From a virus (taxonomy: Duplodnaviria > Caudoviricetes), in the IMG/VR virus record IMGVR_UViG_3300048852_000125, positions 1-45,751 of that record: a DNA stretch of 45,751 nt; one strand, 5' to 3'. Positions 1-45,751 of this stretch are shown one piece after another. Position numbers and translations under genes: made by a program. The notes beneath the pieces were generated by a model. The model saw only the letters and a program-made list of their open reading frames with translations, was not told where the DNA came from and did no database searches. How positions within the stretch are numbered: position 1 is the first letter of the stretch; each line of letters opens with the position of its first letter.

Positions 1-1173
1 CTAGGCCCTTATCGTTTTAATCCCCGTATAGATCCCTGTATCCGCCCGACCACGCCGCGACGTCGCCGCCTCGGCCATGAACTCGGGTGCGTGGTGACCG
101 TAGACCTGCTGGACCGTCTGCGGGGACATACCGACGAAACCGCCGACCTGCCACACATCCAGCCCGTCGCGCAGAAGCCACGTCACGCAGGTGTGCCGCA
201 GCGTGTGCGGATGCACCTCCGGCAGTCCGACCGCTGTAGCTGCTGCCGCGAATCCTTTCTTCACATCGCCGACCGGCTTGCCATCGCACTCGATGACGAA
301 CTGGCGCGTGATCCGCCGGGCAACACGGAGCCACGGCAGCAGCCTCGCCGCGATCGGCACGCGGGCCCGCCGCTTTTTCGTCTGCGCCCGGCCAACCGGG
401 TTGAAGTCGATGAAGCCGCGGTCAAGGTCGACAAAGCCGCCCTCGGTGTTCGGCTGCCACTGGAGCTTCAGGATCGCCTCCTTCCGTGCTCCGTGATAAA
501 GCCCCACCAGGATGAAGAGGGGCAGGTGCAGGTTGGTGTGCAGCTGGCCGTCAGCATCCTTCCACCGCCACCGGCGGCGCCACGCCTCGAGCAGTAGCTT
601 CGCCGCCTGGGAGCGGGTCAGAAAGGGCTGCTCGTCCTTCGGCACTGGGGGCAGGACGACGATGCCGCCCTGGGTCAGGTAGCCTTCGGTGACGCACCAG
701 TTCATCGCCGCGGCGAGCGTGCCCAGTTCCCGACGGATCGTTGCAGGGGCGCGGACGGCCTCGGCAGCGTAGCGGCGGCAGGCACCGGCAGTGATGCCGG
801 AGACCGTGACGCCGTCCCACCACGGAACGAGGTTGCGGATCGCGTAACGGATCCGGCTGTCGTCGGCGGTGTGGGGGCCGTGGTGCTCGAGGTAGAGCCC
901 CAGCATGTCGGTCACCGTCATCGCCTCTGGAGCGGCAGGACCTCGGCGCTGCTGCTCGGGTTCTGCGGCGCGCTGCACTTCCGCGATGAACTCCGCGAGG
1001 GCTTGCTGGGCGGCGTGCACATCGCCAGTACCCGTTGAGCGCTCGCGCTTAGCCCCGCCTTCGTACCAGCGGATGAAGTAGACGTAGCTGCGGAAGGTCC
1101 GCTTGGGGACCGCTCCATATCGGTTGTCCGGGCCGTAGAGGACAAGCTTCGGCCCGGTGCTGGCTTTTGCCAT
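1..1173 (-). CDS. int: Tyrosine recombinase / phage integrase
   Basis: HGAR..I..L (catalytic R), HTLRHT (H-x-x-R) and C-terminal VYGH (catalytic Y); 390 aa. Confidence 0.93.
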   Translation of the reverse strand: MAKASTGPKLVLYGPDNRYGAVPKRTFRSYVYFIRWYEGGAKRERSTGTGDVHAAQQALAEFIAEVQRAAEPEQQRRGPAAPEAMTVTDMLGLYLEHHGPHTADDSRIRYAIRNLVPWWDGVTVSGITAGACRRYAAEAVRAPATIRRELGTLAAAMNWCVTEGYLTQGGIVVLPPVPKDEQPFLTRSQAAKLLLEAWRRRWRWKDADGQLHTNLHLPLFILVGLYHGARKEAILKLQWQPNTEGGFVDLDRGFIDFNPVGRAQTKKRRARVPIAARLLPWLRVARRITRQFVIECDGKPVGDVKKGFAAAATAVGLPEVHPHTLRHTCVTWLLRDGLDVWQVGGFVGMSPQTVQQVYGHHAPEFMAEAATSRRGRADTGIYTGIKTIRA

Positions 1174-1349
1174 GGGTCACCTTGTGTCATGTACTGCTCC
1201 AGGTCGGTTCGGGCGACCATGAGCGTGCGGCCGAAACGGCGGGCGGGCAAGTCTCCGCGGTTGATCGCTGCACGAACTGTGGCGGGCTTTACGGCCGTTG
1301 GGTGGATGACCTTGGCGGCCTCTGCAATGGTCAGCAGGTCATCGGCCAT
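918..1349 (-). CDS. xis: Excisionase-like HTH protein; C-terminal extension overlaps int
   Basis: LLTIAEAAKV...TVRAAINRGDLPARRFGRTLMVARTDLEQY is a typical Xis/HTH_17 pattern; GAGGTGA RBS; directly upstream of int. Confidence 0.75.
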   Translation of the reverse strand: MADDLLTIAEAAKVIHPTAVKPATVRAAINRGDLPARRFGRTLMVARTDLEQYMTQGDPWQKPAPGRSLSSTARTTDMERSPSGPSAATSTSSAGTKAGLSASAQRVLAMCTPPSKPSRSSSRKCSAPQNPSSSAEVLPLQRR

Positions 1350-1352
1350 GGA

Positions 1353-1409
1353 TCACCTCACCAGCAGGGGCTGCACCAGCCCGTCGCGATAGACCAAATC
1401 GAGACTCAT
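1353..1409 (-). CDS. 18-aa mini-ORF (MSLDLVYRDGLVQPLLVR), coupled to the upstream gene
   Basis: ATGA overlap with the stop of 1406..1813; ends 3 nt before the xis ATG. Confidence 0.3.
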   Translation of the reverse strand: MSLDLVYRDGLVQPLLVR

Positions 1410-1813
1410 GAGCGCGGCTCCCACCGGATCAGCTGGCCGCTGAATTCCGTCAACGCTTCATGCTCGGCCGCCCAGAAGGCGCACAGGTCCGGCCAATCGC
1501 CGAAGCCGTCGAGGCGGGCGAACAGGTCGAGGCCCTTGGCGCCGGTGATGGCTGGCTCGCCGCCTATCTCGACCGCCGGCACGGGCCCGAGCAGCAGGCG
1601 GATCGGCAGCACGCTGGTGCAGTCCGCCCGGCCCAGCAGCTGGCATGAGCGAGTGCGCATGCCGGTGTAGAGCTGCAGTTCCTCCCCCAGCCGCGCGTGC
1701 CGCTTCCGGTCGGCACGGATGGTCTGGCGCTTCATGCCGACAACCAGCGGGCCCGGCTGGAGGCCCGCAATGATCGGAGGGGCGAAGCGCTTCTTGAAGC
1801 TGTAGGCGACCAT
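1406..1813 (-). CDS. ASCH/PUA-like domain phage protein
   Basis: YSFKKRF.PPI..G...KRQTIR...G..LQLYTGMRT pattern; GAGG RBS. Confidence 0.65.
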   Translation of the reverse strand: MVAYSFKKRFAPPIIAGLQPGPLVVGMKRQTIRADRKRHARLGEELQLYTGMRTRSCQLLGRADCTSVLPIRLLLGPVPAVEIGGEPAITGAKGLDLFARLDGFGDWPDLCAFWAAEHEALTEFSGQLIRWEPRS

Positions 1814-1873
1814 GCTCTACCTCACATTCAACGCAATCGCTTCGGCCGGCATATTGCGGCGAAATGAAAGCGG

Positions 1874-1902
1874 ATGACGCGCTAATGCCGAATTTCTATG
1901 AT
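1874..1902 (+). promoter_or_regulatory. Sigma70-like promoter for the SRA-HNH gene
   Basis: ATGACG-N17-TATGAT upstream of the ATG at 1931. Confidence 0.5.
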
Positions 1903-1930
1903 CCGCGAGTTCAACTCCGGGGAGCGCCTG

Positions 1931-2812
1931 ATGACCTTTGGGAACTTCGTCCGCGGCCGCACTTACAACCGTCGCCGTGACCTTCACGAGCCCTACGGTG
2001 GTCAGCGCCAAAGCGGAATCATCATGCCATCGAAGTATCCGGTCATCTTTGCCATCACCGGCGAAAGTGGCCTTCAGCATGGCTATCACGATGGCTGGAC
2101 CGAGGACGGCCAGGTGTTCCGCTACTTCGGTAAAGGTCAAATAGGCGACATGACCTTCACCGATGGCAATAAAGCGATCCGAGACCACGTCGCAGATGGC
2201 GAAGACCTGCTCCTCTTCCAAAAGCAAGATCGAACGGGGCTGTTGCGCTTCCTTGGTGAGTTCGTCTGCGAGAATACGACCAGAGAACCGGCGCCTGACC
2301 GCCTCGGGAACATGAGGAGCGCGATCGTCTTCCACCTGGTGCCTGTCGAGGCGATCGCCGAGGCCGAGGCGGCGGAACCCAATACGGATCAAACTGAGGG
2401 AGAGCTCGATCTGGCTGCTCTCCGACGCGCTGCCGTGGCCGCTGCGAATACCGGCGACGAGGAGCCGGCCGAGGGCGCCCGCCGGCGCATCTACCAGCGC
2501 AGCCAGGCGGTCCGTCGCTATGTCCTTGCCCGGGCTGCTGGGGTCTGCGAGTGCTGCGGAGAGGCAGCTCCGTTCCTTCGCCTGAATGGCCAGCCATACC
2601 TGGAGCCGCACCACATCCGCCGGGTGAGCGACGGTGGGCCCGACGATCCCCGGTATGTCGCGGGCATCTGTCCTACCTGCCATCGACGGATCCATCATGG
2701 TGTTGATGGTCAGGCGGTGAACAAGCGCCTCGGTGAGATCATCCGCCAGAAGGAGCCCGTGCAGAAGATCGGCAACCGAGGCGCCCGTCGCTTGGAGCGA
2801 GAGCTCGTATAG
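1931..2812 (+). CDS. McrA-like modification-dependent endonuclease (SRA-like N-domain + HNH)
   Basis: N-term YGGQRQSGI...GYHDGW...F.YFGKGQIGDM...GNKAI; C-term CECC...LEPHH...GG.D...ICPTCHRRIH; GGAG RBS before 1931 (track start 1898). Confidence 0.8.
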   Translation: MTFGNFVRGRTYNRRRDLHEPYGGQRQSGIIMPSKYPVIFAITGESGLQHGYHDGWTEDGQVFRYFGKGQIGDMTFTDGNKAIRDHVADGEDLLLFQKQDRTGLLRFLGEFVCENTTREPAPDRLGNMRSAIVFHLVPVEAIAEAEAAEPNTDQTEGELDLAALRRAAVAAANTGDEEPAEGARRRIYQRSQAVRRYVLARAAGVCECCGEAAPFLRLNGQPYLEPHHIRRVSDGGPDDPRYVAGICPTCHRRIHHGVDGQAVNKRLGEIIRQKEPVQKIGNRGARRLERELV

Positions 2813-2851
2813 GGCAACTGGGCGCTCGATGCTGGGCATCATGATCATCGG

Positions 2852-3055
2852 TCAACGCTCCGTCGCCAGCTGGTCAAAGAACTCGTCGTGATCCAGCCCA
2901 GCCATCTCGGCGGCGAGCGCGTAGGCGGCGCCGTCCGGCAGGTCGAGGTCGTCCGCGATCTCCAGTGCCTCGCGGGCGCTGAGCCCCGCCTCCTTCCGGC
3001 CGATGGTTGCGCGCCGCTCCTGGCGGCGCTGGTAGCTGCGGCTGCGGCGGGCCAT
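2852..3055 (-). CDS. Small phage hypothetical protein
   Basis: 67 aa, start overlaps the stop of the upstream ATPase. Confidence 0.65.
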   Translation of the reverse strand: MARRSRSYQRRQERRATIGRKEAGLSAREALEIADDLDLPDGAAYALAAEMAGLDHDEFFDQLATER

Positions 3056-4776
3056 TACGCGGCCTCCTTCCGGCTCTTCTCGGCCATCACCTCGCCCAGC
3101 GGTCTGGCGATGCCGCCGTCGATCCAGTAAGCCCGGCCCATGCCGCGCGCCTCCAGGTCCGGCACGACGTCGGGCGCGGAGAAGGTCATGCCGATCAGCG
3201 CGTCCATGCCGGCGCCGCGCAGCATCTTCAGCAGCCCGCCGCGGCCTTTCTGGTCGAGCACGTCGGCGCCATCCAGGATCACCAACTCACAACCCTGCAC
3301 CTGGGCGAGGGCGACCTGCAGGGTGGCGTAGACCCGGAACTGGTCGGAGGAGAGCTGCGGCCCCAGCCCGGCCAGCTGCTCGTAGGGACGGCCGCCATAT
3401 GTGACCCCCATGTCCGGCTCGATGCGAACATCTCCCCAACCGGCTGCCTCGCACAGGCTGCGCAACGGCCCGCCGTTGAAGGTGTCCAGCACCTTCACCA
3501 GCTTCGCCTGCCGCAGACCGCCCGGCGCCATGATCGCCTGCATGGCGAGGTTCACCGCCAGCAGGTTGGCGACCCGGTCGGCATCCTCCTTGGCCTTCAG
3601 CGCGCGGTGGCGGGCCTCGGCGGTGGAGACGCGGGCGCGCAGGGTCTCGACGTCGTCTCCCGGCTGGCCGCCGGACGCCTTCTTCCGCAGTTCGGTCAGC
3701 TGCCGCTCCGCCTGCTGCGCCGCCTGATAGGCGCGCTGCGCCTCGGTCGCGGTCCGCTCGGCACCGTCCCGCTCGCCCTTCAGCCGGGACAGCTTGCCGT
3801 CGGCCGCGGCGATGGCGTCCCGCCGCTTCTTCAGTTCGTCGTCGCCGATCTGTTCGGCCTGCACCAGCTTCTGGTCGGCACCCATGTTGTGGGACAGCTG
3901 GAGGGCGGCGTTGCAGCAGGGGCAGGTGAGGCCTTTCGCCTGGGCGGCCGGCGGCAGGGCGTCCCGTTCCCGCTGGGCGGTGCCGTAGGCGGTGGTCGCC
4001 CTGGTCGCGACCATCTGCGCCTCGATGGAGCGCTCCTTCAACTCGTCGATCTCGGCACAGGCGGCGGTCAGCCGGTCCAGTTCCGCCTGCCCGACGGCCG
4101 CCGCGGCAATGGCGCGCTCCAGCTCCTGCTGCACCTCGCCCATCTCGGCCTGCAGGTCGTCCAGAGACGCGCCATCGAGATCGTCGGTCCAGCCCTCCGG
4201 CCGCCACGTCCGCGCCTTCTCGGTGCCGAACCGTTGACCGGTGACCAGTTCCCACTGCCCCTTCAGCTTGGCGCCCTTGTCGGCGACCTCCGCCGCCTTG
4301 GCGTCCCAGCCCTTGCCTTCGATGTCGCTCCAGACCTGGGCGGCGATGGCCTCGCTGATCGAGGCGTCGGTGCAGGCGGCGACGAAGTCGGCGCGGTCGG
4401 GCGCCGTCTTCAGCAGTTCGGCCAGCAGCTTCGCCCGGTCCTTGGCGGACAGGTCGAGCAGGCTGGTCAGGCCGGCAGCGATGGGCGTCACCGTCGGCGG
4501 CTGGCCGGCGGTGGAGGCCTCGCACTTCGGCCAGGCGGCGCCAGCGGTCCAGTCGGTGCCCTGAACCGCGGCGGTTGCGGTGCCGGCGCCGGCCCGCACC
4601 AGCGCCTTGGCATCCTTCTTGGCCAAGCCGAACTGCAGCTGGCCAGTCAGCGCGGCGGCGGTCGCCTTCAGTACGCTCGACTTGCCCTGGGCATTCTTGC
4701 CGGTGACCAGCACCAGCCCGCCGGCGAGGAGGTCGGCGCGCTCGACCACCTGGAAATCACGGATCCTGACCTGCAT
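3055..4776 (-). CDS. SbcC/Rad50-like ABC-family ATPase
   Basis: Walker A GKNAQGKSS, coiled coils with central CPCC zinc hook, signature-like LSSDQ, Walker B LVILDGAD. Confidence 0.8.
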   Translation of the reverse strand: MQVRIRDFQVVERADLLAGGLVLVTGKNAQGKSSVLKATAAALTGQLQFGLAKKDAKALVRAGAGTATAAVQGTDWTAGAAWPKCEASTAGQPPTVTPIAAGLTSLLDLSAKDRAKLLAELLKTAPDRADFVAACTDASISEAIAAQVWSDIEGKGWDAKAAEVADKGAKLKGQWELVTGQRFGTEKARTWRPEGWTDDLDGASLDDLQAEMGEVQQELERAIAAAAVGQAELDRLTAACAEIDELKERSIEAQMVATRATTAYGTAQRERDALPPAAQAKGLTCPCCNAALQLSHNMGADQKLVQAEQIGDDELKKRRDAIAAADGKLSRLKGERDGAERTATEAQRAYQAAQQAERQLTELRKKASGGQPGDDVETLRARVSTAEARHRALKAKEDADRVANLLAVNLAMQAIMAPGGLRQAKLVKVLDTFNGGPLRSLCEAAGWGDVRIEPDMGVTYGGRPYEQLAGLGPQLSSDQFRVYATLQVALAQVQGCELVILDGADVLDQKGRGGLLKMLRGAGMDALIGMTFSAPDVVPDLEARGMGRAYWIDGGIARPLGEVMAEKSRKEAA

Positions 4777-4802
4777 GGGGAAATCCTCCGGTGGATGGGC
4801 GA

Positions 4803-5885
4803 TCAGGTGGCGGCGAACAGGTCGTCGTCGTCTTCAGCGGCCGCGCTGGACGCGGCACGGGAATCGGGTTCCTCGTCATGCACCTCGCCGGTCTCCGGAT
4901 CGTGCGGGGTGGGGGCGGGAGCCGGTTTCGGCTCGGGCTTGGGCTCCGCCTTCGGCTTGGCAGCAGCAGGCTTCGGCTCGGCCTTGCCCTTGGGCGCGGC
5001 GGGCGGCGGCGGGGGAGGAGCCTCGTCGCCCTCGGCGGCCAGCAGCCCAAGCCCCTTGCAGGCGTTGACGAACCCAGGCACACCGCTCTCGCGGGCGATC
5101 TCGGACAGGCCACTGATCTGGTTCCAGTCGAGGGCGGCGATGGCGTCGCGAGTGACCGGCAAGCCGTTTCGGGCAGCGAAGGTCATGATGCCGTTGCGCT
5201 TCGCATCGATAGCGCCCTCGGTCATGTCCTTGTTGCCGCCGAGCCGCAGGCACTCCTCCTTGAACTTCGCCTGCACGTCCTGCGGCACCAGCGCCAGCAC
5301 GGCATTCCGGTAGGCTTTGGACTGGGCGATGATGTCGTAGTGGGGGCGCTGGTAGGTCGTGCCGTTCTGGCGCTTTTCCGTTCGGGATTCGGTCTTCTCC
5401 GCCTGGAAGCTGTTGCCGGTCTTGATGCAGGAGATCTCGACGATGGCGGTGAAGTAGTCGTCCTCTTCGCGCAACTCCGGCAGAACGGACGTCGTCACCT
5501 GCATCGGCCGGTCGCCGTCCGGGTAGGACCGGAAGATGTGGAGCGCCCCGCGTTTCTCGACGCTGGCGATCAGCTTGTGCTTCAGGCCGCCATACTGGCG
5601 GGCGAGGTGCTTGGCGCCGACGACCGAGATGCCGGCGGTGGTCTTGCCGCTGATCTGGAAGCTGTAGACGAAGGCACCGGACATCGTGCCGTGCAGGATC
5701 TCGTCCGACACCAGCTTGTCGTCGGCGCTGTCCATCACATGGATCAGGTCGATGTCGATCCCGCCCCGCTGAACGGTGGCGGCGACGACGTCATCCAGGA
5801 TGCTCTTGCCAGGCGCACGGGCGGCGGCGAGCTGCGGGCGGCTCATGCTGGCGCCCAGGGCTGCGGTGGACATGGTGGTGGTCAC
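4803..5885 (-). CDS. Putative single-strand annealing/recombination protein
   Basis: Lies between exonuclease and ATPase; AQSKAYRNAVL helix; Pro/Ala-rich linker with HDPETGEV and acidic DDDDLF tail. Confidence 0.5.
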   Translation of the reverse strand: MTTTMSTAALGASMSRPQLAAARAPGKSILDDVVAATVQRGGIDIDLIHVMDSADDKLVSDEILHGTMSGAFVYSFQISGKTTAGISVVGAKHLARQYGGLKHKLIASVEKRGALHIFRSYPDGDRPMQVTTSVLPELREEDDYFTAIVEISCIKTGNSFQAEKTESRTEKRQNGTTYQRPHYDIIAQSKAYRNAVLALVPQDVQAKFKEECLRLGGNKDMTEGAIDAKRNGIMTFAARNGLPVTRDAIAALDWNQISGLSEIARESGVPGFVNACKGLGLLAAEGDEAPPPPPPAAPKGKAEPKPAAAKPKAEPKPEPKPAPAPTPHDPETGEVHDEEPDSRAASSAAAEDDDDLFAAT

Positions 5886-6739
5886 TCCTCGATAGCAGCG
5901 TGTTCACGGCAGAAGGCGGTCCCATGGGCAGGGCACCATTTCGCCGAGCAGAGTTTGGAAGAGGGGTTGGCGACGAACGCCCACGGGTCGCCCGGCAGCA
6001 GGTGCCGCTCCGGATCGCCGTGGCGGAAGGTGGTCAGGTCGCCCTCGATGTGGCGCAGCACGTTGACCGCGGCGGTCTCGGCGGTGGCGACGTCGTAGCG
6101 GTGGACCGCGGCGTCGGGCTGGGGCTTCTTCAGCGGCACGCGCTGAATCCAGTCGACGCACGCCTCCGTCACCTCGATCCCATTGGAGCGGGCGAGCAGG
6201 CTGTAGGAGCCGATCTGCGGCGCGTGGCAGCCCATCGTCTTGCCGCCCTTCAGGTCGCGGATGCGGCCGGGCTCACGCGCGATGACGTCGGACTGGCCGG
6301 ACAGGATGATGTCGGGCGTGACCTGCGCCTCCAGCCGCTCCTCCACGATCAGGGGCTGAACGTCGGGAGCGATCTGGTGCCGGTAGACCAGCACCATGCG
6401 CTTGGCCTGCTGCTCGGCCTCGTTCAGCGCCGGGGTCTCGCGGTCGTAGGTGATGCCCGGCTCGGCGGCGCGGCGCAGTTCCTCGATGGCGGCGTCGGTG
6501 GCCACGTCTACCGGCGGCAGGCTGCCGGTGGCGGCCTTCTCCTTCAGGATCAGCGCCGCGGCGGCATGCACCCCGGTGCCGACGGCGGCGCCGATGTTGG
6601 AGGGCAGATCGCGCAGGTCGAAGCCGGCGGCCTCGATCTCGCCGACGAACAGCTTGGCCGCGGCGCGGCGCGGGCAATCGGGATAGCCGGAGAGGGAGGA
6701 GGAACGGACGACGGTGGGCGCGCGGGAGGGGGCGTTCAT
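5882..6739 (-). CDS. Cas4/RecB-like PD-(D/E)XK exonuclease
   Basis: N-term SSL...DCPRR, GTGVH, E...SGQSD...IRDLK, Q...Y, and C-terminal CSAKWC...C cysteine cluster. Confidence 0.8.
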   Translation of the reverse strand: MNAPSRAPTVVRSSSLSGYPDCPRRAAAKLFVGEIEAAGFDLRDLPSNIGAAVGTGVHAAAALILKEKAATGSLPPVDVATDAAIEELRRAAEPGITYDRETPALNEAEQQAKRMVLVYRHQIAPDVQPLIVEERLEAQVTPDIILSGQSDVIAREPGRIRDLKGGKTMGCHAPQIGSYSLLARSNGIEVTEACVDWIQRVPLKKPQPDAAVHRYDVATAETAAVNVLRHIEGDLTTFRHGDPERHLLPGDPWAFVANPSSKLCSAKWCPAHGTAFCREHAAIEE

Positions 6740-6972
6740 GAAGGCGTCTCCTGGGTCCAGCGCGTCTCATGCGCGCCGACGATGACGTCGAGTTCGGCTT
6801 GTTCGGCCGGGGTGAGGCGGGCCAGCACGCCGACCATCAGCTCGGCGAGGCGGTTGTGCTGGGCGGCGGAATCGGAGGAGATGCCGGTGATCAGCAGCAC
6901 GCGGCCGTGCAGGTGGATCAGCGTGCCGTAAGCGGTCTCGTCTGACGGGGTGATGGTGTAGGGGCCGGCCAT
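6736..6972 (-). CDS. Hypothetical protein (MAGPYTITPS...)
   Basis: GGAGG RBS; ATGA overlap with the downstream nuclease; true start lies inside track ORF 6736..7212. Confidence 0.6.
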   Translation of the reverse strand: MAGPYTITPSDETAYGTLIHLHGRVLLITGISSDSAAQHNRLAELMVGVLARLTPAEQAELDVIVGAHETRWTQETPS

Positions 6973-6973
6973 G

Positions 6974-7327
6974 TCAGGCGGCCTCCTCGACCGGCGCCGG
7001 CTCCGGAAGAGCGATGCGGTGACGCAGCAGCACGGCGCGAATGGCGGGCGTGAGTTCGTGGCCGCCGGCGGAGACATCGCTATCCAGCAGCGGATCCAGA
7101 TCAGTGATTGCGCGCAGGGCCGACTCCACGTCGGGCGCCACGCCGACCAAAGCTCCGGTCGGCAGGTGGTCGATGACGATGCGGCGCTGCGCCCGGTCCT
7201 GGCGGATGCCACAGCTCTGCCAGACCCAACCGCGGACCCGGCGGGAGGCTTCAGTGGTGGTGATCTCGTAGGGCAGGACGGTCAGTTCGTCGCGACCGGT
7301 GACCTTGGTGTTGAGGGCGGTTGCCAT
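6974..7327 (-). CDS. Hypothetical protein
   Basis: 117 aa, tightly packed in the leftward operon, GGAG RBS. Confidence 0.65.
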   Translation of the reverse strand: MATALNTKVTGRDELTVLPYEITTTEASRRVRGWVWQSCGIRQDRAQRRIVIDHLPTGALVGVAPDVESALRAITDLDPLLDSDVSAGGHELTPAIRAVLLRHRIALPEPAPVEEAA

Positions 7328-7332
7328 TGGCT

Positions 7333-7650
7333 TTACTCCGCAGCGGCCGGCACGCGCCGGCGAGTTTCGAAATCGAGAAGCTCGGAAGCGGCGGCCTGCC
7401 AGGAGGCAAAGGCCTGCGTCAGCGTCTGCAGCTGGTAGGGCAGGAGGCTCCCGTCGCGGAGCCGCAGCAGGGCGGCGTCGAGCGCCTGCTCGTAGAGCTT
7501 GGCCGCCACGTCACGCCGCACTTGGAGATCCAGCAGCCGCAGCGCCTCTGCGCCGTGCTCCAGGGCATAGACCGCGCGGCGGAATTGCCGGTCGGGCAGG
7601 CCGCGGGCGTGCAGGTCGTCCAGCTGGGCGGTGGTGACGTAGCGGGGCAC
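7333..7650 (-). CDS. Hypothetical protein
   Basis: GTG start with GGAGG RBS; operon packing. Confidence 0.6.
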   Translation of the reverse strand: MPRYVTTAQLDDLHARGLPDRQFRRAVYALEHGAEALRLLDLQVRRDVAAKLYEQALDAALLRLRDGSLLPYQLQTLTQAFASWQAAASELLDFETRRRVPAAAE

Positions 7651-7653
7651 CGG

Positions 7654-7776
7654 TTAGCCTCCGAGCATCATGGTGCCCAGCACCATCAATGTGAGCAGGA
7701 GGGCGAAGCACTCGACGACGAAGCGGCCAGCCTTGCGCATGGCGATGACGGCCGAGGGGGTGATGTTGGGGCGCAT
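7654..7776 (-). CDS. 40-aa single-TM membrane peptide
   Basis: GGAG RBS, MRPNITPS... with hydrophobic C-terminal FALLLTLMVLGTMMLGG. Confidence 0.55.
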   Translation of the reverse strand: MRPNITPSAVIAMRKAGRFVVECFALLLTLMVLGTMMLGG

Positions 7777-7975
7777 TCGGAATGCTCCGCTCATGCGGTG
7801 GAATGAGGTGAGGGAGCCGGCCATCAATCTCAGGCGCCGACGCCGGCTAGCTGGTTCGCCCTGGCGCCACCTATGGCGGCTTGGGGCGGCTGTATGCCGC
7901 GGCATCCCTCTACTGCCTCGACCCCGCACCAGCCTTCACAGCCGGGAACGGGGTTGGTTGGGGAGGGGGAGGAAT

Positions 7976-8164
7976 TCACCCCGCCGTCAGGTCCAGGCGC
8001 TTCCCGTGCCAGCGGTTGGCAGACTTCCGCCAGAAGCTCGCCTCGCGCTCGTTGCCGGTCTCGGCCGCCTCGTCGGCGGACCGCTCGGCGAAGCCCAGCG
8101 CGTTGTTCACGCCGCGCAGGCCGTCGGCGGTCAGGGTGTCGGTGACGATCAGGCGGGGAGGCAT
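7976..8164 (-). CDS. First gene of the leftward early operon, hypothetical
   Basis: 62 aa, GGAG RBS, just downstream of the PL-like promoter. Confidence 0.55.
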   Translation of the reverse strand: MPPRLIVTDTLTADGLRGVNNALGFAERSADEAAETGNEREASFWRKSANRWHGKRLDLTAG

Positions 8165-8195
8165 TTGCGGGCTCCAGCAGACGAGTGTGGCGCAG

Positions 8196-8252
8196 AAGCT
8201 ACGCGAAAAACGTAAAAACCGTCAAGCGCAAATTTACGTGATAAACGTAAAT
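8196..8252 (-). promoter_or_regulatory. PL-like promoter with two repressor operators (TTACG-N7-CGTAA)
   Basis: CTACGCGAAAAACGTAA 8199-8215 and TTACGTGATAAACGTAA 8234-8250 flank a minus-strand TTGACG -35 (8220-8225); TAGCTT -10 candidate. Confidence 0.75.
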
Positions 8253-8325
8253 GCCTTACTGCAAGTGCCCTGCCATAATCGGGTTGCGCTGAACGACGAG
8301 CGTTCGCGCCGCGGTGAGGATTGAG

Positions 8326-8640
8326 ATGTCGGTGCTTTTAAGGGTTGTCGCGGTTCTCGAACTGCTGGGCGGACTCATTTGGGCTGGCGGGTTCCTGCTC
8401 GCCGGCCGGGACTGTGGTCAGTTCATTTCTCACGCACCCACCTACCGTGCATGCATAGAGTCCGCCGGGCCGCAGGCCGGCGCATGGCTTTCTGCAATCG
8501 CCATCGTGCTGTGCGCGACCTTCGTCGCATTGGTGTTCTTTGCCTTAGCCACCGTGCTCGATCGAACGGAGCAGAACCGTCAGATGCTTCAAGCGATCCA
8601 AGCACGCTTGGGAGAACCAGGGGCGGCAATCGCAGAATAA
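8326..8640 (+). CDS. Two-TM membrane protein (cargo)
   Basis: GAGGA RBS; two hydrophobic helices with a Cys pair in the loop. Confidence 0.65.
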   Translation: MSVLLRVVAVLELLGGLIWAGGFLLAGRDCGQFISHAPTYRACIESAGPQAGAWLSAIAIVLCATFVALVFFALATVLDRTEQNRQMLQAIQARLGEPGAAIAE

Positions 8641-8795
8641 ACGCAGACAACCTCCCCGCCCGCGTGGCATCCGCTGCGGTGGGGGAGTTAAGGGAGAACA
8701 CCAATACACATGAAGTTGTCGATGACGCAGCAATGCTTCAGCACAAGCCGTGCCTAGAAAAAAACAGCATACTTAGGAAAATCTGGAGGAAATCT

Positions 8796-9977
8796 ATGGC
8801 GCGTCTGGTTGCCAGCGGAGCTACATCGATAAGTACTGACAGCATCAGCCTGTCGAGCTTACTGTATGGAACAATAACGGTCGCCAATAGTGGGTTCATT
8901 TCCGTGAACTACGGAGGTGGAGCGGCAACCGAGTTCTACGGAAGCTTTAGCTATGACGCCAGTGGTCGGAACATCACGGGCGGAACGTTGGGCGCAGTCC
9001 GCGAACTCGCGAACGGCTCCTTGCTCTACACCCTCGACGGGATGAGCGTATCCGCACCCGTGTTCGTTGGATGGGTTAACAACGGTCAGACCGCCACCGC
9101 CCGCGCCACGATCCTCGCTGGTTCGGATACGATCTATGGGTCCGATTATGGCGACACGTTGCGGGCTTATGCAGGTGACGACACCATTTATGGAGCAGGA
9201 GGAAACGATCTCCTCGATGGTGGGACTGGCGTAAATCTCATAGACGGCGGCGCAGACACAGACACTGTTGCGCGCAGTGCGTCTCGCTCGTCGAGTGCGG
9301 TTGTCAGTTATGCTGGTCACATCTATGTCGGAGATGCTGGCGGCTACGACAAACTTGCCAATGTCGAGTACATCAGATTTACGGATCAAACCGTTTCGGT
9401 TTCTACCGCACCAGCTTTTGACCCTCTATCGTATCTGGCGGCGAATACCGATGTCGCCTCTGCGGTGGGCGTCAACCCAGGGGCAGCGCTGAATCACTAC
9501 CTGACCGCTGGTGGGCGTGAGCGGAGATCGACGGCGTTCAACGTCGACGGCTACCTGGCCTCGAATCCCGATCTCGCTACTGTCTTCGGGGCGAACACTG
9601 CAGCGGCCACCCAGCACTACATCACGGCAGGGCGACTGGAAGGGCGCAACACGTCCTTCAACGTGATGAGCTACATCGCCGCGAACCCAGACCTGATCGG
9701 GGCGTTCGGCGCCAACACCACCGCGGCCGCTCTCCATTACGCAACCGCCGGGCGCCTAGAGGGGCGGCCGTCCACCTTCAACACGGCGGCCTATCTGTCG
9801 CGCAATCCGGATGTGCAGCGCGCCCTCGGCACCAGCGAGTTGGCTGCCGCTACGCACTACGTCACCAACGGCTACCGGGAAGGCCGGTCGGCGACGCCGC
9901 TGGCCTCAACAAGCACTCGCTCCGCGATGGGGCTAGAGTCTACCCAGCAGAGCACAACGCTCGCTGCCGGTTGGTAA
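8796..9977 (+). CDS. RTX/hemolysin-type Ca-binding protein with C-terminal 40-aa repeats
   Basis: GGAGG RBS; nonapeptides such as IYGAGGNDLLDGGTGVNLIDGGADTD; D.L.NVEYI.F.D; four F(D/N)xxxY(L/I)xxNxD repeats. Confidence 0.8.
   Translation: MARLVASGATSISTDSISLSSLLYGTITVANSGFISVNYGGGAATEFYGSFSYDASGRNITGGTLGAVRELANGSLLYTLDGMSVSAPVFVGWVNNGQTATARATILAGSDTIYGSDYGDTLRAYAGDDTIYGAGGNDLLDGGTGVNLIDGGADTDTVARSASRSSSAVVSYAGHIYVGDAGGYDKLANVEYIRFTDQTVSVSTAPAFDPLSYLAANTDVASAVGVNPGAALNHYLTAGGRERRSTAFNVDGYLASNPDLATVFGANTAAATQHYITAGRLEGRNTSFNVMSYIAANPDLIGAFGANTTAAALHYATAGRLEGRPSTFNTAAYLSRNPDVQRALGTSELAAATHYVTNGYREGRSATPLASTSTRSAMGLESTQQSTTLAAGW
9417..9896 (+). repeat. Four 120-bp coding tandem repeats
   Basis: Units start at 9417, 9537, 9657 and 9777 (FDPLSYLAANTD, FNVDGYLASNPD, FNVMSYIAANPD, FNTAAYLSRNPD). 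Confidence 0.85.
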
Positions 9978-10006
9978 CTCGACGCTCGGTGAAGCTGGAG
10001 GATGCA

Positions 10007-10201
10007 ATGGCGGCGCGTCTAGGGTTCGTCCTCCATCTTGCCGGCTGCGGCTCGTCGCTGTTGCTGCTGATCACCGGGCTTGTGGCCGCCCTGGACATGT
10101 CTGTAGCCGATGCTGCTCCTGCCGCGTGGGCGCTTGCCGCAGCTGCTGGGGCGACGTGGCTGGTGGGGTGGGCGGCGCTCTATGTGCTGGCCGGCCGGTA
10201 G
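10007..10201 (+). CDS. Small two-TM membrane protein
   Basis: GGAGGA RBS; 64 aa, almost fully hydrophobic. Confidence 0.6.
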   Translation: MAARLGFVLHLAGCGSSLLLLITGLVAALDMSVADAAPAAWALAAAAGATWLVGWAALYVLAGR

Positions 10202-10209
10202 GAGCTTTC

Positions 10210-10518
10210 ATGATCAACAACCTGCGCATCGCCTACTCAGCGGTCTTTGTCGTCGCGACCTTCCTGCTGATCGCCGGCGCCGCGTCAGCGCGCGATGCCC
10301 GTCCTTCCGACGACGAGGTGCGTCAGCGGATCATCGCGGAGTCGATCGCGTCGTATCCGGGCAACTGCGCCTGTCCCTACAGCACGATGCGGAACGGGCA
10401 CCGTTGCGGCGGTCGGAGCGCCTACAGCAAGCCGGGCGGACGGGCGCCGATCTGCTATGCCTACGATGTGACAGAGGCGATGGTCGTGCGGTGGAGGCGG
10501 GCACATGGGGAGCGTTGA
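10210..10518 (+). CDS. Secreted 4-Cys protein of unknown function
   Basis: Signal peptide (..AGAASA); SIASYPGNCACPY...RNG..CG.RSAYSKPGG..PICY..DV motif. Confidence 0.7.
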   Translation: MINNLRIAYSAVFVVATFLLIAGAASARDARPSDDEVRQRIIAESIASYPGNCACPYSTMRNGHRCGGRSAYSKPGGRAPICYAYDVTEAMVVRWRRAHGER

Positions 10519-10580
10519 ATATTGACCTACTCCATGTGCCAGTATCCGACTTAATCCAGCATCATACAGGAAGCCACACC

Positions 10581-11411
10581 ATGTCAGCTGTCTATGCCTC
10601 TACCTCACCAGTCTGGTTTTCACATCTTGCATCTCTAACGAATACTCCAGGGCGCGTCGCGTTTTGGCGTCCAACATATAATGTTCCGAAGTCCATTGCG
10701 GTTGGTGATCCTTGGTTTTTCAAGGAATGGGGTGGACACATTGTCCTCGGTTATGGACGATACGTGGAAGATGAAAGAACCACGCCTTCAAAGCTATGGG
10801 ATAAGTTCGGTCCCGCCTCTGGGGCTCCGACTCGCGAGGCCCTTGTGGCCGCCATCAGCGCGGCCAAGAATGGCGGCGCAACGCCAGATACAGAAATCGG
10901 AAACGTTTCTCTGTCAGATTTCACGGTTTTTCGGCCTGGCCTCTCACTTGCTGAGTTGGATTTGCCAAACCTGTCTGTGCCTTGGCGTTATGTTCCCGCG
11001 GGCAGCCGCTTACTGACCTACGCTGAAAGGCTCTCGCCTGCCCCTGAAGGCCTTCCTGCTGGCCTGCCCTACACCGCGCCGGCGCCAGCCAGTCGACGAG
11101 AACTGCGAGGGGAAACTTTTGCCCGCAACACTGGACACGTGGCCGAAATCAGGAGCCTGTATGGTGGCCGGTGCCAAGTCACTGGGGACGCAGTTTTGCA
11201 TGGGGTCGCTGGCGATCTTACTCAAGTTCATCACATCGATTTCCTATGCAATGGCGGTGTCGATCACCCCTCCAACATGATCGCGCTTTCCCCAAATTGG
11301 CATGCGATCGCCCATGCTCCGGGTACAACCTTCGACTGGCAGACTCTAGAGTTCGTCGTGGGTGAGCAGCGGTTCGGCCTCGCGCTAAATCAGCATTTAA
11401 AGCCACGCTGA
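10581..11411 (+). CDS. HNH endonuclease with a putative PUA/EVE-like N-terminal recognition domain
   Basis: N-term WF..L...VAFWRP...GDPWFFK...GYG; C-term YGGRCQVTG...QVHHI...GG.D..SNMIALSPNWHAIAH. Confidence 0.7.
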   Translation: MSAVYASTSPVWFSHLASLTNTPGRVAFWRPTYNVPKSIAVGDPWFFKEWGGHIVLGYGRYVEDERTTPSKLWDKFGPASGAPTREALVAAISAAKNGGATPDTEIGNVSLSDFTVFRPGLSLAELDLPNLSVPWRYVPAGSRLLTYAERLSPAPEGLPAGLPYTAPAPASRRELRGETFARNTGHVAEIRSLYGGRCQVTGDAVLHGVAGDLTQVHHIDFLCNGGVDHPSNMIALSPNWHAIAHAPGTTFDWQTLEFVVGEQRFGLALNQHLKPR

Positions 11412-11567
11412 ACATGTGCGGTCTAACAGTCGTTGGGATCAAGCGCGAGTGCGTGCCGCAGGAGGCCGCGGGCGCGATTGTTGACGTGCTGGCGAGGGTG
11501 ATGAAGAGGCTGGGGTGAGGTTAAAACAAATGATGAAAATAAAAAGTAAAAAAGCATAGGAGGTAGC

Positions 11568-12506
11568 GTGGCTGAGCGTTTGAAGCACACCTTCGGTGGT
11601 CCGTGGACGGAAGAGAAGCTTAATTGTTTGGAGGAATATCTCAAGTCTTATTTAAGCGTAATGAAAAATCAGAGTTTCAGACTAGTATATATCGATGCAT
11701 TTTCGGGAACTGGGCAGAGGTATTCAAGGGAGGCGGAAAAAGACAGATCTGATCTTCTTCGCCAGGAGATGTTTGACCTCGCGACCGAGCATGCGGGCTT
11801 TTTTGAAGGCTCAGTTCTGAGAGCGTTGAAGCTCAGCCCTGGCTTTGAAAACTTCGCTTTGATTGAGAAAAGTAGTGCTAAGGCGTCGCAACTTCGCGAA
11901 TTGAAAGCGGAATACGAAGGTGGCGGGCGTACAATTAATGTGCTTGAGGGGGATGCAAACGAGCAGATCATGCGCATCTGCTCTCAAGGGGATTGGACTG
12001 GGAGAAAGACTAATCGCGCCTCTCGAGCTGTGCTCTTTCTCGATCCTTTTGGTTGCCAAGTTGATTGGACCACATTGCAGGCCATTGCGCACACGCGCGC
12101 GATCGATGTCTGGTATTTGTTCCCATCTGGCCTGGGGGTGTATCGCATGCTGACCAGCCGCCAAGACAAGATGGCGCAGAGCTGGGCTGAGCGTCTGGAC
12201 TTGTGCCTTGGCACAGGAGAGTGGCGAAATGAATTCTTTAGAGAGGAATCTACGCAAGATTTATTTGGAGAGACAACGATAAGCAGAAATAAAGTGGCGA
12301 CAATCGACACGGTCGAGAGATTTTTTATTAGACGTTTATCTTTGTTGTTCCCGCATGTATCAAACGCTTGCCTTCCTTTGAAGAATAGTAGAGGATTCAA
12401 AATGTTTTCGCTGTGCTTCGCTGCGGCGAACCCAGGCAGAGGCGGGCAGATTGCGGTAGGCATTGCCTCCCATCTCTTAGGGAAAGGGAGGCGAGGGAGA
12501 AAGTAG
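11568..12506 (+). CDS. tcmP: Three-Cys-motif partner protein (SAM-binding methyltransferase-like)
   Basis: FGGPWTEEKL..LEEYL, YIDAFSGTG, GDAN, FLDPFG.QVDW motifs; AGGAGG RBS; adjacent DUF5131 gene. Confidence 0.85.
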   Translation: MAERLKHTFGGPWTEEKLNCLEEYLKSYLSVMKNQSFRLVYIDAFSGTGQRYSREAEKDRSDLLRQEMFDLATEHAGFFEGSVLRALKLSPGFENFALIEKSSAKASQLRELKAEYEGGGRTINVLEGDANEQIMRICSQGDWTGRKTNRASRAVLFLDPFGCQVDWTTLQAIAHTRAIDVWYLFPSGLGVYRMLTSRQDKMAQSWAERLDLCLGTGEWRNEFFREESTQDLFGETTISRNKVATIDTVERFFIRRLSLLFPHVSNACLPLKNSRGFKMFSLCFAAANPGRGGQIAVGIASHLLGKGRRGRK

Positions 12507-12512
12507 GGCACT

Positions 12513-13265
12513 ATGGCCGAGAGCAGCATTGAGTGGACTGACGCAACTTGGAATCCGATTGCGGGCTGCACCGTCATCTCCCCGGGCTGTACCAACTGCT
12601 ATGCTATGCGCATGGCGGCCCGATTGGAGAAAATGGGGCAGGAGAAGTACGTCGGCACGACGCGCCGCTCCGGTCGCAGAGATATCTGGACCGGCAAGAT
12701 TGCTGTTGATGAGAAAACGATCTTGGCACCGCTGGATTGGCGATCGCCACGGCGCGTCTTCGTCAACAGTATGTCTGACCTGTTCCACGAGGCGGTGCCG
12801 GAAGAGGCGATCCGGCGCATCTGGCATACGATGGCTCGCACGCGGCGTCACACCTATCAGATCCTGACCAAGCGGCCGGAGCGGATGGCCGAGCTTTCCA
12901 AGTCGTTGCCGCTTCTACCGAACGTCTGGCTCGGCACCAGTGTAGAAAGCGCCGATTATGAATTCCGACTGAATCATCTGCGCGAGACGGCCGCCGTCGT
13001 GCGCTTCGTCTCGTTCGAGCCGCTGATTGGAGCGATTCCAAACCCGAACCTTAAGGGCGTTCACTGGGCTATCGTTGGTGGCGAGTCCGGTCCGGCGGCT
13101 CGACCGATGGAGCAGCTATGGGTCGATGATCTGCTGGAAGCCTGTCAGGAACAGGGCGTCGCCTTCTTCTTCAAGCAGTGGGGTGGGACCAACAAGAAGG
13201 CAGCGGGTCGCGTTCTCCGCGGCAGAACCTGGGATGAATATCCCGGTGCGAGACCGTCAGTATGA
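12513..13265 (+). CDS. DUF5131 / phage Gp37-Gp68 family radical-SAM-like protein
   Basis: IEWTDATWNPIAGC..ISPGCTNCYA, FVNSMSDLFH, LTKRPER, SFEPL, GGESG, FFFKQWG. Confidence 0.92.
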   Translation: MAESSIEWTDATWNPIAGCTVISPGCTNCYAMRMAARLEKMGQEKYVGTTRRSGRRDIWTGKIAVDEKTILAPLDWRSPRRVFVNSMSDLFHEAVPEEAIRRIWHTMARTRRHTYQILTKRPERMAELSKSLPLLPNVWLGTSVESADYEFRLNHLRETAAVVRFVSFEPLIGAIPNPNLKGVHWAIVGGESGPAARPMEQLWVDDLLEACQEQGVAFFFKQWGGTNKKAAGRVLRGRTWDEYPGARPSV

Positions 13266-13290
13266 AGTTATGCTTTGCATGAACTTTATA

Positions 13291-13313
13291 CCCGCCGGGT
13301 ATGAACCGGCGGG
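13291..13313. terminator. Hairpin between convergent genes
   Basis: CCCGCCGG-N7-CCGGCGGG; no clear U-tract. Confidence 0.45.
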
Positions 13314-13438
13314 CCTCCATAAATAGGCGAATTCGAGTAAATATTCTGACGCTGATAATAATTAATCCTTCGGTATTGCTGGTTGTCTTGGAAAATATTT
13401 AGTTGGTGACGGCAATTCACAATTTGAATTTTGGATGT

Positions 13439-14026
13439 TCAATTCTTTTTTGAAGAAACAAATCTTGTGCATTCGAAATATTTCTGGATTGCATCGCCGA
13501 ATCCAGACAGGCCGACCTGATATGTGTCGCTGCCACTGCCTTTTAGATTTATCACGATCTTCTTAGAAGAAAAAAACTTGCTGAAAAAATCCTCAAGCTT
13601 CACGAAATCCATAATATACAGACTTGGAGGATTTCCAAACTGTTTCATGTCTTTCAAATCTATTCCGTTTGCGGTCCCGGAGTAGACCAACTTTCCACCA
13701 ACTTCGATAGTAACACTTCTGTCGCGGACATTTTGAAGATTATGACCAGATAAAGATATTCTCACCCCGTCGTCTGACGGAATGACTGAAACTTTCTCTC
13801 CGCTCTTCGTAAAAGCGTGAATGTCACATAGAGACATATTTCTGTTGGCGAATTTATTAACCTCTTCGGCGGCAATCTTAGCTACTACCTCCCACTGACC
13901 ACCGGAAAAATACATGAACTCTTGCTGGGCTCCAGCAGCAAATACCATTTCTCGAGCTTCCATAAAAGAGAAGCAAAAGAAAGCAATGCCAAACAGCGCG
14001 TATTTCGACTGATACTTCCGCAACAT
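13439..14026 (-). CDS. AT-rich exported hypothetical protein
   Basis: 195-aa ORF in AT-rich DNA, N-terminal hydrophobic segment, AAGGGG RBS. Confidence 0.6.
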   Translation of the reverse strand: MLRKYQSKYALFGIAFFCFSFMEAREMVFAAGAQQEFMYFSGGQWEVVAKIAAEEVNKFANRNMSLCDIHAFTKSGEKVSVIPSDDGVRISLSGHNLQNVRDRSVTIEVGGKLVYSGTANGIDLKDMKQFGNPPSLYIMDFVKLEDFFSKFFSSKKIVINLKGSGSDTYQVGLSGFGDAIQKYFECTRFVSSKKN

Positions 14027-14247
14027 ACTGCCCCTTGGAAGGAATATTTTGATATAGCTGGCGAGGGTACCTCAGAATCAAAGCGCGATAGCCATATAAT
14101 GTCTCATGACAGATAACCGCTAGATGCGTCACGCTATTCAGCATATTTCAATACTTTGATAAATTCTCTAAGGTTGGAGGGCAGCATTTACATGTTCCCT
14201 AATGGGGCTTGTCCGCCACCGAGCCGGCGGGCTTTCTTGTGCCCACC

Positions 14248-14502
14248 CTAGCCGAACGGGTTCTCCACCTCGTCCGCAGGCTTCGGCGGTGCGATCCGAT
14301 CCGGCAGGCTCTTGTCCGCCTCCAGCGCCGCGACGGCCGCGTCGACCAGTGCCTTCAGCTTCCGGGCCGCCACCAGCCCAGCTTTGTCCCGCGTGATGTC
14401 CAGGTTGCCGTAGACCGCGATCTTGTCGGTCCCGTTCTCGACGGTCAGGCCGCCGATCCCGATGCTGTCGGCGTCATTGGCGAAGGGCTTGATGGTCGTC
14501 AT
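14248..14502 (-). CDS. Small hypothetical protein directly downstream of the nuclease
   Basis: GAGGA RBS; 84 aa; starts 11 nt after the nuclease stop. Confidence 0.7.
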   Translation of the reverse strand: MTTIKPFANDADSIGIGGLTVENGTDKIAVYGNLDITRDKAGLVAARKLKALVDAAVAALEADKSLPDRIAPPKPADEVENPFG

Positions 14503-14513
14503 GGTGATCCTCG

Positions 14514-15353
14514 TCAGCGCAGGAGTTGCCGCAGATAGTCCAACACGCCCTTCTCCGGAATCGGCTCGGCCTGGGCGGCAGTCTTGCCCTTTCCGCGTGG
14601 CTTCGGCTGCGGCAGGTCGAGCATCGCCGCCTTCGTTGCCGCTGGCAATCCGGGGAAGGGGTCGATACCGGCGACCTGCGTCAGCTCGGCGATCGACACC
14701 CGCTCGTAACCGGCATCCTCCTGGTTCGCAGCGAGGTAGGCCGCGGCCTTCTTCTGGCGAGGATCGTACACCGCCTTGAAGACGTGGCTCGGGACCAGCA
14801 CGCGCCCACCGATCCGCTTCAGGTTCTGGCCTTGGAAGATTGCCCCTGTGACGACATAGACCTCGCCTTGCCGGCGAGTCAGATCTCGCGTCGCGGATTC
14901 GATCCCTTCCCAGATGCCCCTGTTCAGTGCGCCGGCCTGCGGCACCATGTTGGCGAGGCTGAAGCTCTCGTTCTGCGACCGTGCGTCTGGCATGTCACCA
15001 CTCGGCGCCATGTGCCCGCGGTCATAACCTGAGCGTTTGTAGTCGGCCAATTCGGCACGCTCATCCGGCGGCAGGCGGCTCTCGGCGTGGAAGGTGTTCT
15101 TGCGATCCAGACCCTGCTGGCGCTCCAGCCGCTCGCGCGTCAGGTGCTCGGCCGCCCATAGGCCGGTCCGCGTCACGCCGGAATGGAGGAGGCCGTAGCC
15201 GCTGTTGCACAGCTCCCGCGTTTTAGCCGCCAGTTTCGTATTGACGAGATCGGGCGCTTGCCCAGACGCGAAGTGTTCGGGGCATGCTGTTTCAGCGGCG
15301 AGTGCGGTGACTGGTGCAAGGGCGAGCGCCAGGATGGCGACGGCAAGCTTCAT
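14514..15353 (-). CDS. Secreted DNA/RNA non-specific endonuclease (NucA/Serratia family)
   Basis: Signal peptide MKLAVAILALA...; SGYDRGHMAP, ESFSLANMVPQ...NRGIW...E; AGGAG RBS. Confidence 0.92.
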   Translation of the reverse strand: MKLAVAILALALAPVTALAAETACPEHFASGQAPDLVNTKLAAKTRELCNSGYGLLHSGVTRTGLWAAEHLTRERLERQQGLDRKNTFHAESRLPPDERAELADYKRSGYDRGHMAPSGDMPDARSQNESFSLANMVPQAGALNRGIWEGIESATRDLTRRQGEVYVVTGAIFQGQNLKRIGGRVLVPSHVFKAVYDPRQKKAAAYLAANQEDAGYERVSIAELTQVAGIDPFPGLPAATKAAMLDLPQPKPRGKGKTAAQAEPIPEKGVLDYLRQLLR

Positions 15354-15530
15354 CGGGTTCTCCTGTCCGCATTCCAGCGTCACGGCCGCGGATCTGCAAG
15401 ATCGCACGAGGCCGGCAGACCGCCAAGAGAGGACGGGAGCATTCCGATGGCCGCGCGTTCGGTAATAGTTTGACTTTTCAGAAAAATGCGAACTGCACCG
15501 TTAGGATGCAACTCGACGGCTTGCGGGAAT

Positions 15531-15545
15531 GTTTCCTATATGTTC
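15531..15545 (+). promoter_or_regulatory. Candidate alphaproteobacterial SOS (LexA) box
   Basis: GTTT-CCTATAT-GTTC, one mismatch to GTTC-N7-GTTC, AT-rich spacer, intergenic. Confidence 0.45.
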
Positions 15546-15595
15546 TCTTTTTGGAGCGGGTGCTTTACGTAGGGTAATCGTGAGGAGGAGAGAAG

Positions 15596-15790
15596 GTGTC
15601 TTGGTGCGAGGAGCCAGTGTTCCAAGGCGAATTGTTGTTGCGGATGGCGGAGCTTCTGAGTTGTGCCCGCGAACGCTCAATGCGCCCTTCGGCTGTCCAA
15701 GAGCCTGAGGAGGGACTTAGCGCCGTCGACAGTTATAGGTTCCGTTTGTCTCCCCGCCGCTATTTCGGTTCCGTACCAACGGCAAAATGA
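15596..15790 (+). CDS. Small ORF convergent with and overlapping the repressor 3' end
   Basis: Strong GAGGAGGAG RBS before GTG; 64 aa. Confidence 0.4.
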   Translation: MSWCEEPVFQGELLLRMAELLSCARERSMRPSAVQEPEEGLSAVDSYRFRLSPRRYFGSVPTAK

Positions 15791-16159
15791 AACGACCATC
15801 TCCGCCTCTTCGTCCGGGGTGAACGTGAGGCGCTCGTCATTGCGATATTCTGCGAGAGCCTTCACTACAACGCCCAAGCGATCCAATGGGACAGCTGCCT
15901 CCTGGCTGGACTGGGCAATCTCAGTGACGTCCGAAAGCCCAGTTAGGGCGATCAGTTCACCCTTCGGGATCCCATTCTCGGCGAACAACGGGACGAGCTT
16001 TCGCACCAGTTCCAGAGGCAGAAACTCATCCTTGAAGAGGTCAGGATTTTCGTACCGCTGATAGCTTGATGGCCCCTTGAAGCCGAGCGCCTTTGCGCAG
16101 GCATTCATGGATAGTCCGGCGCGCGTCCTGAGGTTACGCAGCTTCTCTGTAACGTGCAT
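15677..16159 (-). CDS. CI-like XRE-family repressor without S24 peptidase domain
   Basis: AAGGAG RBS; KLRNLRTRAGLSMNACAKALG...SSYQRYE HTH; divergent from cro; 160 aa. Confidence 0.85.
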   Translation of the reverse strand: MHVTEKLRNLRTRAGLSMNACAKALGFKGPSSYQRYENPDLFKDEFLPLELVRKLVPLFAENGIPKGELIALTGLSDVTEIAQSSQEAAVPLDRLGVVVKALAEYRNDERLTFTPDEEAEMVVSFCRWYGTEIAAGRQTEPITVDGAKSLLRLLDSRRAH

Positions 16160-16172
16160 CGGCAAGGGCTCC

Positions 16173-16243
16173 TTACGCGATACACGTTGCCCATATTCAA
16201 TTACGCTTTCCACGTTGACGAAATTACGTGAAAAGCGTAAATC
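16173..16243. promoter_or_regulatory. OR-like switch: three operators plus PR
   Basis: TTACG-N7-CGTTG 16173-16189 and 16201-16217, TTACG-N7-CGTAA 16224-16240; TTGACG(16215)-N17-TAAATC. Confidence 0.8.
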
Positions 16244-16249
16244 TGCTGT

Positions 16250-16477
16250 ATGACCCAGGCCGAACATATCATCTCGAAATTCGGTGGCGTGAGCGCTCTC
16301 TCTCGGAAGCTCGGTCACAGACACCCCACCACTGTGGACGGTTGGCGCCGCCGGGGATGGATACCGGCTGACCAGCAACCCCGTGTGCTTGAAGCGGGGC
16401 AAGACCTCGAACCTCCGATCACGCCAAGCGACTTCTTCTTCGCGGTGTCGGCACAGCGCACCAGCGAGGCCGCCTGA
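16250..16477 (+). CDS. cro: Cro-like HTH protein
   Basis: IISKFGGVSALSRKLG...TTVDGWRRRGWIP; divergent from the repressor. Confidence 0.8.
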   Translation: MTQAEHIISKFGGVSALSRKLGHRHPTTVDGWRRRGWIPADQQPRVLEAGQDLEPPITPSDFFFAVSAQRTSEAA

Positions 16478-16698
16478 TGCCCATGCACCAGTGCGCCGTC
16501 TGTCACCTGACCGATGAAACCCGCACCGTGACCGGCCCGCGCGCACCGCTGCCCTGCGCCTGCAACGCTGGGCTGGTACAGCCGGTCCGCGTGTCCGCCC
16601 CGGCCACCCGCCGCGGCGCCAATGCCTTCGCAGCCCTGGCGGAGACGCAGGACGCCTACACGGTCCGCGTTCCCCTCCCGGTCCCCGCCAGAAGCTGA
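16477..16698 (+). CDS. Small Cys-containing hypothetical protein
   Basis: TGATG coupling to cro; CxxC...CxC. Confidence 0.55.
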   Translation: MPMHQCAVCHLTDETRTVTGPRAPLPCACNAGLVQPVRVSAPATRRGANAFAALAETQDAYTVRVPLPVPARS

Positions 16699-16710
16699 CC
16701 CCCAAACGCA

Positions 16711-16749
16711 CGAAAGCCGGCCCCGCTTCCCAACGTCGGCCGGCTTTCG
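16711..16749 (+). terminator. tR1-like hairpin
   Basis: CGAAAGCCGGCC...GGCCGGCTTTCG 12-bp stem. Confidence 0.55.
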
Positions 16750-16767
16750 AACTGAGGAGAACCGCAA

Positions 16768-17352
16768 GTGTTGAGCCCCGATTCCTGCTCCCAGAACTAC
16801 ACCGGCGGCGGTGCCGTCGTCCAGTTCACGAAGGGCGAGCGTCCCTTCTCCATTCGGCAGAACGCGGACACCCCTGCCACCACTTCCGTTCAAGGCGGCG
16901 GTCTCGCAGTCTACGAGCGTGACTACTTGGCCGGCCTGCTGGCGTCCCTGCCGGTCCGCTCGCTCGCTGACATGATCAGCGTGCGCGATGGTGTCGCCAC
17001 GATCCGCGCCGCCGTACCCCTGCACCTGCTGTCGCTGGAGGATGCCTGCACCCTTCAAGGGCTTGCCGCCGGCGGGAGCATGCCCGTGCCGTCCAATGTC
17101 GCGCCGATCCCCCAACGCCGCGCGAAGCCGGAGGTTGCTGCCCAGCCACTGCCCACGCTGACCGACCGGCAGCGGGAAATTCTGCAGCTGCTCTGCGCCG
17201 GCAAGTCCAATCGGGAGATCAGCACCGCGTTCAACCTCACCGAAGGAACGGTGAAGGTGCACGTCTCCGCGATCCTCAAGGCGCTGGGCGCGCTGAACCG
17301 TACCCACGCCGTGATGATCGCCCGGCGCGTGCTGGCCGTCGGGGAGGTCTGA
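16768..17352 (+). CDS. LuxR-type HTH regulator with unrecognised N-terminal domain
   Basis: LTDRQREILQLLCAGKSNREI...LTEGTVKVHVSAILKALGALNRTHAV; GAGGAG RBS. Confidence 0.85.
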   Translation: MLSPDSCSQNYTGGGAVVQFTKGERPFSIRQNADTPATTSVQGGGLAVYERDYLAGLLASLPVRSLADMISVRDGVATIRAAVPLHLLSLEDACTLQGLAAGGSMPVPSNVAPIPQRRAKPEVAAQPLPTLTDRQREILQLLCAGKSNREISTAFNLTEGTVKVHVSAILKALGALNRTHAVMIARRVLAVGEV

Positions 17353-17355
17353 GCC

Positions 17356-17739
17356 ATGTTGGGGCGTGATCTTCATAGCGAACAAAATGGCCATGATACG
17401 CGCGTCGGTGGAGCCAAAAAGGTGTGGCGCCGCCTGACAATCGCCGGACGGAAAATAGCCGGTGCGCGCCGCGACGCCGCGCAGAAGCTGGCCCGCGAAC
17501 TGCGGGACTACTTCAAGGCCAAGCACGGACGGAAAACGTCCGCTTGCATCGCCGACGACTATGCCGTCACCGACCGTCAGGCCCGCCGCTGGCTCGCCAA
17601 GGGTCCGACCTTCGACGGCTTCGCCCTGATGCTGGAGCGCGAGCGCGACCGCCTCCTGCACTGGCTGGCCGTCGCCTATTCCGAACGCCGCCGCCGCTTC
17701 CGCTGGCGCCGCAATTCCTCCGTATCCCCCACCCCGTAA
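17356..17739 (+). CDS. Basic HTH-like protein (CII-like position)
   Basis: IADDYAVTDRQARRWL HTH-like segment; operon packing. Confidence 0.5.
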   Translation: MLGRDLHSEQNGHDTRVGGAKKVWRRLTIAGRKIAGARRDAAQKLARELRDYFKAKHGRKTSACIADDYAVTDRQARRWLAKGPTFDGFALMLERERDRLLHWLAVAYSERRRRFRWRRNSSVSPTP

Positions 17740-17748
17740 GGAGCCATC

Positions 17749-18564
17749 ATGGCAAGAGGTCGTCGTTCCTCCGGAAGCAAGCCCAGCAAAGCGGAACAGC
17801 TCCGCGAACGCGCGAGGGGCCTGCAGCCCAACCAGTTCTTCGATTTTCTGGACGAGGTCTCGACCAAGCGTCAGGACCTCGCCGACGCCAACACCGAGCA
17901 TGCGTCCGCCTGGAAGAAGGCCGACGCGCTGGGCATCCATCCCCGCGCCGCCAAGCAGATCGCCCGCCTCGACAAGATGGACGCGGTGAAGCGGGCGGAC
18001 GAGCTGCGCAGCTTCGATCAGATGCGCCTCTGGATGGCGGAGCGCTGGGGCGGTCAGCCGGACATCTTCGAGCAGCCGGCCACGCCGCTGGAGGAGGCCA
18101 TCGAGCGTACGGGCAGCAGCGACGAGCCGCAGGCGCTGGGCGACGTCGTCCGTCAGCTGGTGGAGGGCGCCGACGAGGATGCCGGGCCGAAGCCGCTTTA
18201 CGACGTCGCGTCCCCGCCGGACCTGCCCGGTCAACAGAACGAAGCCGCCGGTGCTCCGGAAGCCGACTGGGGCGAGGACGGCGACGCCGACGCCAGCCCC
18301 GAACTGGATAACGCTGGCTACACCTTCGCCAACGGCCGCACCGCTGGCCGGCAAGGGCACGGGCCAGAGATGAACCCGCACCTGGAGACCTCGCCCTCCC
18401 ATGCCATCTGGGAGCGTGGCCGCGTTCAGGGCACCAAGGACGGCGACGGCGACGACGACCTGCTGGAGGCGGTCAGCGACGATCCGCCCGAAGAGGAGGC
18501 CAAGCCGCGCAGCCGGCGCCGTTCCCGTGGCACCGACGCGGCCACGGCCGCGGCCGTGCACTGA
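17749..18564 (+). CDS. GapR(DUF2312)-like domain + acidic linker + RMF-like motif
   Basis: AAGGAG RBS; AWKKADALGIHPRAAKQIARLDKMDAVKR and FANGRTAGRQG...NPH...WERGRVQG. Confidence 0.55.
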   Translation: MARGRRSSGSKPSKAEQLRERARGLQPNQFFDFLDEVSTKRQDLADANTEHASAWKKADALGIHPRAAKQIARLDKMDAVKRADELRSFDQMRLWMAERWGGQPDIFEQPATPLEEAIERTGSSDEPQALGDVVRQLVEGADEDAGPKPLYDVASPPDLPGQQNEAAGAPEADWGEDGDADASPELDNAGYTFANGRTAGRQGHGPEMNPHLETSPSHAIWERGRVQGTKDGDGDDDLLEAVSDDPPEEEAKPRSRRRSRGTDAATAAAVH

Positions 18565-18574
18565 GGGCGGGCGG

Positions 18575-19099
18575 ATGGCCGGCGGCGTCCTCGCCCTCGA
18601 CCTCGCCACCCACACAGGGTGGGCATTGGGGCGGCTGCCACGGCAGCCGCTTCTCCCGATGGAGGCGCGGTTCCAGAAGCCGCCCAAGCCGCTGTCCGGC
18701 TGGGTTCGTTTCGGCCATCCCGGCTGCTCGGTCGGCGAGTTTGCCGATGCGGCCGAGGCCTGGGGCCGCGCCTTCCTCACCGAACACCAACCGTCGGGCC
18801 TGATCTATGAAAAGCCGATCCTGCCCGCCGACACCAATCCCGAGACGATGCTGAAGCTGAACGGCTTGGCGACGATCATGCTGATGCTGGCGCACCGCTT
18901 CAGCATCCGCTGGGTCCGTACCGCTCAGCCCTCCACCGTCAAGAAATCATTCTGCGGCCGTGGTGGCCCCGGCAAAGAGGGAGTGCAGGCCGAGTGCATG
19001 GCGCGCGGGTGGCAGTTCGCCACCGACGACGAAGCCGACGCTCTGGCCCTTCTCGACTACGCCGGTCACCTCGCCGCCAAGGAAAGGGCAGGCCGATGA
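18575..19099 (+). CDS. RuvC-like Holliday junction resolvase
   Basis: VLALDLATHTGWA, IYEKP, PSTVKK...G...K..V, DEADALAL. Confidence 0.8.
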   Translation: MAGGVLALDLATHTGWALGRLPRQPLLPMEARFQKPPKPLSGWVRFGHPGCSVGEFADAAEAWGRAFLTEHQPSGLIYEKPILPADTNPETMLKLNGLATIMLMLAHRFSIRWVRTAQPSTVKKSFCGRGGPGKEGVQAECMARGWQFATDDEADALALLDYAGHLAAKERAGR

Positions 19100-20568
19100 G
19101 CGCCATCGTTTCCGGGCAGCATTCCCTCTTTGCCGACACAGGCCCCAAGCGGCCCACCCTGCGCCCCTATCAGGAGCGCGGCGTCGCCGAAATCCTTGCC
19201 TGCCTCCAGCGCCGCAAGGATCCGCTCTATGCGCTGCCGACGGCCGGCGGCAAGACGACGATCTTCACCGCGGTGACAGAGGTGGTGGTCGGGCAGGGCT
19301 GGGAGGTTTGGATCATCGTCCACCGACGGGAGCTGCTGCGCCAGGCCAGTGAGCGCCTGCTGGCGATGGGCATCTCGCATGGTCTGGTCGCCCCCGGCGA
19401 GCCACTGACCAACGACCCGGTGCAGGTCGCCAGCGTCGACACGCTGCTGGCCCGGATGGACAGCCTGCGCCACCGCCTCACCAAGGTGCGGCTGGCCATC
19501 ATCGATGAAGCGCATCACGTCGTTGCGTCGAAGTGGCAGCGCGTGCTGGAGGCGATGATCAACGCCCTGCGCCTGGGCGTCACGGCCACGCCCTTCCGCT
19601 ACGACGGCAAGGGTCTGGGCGAGCATTTCCGGCAGGCGATCGAGGGGCCGAGCGTCGCCGAACTGATCCGCGACGGCTATCTCGCCAAGCCCGCCATCTT
19701 CGCGCCGCCGGCGAACCTCGACCTGTCGAAGGTGAAGAAGCGGGGAGGGGACTATGTCGCGGCGGATCTCGCCAAGGCGGTCGACACCGACGAGCTGACC
19801 CTGCCGGCGGTCCGGCACTATGCCCGCATCTGTGGCGGCGTGCCGGCGGTGGTGTTCTGCGCCGGGGTGGAGCATGCCCGTCACGTCGCCCAGCAATTCC
19901 AAGCCGGCGGCTGGGCGGCGGCTTCCATCGACGGCGAAATGACCACAGCCGAACGAGACCGGGCGATCCGGTCTCTCGCCACCGGCCGCCTGTCGGTGCT
20001 GACCAGCTGCGACATCATCAGCGAAGGCACCGACCTGCCGATCGTCGGGGCGGCCATCCTGCTGCGCCCGACGGAATCGACCGGGCTCTACCTGCAGCAG
20101 GTCGGTCGCGTGCTGCGCACCTATCCGGGCAAGAGCGAGGCCATCATCATCGATCAGGTCGGCAACGTCGCCAAGCACGGCATGCCGGACGAGCGGCGGC
20201 TGTGGTCGCTGGACGGCGGGCTGAAGGGCCTGGAGCGCGCCGTGACGGCGACGCGCCGCTGCCGCTATTGCCACTTCGTCTGCGCCAAGGGGCCGGCCGC
20301 CTGCCCGTACTGCAACAAGGCCTATCCCAAGCCGCCGGTGGCCGCGGTGCCGGAGGTGGCGCTCGCCACCATGCCGGGGATCGCGGGGCTCTCTGCTGAC
20401 CGGATCGCGCGGATGAAGCTCTGCGACATCCTGCCGTTGGCCGAGACCGAGCAGGACCTGCGGCAGGTCGCCGCCATCAAGGGCTACAAGCGCGGCTGGG
20501 TTCAGCGTGTTCTCGAGGAGCGCGCCGCCACCACGGCCCGCGGCTACATGATGCGGAGGTACGCATGA
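19096..20568 (+). CDS. SF2 DEAH-box helicase with C-terminal zinc finger
   Basis: LRPYQ, PTAGGKT, DEAHH, TATP, SEGTD.P, QQVGRVLR, CRYC...CPYC. Confidence 0.92.
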   Translation: MSAIVSGQHSLFADTGPKRPTLRPYQERGVAEILACLQRRKDPLYALPTAGGKTTIFTAVTEVVVGQGWEVWIIVHRRELLRQASERLLAMGISHGLVAPGEPLTNDPVQVASVDTLLARMDSLRHRLTKVRLAIIDEAHHVVASKWQRVLEAMINALRLGVTATPFRYDGKGLGEHFRQAIEGPSVAELIRDGYLAKPAIFAPPANLDLSKVKKRGGDYVAADLAKAVDTDELTLPAVRHYARICGGVPAVVFCAGVEHARHVAQQFQAGGWAAASIDGEMTTAERDRAIRSLATGRLSVLTSCDIISEGTDLPIVGAAILLRPTESTGLYLQQVGRVLRTYPGKSEAIIIDQVGNVAKHGMPDERRLWSLDGGLKGLERAVTATRRCRYCHFVCAKGPAACPYCNKAYPKPPVAAVPEVALATMPGIAGLSADRIARMKLCDILPLAETEQDLRQVAAIKGYKRGWVQRVLEERAATTARGYMMRRYA

Positions 20569-21314
20569 CCTCCACCGCTTGGCCCTTCGGCGCCCTGACC
20601 CCGTTGCGCTATGGCGTGATCCTGGCCGATCCCGCGTGGACGTTCGCCTACAGACCCACGCTCCACATCCATCTAACGATGCCAAAAAGCTCGTCGGCGG
20701 TAGCGTCTCGCTTGAGGTTGTTGCACCTCCAGCAGATCAGGGCGACGTTCCCAACGACATATCCGTCAATAGGACGGATGCGGTCGATGCTCGGCGAACG
20801 GTCATTTGGACCGACATGGTCGCGCTTCCAGCCAACGTCGAATGGCCGATTGCAGCATGGGCAATCGGGCTGTTGGCGGAGCCATTCAAGTAAATACGCC
20901 GTCGTCAGCGTATCGGCATCAAAGGGAATCCCGGCATTTCTGGAGCGCTCTCTCATGCCTTGCCGCATCATCTTGGCGCGCTCCTGGAATGGCGCTCTCT
21001 CCATCGCTTCGCGGCGCTTGATCGCATGCTTTTCGGAGTTGCGTGTCGCGTGCAACTCTCGCCGCCTCATCAGTATTCGTTCTCTATTCTTTACCTTCCA
21101 TGCGGACAGATTTTTACGTGAACAATTCCGACAAGTACCGGTTATGCCGCCGCGGCACTGCTTGCTTAGCGTAAAGAATTCCGCAGTCGCAGTAAATTCT
21201 ACGCCGCACTTCTTGCAATTCTTTATGTCCATGAAGGGAATCTACCGCCCGTTAATCTTTGAGCGAAACAAATTCTGGGGCAACGAGACCACGAAATTCG
21301 AGGCCGCAGCATGA
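20565..21314 (+). pseudogene. MT-A70 adenine methyltransferase remnant: both ends retained, core replaced by an antisense HNH gene
   Basis: N-term WPFGAL....YGVILADPAW.F (DPPW-type motif) and C-term WGNETTKF; middle is the reverse complement of 20648..21232. Confidence 0.75.
20648..21232 (-). CDS. HNH-type (homing-like) endonuclease with zinc-finger N-terminus
   Basis: CKKC...CRNC; CPCC...PSIDRI.P..GY..GNV..ICWRCNNLK; lower GC than flanks. Confidence 0.8.
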   Translation of the reverse strand: MDIKNCKKCGVEFTATAEFFTLSKQCRGGITGTCRNCSRKNLSAWKVKNRERILMRRRELHATRNSEKHAIKRREAMERAPFQERAKMMRQGMRERSRNAGIPFDADTLTTAYLLEWLRQQPDCPCCNRPFDVGWKRDHVGPNDRSPSIDRIRPIDGYVVGNVALICWRCNNLKRDATADELFGIVRWMWSVGL

Positions 21315-21532
21315 CCATCAACACTGCCCCCGGTCTCCTGAAGGCCGCCGGCGTCGCCCGTAGCCGCGCCAAGCTACTCCGCTCCACCACCAAGGGGGGC
21401 AGCGCGGCAGCCATCGCTCTGGACGATGTCGCCGCTGAATACGAGCGCATGGCCCGCCGCGCCCAGACCCGCGCCTCCCAACCCGAGCCCCTCACCAGCC
21501 CGGCAGCCGCGCCGGCCCAAGCGGCGGAGTAG
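21311..21532 (+). CDS. Small hypothetical protein
   Basis: ATGA coupling, GAGG RBS. Confidence 0.6.
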   Translation: MTINTAPGLLKAAGVARSRAKLLRSTTKGGSAAAIALDDVAAEYERMARRAQTRASQPEPLTSPAAAPAQAAE

Positions 21533-21537
21533 CACCC

Positions 21538-22707
21538 ATGTCGACCGACCACCTTCCAGATCCGCTGGTGCCTGCCGAGGTCGATATCTCGAAGCTCGAC
21601 GGCTTCATGCTCGACACCCGCCGCGTCCTCTCCTCCGAACTGCTGGCGCTGTCCAGCGGCGACGAGTTCAAGGCAGCCGTCATCCTCTGGTGCCGGGCTT
21701 GGCAGCAGCGCCCCGCCGCCAGCCTGCCGAACAACCCGGCTATCCTGGCGAGCTTCGCAGGCGTCTCCGCCCAGCGCTGGAACAAGATCAAGGACATGGC
21801 GCTTCGGGGCTTCATCCTGTGCAGCGACGGACGGCTCTACCACCGGGTTCTGGCCGAGGACGCCATGCGGGCGTGGGACAGCCTTCTGAAACGTCACGAC
21901 CGCACGAAGAAGGCCACGGAGGCTCGCAAAAAGGGACGTGACGATGATCGTAACGATGGGCGTCAGCCCCCCTCCAACGATGCACGTAACGATGAACGTC
22001 ACGTTCAACGTGACGACGACCGTAACGACCAACGTAACGAGGTCCCAACAGTTGCGCGCGACAGGACAGGACAGGACAGGACGGGACAGGAGTTAAGATC
22101 TAAGAACGAAGAATCCTCGGCTGGCGGCAGGCCTCACGCGGGTGCGCACGAAGCCGGCCGGCCGGCCGATGATCTGGACGATGGGATTGCCGCCGTCCGC
22201 CAGGGCGTCGCCGCTGCGTTTGAGAACTGGTTCGACCTGCCAGGCCGCCCGATCAGCCCAGCCGATGGCGAACTGTTCGCCGACTGGATCGCCGCCGGTG
22301 CCGAGCGGGGCCTGTCGCCCGCCGACACCGCCGCCGCCGTACTCGAGGAGGTTCAGCGCCAGTTCCGCCAACTGGCCAGCAAGGACGCGGGTCCGCCCCG
22401 CAGCCTGCGCGCTGTGCTGGACCGGGACGTCCGCACCGCCATCGCCAACGCCCGGCCGGGCAGCAAGCCCAAGCCGCTGCCGGAGGTGCCGGAGCCCTAC
22501 GCCAGCGCGTTCGATGCCGTGGCCTATGCGCGCTGGATCGCCCCTTGCCAGATCAGCATCGCCGACGGCACCGCCACCGTCCTGGCCCCAAGCGCTTACC
22601 ACCGCGATTGGCTCGCCCAACAGCTCGCCGACCGGCTGAAGACCGCGCTGCAGGTCGAAGAACTCACGATCATCGTCGCCAAGGGACAGGGGAGGAACGC
22701 AGCGTGA
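21538..22707 (+). CDS. DUF1376/YdaU-type replication initiator with C-terminal DnaA-N-like domain
   Basis: LWCRAWQQRPAASLP....LA...W......AL.GF..CSDGRLYH; C-term YARWIAP...APSAYHRDWL; internal iterons. Confidence 0.8.
   Translation: MSTDHLPDPLVPAEVDISKLDGFMLDTRRVLSSELLALSSGDEFKAAVILWCRAWQQRPAASLPNNPAILASFAGVSAQRWNKIKDMALRGFILCSDGRLYHRVLAEDAMRAWDSLLKRHDRTKKATEARKKGRDDDRNDGRQPPSNDARNDERHVQRDDDRNDQRNEVPTVARDRTGQDRTGQELRSKNEESSAGGRPHAGAHEAGRPADDLDDGIAAVRQGVAAAFENWFDLPGRPISPADGELFADWIAAGAERGLSPADTAAAVLEEVQRQFRQLASKDAGPPRSLRAVLDRDVRTAIANARPGSKPKPLPEVPEPYASAFDAVAYARWIAPCQISIADGTATVLAPSAYHRDWLAQQLADRLKTALQVEELTIIVAKGQGRNAA
21937..22090 (+). repeat. Putative replication origin: 12-bp-phased CGT(A/G/C)ACG iterons plus GACAG pentamer run
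   Basis: Units at 21937, 21949, (21961, 21973 degenerate), 21985, 21997, 22009, 22021, 22033; about six GACAG/GACGG units at 22060-22090. Confidence 0.7.
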
Positions 22708-23093
22708 CCACCGGAACCCTGACCATGCCCGAAGACACCGCCGCCATGGCCCAGACCATCCGCCACCTGCAGGCTCAGAAGCTCGTGCTGGAGGCCGAGG
22801 TCGAGCGGCTGAAAGCCCAGCTGGCCGACAAGGAACCGAAGCGCCCGACCCGTGCCGGCCTGACCCCGAAGCAGCGCCTCCTGCTGGATTTCATCGTCCG
22901 GTACCAGCGCGAACGCCGCGGCGTATCGCCCAGCTTCGACGAGATGGCCCACGCCATCGGCCTTGCCAGCAAGTCGGGCGTGCACCGGCTGATCGAGGGG
23001 CTGGTCGAGCGCGGCGCCCTCATCCGGATGCCGAACCAAGCCCGTGCCCTGCAGGTTGTCGCCACCCCTACCCACGGAGACGTGAATGGCTGA
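22704..23093 (+). CDS. LexA-type DNA-binding domain protein with N-terminal coiled coil, no peptidase
   Basis: LTPKQRLLLDFI...SPSFDEM..AIGLASKSGVHRLI..L.ERG...R.PN.ARAL; GGAGG RBS before GTG. Confidence 0.85.
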   Translation: MTTGTLTMPEDTAAMAQTIRHLQAQKLVLEAEVERLKAQLADKEPKRPTRAGLTPKQRLLLDFIVRYQRERRGVSPSFDEMAHAIGLASKSGVHRLIEGLVERGALIRMPNQARALQVVATPTHGDVNG

Positions 23094-23658
23094 CCAGTTC
23101 TCGGATCGCGAGTGGTTCGCTGTGGTGGTGAAGCCCGGTCGGAACGAGGAGGTGCACAAGCGCTTCGAGGATCAGGGCTACCGGTCGTTCCGACCGCTGT
23201 GTCTCACCGAGCGGCGGAACCGTGAGAAGGGGCGCATGGAGACCGTGGTGCGTCCGTTGTTCGATCGGTACCAGTTCGTCGGCGTCCATTCCGAGCAGCC
23301 CTTCGGCCCGATCCAGAACACCATCGGCGTCGCGTTCATCGTGCGAGGGCAGGGGCAAATTCCGTTGCGGGTGTCGCCCTTGGTGCTGCGCCGGGTAGCG
23401 TTGCGCTTCAACGAGGATGGGGTGGTCGACCTTCGGCCTGCGAAGCCGGTTGCCGGCCCCGTGGTCGATTGGGAACTCGGCGACATGCTGGAGGTGATCG
23501 ACGGCCCGTTCCGAGACTTCTCGGCGGTTCTGGTCGAATGGGCTGACAAGCGGCGCGAGATGGCGCGAGTGCTGGTGAACATCTTCGGCCGCACGACGCC
23601 GGTCGAGATGCGCACCGGTGGGCTGCGGCCGTCCTCGAGTAGCCGGAGCGCGGCGTGA
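23086..23658 (+). CDS. NusG-family transcription antiterminator (late-gene regulator)
   Basis: WFAVVVKPG.N, PLFDRYQFV (NGN); GD.LEVIDGPF..F...VLVNIFGRTTPV (KOW). Confidence 0.88.
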   Translation: MADQFSDREWFAVVVKPGRNEEVHKRFEDQGYRSFRPLCLTERRNREKGRMETVVRPLFDRYQFVGVHSEQPFGPIQNTIGVAFIVRGQGQIPLRVSPLVLRRVALRFNEDGVVDLRPAKPVAGPVVDWELGDMLEVIDGPFRDFSAVLVEWADKRREMARVLVNIFGRTTPVEMRTGGLRPSSSSRSAA

Positions 23659-23670
23659 TGGTGGTGGCCT

Positions 23671-23703
23671 TAACCATTTCGAAAGGGTTAGCGGACATAC
23701 AAT
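23671..23703 (+). promoter_or_regulatory. Candidate late promoter with 20-bp dyad
   Basis: TAACCATTTCGAAAGGGTTA near-perfect palindrome, then TACAAT -10-like hexamer. Confidence 0.4.
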
Positions 23704-23774
23704 GCCCGCACATGGTCCCCCGGTATCCGCCGGCTACGGGACTGCGGCAGCTATAGAAGCGCCGCCTTTAATCG

Positions 23775-23807
23775 CCCGCCCAGGCTCCCGCCTCGGCGGG
23801 TTTTTCT
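23775..23807 (+). terminator. Intrinsic terminator (tR'-like) ahead of the late genes
   Basis: CCCGCC...GGCGGG followed by TTTTTCT. Confidence 0.7.
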
Positions 23808-23825
23808 ATGCCCGGAGCCTGCGCC

Positions 23826-24146
23826 ATGGCCGATCCCACCACGCACGACCTCGCACAGTTGGCGCGTTCGCTCGCCCCGACTGCTGTCGGCGTTGCCGCC
23901 GGTATGGTTGCGCGCTGGTCTCGTGAAGCGCGCCACAGCGGATGGAAGGGATTGCTGCGTATGGTCGTCCTTGATCTGCCGACCATGGGAGCGCTGACCA
24001 TCGCCGCTGGATCGGTTGCTCAGCAGCTCAACGCCGACACGCTGACGGCCACGGGTATCGGCACCTGCGCCGGCTATGCCGGGTCTGAGATCCTGAAGAC
24101 GCTGCTGGCATGGCGTGCCGGCAAGCTGTCCGGTGGGGAGGGCTGA
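23826..24146 (+). CDS. Putative holin (LydA-like)
   Basis: 106 aa, multiple hydrophobic helices, C-terminal AGYAG...L motif; first late gene. Confidence 0.55.
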   Translation: MADPTTHDLAQLARSLAPTAVGVAAGMVARWSREARHSGWKGLLRMVVLDLPTMGALTIAAGSVAQQLNADTLTATGIGTCAGYAGSEILKTLLAWRAGKLSGGEG

Positions 24147-24148
24147 TC

Positions 24149-24241
24149 ATGGCGCCTGCGCTGCTCGCAGACGCTCTCTGGTGGACGGGCGCGACCATCG
24201 CCCTGCTGTGCTTCGCCACGCTGTTCTTGGGAGACCGATGA
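24149..24241 (+). CDS. 30-aa hydrophobic peptide
   Basis: GGAGG RBS; MAPALLADALWWTGATIALLCFATLFLGDR; ATGA coupling to the next gene. Confidence 0.45.
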   Translation: MAPALLADALWWTGATIALLCFATLFLGDR

Positions 24242-24432
24242 TGACGACCGAATGCAAACCTCTGTCACAGGCCATCGCCGCCGCGGCCGAAACTGCCGAG
24301 GAAATCGCCATCGCCATAGGCTACGCCGATGCCTCCCGTTTTCTCCAGCCGCTGATGCAGGGCCTCCCCGACGGACATATCGCCGTTGGCGCCATGGACG
24401 GATGGACCATCGACGTGCCTATCAGAGCCTGA
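24238..24432 (+). CDS. Small hypothetical protein
   Basis: GGAG RBS, operon packing. Confidence 0.5.
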   Translation: MMTTECKPLSQAIAAAAETAEEIAIAIGYADASRFLQPLMQGLPDGHIAVGAMDGWTIDVPIRA

Positions 24433-24436
24433 CCAC

Positions 24437-25084
24437 ATGCGCGCCAGCGTCATCATCACCGGCAGCCTGGAGAAGGTCTTCGACGACTGGAGCGACCAGA
24501 ACGCCCGCCGCCTGACCGACATCACCGAGCATGCCGCCTCCACCATGCGGGAGGAGATGAGGAGCGCGATGTCGGGCGCCGGTCTCGGCAACCTAGGCCG
24601 GGCGGTGGGCTACGCCGCGTATCCTGGCGGCGGCACCTACAGCTTCCACCCCGCTGCCGAGGTGTTCGTTCGGGGCAAGGCGCCGTCGGCAGCCAAGTGG
24701 GAGAGGATCATCGACGCCTTCAGCGAGGGCGCGACAATCCGATCGAAGCGGGGCTGGCTCGCCATCCCGACCAAGAACTGCCCGAAGGGCTCGCGCGGCC
24801 GCTACCTTTCCCCCGACGAGGTGGCCGAGCGGTTCGGCCCGCTCAGTTCGGTGGCCAAGGGGCGGGTGGTGCTGCTCTTCGCCGACGTCATCGCCGGCAA
24901 GTCGGGAGGGGTGCGCCGCGCCACTGCCGGACGCCGCGCCCAGGGCAGAGAGGCCAAGCTGGTCCTGATGTTCGTCCTGGTCCGCGAGACCACCATCCGC
25001 AAGCGCCTCGACCTCGACGCCATCGTGAACCGGTGGCAGACCCGCTTCCCGGCGATGATCGCCGAGGCTGTTCGGGAGCGCTGA
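24437..25084 (+). CDS. DUF6441-like phage protein (probable neck/tail completion)
   Basis: AGLG.LGRA...IDAF.EGATIRSK.GWLAIPT...MFVLV......KRLD. Confidence 0.65.
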   Translation: MRASVIITGSLEKVFDDWSDQNARRLTDITEHAASTMREEMRSAMSGAGLGNLGRAVGYAAYPGGGTYSFHPAAEVFVRGKAPSAAKWERIIDAFSEGATIRSKRGWLAIPTKNCPKGSRGRYLSPDEVAERFGPLSSVAKGRVVLLFADVIAGKSGGVRRATAGRRAQGREAKLVLMFVLVRETTIRKRLDLDAIVNRWQTRFPAMIAEAVRER

Positions 25085-25214
25085 GAGGGGCGCTGATGCG
25101 TTGCGCCCTCAGCCTCTCCGCCGGGCGACCTGATGTCCGAGGCGCGCCACGGGACTCTGGAGGGTCAGGGCGGCGCCAGCCACGGGGCGGGGGGCTGACC
25201 GGTCAGGGTCGAAC

Positions 25215-25419
25215 GGGTCCTTCCTGGGGGTCGGGCATCACGGGTGGGACAAGTGCGGGTATCGGGGATATTCCGCCGAAAATTCCAACGCAACAGCCGT
25301 TGCGTTGGCCGCGGTTATGTGAACTTCACCACGCAACCCTTTGTCGCAACTGCGAAATATGCTTGCTCGGGTGGGGTTTCCCGGCCGGCTGGGGTCAACG
25401 CAACATGGCCGGACGCAAC
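25215..25419 (+). other. Putative cos packaging site (cosQ-cosN-cosB-like)
   Basis: GGGTCCT (identical to lambda cosQ) at 25215-25221; TCACG|GGTGGGACAAGT about 21 nt later; repeated CGCAAC elements; directly upstream of terS. Confidence 0.6.
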
Positions 25420-26046
25420 ACCTTCATCAGCAAGGCCGAGTACGCCGCCCGCATCGGGGTGCACCGCTCCCAGATCAGCCGCTACGTCCAGGCCGGAATG
25501 CCCACCCATAACGGGTTGGTGGAGCCGGACGAGGCCGACCGGTGGCGCCAGACCAACCTCGACCCGACCAAGCCGAAGTCGAAGGTTCCGGCGCCAAGCG
25601 AACCGGAGCCTGCCGAGCCGAAGAAGCGGATAGGGGCATCATCGCCGCGATCAATGATCACAGCGCCTCCGGCTGAGGCCTCCACTGACCTCATCGCCGC
25701 CCGTGCCCGAGACGCCCATTACTCGGCCGAGCTGCGGCGGCGCAAGCTGCTGGAATTCGACCGCGAGCACATCAGCCGCGCCGAGGTGGAAGCTGCCTGG
25801 GATGCCGCCAACGGGATGTATCGGCAGGGGCTGGAGGGCATCGCCGGGCGCACCGCCTCGATCATCGCCGGCCTGACCGGCGGAGAGGCCGCGCGCATCG
25901 AGGAAATCATCCGTGACGAACACCGAGCCGTCCTCTCTGCCGTCGCCGACCTCTTCGACAAGGCCGCTGTCCTCGCCGAAGCTGGCGGCGCTCTTCCGCA
26001 GGGCGGCGAAGACGGTGCGCCCGCCGAAGAAGCGCCACACGGATGA
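25405..26046 (+). CDS. Terminase small subunit
   Basis: N-terminal HTH SKAEYAARIGVHRSQISRYV..GMP, then coiled coil; overlaps terL. Confidence 0.8.
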   Translation: MAGRNTFISKAEYAARIGVHRSQISRYVQAGMPTHNGLVEPDEADRWRQTNLDPTKPKSKVPAPSEPEPAEPKKRIGASSPRSMITAPPAEASTDLIAARARDAHYSAELRRRKLLEFDREHISRAEVEAAWDAANGMYRQGLEGIAGRTASIIAGLTGGEAARIEEIIRDEHRAVLSAVADLFDKAAVLAEAGGALPQGGEDGAPAEEAPHG

Positions 26047-27907
26047 ATGGGCGGCGGAGAACGTCGTTCTTCCGCCGAAGTCGGCAGAGCCAGGAAAATA
26101 CCGGCCGCAGCGCGTGCCCTACATGGTTCCGATCCAACGCGCCTTCGACGATCCCCGCTGGCGCATGATCGTGTTCGTCATGGGCTCGCAGATGACCAAA
26201 AGCACGGGCGTGCTCAACGTCATCGGCAAGCGGATGGACGACGCCCCGGTGCCGATCATCTACTTCGGCCCGAGCCGGAACTTCGTGGAGAACACGATCG
26301 AGCCGCGGCTGACGGAGATGCTGAAAAGCTCAACGTCGCTCTCGGCAAAGACCCAATGGGGGAAGAAGAACCGCAAGACGCTCAAGATCGTCTCCGGCGC
26401 CGAGATCCGGCTGGGCTGGGCGGGATCGGCGGCCGAGCTTGCCGGTCAGCCGGCGGGTCTCGTCATCGTCGACGAACGCGACCGCATGGACGGGGACATC
26501 AAGGGCGAAGGCGATCCGGTGGAACTGGCCCGCGCCCGCGGTGAGACCTATCCCGGCTTCTGCATCGGCGTCACCTCCACGCCGCTGATCGGCAACGTCG
26601 AGGCGGAGCGGCACCCGGACAGCGGGCTGTGGCACTGGAAGGTCGCCGATCCCGAGGACATCGACAGCGCCACCTGGAAGCTGTGGCAAGAGGGGACCCG
26701 GCACGAGTGGGCATGGCCCTGCCCGCACTGCGGCGAGTTCTTCATCCCGCGCTTCTCGGTCTTGCGGTTCGACAGCACCTCGCCGGCCACGGCATCGCGG
26801 ACAGCGCATCTGGAATGCTTGGACTGCGGCATGAAGATCTTCGACCACTCCAAGGCGGAGATGAACGCCCGCGCCGTGTTCGTCGCTCCCGGCCAGCGGG
26901 TGGCGCCGGACGGAACCGTGAGCGGGCCGGATTTGACCGGCGATACCATCAGCTTCTGGGTCAGCGGTCTCGCTTCCCCGTTCGTATCCTTTGGCAGTCG
27001 TGCCGCCGACTATGTGCGGGCGGTGCGCTCCGGGGACACGGAGCGCCTGCAGACGGTGGTGAACACCCGCCTCGGGGAGCTCTTCCGCAACGCGTCCGGC
27101 GGACAGGCCCGCGCCTGGGAGCAGATAGCCGCCCTGGCGCAGGCCTACGAGACCGGAGAGGTGCCCTATGGCGTCCAGCGCATCGCGCTGACCGTCGACG
27201 TGCAGAAATACGGCCTCTATGTCGTCGCGCGGGGCTGGGGCGCCCGGTACGAAAGCTGGCTGCTGCGGGCGGCTTTCCTGCCGGGAGAGACCGAGCGCCC
27301 GGAGGTCTGGAACGACCTAGCGGAACTGATCGACGGCGGCATCGACGGCGAGCCGTTCAACATCGTTCTAATCGATTCCGGCTACCGGCCGGGCGACAAG
27401 TGGCGGCGCCCGACCAACGCCATCTACGACTTCTGCCGTCGCTATCCCGTCAGCAAAGTCCGGGCGATCAAGGGTCACGACCACCTGCCGACGCCGATCA
27501 AGACGGCGCAGGCGGCGGTCGACGCCAAGGGCAAGGCGGCGAAGTGGGCGGGCATCATGCTCCATCACCTCGACAGCGACTTCTTCAAGTCGTGGGTGAT
27601 GGCGCGCATCGACTGGCCGGCGGGCGAGCCCGGCGGCTGGCATGTGCCGTCCGACGTCACCGAGGCCTACTGCCGGCAGGTCGTCGCCGAAACCCGGGTT
27701 GTGAAGCCCAGCGGCGCGGCGGTCTGGGTCCGGCAGAACAAGGACAACCACTACCTCGACGCCGAGATGATGCAGGCCGCGGCGGCGGAGCTGATGCAGG
27801 TCCATTCGCTCCGCCCTCCGCCGCCCGCGTCCGACGGCAAGACCGCATCGACCGGCTACAGCCTGCCGATGCCCAAGGCGACCTACGCCGACGATCCACA
27901 CCTGTGA
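25913..27907 (+). CDS. Terminase large subunit, lambda GpA family
   Basis: WA.E...PG......PYM, SQMTKS, IVDERD, TSTP, PCPHCG, LTVDVQ, IDSGY, NHYLD. Confidence 0.93.
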   Translation: MTNTEPSSLPSPTSSTRPLSSPKLAALFRRAAKTVRPPKKRHTDEWAAENVVLPPKSAEPGKYRPQRVPYMVPIQRAFDDPRWRMIVFVMGSQMTKSTGVLNVIGKRMDDAPVPIIYFGPSRNFVENTIEPRLTEMLKSSTSLSAKTQWGKKNRKTLKIVSGAEIRLGWAGSAAELAGQPAGLVIVDERDRMDGDIKGEGDPVELARARGETYPGFCIGVTSTPLIGNVEAERHPDSGLWHWKVADPEDIDSATWKLWQEGTRHEWAWPCPHCGEFFIPRFSVLRFDSTSPATASRTAHLECLDCGMKIFDHSKAEMNARAVFVAPGQRVAPDGTVSGPDLTGDTISFWVSGLASPFVSFGSRAADYVRAVRSGDTERLQTVVNTRLGELFRNASGGQARAWEQIAALAQAYETGEVPYGVQRIALTVDVQKYGLYVVARGWGARYESWLLRAAFLPGETERPEVWNDLAELIDGGIDGEPFNIVLIDSGYRPGDKWRRPTNAIYDFCRRYPVSKVRAIKGHDHLPTPIKTAQAAVDAKGKAAKWAGIMLHHLDSDFFKSWVMARIDWPAGEPGGWHVPSDVTEAYCRQVVAETRVVKPSGAAVWVRQNKDNHYLDAEMMQAAAAELMQVHSLRPPPPASDGKTASTGYSLPMPKATYADDPHL

Positions 27908-27916
27908 GGACACCCC

Positions 27917-28138
27917 ATGGCCGACCTCGCCACGCTCCGGACTCGGCTCGCCGAGGCCGAGGACGCCCTGCATCGCCTGCACATGGGGGAGATGGAGGTG
28001 CGCGTCGCCACCGGCAGCAAGGCCGTCGAGTTCGGCCCGGCCGATGCCGGGAAGCTGGAGCGCTACATCGTCACGCTGCGCAGCGAGATCGACCGCCTCT
28101 CCGGCGCCCGTCGCGGCCCGATCTTGATGAGCTTCTGA
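27917..28138 (+). CDS. gpW-like head-tail joining protein
   Basis: L.EAEDALHRL..G...V.V......VEF..AD...L..YI..L...RRGP; between terL and portal. Confidence 0.85.
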   Translation: MADLATLRTRLAEAEDALHRLHMGEMEVRVATGSKAVEFGPADAGKLERYIVTLRSEIDRLSGARRGPILMSF

Positions 28139-29694
28139 TGACCGGCTTCATGATCACCGACCGCTACGGCAATGAGGTGCCGCCGCCCCGCCGGGCTGCG
28201 GCCGATACCTCCTATGCCGGCGCCTCCATGACGGCGCGCGAGCTGGCGTCCTGGCAAGTGCTGCCGACGTCCGCCGATGCCGAGCTGCTGCCCGAACTCG
28301 GCACCCTGGTGGCGCGCTCCCGCGACCTGGCGCGCAACAACGGCATTGCCGCTGGCGGCATCCAGTCCATCCTTGACAACGTCGTCGGCACCGGCCTGCG
28401 CCTGTCCGCCACGCCCGACTACCGGGCGCTCGCCCGGGACAAGGCCTGGGCCGACGAGTGGAGCGAGGTGGTGGAGGCGAAGTGGCGCACCTGGGCGGAG
28501 ACTACCAACTGCGACGCCGCCCGCACGCTCAATTTCGCCGGCCTGACCATGCAGGTGTTCCGCGGCGGTCTGCTGAACGGCGAGGGGCTGGCCCTGCCGC
28601 TGTGGCTGCCGAGCCGCGACCGGACCTATGCAACCTGCCTGCAGGTGGTGGAGGCCGACCGCCTCTCCAATCCGCTGGGCCAGCAGGACACCGCCACCCT
28701 GCGCGGCGGCATCGAGCTCGACCGCTACGGGGCGCCGCTCGCCTACCATGTCCGCAACAGCCACCCCGGCGACCTGCTGAGCTGGACGCCGGACCTCTAC
28801 CAGTGGACGCGGGTTCCGGCCTTCACCTACTGGGGCCGGCGCCAGGCCATCCACATCCATGACCGCGAGCGAACGGGACAGAATCGCGGCAAGCCGCTGC
28901 TGAGCGCGGTGCTGCCGCAGTTCAAGATGCTGGACACCTACAGCGGCGCCGAGCTGAAGGCGGCGATCGTCAACGCGATGATCGCCGCCTTCGTGAAGAG
29001 CAGCATGCCGGCCGAAGCCATCGCCGGGCTTTTTGGTTCGCCCGAGAAATACCTCGATGCCCGATCCGGGCACACCGTGCGTCTTCAGGGCGGCGCCGTC
29101 CTGCCGCTGTTTCCCGGCGACGAGGTGCAGCCCTTCGCCCCGGCCCGGCCGGCGACCGCGTTCGATGCCTTCACCAAGTCGGTGCTGCGCCACATCGCCG
29201 CCGGCCTGAACATCCCCTACGAGCTGCTGCTGAAGGACTTCAGCCAGACCAACTACTCCAGCGCCCGGGCGGCTTTGCTGGAAGCGTGGCGGTTCTTCAA
29301 CGGCCGCCGGCAGTGGCTGGCCACCTACTGGGCCTCCCCCGTCTACGAGCTCTGGCTGGAAGAGGCGGTGAACCTTGGTGAGGTCGAGGCGCCGGACTTC
29401 TACCAGAACCGCTACGCCTACAGCCGCTGCCGCTGGATCGGTGCCGGCAAGGGCTGGGTCGATCCGGTGAAGGAGGCCCAGGCGGCCGAGCTGCGCATGA
29501 AGATCGGCGTCTCCACCCTTGAAGACGAGTGCGCCGAGCAGGGCAAGGACTGGCGCGAAGTGGCCGAGCAGCGCGCCAGCGAGGCGAAGTTCCTTCGCCG
29601 GCATGGCCTGCCGCTGCCTTGGGAGCAGGCGGCGCAGATCGGACACAACGGCGGCCCGCCGCTGGACGAAGAGCAACCTGGAGACCAGCCATGA
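28138..29694 (+). CDS. Portal protein, lambda family
   Basis: ARSRDLARNN, NVVGTG, GIELD.YG, GQ.RG.P, YELL..DFSQTNYSSARA, WVDPVKE. Confidence 0.95.
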   Translation: MTGFMITDRYGNEVPPPRRAAADTSYAGASMTARELASWQVLPTSADAELLPELGTLVARSRDLARNNGIAAGGIQSILDNVVGTGLRLSATPDYRALARDKAWADEWSEVVEAKWRTWAETTNCDAARTLNFAGLTMQVFRGGLLNGEGLALPLWLPSRDRTYATCLQVVEADRLSNPLGQQDTATLRGGIELDRYGAPLAYHVRNSHPGDLLSWTPDLYQWTRVPAFTYWGRRQAIHIHDRERTGQNRGKPLLSAVLPQFKMLDTYSGAELKAAIVNAMIAAFVKSSMPAEAIAGLFGSPEKYLDARSGHTVRLQGGAVLPLFPGDEVQPFAPARPATAFDAFTKSVLRHIAAGLNIPYELLLKDFSQTNYSSARAALLEAWRFFNGRRQWLATYWASPVYELWLEEAVNLGEVEAPDFYQNRYAYSRCRWIGAGKGWVDPVKEAQAAELRMKIGVSTLEDECAEQGKDWREVAEQRASEAKFLRRHGLPLPWEQAAQIGHNGGPPLDEEQPGDQP

Positions 29695-30545
29695 TCCTGC
29701 TGCCGGAACCCGGGCCCGCGCTGCTGGCGCCGTCGTGGGTGCAGCGCTGCGCCTCGGTGGTCGGGCATGACACCCCACCACCGAAGGGCGCCATCTACAT
29801 CGACGACGTCGGCAGCGTCGGCCGGCCCTATGACGTCGTGGACGGCGTGGCGCTGATCGGCGTCAACGGCATGATCGTGCCGTCCTTCTGGTACATCGGC
29901 TCCAGCTATGTGACCGGCTGCAATTGCCTGCGCCTGCAGCTCGCCATGGCCTTCGACGATCCGCAGGTCCGCGCCATCGCCCTGGTGGTGAACAGCGGCG
30001 GCGGGTTGGTCTCCGGTGTCGCCGATCTAGCCGACTGGATTGTCGAGGCCAGGGCGGCGGCCGGCAAGCTGGTCGTGTCGATCCTCGCTGAGTTCGCCTA
30101 CTCGGCCGCCTATTGGCTGGCGAGCGCCGCCGACAGCATCAGCGTGCCGCGCACCGGCGGCGTCGGCTCCATCGGCGTGATCATGGTGCATTGGGATCTC
30201 AGCGCCGCCCTGGCCGAGGCCGGCATCAAGGCGACGGTGATCAAGGCCGGCGCCCGCAAGGCGGACGGCAACGCCTATGAGCCGCTGCCCAACGACGTGC
30301 AGGAGCGCTGGACCGCCGAGTGCGAGGACCTGCGCCGCCTCTTCGCCGGCTCCGTCGCCGTCAATCGCGCCGCTGCCGGCGCAACCCTCGACCTCGACGC
30401 CGTGCTGGCATCGGAGGCCCGCACCTGGGAGGGCCCGGCCGGCACGGCCGAGGCGGTCGCCCAGGGCTTCGCCGACATCGTCCTGGCGCCGGACAAGGCG
30501 CTCCAGGCGCTGATCGATCACCTCAACGCCCAAAGGAGCGTGTGA
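29691..30545 (+). CDS. S49 head maturation protease
   Basis: NSGGG.VSG, AYSAAYWLAS, GSIGV, AG.RKADGN.YEPL. Confidence 0.92.
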   Translation: MILLPEPGPALLAPSWVQRCASVVGHDTPPPKGAIYIDDVGSVGRPYDVVDGVALIGVNGMIVPSFWYIGSSYVTGCNCLRLQLAMAFDDPQVRAIALVVNSGGGLVSGVADLADWIVEARAAAGKLVVSILAEFAYSAAYWLASAADSISVPRTGGVGSIGVIMVHWDLSAALAEAGIKATVIKAGARKADGNAYEPLPNDVQERWTAECEDLRRLFAGSVAVNRAAAGATLDLDAVLASEARTWEGPAGTAEAVAQGFADIVLAPDKALQALIDHLNAQRSV

Positions 30546-30548
30546 CCC

Positions 30549-31055
30549 ATGAAGTTCAATTTCGCCCATCTCGGCTTTGGCCGCACGGCGGCGGCGGTGC
30601 CGGCGGTTCCGGCCGCGACGCAGCCGCCGCAGGCCGCCGGAACCCAGCCCCCGGCCCAGGCTCCTACCCCGGCGGCGCAGGGCGCCGCTCCGGCTCAGGC
30701 TGCAACCAGCGCCGAAACCCCGGCACCCGCCGCCCCAGCCGCTTCGGTCGATGCCGTGGCCCAGGCCCGGCAGGACGAGCGCACCCGCTGTGCCTCCATC
30801 TTCGCCGCGCCTGAGGCGGAAGGTCGCGTTCAGCTCGCCGCCCAGTTGGCCTTCACCACCGACCTGAGCGCCGAGCAGGCCGTCGGCATCCTGAGGGCCT
30901 CGCCGGCTGCGACCGCGCCGGTCGCCGCTCCGGCCAACCCCTTCGCCGCCGCCATGGGCTCCGTCCCCAACCCGCAGGTCGGCGCCGATGCCGAAGCGGG
31001 CACCGGTGACGATGCCCAGGCGCTCGTCGCCCAGATCCTGAAGGCTGGCGCGTAA
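30549..31055 (+). CDS. Scaffolding protein (Nu3-like)
   Basis: Ala/Pro-rich, ER.RC..I....EAEGR..LA..LA....S.EQA..IL; same frame as the protease; AAGGAG RBS. Confidence 0.75.
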   Translation: MKFNFAHLGFGRTAAAVPAVPAATQPPQAAGTQPPAQAPTPAAQGAAPAQAATSAETPAPAAPAASVDAVAQARQDERTRCASIFAAPEAEGRVQLAAQLAFTTDLSAEQAVGILRASPAATAPVAAPANPFAAAMGSVPNPQVGADAEAGTGDDAQALVAQILKAGA

Positions 31056-31092
31056 CGCCCTGCCTTCTACCGCACAGCAGGAGACCGACCCC

Positions 31093-31455
31093 ATGCCCGT
31101 CTACCAGCCCGGTGTGACCACCGAGACCTACAGCCCCGACCACCTGGTCGCCGGCGACTTCCCGCGCGCCACCCGCAGCGTGACGCTCGTCACCGGGCAG
31201 AACCTCCCCCGCGGCGCCGTGCTCGGCAAGATCACCGCATCCGGCAAGTACACGCTGAGCCTGTCGGCCACAAGCGACGGCAGCCAGACCCCGTCCGCCA
31301 TCCTGGTGGATGCCTGCGATGCCAGCGCCGCCGACCAGACCGTCGGCATCTTTGAAACCGGAGAGTTCCTGGGCAGCGCGCTGACCCTGGGCACCGGGCA
31401 CACGCTGGCGTCCATTCGCGACGCCCTGCGCGACGTCAGCATCTTCATCCGCTGA
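31093..31455 (+). CDS. Head decoration protein (gpD-like)
   Basis: GQNL.RGAVLGKITASGKY......DGSQ.P.AIL. Confidence 0.88.
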   Translation: MPVYQPGVTTETYSPDHLVAGDFPRATRSVTLVTGQNLPRGAVLGKITASGKYTLSLSATSDGSQTPSAILVDACDASAADQTVGIFETGEFLGSALTLGTGHTLASIRDALRDVSIFIR

Positions 31456-31514
31456 CCGCTTCCATCCGCTGATTTCGCTGGCGCTCCGCCGCCACGCTCA
31501 TAGGAACGAGCCCC

Positions 31515-32537
31515 ATGAACATCTACGATACCGCCGTCCTCAACGGCGTGGTGCAGAGCCTGAAGCGTCCCAAAGCCTTCCTGCTCAACACCGTCTTCGG
31601 CACTGTGCAGACCGAGACGGCCGAGCAGATCGCTGTCGACATCGAGATCGGCAACCGCAAGGTCGCTCCCTTCGTCTCGCCGCTCGTGGCCGGCAAGGTC
31701 CAGTCGCAGGACGGCTACAGCACCCGCCTCTACAAGCCGGCCTACATCAAGCCCAAAGCGGTGGTCGATCCCAACCGCTCGTTCAAGCGCCAAGCGGGCG
31801 AGCAGCTCACCGGCACGCTAAACCCGATGCAGCGCCTGATGGCGACGGTGCGCTCGATCCTGGAGGACCATGTCAGCCAGATCACCCGCCGCCTGGAGAT
31901 CATGGCCGCCGAAGCCCTGCGCCTCGGTCAGGTGACGGTGACCGGTGAGGGCTTCCCCACCCAGGTGGTCAGCTTCGGCCGCGCGTCGGCCCTGTCCATC
32001 GCCCTGACCGGCACCGACCGCTGGAGCGACGCCGGCAGCACGCCGGTCGACGACCTGGAGGAGTGGGCCGAACTGGTCCACAAGACTGAGGGTGCGGTCA
32101 TCACCACCATCGTGATGGACCCCGACGCCTGGAAGGCGTTCCGCAAGAACGCCCAGGTCGAGAAGCTGCTGGAGATCCGCCGCGCCGCCGGGACGCCGGT
32201 GGAACTTGGCCCCTCCACCTATGTGGCGGGCGCCCAATAGAAGGGCTCGATCGGCTCCTTCGACATCTGGGTCTACAGCGAATACTACGACCATCCCGAT
32301 ACCGGCGTCGTGACGCCGCTGCTGCCGAGCGGCACCGTCCTGGGCTTCGGTCCCAACGTCGAAGGCGTGCAGGCCTTCGGCGCCATCCGCGACGAAGCCG
32401 CCGGCCTGCAGGCGATGGAGATCTTCTCCAAGAGCTGGGTGCAGGAAGACCCGAGCGCCCGCTTCGTCATGAGCCAGTCGGCGCCGCTGGTCTACCCGCG
32501 CCGCCCGAACGGCTCCTTCGCCGCCGCCGTGCTGTAA
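31515..32537 (+). pseudogene. Major capsid protein (gpE family) with in-frame TAG at 32238-32240
   Basis: VAPFVSPLV.G, KPAYIKPK; reading continues GAQ*KGSIGSFDIWVY...SKSW..EDPS...MSQSAPL in the same frame. Confidence 0.88.
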
Positions 32538-32548
32538 GGGGAACCGCG

Positions 32549-32716
32549 ATGAAGATCCGCACGCTCAACAGCGTCAAGTTCCAGCGCACGCTTCACCCGC
32601 CGGGTACCGAGCTGGACGTGCCCAACGATGTCGCCAAGCCGCTGCTGGAGGCCAAGAGCGCCGAAAAGGTGCTGGTGGAGCCGAAGGCGTCCGCCCCAGC
32701 CCCTGCCAAGGACTGA
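32549..32716 (+). CDS. Small gpFI-like protein
   Basis: 55 aa MKIRTLNSVK...PPG.ELDV....AK.LL; position after the capsid gene. Confidence 0.6.
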   Translation: MKIRTLNSVKFQRTLHPPGTELDVPNDVAKPLLEAKSAEKVLVEPKASAPAPAKD

Positions 32717-32763
32717 CGCTCCGGGGCGGCCTTCCGGCCGCCCTGACTTTGGAGGGCCCGACC

Positions 32764-33066
32764 ATGGCCGATCCGTTCCAGCGCATGCACGACAGCACCT
32801 TCCGCCGGCTGGGCGTGGATGCGGTCTATACCCCGCCCAGCGGCGCCCCCGTCAGCTGCCGGGCCATCTTCGTCCAGCCGGACGTCGACTGGCGCGGCAA
32901 CGAAGCGGGCGTCATCACCCCGTCGCGTATCGCCGAGGTTCGGGTGGCGGAGGTGGCGGAGATGAAGGAGAAGGGCCGGCTGGCCATCGGCGGGCAGAGC
33001 TTCACGGTCCAGAAGGCCAGCCGGCCGGACGCCGACCGGCTGCTCTGGCGGCTGGAGCTGCGCTGA
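32764..33066 (+). CDS. Head-tail joining protein (gpFII-like)
   Basis: F..LGVDA.Y.P..G..V.CR.I..QPD...D.DRLLW; GGAGG RBS. Confidence 0.75.
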   Translation: MADPFQRMHDSTFRRLGVDAVYTPPSGAPVSCRAIFVQPDVDWRGNEAGVITPSRIAEVRVAEVAEMKEKGRLAIGGQSFTVQKASRPDADRLLWRLELR

Positions 33067-33527
33067 TGCCGATCTCGATCCGCGAGCAAACACTCACCGC
33101 CTTCGAGGTGATGCTCCGCATGGTGGTGGCGGAGAACGTTCCTGGCACCATCACCCTGCATCGCGCTCGCCGGCAGCCGGTGCCCGATGAGGAGCTGCCG
33201 GCGCTGGTGATGCACGTCGCTCCGGTCTCGTCAGACCAGGAGTCGGCGGCGGTGGTACGCAACATCGAGCGCATCACCGTCACGGCTCTGGCGAGTGCCG
33301 ACACCGACGAAGACCTCGACCGGGCGCTCGTCGATCTCTGGGCGGCGCTCCAGCGCGCAGTCGAGGCCGATCCAACCCTCGGCGGTATCGCTGTGGACAT
33401 CAACCTGACCGACGCCGACCAGGGAGCGGCTGACGGTGAGGGGATAGGTGGCCGCGGCGACGTCTTCGCCGCCTATGCCGTCGAGTATTGGACCAAGCCC
33501 GGCGACCCCTACGCCCTGGCGCCCTGA
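33066..33527 (+). CDS. Tail terminator-like protein
   Basis: SIREQ.L...ELPAL...ADPTLGG...VEY.T..DP. Confidence 0.7.
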   Translation: MPISIREQTLTAFEVMLRMVVAENVPGTITLHRARRQPVPDEELPALVMHVAPVSSDQESAAVVRNIERITVTALASADTDEDLDRALVDLWAALQRAVEADPTLGGIAVDINLTDADQGAADGEGIGGRGDVFAAYAVEYWTKPGDPYALAP

Positions 33528-33552
33528 CCCTTCTTTCATCCGGAGAGCATCC

Positions 33553-33747
33553 ATGAACATCCCGGCCCATCGGGCGGCGGCGGTGGCGCCGACTCCCGCC
33601 CACAGCTTCGAGCTTCGCGACGGCGATCAGCTCATCAACCTGACCGAGGAGGAGCGCAAGGCAGCCGAAGCCGCCGCCTCTCCGGTGACCGTCACCAAGG
33701 GCCGCCGGCCCGCCAGCGAGGCGCCGACCGCGCCCGTGGCCGAGTAA
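33553..33747 (+). CDS. Small hypothetical protein
   Basis: GGAG RBS; fills the gap before the tail tube gene. Confidence 0.5.
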   Translation: MNIPAHRAAAVAPTPAHSFELRDGDQLINLTEEERKAAEAAASPVTVTKGRRPASEAPTAPVAE

Positions 33748-33759
33748 GGAGTTTCCGCC

Positions 33760-34914
33760 ATGGCCCTGCGCTCCCGCAATGCCGCCCTCCTGGCGAAGAT
33801 CGAGACCACCGAAGGCGCGGACGCCTCCCCGGTTGCCGGCACCGACGCTGTGCTGGTCGAGAACCCGCAGATCAGCTTCAACCCGAACACCGTCCAGACC
33901 AACGAGGTGACCGGCAGCCTGGATGGCCGCGGTCCGATCACTGGCGGCATGACGGTGCAGCTGACTTTCGACGTCCTGCTGAAGGGCTCGGGCGTCGCCG
34001 GCACCGCCCCGGAATGGGGCAAGCTGCTGAAGGCCTGCGGCTGGGCGGAGACCGTCACCTCCACCGCCGTGCCAGTTGCGGCCGAGGCCGCCACCGCCGG
34101 TACCACCACCAGCCTGACGCTCGGCGCCGGCGCCAGTGGCACCGCCCAGGCCTACCGTGGCATGCCGCTGCTGCTGACCGGCAACCCGGCGGCCGGCGCC
34201 ACCTCCTTCGTGGCGGACTACGCCGCTGGCAAGGTGGCGACGCTGGCCGACCAGTTCGGCGCGGCGCTGTCGACCGGCACCAGCTATCAGGTGCCGGTGA
34301 ATGTGCTCTACAAGCCGGCCTCGGTCGCCATCCCGTCCCTGACCTTCTACCTCTACCAGGACGGGGTGCTCTACAAGGTGGCGGGCTGCCGCGGCAACGC
34401 GACGCTGCGCCTGACCAGCGGCAACGTGGGCCGGATCAGCTTCACCTTCACCGGCATGTTCGTGTCCAAGGCGGATGCGGCGGTTCCGGCCGGACTGGTC
34501 TACGACGCCACCCGACCGCCGGTGTGGAAGGGCGGCAAGGCGCTGGTGAACCGCGTGGTTTCGGCCATGGCGTCGCTATCGATCGAGTTCGGCAACCAGA
34601 TGACGAACCCGGACAACCCGAACGCGGCCGAGGGTTTCGACCCCTCCATCATCACCGCCCGCAACATGACCGGCAGCTGCGACCCGCTGGAGACGCTGAT
34701 CGCCACCCGCGACAGCATGGCGGCGCTGCGGGCCGGGACTCAGCAGATCATCCACGCCAGCTATGGGCAGGCGGCCGGCAACCGGGTCGGCCTGACCATC
34801 CCGGCGGCTTTCTATACCAACCTGCAGCCGGGCGACCGCAATGGCCTGCTGACCAACACGCACCAGTTCGCCTGCACAGGTCAGGACGCCGGCGCCTTCA
34901 TCTGCCTCCATTGA
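33760..34914 (+). CDS. Major tail tube protein
   Basis: LLAKIETT.G.D..P...DAVLV, G.AGTAP.WG.LLKACG, GCRG, F.FTG; AAGGAG RBS. Confidence 0.8.
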   Translation: MALRSRNAALLAKIETTEGADASPVAGTDAVLVENPQISFNPNTVQTNEVTGSLDGRGPITGGMTVQLTFDVLLKGSGVAGTAPEWGKLLKACGWAETVTSTAVPVAAEAATAGTTTSLTLGAGASGTAQAYRGMPLLLTGNPAAGATSFVADYAAGKVATLADQFGAALSTGTSYQVPVNVLYKPASVAIPSLTFYLYQDGVLYKVAGCRGNATLRLTSGNVGRISFTFTGMFVSKADAAVPAGLVYDATRPPVWKGGKALVNRVVSAMASLSIEFGNQMTNPDNPNAAEGFDPSIITARNMTGSCDPLETLIATRDSMAALRAGTQQIIHASYGQAAGNRVGLTIPAAFYTNLQPGDRNGLLTNTHQFACTGQDAGAFICLH

Positions 34915-35043
34915 TCCCGAGCCCCCGGCCGGCACCGGGCAAGCCTGTCGGCTTCGGCCGACGGGGCGCTTTCGTGCGCCCGCGCGGGCGGAGATGTCGG
35001 CTCCGCCCGCACCCCAACCCCTCACCGACAGAGGAACACCCCC

Positions 35044-35820
35044 ATGCTCCCCATTTCTGCCAAGGACGTGGTCCGCTTCACCCCGCGCGTTGAACTGCTG
35101 AATTGGCTGCGCGCCCGCCTCGACGAGGCCACCGACGTCGAGCAGCACGAGGCGCTGGAGCGTCAGATCGGGAAGGTGCAGGACGAGATCGACGCGGCAC
35201 CGCAGCCGGTCTATCTGCTGGCCGTCGCCAGCCACCTGCAGCGCGCCGCCTTCCGCCGTGACCTGCTGACCACCGGCGCCACCTATGCCGGCGACGCCAC
35301 CCTCTACGCCGCCCTGCGCGAGGATCTTGAAGCGGTCGCTCCGGTCAACCTGCCGGAGCTTCTGGCCATCGTTGACGAGGTGGAGGCTGCCGGCAAGCCG
35401 GCGGATGCCGCGCCTGAGGTCCGCGACCGCTGGCCCGGCATCACCCGCGTTGCCCGGGCCCTGGGCGGCCGCTTCGCCGCCCTGGAGGGCGACCAGGAGT
35501 TCTATCTGTCGGTCGCGCCCATCGTGGCCTGCCGGCACTTCCTGCTCGGCTGGGAGAACTTCGACGCGCCTTTCACACGCCGTGGCAATCTCACCACCGA
35601 CGAGACGCTGGCCGCCCTGGAAGAGGGCGAGATGCAGGCGATCGGTTTCAAGGCGATGAACCTGATGCGCCCGAACAAGGCGCTGGAAAAAAACTCCGCA
35701 TCGCCGTCGCGGTCAGCCTCCAGCCCGAGGCCTTCCCGGACGGCGACGAGCAAGCGCCTGACGGCTCCGCTTGGCTCCTCTACGGAGAGCGCTTCGAGCG
35801 GACCCCCCGCCTCGGCCTGA
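35044..35820 (+). CDS. Tail assembly chaperone (gpG-like)
   Basis: Between tube and tape measure; L.GWEN motif; slippery site near the 3' end. Confidence 0.7.
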   Translation: MLPISAKDVVRFTPRVELLNWLRARLDEATDVEQHEALERQIGKVQDEIDAAPQPVYLLAVASHLQRAAFRRDLLTTGATYAGDATLYAALREDLEAVAPVNLPELLAIVDEVEAAGKPADAAPEVRDRWPGITRVARALGGRFAALEGDQEFYLSVAPIVACRHFLLGWENFDAPFTRRGNLTTDETLAALEEGEMQAIGFKAMNLMRPNKALEKNSASPSRSASSPRPSRTATSKRLTAPLGSSTESASSGPPASA

Positions 35821-36023
35821 CCGACGGCGATCTTGAGATGGTGCGCTACTGGCGCGCCTACCGCCCCCACCCAGGGCGCATCGGCGGCATGGCCGCCGGC
35901 ATCATCCCCGCCGCCGGCCACCTGCCGGAAGCCGGCGGCTACGGCGACCAGGCCGCCATCATGCTCGACGCCTTCGAGATCATGAGCGCGGCCGAGGCGG
36001 AACTCCTCCAACAGGAACGGTGA
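35688..36023 (+). CDS. gpT-like extension reached by -1 frameshift at A AAA AAC
   Basis: GAA AAA AAC at 35686-35694; -1 frame open to TGA 36023, with LPEAGG..DQAA.ML.AF motif. Confidence 0.7.
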   Translation, partial: KKLRIAVAVSLQPEAFPDGDEQAPDGSAWLLYGERFERTPRLGLTDGDLEMVRYWRAYRPHPGRIGGMAAGIIPAAGHLPEAGGYGDQAAIMLDAFEIMSAAEAELLQQER

Positions 36024-36027
36024 CAGC

Positions 36028-36705
36028 ATGGCCGGACGGAACGTGACCGCCCGCTTCAGCGTGGAGGCGGATGTTGCGCAGGCGAAGCGCGACCTGGAGG
36101 GCATCACCCAGCAGGTCGACCAGCTCGGCAAGACGAAGGTCGACAATGTCCGGCAGGAGTTGGAGCAGCTGACCGCAAGCACGGGCAAGCTGGCGGGCGG
36201 CTATACAGCGCTGACCCAGGAGCAGCGGCAGGCCTACCAGCAGCGGGAGCAGGATGCCCAATCTGTCGAGCGCCTGCGCCGTAGCTACAAGACGCTGGAA
36301 GGGGCTCTGGAGGCGGTCGACGTGCAGGTCCAGCACGGCCACCGGTCGGCCGAGGAGGCTGTCCGCATCCAGGGACTACTGACCCAGGCCTATGGCAGGA
36401 CCAACGCAGCCATCGCCCAGAACAGCCAAGCGTTCCAGGGCGGCGTCAACGCGACCCGTGCCGCCATCGTGGCGCAGGAGAGCGCCGCCCTCAGCACCCA
36501 GCGCCTGAACGGCGTCGTGCAGCAGGCGGGCTGGCAGGTCAGCGATTTCGCCAACCAGATGGCGAACGGAGGCAATGTCGCCACCGCGGCCGGCATGCAG
36601 CTCGGCCAACTGCTGGGTTCGCTTGGGCCGATGGGCGAACAACGTCACGCCCGCCTTCGTCATCCCGGCCGAGCTGCTGTTCATGGTCCACGGCGGCCGG
36701 ATTAG
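36028..36705 (+). pseudogene. Tape measure protein, truncated near 36635
   Basis: Helical Ala/Gln-rich N-term and QAGWQVSDFANQM..G.....A..MQLGQLLG..GP.G motif, then an abrupt out-of-frame tail. Confidence 0.75.
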
Positions 36706-37657
36706 CGACATCCCCGCCGTCTATGTGCGGGGGGCCGCCCTGACCAAGGGGCCGGACTATCCCACCGCTGCCGCCCTGCGCGCGGCGACCGTGCCGGCGA
36801 ACAGCTTCATCACCTGTGCCGCCGAAGGGTTGTTCCGGGTGGAGTACCTGAACGAAGCCGAAAAGGGCGCCGTCACCTGCGACGTGAAGGGCGCGGTGGT
36901 GGGTGGTGTCTTCCTTCAGACCACGGCGCAGATCATCGGGCATGTGCTGCTGGATCGGGCGGCGGTGCCGACGGAGCGCATCGCCGATCTGTCGACCGCC
37001 CCGTGGCAGTTCCATCGGCCGGTCGGCTTCTATGCCGGCCCGGATGATAGCTCGACCTGTGCCGATGTGGTGGCGCGGCTGCTGCGCGGCTGCGTCGGCT
37101 GGGGCGGCTTCAGCCGGCGCGGCGTGTTCGCACTCGGCTCCTTCCGCCTGCCCAGCGGGCCGGTGATGGCAGCCTACGAGGAGGCCGACATCGTCACCGC
37201 CACCGCGCTGGAGCTGCCCAGCGAGGTGACGCCGCCGCCCTGGCGCTGGAGGGTGGGCTATGACCGGAATTGGACGCCGCAGGCCTCCGACATCGCAGGT
37301 GTGGTGACGGAGGCGCGCAAGAAATGGCTGAAAGAAGAGCGGCGGCTCGCGGAATACACCAACGACACCACCAGGGCCTTCTATCAGAAGCCCAGCGACC
37401 CCGCGCCGATCGATGGCTATTTCCGCGACCGGGAAGACGCCCGGCAACTGGCGGAGGAGCTGGAGGCGATGTGGCAGACCCCGCGCGGCTTCTACCGCCT
37501 GACGCTCGGCACGCAGGCCTTTGCCCGCGACCTGGGGGAGGTGGTGAGCATCGACTACGCCCGCTGGCGCCTAAAGGGCGGGGCCTTGGCCGTCATCGCC
37601 GCCCTGTCCGAAGACGCCGAAGACGCCCGATCCGAAATCACCGTGCTGGTGGCCTGA
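36632..37657 (+). pseudogene. 5'-truncated tail tip/hub protein
   Basis: Long GC3-rich frame (NNVTP...VHGG...VYVRG..L) with no RBS/start; begins at the TMP break point. Confidence 0.65.
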
Positions 37658-37658
37658 C

Positions 37659-38426
37659 ATGAACACCGTCTTCAAGATCGGCTACATCAACCACGCCGAC
37701 ACCGCCGTGCTGTCCGCAAGCGCACAGGTCGGCACCAAGCCGGTGACCCTGTTGACCGATCCGCACCCGGCCCGCCGCTGGTCAGCCGGGCTGACGACGT
37801 CGGCCTGGATCAACATGGCCTGGACAGAGCCGCGGACCATCGACTGTATCGCCCTGATGGGCAGCAGCCATTCCGCTGCCGGCCTGTGCCGGGTGACCGC
37901 GTCGGATGCCTCCGGCGGCACCGACCTGTACGACAGCGGCGATGTGCCGGCGCAGGTGGACCCACGCTTCGGCTATCTGATCCATGTCCTGCCGGCGCCT
38001 GTCACCACCCGGTCCTTGCGCCTCTCCCTGTCGGACCCGACGGTGCCGGAGCTGCGGGGCGGCCGGTTGTTCGCTGGACCCCTATGGACGCCGGAGCGCT
38101 CGCCATCCTTCGGCTATGACTTCGGCCGGGCACCCCTCAGCACCCAGACCGTTGGCCGTGCCGGGCAGACCTTCATCGACCGGCGCGGCAACCCGCGGGC
38201 AACCTCCTTCACGCTGGGGCTGGTGACGCTGGAGGAGGAGCGCACGCATCTACGCGAGATACAGCGGCTGTGCGCCACCAGCGACGACATGCTGGTGATC
38301 TTCGACGCCAGCGATCCCAACCCTGGCGACGTGTCGATCTGGGGCATCGCCAAAGATCTTCAGCGTCCCCGCCGCGATCTGCCCCGCTATCACTCCAACG
38401 CCTTCGCCATCACGGAGAGACTGTAA
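37659..38426 (+). CDS. Minor tail protein
   Basis: 255 aa, tightly packed in the tail operon, ends F.ITERL. Confidence 0.65.
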   Translation: MNTVFKIGYINHADTAVLSASAQVGTKPVTLLTDPHPARRWSAGLTTSAWINMAWTEPRTIDCIALMGSSHSAAGLCRVTASDASGGTDLYDSGDVPAQVDPRFGYLIHVLPAPVTTRSLRLSLSDPTVPELRGGRLFAGPLWTPERSPSFGYDFGRAPLSTQTVGRAGQTFIDRRGNPRATSFTLGLVTLEEERTHLREIQRLCATSDDMLVIFDASDPNPGDVSIWGIAKDLQRPRRDLPRYHSNAFAITERL

Positions 38427-39589
38427 TGCCCCGCATCAAGGATCGGGTGAAGCAGACCACCACCAGCACCGGCACCGGTGCCGTCGCCCTGTCGGGCACG
38501 GTGTCGGGGTTCCAGACCTTCGCGCAAGCCTTCACCACCGGCACGCAGGTGTATTACTGCATCGCCGACGGCACCAACTGGGAGACGGGCATCGGCACCT
38601 ACACTGCCGGATCGCCTGGATCGCTGTCTCGCGACACCATTATGGACAGCTCCAGTGGCGGCGCTGCCGTGTCCTGGGGAGTTGGCACGAAGGATGTCTT
38701 CGTTACACTGCCGGCCACGGCGATTGGCGAGGATACCGCCACCTCCATTGCTGCCGCCTCTACCGTGGACATTGGCAGTGGCACCGCTAAAGCGATCAAG
38801 ATCACGGCTGGAACCGGGCCGATTACGGCCTGGGGCACTGCGCCCGCGGGCGCGCACCGCGACATCACCTTCGCCACCGCCGTGGTGCTGGCCTACAACG
38901 CCAGCACCGCCATCCTGACAGGCGGCGGCAGCATCACCACCATGGTTGGCGATACCTGCCGCATGGAAAGCTTGGGCGGCGGCGCCTGGAAAATGCTGTC
39001 ATATCAACGTGCCAACGGCATGCCATTGGGAGCAGTAACGTCACAATCTCTCAGTTCATCGGACAAATCGGCGAACGCGACGCTCGCTGACAACAACATG
39101 TCGGTCAGCAGCACCGGCGGCATTGCGTCTGGGCGAGCGGCAACCTCTATCACCACGCCAGCTTACTGGGAGGTTGTTGTAAATTCTATCGTTACAAACA
39201 GTATTCCTGGCATCGCGTCGGCTGCCGCTCCTGTCAGTGATTACCTGACGAATAGTGCCTATGGGTGGGGTTACCTGCCAAGCGGTTTAAAAGGCAATAG
39301 CGGGCAAGGTCAAAGCTTTGGCGCATCCTGGGCAAACGGCGACCGTCTTTGTTTCGCCTATCACCCGACTTCCCGCGGGTTCTGGATGGGAAAGGTGGTG
39401 GGCGGTGTCGCCGTTTGGGGAGGGGGCGGAGATCCCGTTGCCGGTACCAACCCGGCTTACACCATCCCGACCAGCACGGCCGTATTCCCATGTTACAGCG
39501 TTGTCGGTACCGGATCGTCGCTGACCTTTGCCTTTGGCTCCAGCCAGCAGGTTGCCACCCCGCCTTCCGGCTTCCTGGCATTCACCTGA
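38426..39589 (+). CDS. Tail fibre/receptor-binding protein with SPRY-like C-terminal domain
   Basis: DRVKQTTTSTGTG..L.G...GFQTF...WE.G.GT N-term; C-term YWEV...GI.....GD.L.FA...PSGF. Confidence 0.7.
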   Translation: MPRIKDRVKQTTTSTGTGAVALSGTVSGFQTFAQAFTTGTQVYYCIADGTNWETGIGTYTAGSPGSLSRDTIMDSSSGGAAVSWGVGTKDVFVTLPATAIGEDTATSIAAASTVDIGSGTAKAIKITAGTGPITAWGTAPAGAHRDITFATAVVLAYNASTAILTGGGSITTMVGDTCRMESLGGGAWKMLSYQRANGMPLGAVTSQSLSSSDKSANATLADNNMSVSSTGGIASGRAATSITTPAYWEVVVNSIVTNSIPGIASAAAPVSDYLTNSAYGWGYLPSGLKGNSGQGQSFGASWANGDRLCFAYHPTSRGFWMGKVVGGVAVWGGGGDPVAGTNPAYTIPTSTAVFPCYSVVGTGSSLTFAFGSSQQVATPPSGFLAFT

Positions 39590-39601
39590 CGAGGCGACAT
39601 C

Positions 39602-40093
39602 ATGGACACGCTGAACACAGTTCCGGCATTCGACGCTGCTACGCACCGCATGACGGATGCCTTCATTGACGCTCCCGACCCGGAGCGGAACCGAATCGTT
39701 CGAACCTGGACCATCGCGCCAATCCCACTCGCTGAGATCAAGGCCACCCGCAAGGCTGCCGCCACTGCCAAGCGGTATGAGGTGGAGACCGGCGGAATCA
39801 CGATGGCCGCCACGGTCATCCGCACGGACCGGGAAAGCCAAGGACTGATCAACGGCGCCTATGGCCTCGCTCGCGACATGCTGGCCGGCGGCGTTCCCGC
39901 AGCGCCCATCGACTTCAAGGGTGCCGATGGGTGGGCGGAAATCCCGCCGTCCGTCATGGTGGACATCGGCCGGGCGGTGGGCCTGCATGTGCAGGCTTGC
40001 TTCCGTGCCGAACGGCTGCTTCACGAGGCGATCGACGCGGCGAAGGATGCGGCGGCTGTGCTGGCCGTGGACATCCAGGCCGGCTGGCCCTGA
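39602..40093 (+). CDS. DUF4376-like tail fibre accessory protein
   Basis: RYEVETGGI......TDRESQ..I, FKGADGW, HVQACF..E, W-P C-terminus. Confidence 0.8.
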   Translation: MDTLNTVPAFDAATHRMTDAFIDAPDPERNRIVRTWTIAPIPLAEIKATRKAAATAKRYEVETGGITMAATVIRTDRESQGLINGAYGLARDMLAGGVPAAPIDFKGADGWAEIPPSVMVDIGRAVGLHVQACFRAERLLHEAIDAAKDAAAVLAVDIQAGWP

Positions 40094-40165
40094 CCGCCGC
40101 GACAACACTCCAATCTCTGACCGACCGGGCGCCCATGCGGCGCCTTTTCCATGTCTGGAGGTCCG

Positions 40166-40714
40166 ATGCTCTCCACCATTTTCTGGGTGGCGCTCGCCGC
40201 CCTGTTCCTGGCCTGCGCCTATCGCGAGCGAGGTCAGGGTCATTCCTGGCTTGGCACAATCGGGGCGCGGGTGCTCTTCTGGGCCGTGCCAGTCGGCGCC
40301 GCCGTCTACGCCATCCCCCCAAGCGCGCCGGAAGGGATCGGCATCTGGACGGCGGTGCTGGCAGGTGCCATGGCCTACCTCGGCCTGCTGCTCCCGCACG
40401 GCGCCGGCCAGAACCTCACCGAAACGCCTGCCGATTATCCGGCCAGCTGGACCGCTTGCCTTCCTCGGTCCGAGAAGCTGGGCTATCTGGCCGCCGTCGG
40501 CATCGCTCGCATGGTGTTGATCGCCTTGCCGCTGATCCCCAGCCACCCGTTTGCCCTGTGGCTGCCGCTGGCTGGCCTCGCCGTGCCGCTGGCGTACCTG
40601 ATCGGAGCCAAGCTCCCCGCGCTTCCCTGGCGCCTCACTCGGCCGACCGAATGGGGCGAGTTCCTGACCGGGACCAGTGCCGGCGCCGCGCTCGCCCTCG
40701 TCCTGCTGGCGTGA
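40166..40714 (+). CDS. Multi-TM membrane protein
   Basis: GGAGG RBS; several hydrophobic helices; EWGEFLTG near the C-terminus. Confidence 0.7.
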   Translation: MLSTIFWVALAALFLACAYRERGQGHSWLGTIGARVLFWAVPVGAAVYAIPPSAPEGIGIWTAVLAGAMAYLGLLLPHGAGQNLTETPADYPASWTACLPRSEKLGYLAAVGIARMVLIALPLIPSHPFALWLPLAGLAVPLAYLIGAKLPALPWRLTRPTEWGEFLTGTSAGAALALVLLA

Positions 40715-40721
40715 GGCGCCC

Positions 40722-40895
40722 ATGCCCGACGACTCCCCCGATCCGGCGCAGCAGCTCGCCGACGACCTGCTGACACGGCATAACGGCGACGCTCACGCCG
40801 CCCTCGCCGATCTGGCCCGCCTCTATCCCGTCGCCCGTCATGGCTGGTGCGCCGGCTTCGACCGCGCGCCGCCCTCGCAAGGATCCCGCTCATGA
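40722..40895 (+). CDS. Small hypothetical protein
   Basis: GAGG RBS; ATGA overlap with the lysozyme. Confidence 0.5.
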   Translation: MPDDSPDPAQQLADDLLTRHNGDAHAALADLARLYPVARHGWCAGFDRAPPSQGSRS

Positions 40896-41581
40896 TCACC
40901 AAGCCCGTGTGCCAAGCGGCCGTTGACCTCGTGAAGCACTTCGAGGGGCTGTATCGGACGGCCTACCTGTGCCCGGCCGGCTTGCCGACAATCGGGTATG
41001 GCCACACCGGTCCCGATGTGCGCCTCGGCATGAGGATCACCGAGGCGCAGGCCGAGCAGCTGCTGGCCGACGACCTGGCCGAGGCTGCTGCCATCGTCGA
41101 CAAGTATGTCCGCGTCCCGCTGCCGGAGAACCCGCGCGGGGCGCTGTCCTCCTTCGTCTTCAACCTGGGCGGCGGGGCGTTCGCCTCGTCCACCCTGCTG
41201 CGGCTCCTGAACCTTGGTGACACCGCCGGGGCAGGGGAGCAGTTCGGTCGCTGGGTCAACGCAACGGTGAACGGCAAGCCGACGAAGCTGCCTGGACTGG
41301 TAGCGCGTCGAGCGGCCGAGGCGGCGCTATTCACCTCCGGCGCCTGGCAGCCGGTAGCCAACCCGTCGCCGCAGCCGCATGCGGGACTCGTTGCTCCGCC
41401 GGGTGCTGATGCCGATCGCATCCGCCGCATCCAGACCATCGTGGGGGTGAAGGCCGATGGTCGCTATGGACCGATCACGAAGGCTGCCGTGGTGGTGTGG
41501 CAGGCGCGGCACTTCTTGAAGGCTGACGGCGTCGTTGGGCCGGTGACAGCCAAGGCGATGGGGTTTGAGCGCTGGGGGTAA
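40892..41581 (+). CDS. Endolysin: GH24 lysozyme + peptidoglycan-binding domain
   Basis: FEG....AYLCPAG.PTIGYGHT, ALSSFVFNLG, LPGLV.RR.AE; C-term DG.YGP.T..AV..WQ...L.ADG.VGP.T. Confidence 0.93.
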   Translation: MITKPVCQAAVDLVKHFEGLYRTAYLCPAGLPTIGYGHTGPDVRLGMRITEAQAEQLLADDLAEAAAIVDKYVRVPLPENPRGALSSFVFNLGGGAFASSTLLRLLNLGDTAGAGEQFGRWVNATVNGKPTKLPGLVARRAAEAALFTSGAWQPVANPSPQPHAGLVAPPGADADRIRRIQTIVGVKADGRYGPITKAAVVVWQARHFLKADGVVGPVTAKAMGFERWG

Positions 41582-41971
41582 CTCGCCCCGAGTCGCAGCC
41601 TGAAAAAGCTCGAAACGGGAGCCTCGACGCCAAAGTGTCCACAGAGAATGACGGTTATCCACATAACTCTTGTCGCGCTACAGCGTTTCACGGGCTAGGG
41701 GCCGTGAAACATCGGCGACGCTTTTGCGCGAGCGTCATCTGCGCTATAAGATGACCCATGACGAACCACGTAGGCGCGAAACCGCGCCCCTCGCTGCGCG
41801 CTGCACAGCGAACCGTCTTCTCCCACTTCGAATTTTGGCTGGCGATTCCGCTTGTCCAAAAAGCGCGGCGGCGGGGCTTCTGCCAGGATAGCCCCGCCGT
41901 CGTATCTCTGCTCGGCCTCTGCAAAAGGCCGGGCTTCCCATGATCATGCACTTGCAAGGAGCCCAACGATC

Positions 41972-42592
41972 ATGAATGGCTACGAACTTACCACGGTTGA
42001 CTTTCACGGCGCCACTCTGGTGGCGATCCGCGGCGAGACAGATGCGTCCACACTGGTGGCGATGAAGCCTGTTTCTGAGGGGATGTGTCTGGATTGGGCC
42101 TCCCAGTTCACCAAGATCAAGAACTACCCGGTGCTCGCCACCTGCGTTGTGCTTATCACAATGCAGATGCCTGGTGACGCCCAGGCGCGGGAATGGGTGT
42201 TCCTCCCGCTGAGCCGACTGAACTTCTGGCTGGCGACCGTCCATCCCAACCGCGTCACGGATCCCGACGTTCGCGCCAAGATCGTTGAATATCAGACGGA
42301 ATGCGCTGAAGCGCTATATCAGCACTTCTTCGCGAAGGCTGCGAAGATGGAGCGCAGCCGCAAACAGAATGAGGCTCGCCAGATGCTGGTGGCTCAGACG
42401 CGGGCACTGAATGCGGCCGCTGGGCTGATGGCTGAGGTTCGCCGCTCGATGGGAGCGCGAACTGCCGCTGAGGCTGCACCAAACATTCTGCGTCAGGCTG
42501 GCGTTGCTCTGTCTGGACGAATCACCCCTGACCCCTTCCTTCAAGGCGACATCTTCGACTCGACCGACGATCCGAACGGTCGTCCGAACTGA
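41972..42592 (+). CDS. Antirepressor, P22 Ant N-terminal domain
   Basis: V.FHG..L...VAMKP..EGM.LDW.SQF.KI...LPL..LNFWL...PNRV...VRAK...YQ.EC..AL..HF; AAGGAG RBS. Confidence 0.88.
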   Translation: MNGYELTTVDFHGATLVAIRGETDASTLVAMKPVSEGMCLDWASQFTKIKNYPVLATCVVLITMQMPGDAQAREWVFLPLSRLNFWLATVHPNRVTDPDVRAKIVEYQTECAEALYQHFFAKAAKMERSRKQNEARQMLVAQTRALNAAAGLMAEVRRSMGARTAAEAAPNILRQAGVALSGRITPDPFLQGDIFDSTDDPNGRPN

Positions 42593-42601
42593 CCCATCAA
42601 C

Positions 42602-42633
42602 GGCCGCCCTCCACCGGGCGGCCTTTCGTCTTT
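42602..42633 (+). terminator. Intrinsic terminator after the antirepressor
   Basis: GGCCGCCC-N6-GGGCGGCC followed by TTTCGTCTTT. Confidence 0.7.
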
Positions 42634-42697
42634 GACTTCAACCAGCCGCCCGGCTCCCCGCCGAGGCGGCTTTTCTCATGCCCGAAAGGAGGGCGCC

Positions 42698-43234
42698 ATG
42701 CTCGGACTGCTACCAATTCTCCTCCCGCTGCTGGGCGACGCAATCACCAGCCTATTCGGCGGCAGCGACAAGCCGGCCGGGCAGGTGGCCGCCACCGTTG
42801 CCAATGCCACTGTGTCGGTTGCCTCACAGGTCATCGGGATCCCGGTGACGGACGAAGCGTCCGCTCGTCAGGCCGCCGACGCGCTCCAGGCCGATCCGGA
42901 GAAGCTGGCCGCCTTCCGGCAGGCTGTCGGCGAGCAGGTCCTGCGCGCTCTGTCCCTGGACAACGACGACCGGGCTTCGGCACGGTCGCAAACGGTGGAA
43001 CTGGCGAAGACCGGCAGCAATATCGCCTGGGGAGCGCCGGCCGTGTCCCTGGTGGTGCTGGTCACCTTCGGAGTCGTGCTGTACCGCGTCCTGTCGGCGC
43101 CGGCGGGGCAGGCGGACCCGAACGCCTCGCTGATGCTGGGTGCGCTCACCACAATGGCGACGGCGGTGGTCAGCTACTGGGTCGGCAGCTCGGCCGGATC
43201 GGCGGTGAAGGACAAGCTGCTGCGGGGCAGGTAG
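42698..43234 (+). CDS. Holin-like membrane protein
   Basis: AAGGAGG RBS; DRASAR, two C-terminal TMs, VSYWVGSSAGS..KD motif. Confidence 0.7.
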   Translation: MLGLLPILLPLLGDAITSLFGGSDKPAGQVAATVANATVSVASQVIGIPVTDEASARQAADALQADPEKLAAFRQAVGEQVLRALSLDNDDRASARSQTVELAKTGSNIAWGAPAVSLVVLVTFGVVLYRVLSAPAGQADPNASLMLGALTTMATAVVSYWVGSSAGSAVKDKLLRGR

Positions 43235-43420
43235 GTATATAGAAAAAATCAGATGCGCAGCAGTCAGAGCCTGAGTAAAGCGCCGAAATTTAGTTAACCA
43301 AACACAAAAAATAGGGGCGCTGATAATGTCTTCCTCAGCGCCCAAAAACTTTTGCGATGATCTTACTTTGATGTAGGGGCTTTTCTATCCTCTACGTCAT
43401 CGTGATCGTAAATGCTCAAT

Positions 43421-45214
43421 TCAAGGTCTTCTTGGCACATCTTCTGCAGTTCCGCCGGCTGATGCTCTATTTGGCTCTGCGCGAGCCGGGCTTGGCTTGT
43501 CATCCATTCTGCGATTTGGGGCATCTGTAACATCCTCCAGCTTGTGGCCTGTTTCTGGCGCCGTCTCAGGCATTCTTCTCGACGAAATTTCGTCGAACTT
43601 TTTCTTATATGCGACAATGATATGGCTTTCGATTTCGATATGTACAGGAATATGGCGATCATTTCTCGGAAATGCCGCGCTCCTATCCCAATGGATTGCT
43701 CTACCAATGCTATCTTTTCTCTTCGACTTTTCGAAAAATTCAGGGAACCTTCGTGGGGCGGCGCCTGAATACGGCAAAAAGGCCACCTGATCAAGAGATT
43801 CAGATTCTGGGTCAACAGCCAGCGAGTCGGTGTACAGTTCACGGGCCAAGCTTTTTGGATATGGCTCAATATACATGACTTTTTTTATGCCAGACGCAAT
43901 GATATGTCTGGCACACATATGGCAGGGGAAGGTTGTGCAATAAAGACTTGTCCCTCTTACTGCCAGACCAAAGCGTGCCGCATGAGTGATTGCAGCCATC
44001 TCGGCATGTATCATCCTGCCGAATTCAATGACATTTGTCACGCGAGACCCTTCAAATATACCAGAAGAGCCATTGTGTCTTATCTCGTCTATAATATTCT
44101 GCAATACATCTTTTTCTCCATCTCCCTGCAATAGGTCGGATTGCTTGAGCCTTCCAAGTATTTCTGCTAGCGTGCTATCTTTATATTTGGCGTTCGAATC
44201 TCTACCTAGTTGAAAATCTCTGTAGTCGTTTTCATCGCCGCCCCAATATATACCCCCGTGAGCCTTGGGGACATCGTTACAACCAGTCGCAATAATTGAT
44301 CCATCTTCTCCTACAATCACCGCGCCAACCTGACGAGACAAATCGGCAGATCGCATCGACGCAGCTTTCGCATAGAACATCGAAAGCTCATCAACATTGG
44401 GTGATTCAAAAGGATCACGGAAAACAAGTCTAACAAAGCGTTCTATGCCATCCCGCAAGGTCTTGTTTGTTCTGGCGTTTACAAAGAAATCCGCGTCCGG
44501 AAATGTCCCTCTTACGTTCTGCCCCAATTTTGTACCATCTTCCAACTCATCAATGTTGATCAGGCGTTCGGCATCGCTTCTCTTCGCTTGGGGATCTGAT
44601 TCAAAGTAACTTTCTGATATTTTAGCAGATAGTGCAGATACACGGTGTTCACGGGGTGTATTAATCGCCAGCAGGTAAAAATTTGCCCCGTATGTTTCAC
44701 GAAAGAACCTTGCCTCTTCAGGGTTCTTCAGCGAATTGATAACATAGGCCTTCCGCCGAACTGGAATCGTACTGGAAAGTTCATCGCTGCTCCTATGTGC
44801 AAGCATTCTTTCATTACGGATCGCAAATATCGCTTGCTGAGCGAGCGCAGAACCAGTCTGAAATAGCTCTCTGATTTCAGTTCCAGCTTTTATGTATTCA
44901 GTGTAGCGAATATCTTCTTTGCGAATGTTCTTTAATTCTTCATATCCTGGGAAATCATGTATAAGTCTACTGACTTTGATCTGCGCAGCGTTGTAGTTCA
45001 CTGTTGAAAGTTCATAATGCAGAGTGCGGAACACCTCATCGTGATCGGTTCCGATGGGGCCTACGAGGCCAATAAATATCTCTGGACCGCTTTGGGAGGA
45101 CTTGTTTTCCGATTCGCCAGCGCTCGATGAACTAGTTTGATTACCTGATTTTACATTCTCATTTTTTGCCGAATGGGCTTGTGAAGAAGTTCTTTTGTCA
45201 TCTTTCGCAGTCAT
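43421..45214 (-). CDS. Anti-phage dCTP deaminase (P-loop kinase-like + Zn deaminase; AvcD-type)
   Basis: IFIGLVGPIGT, SLKNPEE, D..E....GQ.V..TFP.ADFF, RSADLSRQVGA, HAEM, TTFPCHMC, YIEPYPKS; AT-rich. Confidence 0.92.
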   Translation of the reverse strand: MTAKDDKRTSSQAHSAKNENVKSGNQTSSSSAGESENKSSQSGPEIFIGLVGPIGTDHDEVFRTLHYELSTVNYNAAQIKVSRLIHDFPGYEELKNIRKEDIRYTEYIKAGTEIRELFQTGSALAQQAIFAIRNERMLAHRSSDELSSTIPVRRKAYVINSLKNPEEARFFRETYGANFYLLAINTPREHRVSALSAKISESYFESDPQAKRSDAERLINIDELEDGTKLGQNVRGTFPDADFFVNARTNKTLRDGIERFVRLVFRDPFESPNVDELSMFYAKAASMRSADLSRQVGAVIVGEDGSIIATGCNDVPKAHGGIYWGGDENDYRDFQLGRDSNAKYKDSTLAEILGRLKQSDLLQGDGEKDVLQNIIDEIRHNGSSGIFEGSRVTNVIEFGRMIHAEMAAITHAARFGLAVRGTSLYCTTFPCHMCARHIIASGIKKVMYIEPYPKSLARELYTDSLAVDPESESLDQVAFLPYSGAAPRRFPEFFEKSKRKDSIGRAIHWDRSAAFPRNDRHIPVHIEIESHIIVAYKKKFDEISSRRMPETAPETGHKLEDVTDAPNRRMDDKPSPARAEPNRASAGGTAEDVPRRP

Positions 45215-45246
45215 TTCGTATGCCTCGGCCTGTTCAATTCATCACA

Positions 45247-45255
45247 ATTATACCA
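45247..45255 (-). promoter_or_regulatory. Extended -10 promoter for the deaminase
   Basis: Minus-strand TGGTATAAT ending 32 nt upstream of the ATG. Confidence 0.55.
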
Positions 45256-45290
45256 CCTCCGGAGGGTAGATCGTCGGTCAGGATGAGGGC

Positions 45291-45476
45291 TCAACCTTTA
45301 ATCCCATCTTCACCCCGCATGCCCGCCCACCACTGCTTGCCGCGATCACGATGCTGGCCGCACCACCAGCGGACCTCGGTGGTGGAGGAGCCGAATCCGA
45401 AGCTCCCGAACAGCCCACAGACCTGACAGAGGTGGAAGGTCAGGTCCGGGCCTGGGGCGTCGTTGTGGTCAGGCAT
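45291..45476 (-). CDS. Small Cys/His (zinc-binding-like) protein
   Basis: H.CQVCG.FGSFGFG......WWCGQH. Confidence 0.6.
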   Translation of the reverse strand: MPDHNDAPGPDLTFHLCQVCGLFGSFGFGSSTTEVRWWCGQHRDRGKQWWAGMRGEDGIKG

Positions 45477-45514
45477 GTCCGTCTCTCAGGCTGGCGCGGG
45501 GCGACTCGGCGGGG

Positions 45515-45751
45515 TCAGAGCATCATGGCAGCGAGCGCAACCTCGCTGGTCGGCGCATACTGACGCGACTCGAAAAGCCTGCGCTCCTCCTCCTCCGGCT
45601 CCCTCACCATCATCGCATCCCGCTCGGGCGCGTGTGGGTTGCCGAAGAGCATCATTGCAGCGATGCCTCGTGCTCGGCCTGCATCTGTCGCCGCAATAGC
45701 CAAGCGGCTGCTCGCATGCTCGATCACAAAAAGCTGATGGCCGGGGATCAT
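45515..45751 (-). CDS. Hypothetical protein at the window edge
   Basis: 78-aa ORF; upstream context not visible. Confidence 0.45.
   Translation of the reverse strand: MIPGHQLFVIEHASSRLAIAATDAGRARGIAAMMLFGNPHAPERDAMMVREPEEEERRLFESRQYAPTSEVALAAMML

Follow-up and report, generated by a model that had tools for sequence, protein, structure and literature searches.

How does a reading frame of 249 codons remain free of stops where it crosses a gene on the opposite strand, and where the enzyme that it once encoded has lost its core? This question is raised by positions 20565-21314 (+ strand) of the window, by which we mean the whole 45,751-nt stretch of viral DNA analyzed here (IMGVR_UViG_3300048852_000125). 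The window is a provirus, with an estimated completeness of 66%, and its gene content includes an integrase, a terminase, a portal, a capsid, and an endolysin. The frame in question, hereafter the host frame, consists of the beginning of an MT-A70 methyltransferase (MTase) gene, the antisense of an HNH endonuclease gene, a spacer, and the MT-A70 tail; it belongs to no Pfam family and is likely a dummy ORF. Upstream lies a superfamily-2 DNA helicase gene (19096-20568, +; ResIII/Helicase_C, phrog_16), 95% identical to those of the prophages L001 and L002, whose stop shares an ATGA with the start of the host frame. A second ATGA joins the host frame to a 73-aa ORF (21311-21532, +) without known family but kept in relatives, so that the stop-free run and its two overlaps are as the preliminary description had reported them. 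Then comes a DUF1376 replication initiator-like gene (21538-22707, +; PF07120, phrog_22470), preceded by a GGAG of its own and a gap of 5 nt; this region is 88% identical in DNA to that of the relative L016, and the gene is the likely beneficiary of read-through across the insert.

What occupies this slot elsewhere? L001 and L002 carry a whole 191-aa MT-A70 there (Pfam PF05063, E 2e-23 in L001), and the slots of L016 and L017 hold an intact MT-A70 as well. A fourth relative, L004, has a different methyltransferase-like gene in the same place, which suggests that MT-A70 is dispensable. Alignment to the prophages with an intact gene, already proposed in the preliminary description, mapped both junctions: DNA identity to L001 and L002 is lost at 20648 and regained at 21275, and L016 and L017 concur. 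On the left remains an N-terminal stub of 28 codons (20565-20648, +; 87% DNA identity to L001/L002), which ends directly 3' of the DPAW motif. On the right is the native tail remnant (WGNETTKFEAAA; 21275-21314, +), 100% identical to L001/L002, which marks the fixed right junction of the HNH family and in which a GAGG (21300-21303) lies 7 nt upstream of the next ATG. Between them, a foreign segment of 626 nt (20649-21274; lower GC, ends set by blastn against L001, L002, L016, and L017) stands in place of 452 nt of MT-A70 core. The gain in length is a multiple of three, 58 codons, and the swap is in frame.

Only residues 1-30 (80% identical to the L001 MT-A70) and 180-191 (100%) of the ORF match the intact protein, and the Rossmann core that the enzyme requires, from DPPW to ELFAR/WGNE, is missing. 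A Pfam search of the ORF gave no match to MT-A70 (PF05063) or to any other family, and the lost core is absent elsewhere in the window, a record that is itself an estimated 66% complete. Judged by its sequence, the gene is a remnant and not an enzyme, and the original view that both ends are MT-A70 and that the MTase is dead is borne out. Other arrangements were considered. A split gene complemented in trans was rejected, the core being absent from the window and from the genome of L163, a relative discussed below (both records are incomplete). An intein was rejected as well: there is no Pfam splicing domain, and the junction residues, A/Y and F/W, are not intein hallmarks. As regards a self-splicing intron, the insert, a 585-nt ORF plus 42 nt, leaves no room for a ribozyme, and its excision would yield a 40-codon stub. 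Inspection of the two insert ends for junction repeats gave nothing telling.

The foreign segment holds an intact gene (20648-21232, − strand) for a PacI-like HNH (beta-beta-alpha-metal) endonuclease of 194 aa with an N-terminal zinc ribbon (phrog_1035, endonuclease VII, E 1e-26). Its GC content is 55% against 69% in the flanks, in agreement with the lower-GC antisense gene first described. The predicted fold has a pLDDT of 95, and among proteins of known structure its closest relative is PacI (profile E 1.3e-5; Foldseek E 2.8e-3; 16% identity). In the core, DR..GY..N..C..CN..K, the active-site His is absent and Tyr158 is invariant; this and the other family-invariant residues, N162, N171, and K174, together with the Cys pairs, are all present, so that the nuclease fold and catalytic residues appear intact. 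Searches returned 92 homologues with 25-65% identity, including the window's own call, and one of them carries the database name McrA; no match was obtained in viral contigs searched with the single HNH query, or in plasmids. The remaining 42-nt spacer (21233-21274, −) contains a predicted leaderless promoter for the gene, with a -10-like TAGATT (21239-21244) 6 nt before the ATG and a -35-like TTCGCT (21262-21267). A strict scan for sigma-70 promoters and terminators was empty and did not report this spacer promoter.

Another question is whether the HNH gene moves. Among the 76 HNH loci retrieved for neighborhood inspection, 54 have an MT-A70 abutting the HNH gene, immediately upstream in the same orientation in 49 and convergent in 5, the latter representing 3 distinct full-length genes. 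Four further loci have remnants or a frameshifted HNH, and the remaining 18 are made up of 13 with less than 65 nt of upstream DNA, 1 with 321 nt, and 4 distant (27-34%) matches. When MT-A70 loci were retrieved via the MTase, none of the 82 contained the HNH, and L001, L002, L016, and L017 are empty alleles of the insertion site. The right junction lies directly before the WGNE codons in same-strand loci, in inverted loci, and in the window alike, and a second, native WGNE tail is frequently found behind the HNH. In L112-L115, L119, and L122, the HNH proteins are 86-96% identical in amino acids, the MTase cores only 34-50%, and DNA likeness is limited to the ELFAR..WGNE stretch; HNH and MTase identities are barely correlated (rho 0.15). 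Because near-identical HNH genes thus accompany such different cores, with likeness confined to ELFAR..WGNE, the common form is a mobile cassette, made of a replacement MTase 3' end and the HNH, that displaces the native tail. The window copy lacks a replacement 3' end, host homology reaching as far as the HNH stop codon, whereas relatives do carry one. Movement independent of the host gene is shown for the same-strand form, a result that does not extend to the inverted, core-less form. Overall, the HNH element is very probably a homing element. The cassette replacement first proposed stands as a swap of 452 for 626 nt, but not as a one-off, the insert belonging to a mobile HNH family directed at MT-A70 genes.

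The tree includes six inverted loci: the window, L163, L093, L105, L109, and the partial L147. FastTree unites them in one clade with a support of 0.876, while IQ-TREE, run on a subset, places the window apart from the other inverted elements; a single inversion event is therefore not established. Neither are the window and L163 reliably sisters (support of 0.58 in FastTree, separate in IQ-TREE). Among 39 distinct full-length homologues with identity of at least 36%, 4 of 5 inverted elements and 4 of 34 others have a TAnnnT motif 5-8 nt upstream of the HNH start codon. In the inverted elements it sits 6-7 nt before the ATG, and three of the four non-inverted carriers are near-identical. It is a predicted leaderless promoter, of the kind that a gene in inverted orientation would require. 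In L093, L105, and L109, distinct elements that are inverted and have an intact MTase, the host frame has 7-8 stops, and an open frame is accordingly not a universal need of inverted elements. The idea that relatives with the same insert should be free of stops thus holds for the core-less L163 and fails for these three. Do they keep some other frame open? In L093 the tail is in another frame, which is open for 160 codons, and in L109 a 155-codon ORF begins under the MTase stop. A test of openness in any frame, on 46 distinct full-length homologues (at least 36% identity), gave p values of 0.036 for the inverted elements, 0.09 without the window, and 0.23 for L093, L105, and L109; the idea, suggestive in L093 and L109, was not significant and was dropped. 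Viral contigs screened with a DNA pattern describing this inverted arrangement yielded 27 loci, among which only the L093 contig belongs to the HNH family.

How unusual, then, is the open host frame? The three antisense frames of the HNH gene hold 3, 0, and 7 stops, the zero-stop frame being the host frame. It is out of register with the HNH codons, as the preliminary description had stated, yet it shares their wobble positions and is stop-poor by nature: stops can arise only before HNH Tyr, His, or Gln codons, and 2.8 are expected. Three synonymous shuffles of the HNH gene confirmed that this frame is seldom open, with P(open) of 0.018-0.024, and P becomes about 0.003 once the phase of the tail and the open spacer are counted. 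Taken singly, in one window picked from a scan, the open frame is weak support, and it is the relatives that carry the case.

The first of these, L163, comes from a Terricaulis prophage assembly and was found through HNH homology alone (57% identity). Its MTase core is gone, and its host frame is open for 219 codons: the start ATG overlaps the upstream stop (TAATG), a 4-codon MTase stub follows, and the frame finishes in the WGNE tail with an ATGA overlap. The two host-frame ORFs are 48% identical. Third codon positions of the window and L163 HNH genes are only 39% identical, near saturation, so that the likeness of the two loci is not due to recent shared descent. L163 is a modest test, given a P(open) of 0.12 for its own HNH protein and of about 0.01-0.04 with phase. 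In the set of 47 distinct full-length homologues (identity of at least 36%), the host frame is open in none of the 45 others, with a mean of 4.5 stops, a minimum of 1, and a summed P of 0.25. The core-less inverted layout with known context is limited to two loci, the window, which was picked for its openness, and L163.

Further cases were sought with a profile of these two antisense frames, stripped of the MTase ends and run against 1.84 billion representatives. It returned 13 matches, including 2 self matches and 2 repeat proteins, and none was a whole-MTase fusion. In five of the 9 remaining (P0103, P0107, P0108, P0109, and P0111), an open stretch of 130-147 codons leads in frame into a WGNE tail; identities among these five, and between them and the window and L163 frames, are 34-51%, and P0103 matches the antisense of the HNH protein P0002 exactly (146/146). 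Most loci are not inverted and chance-open frames would mostly be tail-less, so that so many tail-ending matches are not expected by chance; the rough P is 7e-6 to 6e-3 at tail rates of 0.036-0.15. These five ORFs were retrieved by their openness and are known here from the ORFs alone, and gene callers may bias the set by preferring co-directional overlapping ORFs. They are called from internal starts, and their first 45-65 codons may be closed; however, the called starts say little, because gene callers shorten the window's own ORFs too (P0001 and P0110). Over the stretch from residue 1 to the SID motif, the frame is open in 0 of the 28 other loci scored, out of 30 distinct full-length homologues (identity of at least 36%) having the motif. 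Spacer lengths vary between the open elements, and the phase is kept. The + strand ORF used as a query matched only MT-A70 N-termini, in 9 of 361 candidates. The D/N-Y dipeptide, which forces a stop, is lacking in 6 of 7 elements, compared with 1 of 16 in their sister group; as a sign of selection this was discounted as weak, since the loss may be ancestral and 39 of 86 other homologues have no forced stops. With the frame recurring in L163 and five database ORFs, and closed in all 45 other full-length homologues, the suspicion that it is open beyond chance has gained ground, and we consider it probable that selection holds the host frame open.

Could the frame still be a neutral accident, i.e., a homing endonuclease lying over a stop-poor antisense frame that a scan and gene callers happened to pick? 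The numbers allow for this to some degree. Sites where a single HNH-silent change gives a host-frame stop are few, 6 in the window and 8 in L163; P(open) is 0.019 and 0.12 for the two loci, respectively; L093, L105, and L109 manage without an open frame; and 3 of 41 non-inverted genes have a fully open in-register antisense frame. This reading is nevertheless unlikely, given the closed frames of the 45 homologues and of the 28 loci scored up to the SID motif, the openness of L163, the sole other core-less inverted locus, in phase at both ends, the phase kept despite differing spacers, and the five of nine database matches that finish in the tail. If selection acts, translational coupling is another candidate: ribosomes ending at the TGA at 21314 would be needed to unfold the start of the 73-aa gene, whose ATG overlaps this stop, or to re-initiate there. 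The overlaps at both ends of the window frame (ATGA) and of L163 (TAATG and ATGA) are what coupling would look like, and all seven open frames finish in phase with the native tail; the HNH frame of same-strand elements also enters the tail frame, in 17 of the 19 shown, many of them closely related. The Shine-Dalgarno sequence and start of the 73-aa gene lie within a predicted fold, but such a fold is uninformative, GC-rich RNA folding anywhere, and the initiator gene has its own ribosome-binding motif. Since the next gene has a well-spaced GAGG of its own both in the window and in L163, polarity is favored over coupling, which we hold to be a slightly poorer candidate than the neutral accident.

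Two other explanations give the proteins a different role, and both are very improbable. Might the 249-aa product be a genuine protein from an overlapping gene, such as one that inhibits the HNH enzyme? Seven such ORFs exist, 34-51% identical and called by gene callers. Their wobble positions are shared with the HNH gene, though, and their conservation follows HNH conservation; their N-termini are unlike (a 28-codon stub, a 4-codon stub, internal starts); and, besides the lack of a Pfam family, AlphaFold gave a pLDDT of 47 and a pTM of 0.23 on a shallow 7-sequence alignment, so that the product is not predicted to fold. Its residues are dictated by HNH codons, and the product is unlikely to matter; the earlier suggestion of a de novo gene in the making receives no support from these results. 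Hardly better placed is the view that the HNH is a restriction or defense nuclease, paired with MT-A70 or aimed at MT-A70-modified DNA. The nearest solved relative is indeed a restriction enzyme, most loci have a methyltransferase neighbor, and the name McrA occurs once. Against this, near-identical HNH proteins have partners only 34-50% alike, and the rho of 0.15 is not the co-evolution that a type II restriction-modification system requires; the element is inserted within the MTase gene and duplicates its tail, and both the window and L163 have an intact HNH but no MTase (both records being incomplete).

The explanation that we prefer is that of an inverted, likely homing HNH gene with a predicted promoter of its own, in which the dummy host ORF shields the operon mRNA from Rho-dependent polarity; we put its probability at roughly 55%. 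The HNH enzyme would cleave intact MT-A70 alleles in their ELFAR-WGNE region, and repair of the break would copy the element in. After inversion, the 73-aa gene and the DUF1376 initiator would be preceded by some 600 nt of untranslated RNA rich in C, and RNA that is untranslated, C-rich, and weakly folded invites Rho termination. A deletion fusing the MTase start to the stop-free antisense frame would close this untranslated gap, and the loss of the core would give up a dispensable MTase and also remove the nuclease's own target. A stretch at 21051-21128 (+; an excess of 12 C over G, MFE -7.4 kcal/mol), which folds least among 18 segments, is a candidate Rho loading site if untranslated, on heuristic grounds only; the insert has 183 C and 155 G, and C-richness is also present in the flanks and not peculiar to it. 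As the reason for which the frame is kept open, polarity has somewhat better than even odds. The broadest formulation is more tentative: an inverted homing endonuclease lineage would have wrecked its host gene while appropriating the start and stop codons of that gene, and an antisense frame of 150-200 codons would have stayed open in at least seven diverged phages through selection only for being covered by ribosomes, the product having no function.

What would this mean? The locus would be a clean case of an antisense overlapping ORF whose maintenance likely depends on its being translated rather than on the protein it yields, and few HNH-silent changes suffice to place stops in the host frame. 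Gene callers shorten or miss both overlapping ORFs (P0001, P0110, and phage phiT5282EW), and such elements are easily overlooked as a consequence. If the explanation is true, frames kept for coverage would form a permanent reservoir of translated overlapping ORFs that could give rise to new genes. Beyond this locus, the results point to a widespread PacI-like HNH family that targets phage MT-A70 by the C-terminus replacement known from fungal mitochondria. Our literature search, most subscription papers lying outside it, did not turn up any account of an HNH family directed at MT-A70 or of the inverted, core-deleting form. Homing-endonuclease-like elements are themselves already known, and it is the inverted, host-destroying antisense layout that is new.

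How does this layout compare with known systems? For the nuclease, R.PacI (PDB 3ldy) is the best, if weak, match in sequence and fold; it is reported to use a Tyr in place of His (PMC3384342, as far as the portion of that source available goes) and shares the His-less core, but the window HNH has a long helical arm and acts as a mobile element. In the accessible part of the account of fungal mitochondria (PMC3630166), mobile endonuclease ORFs in Allomyces atp6 and in Glomus atp6, atp9, cox2, and nad3 bring a foreign C-terminus, much as the common form of the HNH family brings a replacement 3' end and an endonuclease and leaves the native 3' end displaced behind. Those elements are LAGLIDADG or GIY-YIG, organellar, and leave essential host genes whole, and an inverted or core-deleting form is not described in that part. 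Intronless homing is known from T4 seg/mob and from Aeh1 mobE in nrdA, where cleavage may lie far from the junctions; phage homing endonucleases must suit host transcription, segD is antisense, and some of them split host genes (PMC2988022, in the sections available). The window element is likewise intronless and, as segD is, antisense, but the split T4 and Aeh1 host genes stay functional, and those sections describe no stop-free antisense overlay. Inteins whose endonuclease is encoded antisense or in a different frame also exist, according to the portion available of a preprint (bioRxiv 10.1101/2025.01.02.630785), and they resemble the window in having a nuclease under a translated, stop-free, unfolded host frame; there, however, the frame must stay open for splicing, while the window has no splicing domain and nothing to rejoin. 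The nearest precedent is the ShiLan domain (PMC11855218), a zinc-finger HNH of about 195 aa hidden in another frame of a phage methylase gene that remains whole. Both have a host frame that is stop-free across an out-of-frame HNH, without intron or intein signal, and in both mobility is inferred from patchy distribution and leaderless translation is proposed. ShiLan is a pure insertion on the same strand, so that its open frame may save the methylase; in the window, an antisense HNH with a predicted promoter of its own lies in an MT-A70 host gene, 452 nt of core are gone, and the open frame saves no enzyme.

In the core-less Terricaulis locus L163, an inverted member of the HNH family, it is the host tail, read on its opposite strand, that provides the -35-like TTGCCC, 17 nt from a -10-like hexamer (L163:2955-2990), and the predicted HNH promoter may therefore be created at the junction itself; the corresponding spacing in L109 and L093, which are inverted beside an intact MT-A70, is 19-20 nt. 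In L105, also inverted with MT-A70 intact, the HNH gene is flanked by two nearly identical copies of an MT-A70 tail segment of roughly 30 nt, one on either side (approximately 2880-2915 and 3575-3610, host strand -), and these copies resemble a target-site duplication.

In same-strand members the HNH frame usually continues into the leftover MT-A70 tail frame (17 of the 19 same-strand loci displayed, many closely related; L112-L122, L098, L111, L127, L137), so that the native stop is still in use. A degraded example (L101:2939-3411, the same as L152) runs from an MT-A70 stub through a partial HNH lacking its N-terminal third to the native ELFAR-WGNE end; the stub once more stops right after DPPW.F. 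Phage phiT5282EW (L165:2501-3091) has an uninterrupted 196-aa HNH of this MT-A70-associated family downstream of MT-A70, unannotated in its record, where short hypothetical genes are called over the same stretch.

The slot between helicase and initiator looks exchangeable, judging by the close prophage L004, where it is filled by an NPPF-motif methyltransferase-like gene (L004:5470-6141) that is different from MT-A70 and had no match in Pfam.

Elsewhere in the window, very long antisense ORFs of 821 and 539 aa (16315-18780 and 19066-20685, both -) cover genes of 68-70% GC and are likely ordinary GC-rich shadows. An accessory block (8379-15407), with the recombination module on one side and the replication module on the other, holds a nuclease (phrog_14168) and several genes without known function. 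At the provirus right end, a 597-aa protein with a dCMP-deaminase-like domain (43421-45214, -; phrog_9198, phrog_174) is a candidate nucleotide-depleting defence gene.

The N-terminal zinc-ribbon spacing of the HNH recurs in other proteins, coded by 26 viral loci (L168-L194; profile score 4-42 bits), from all of which MT-A70 is absent; the module seems common to other nuclease families.
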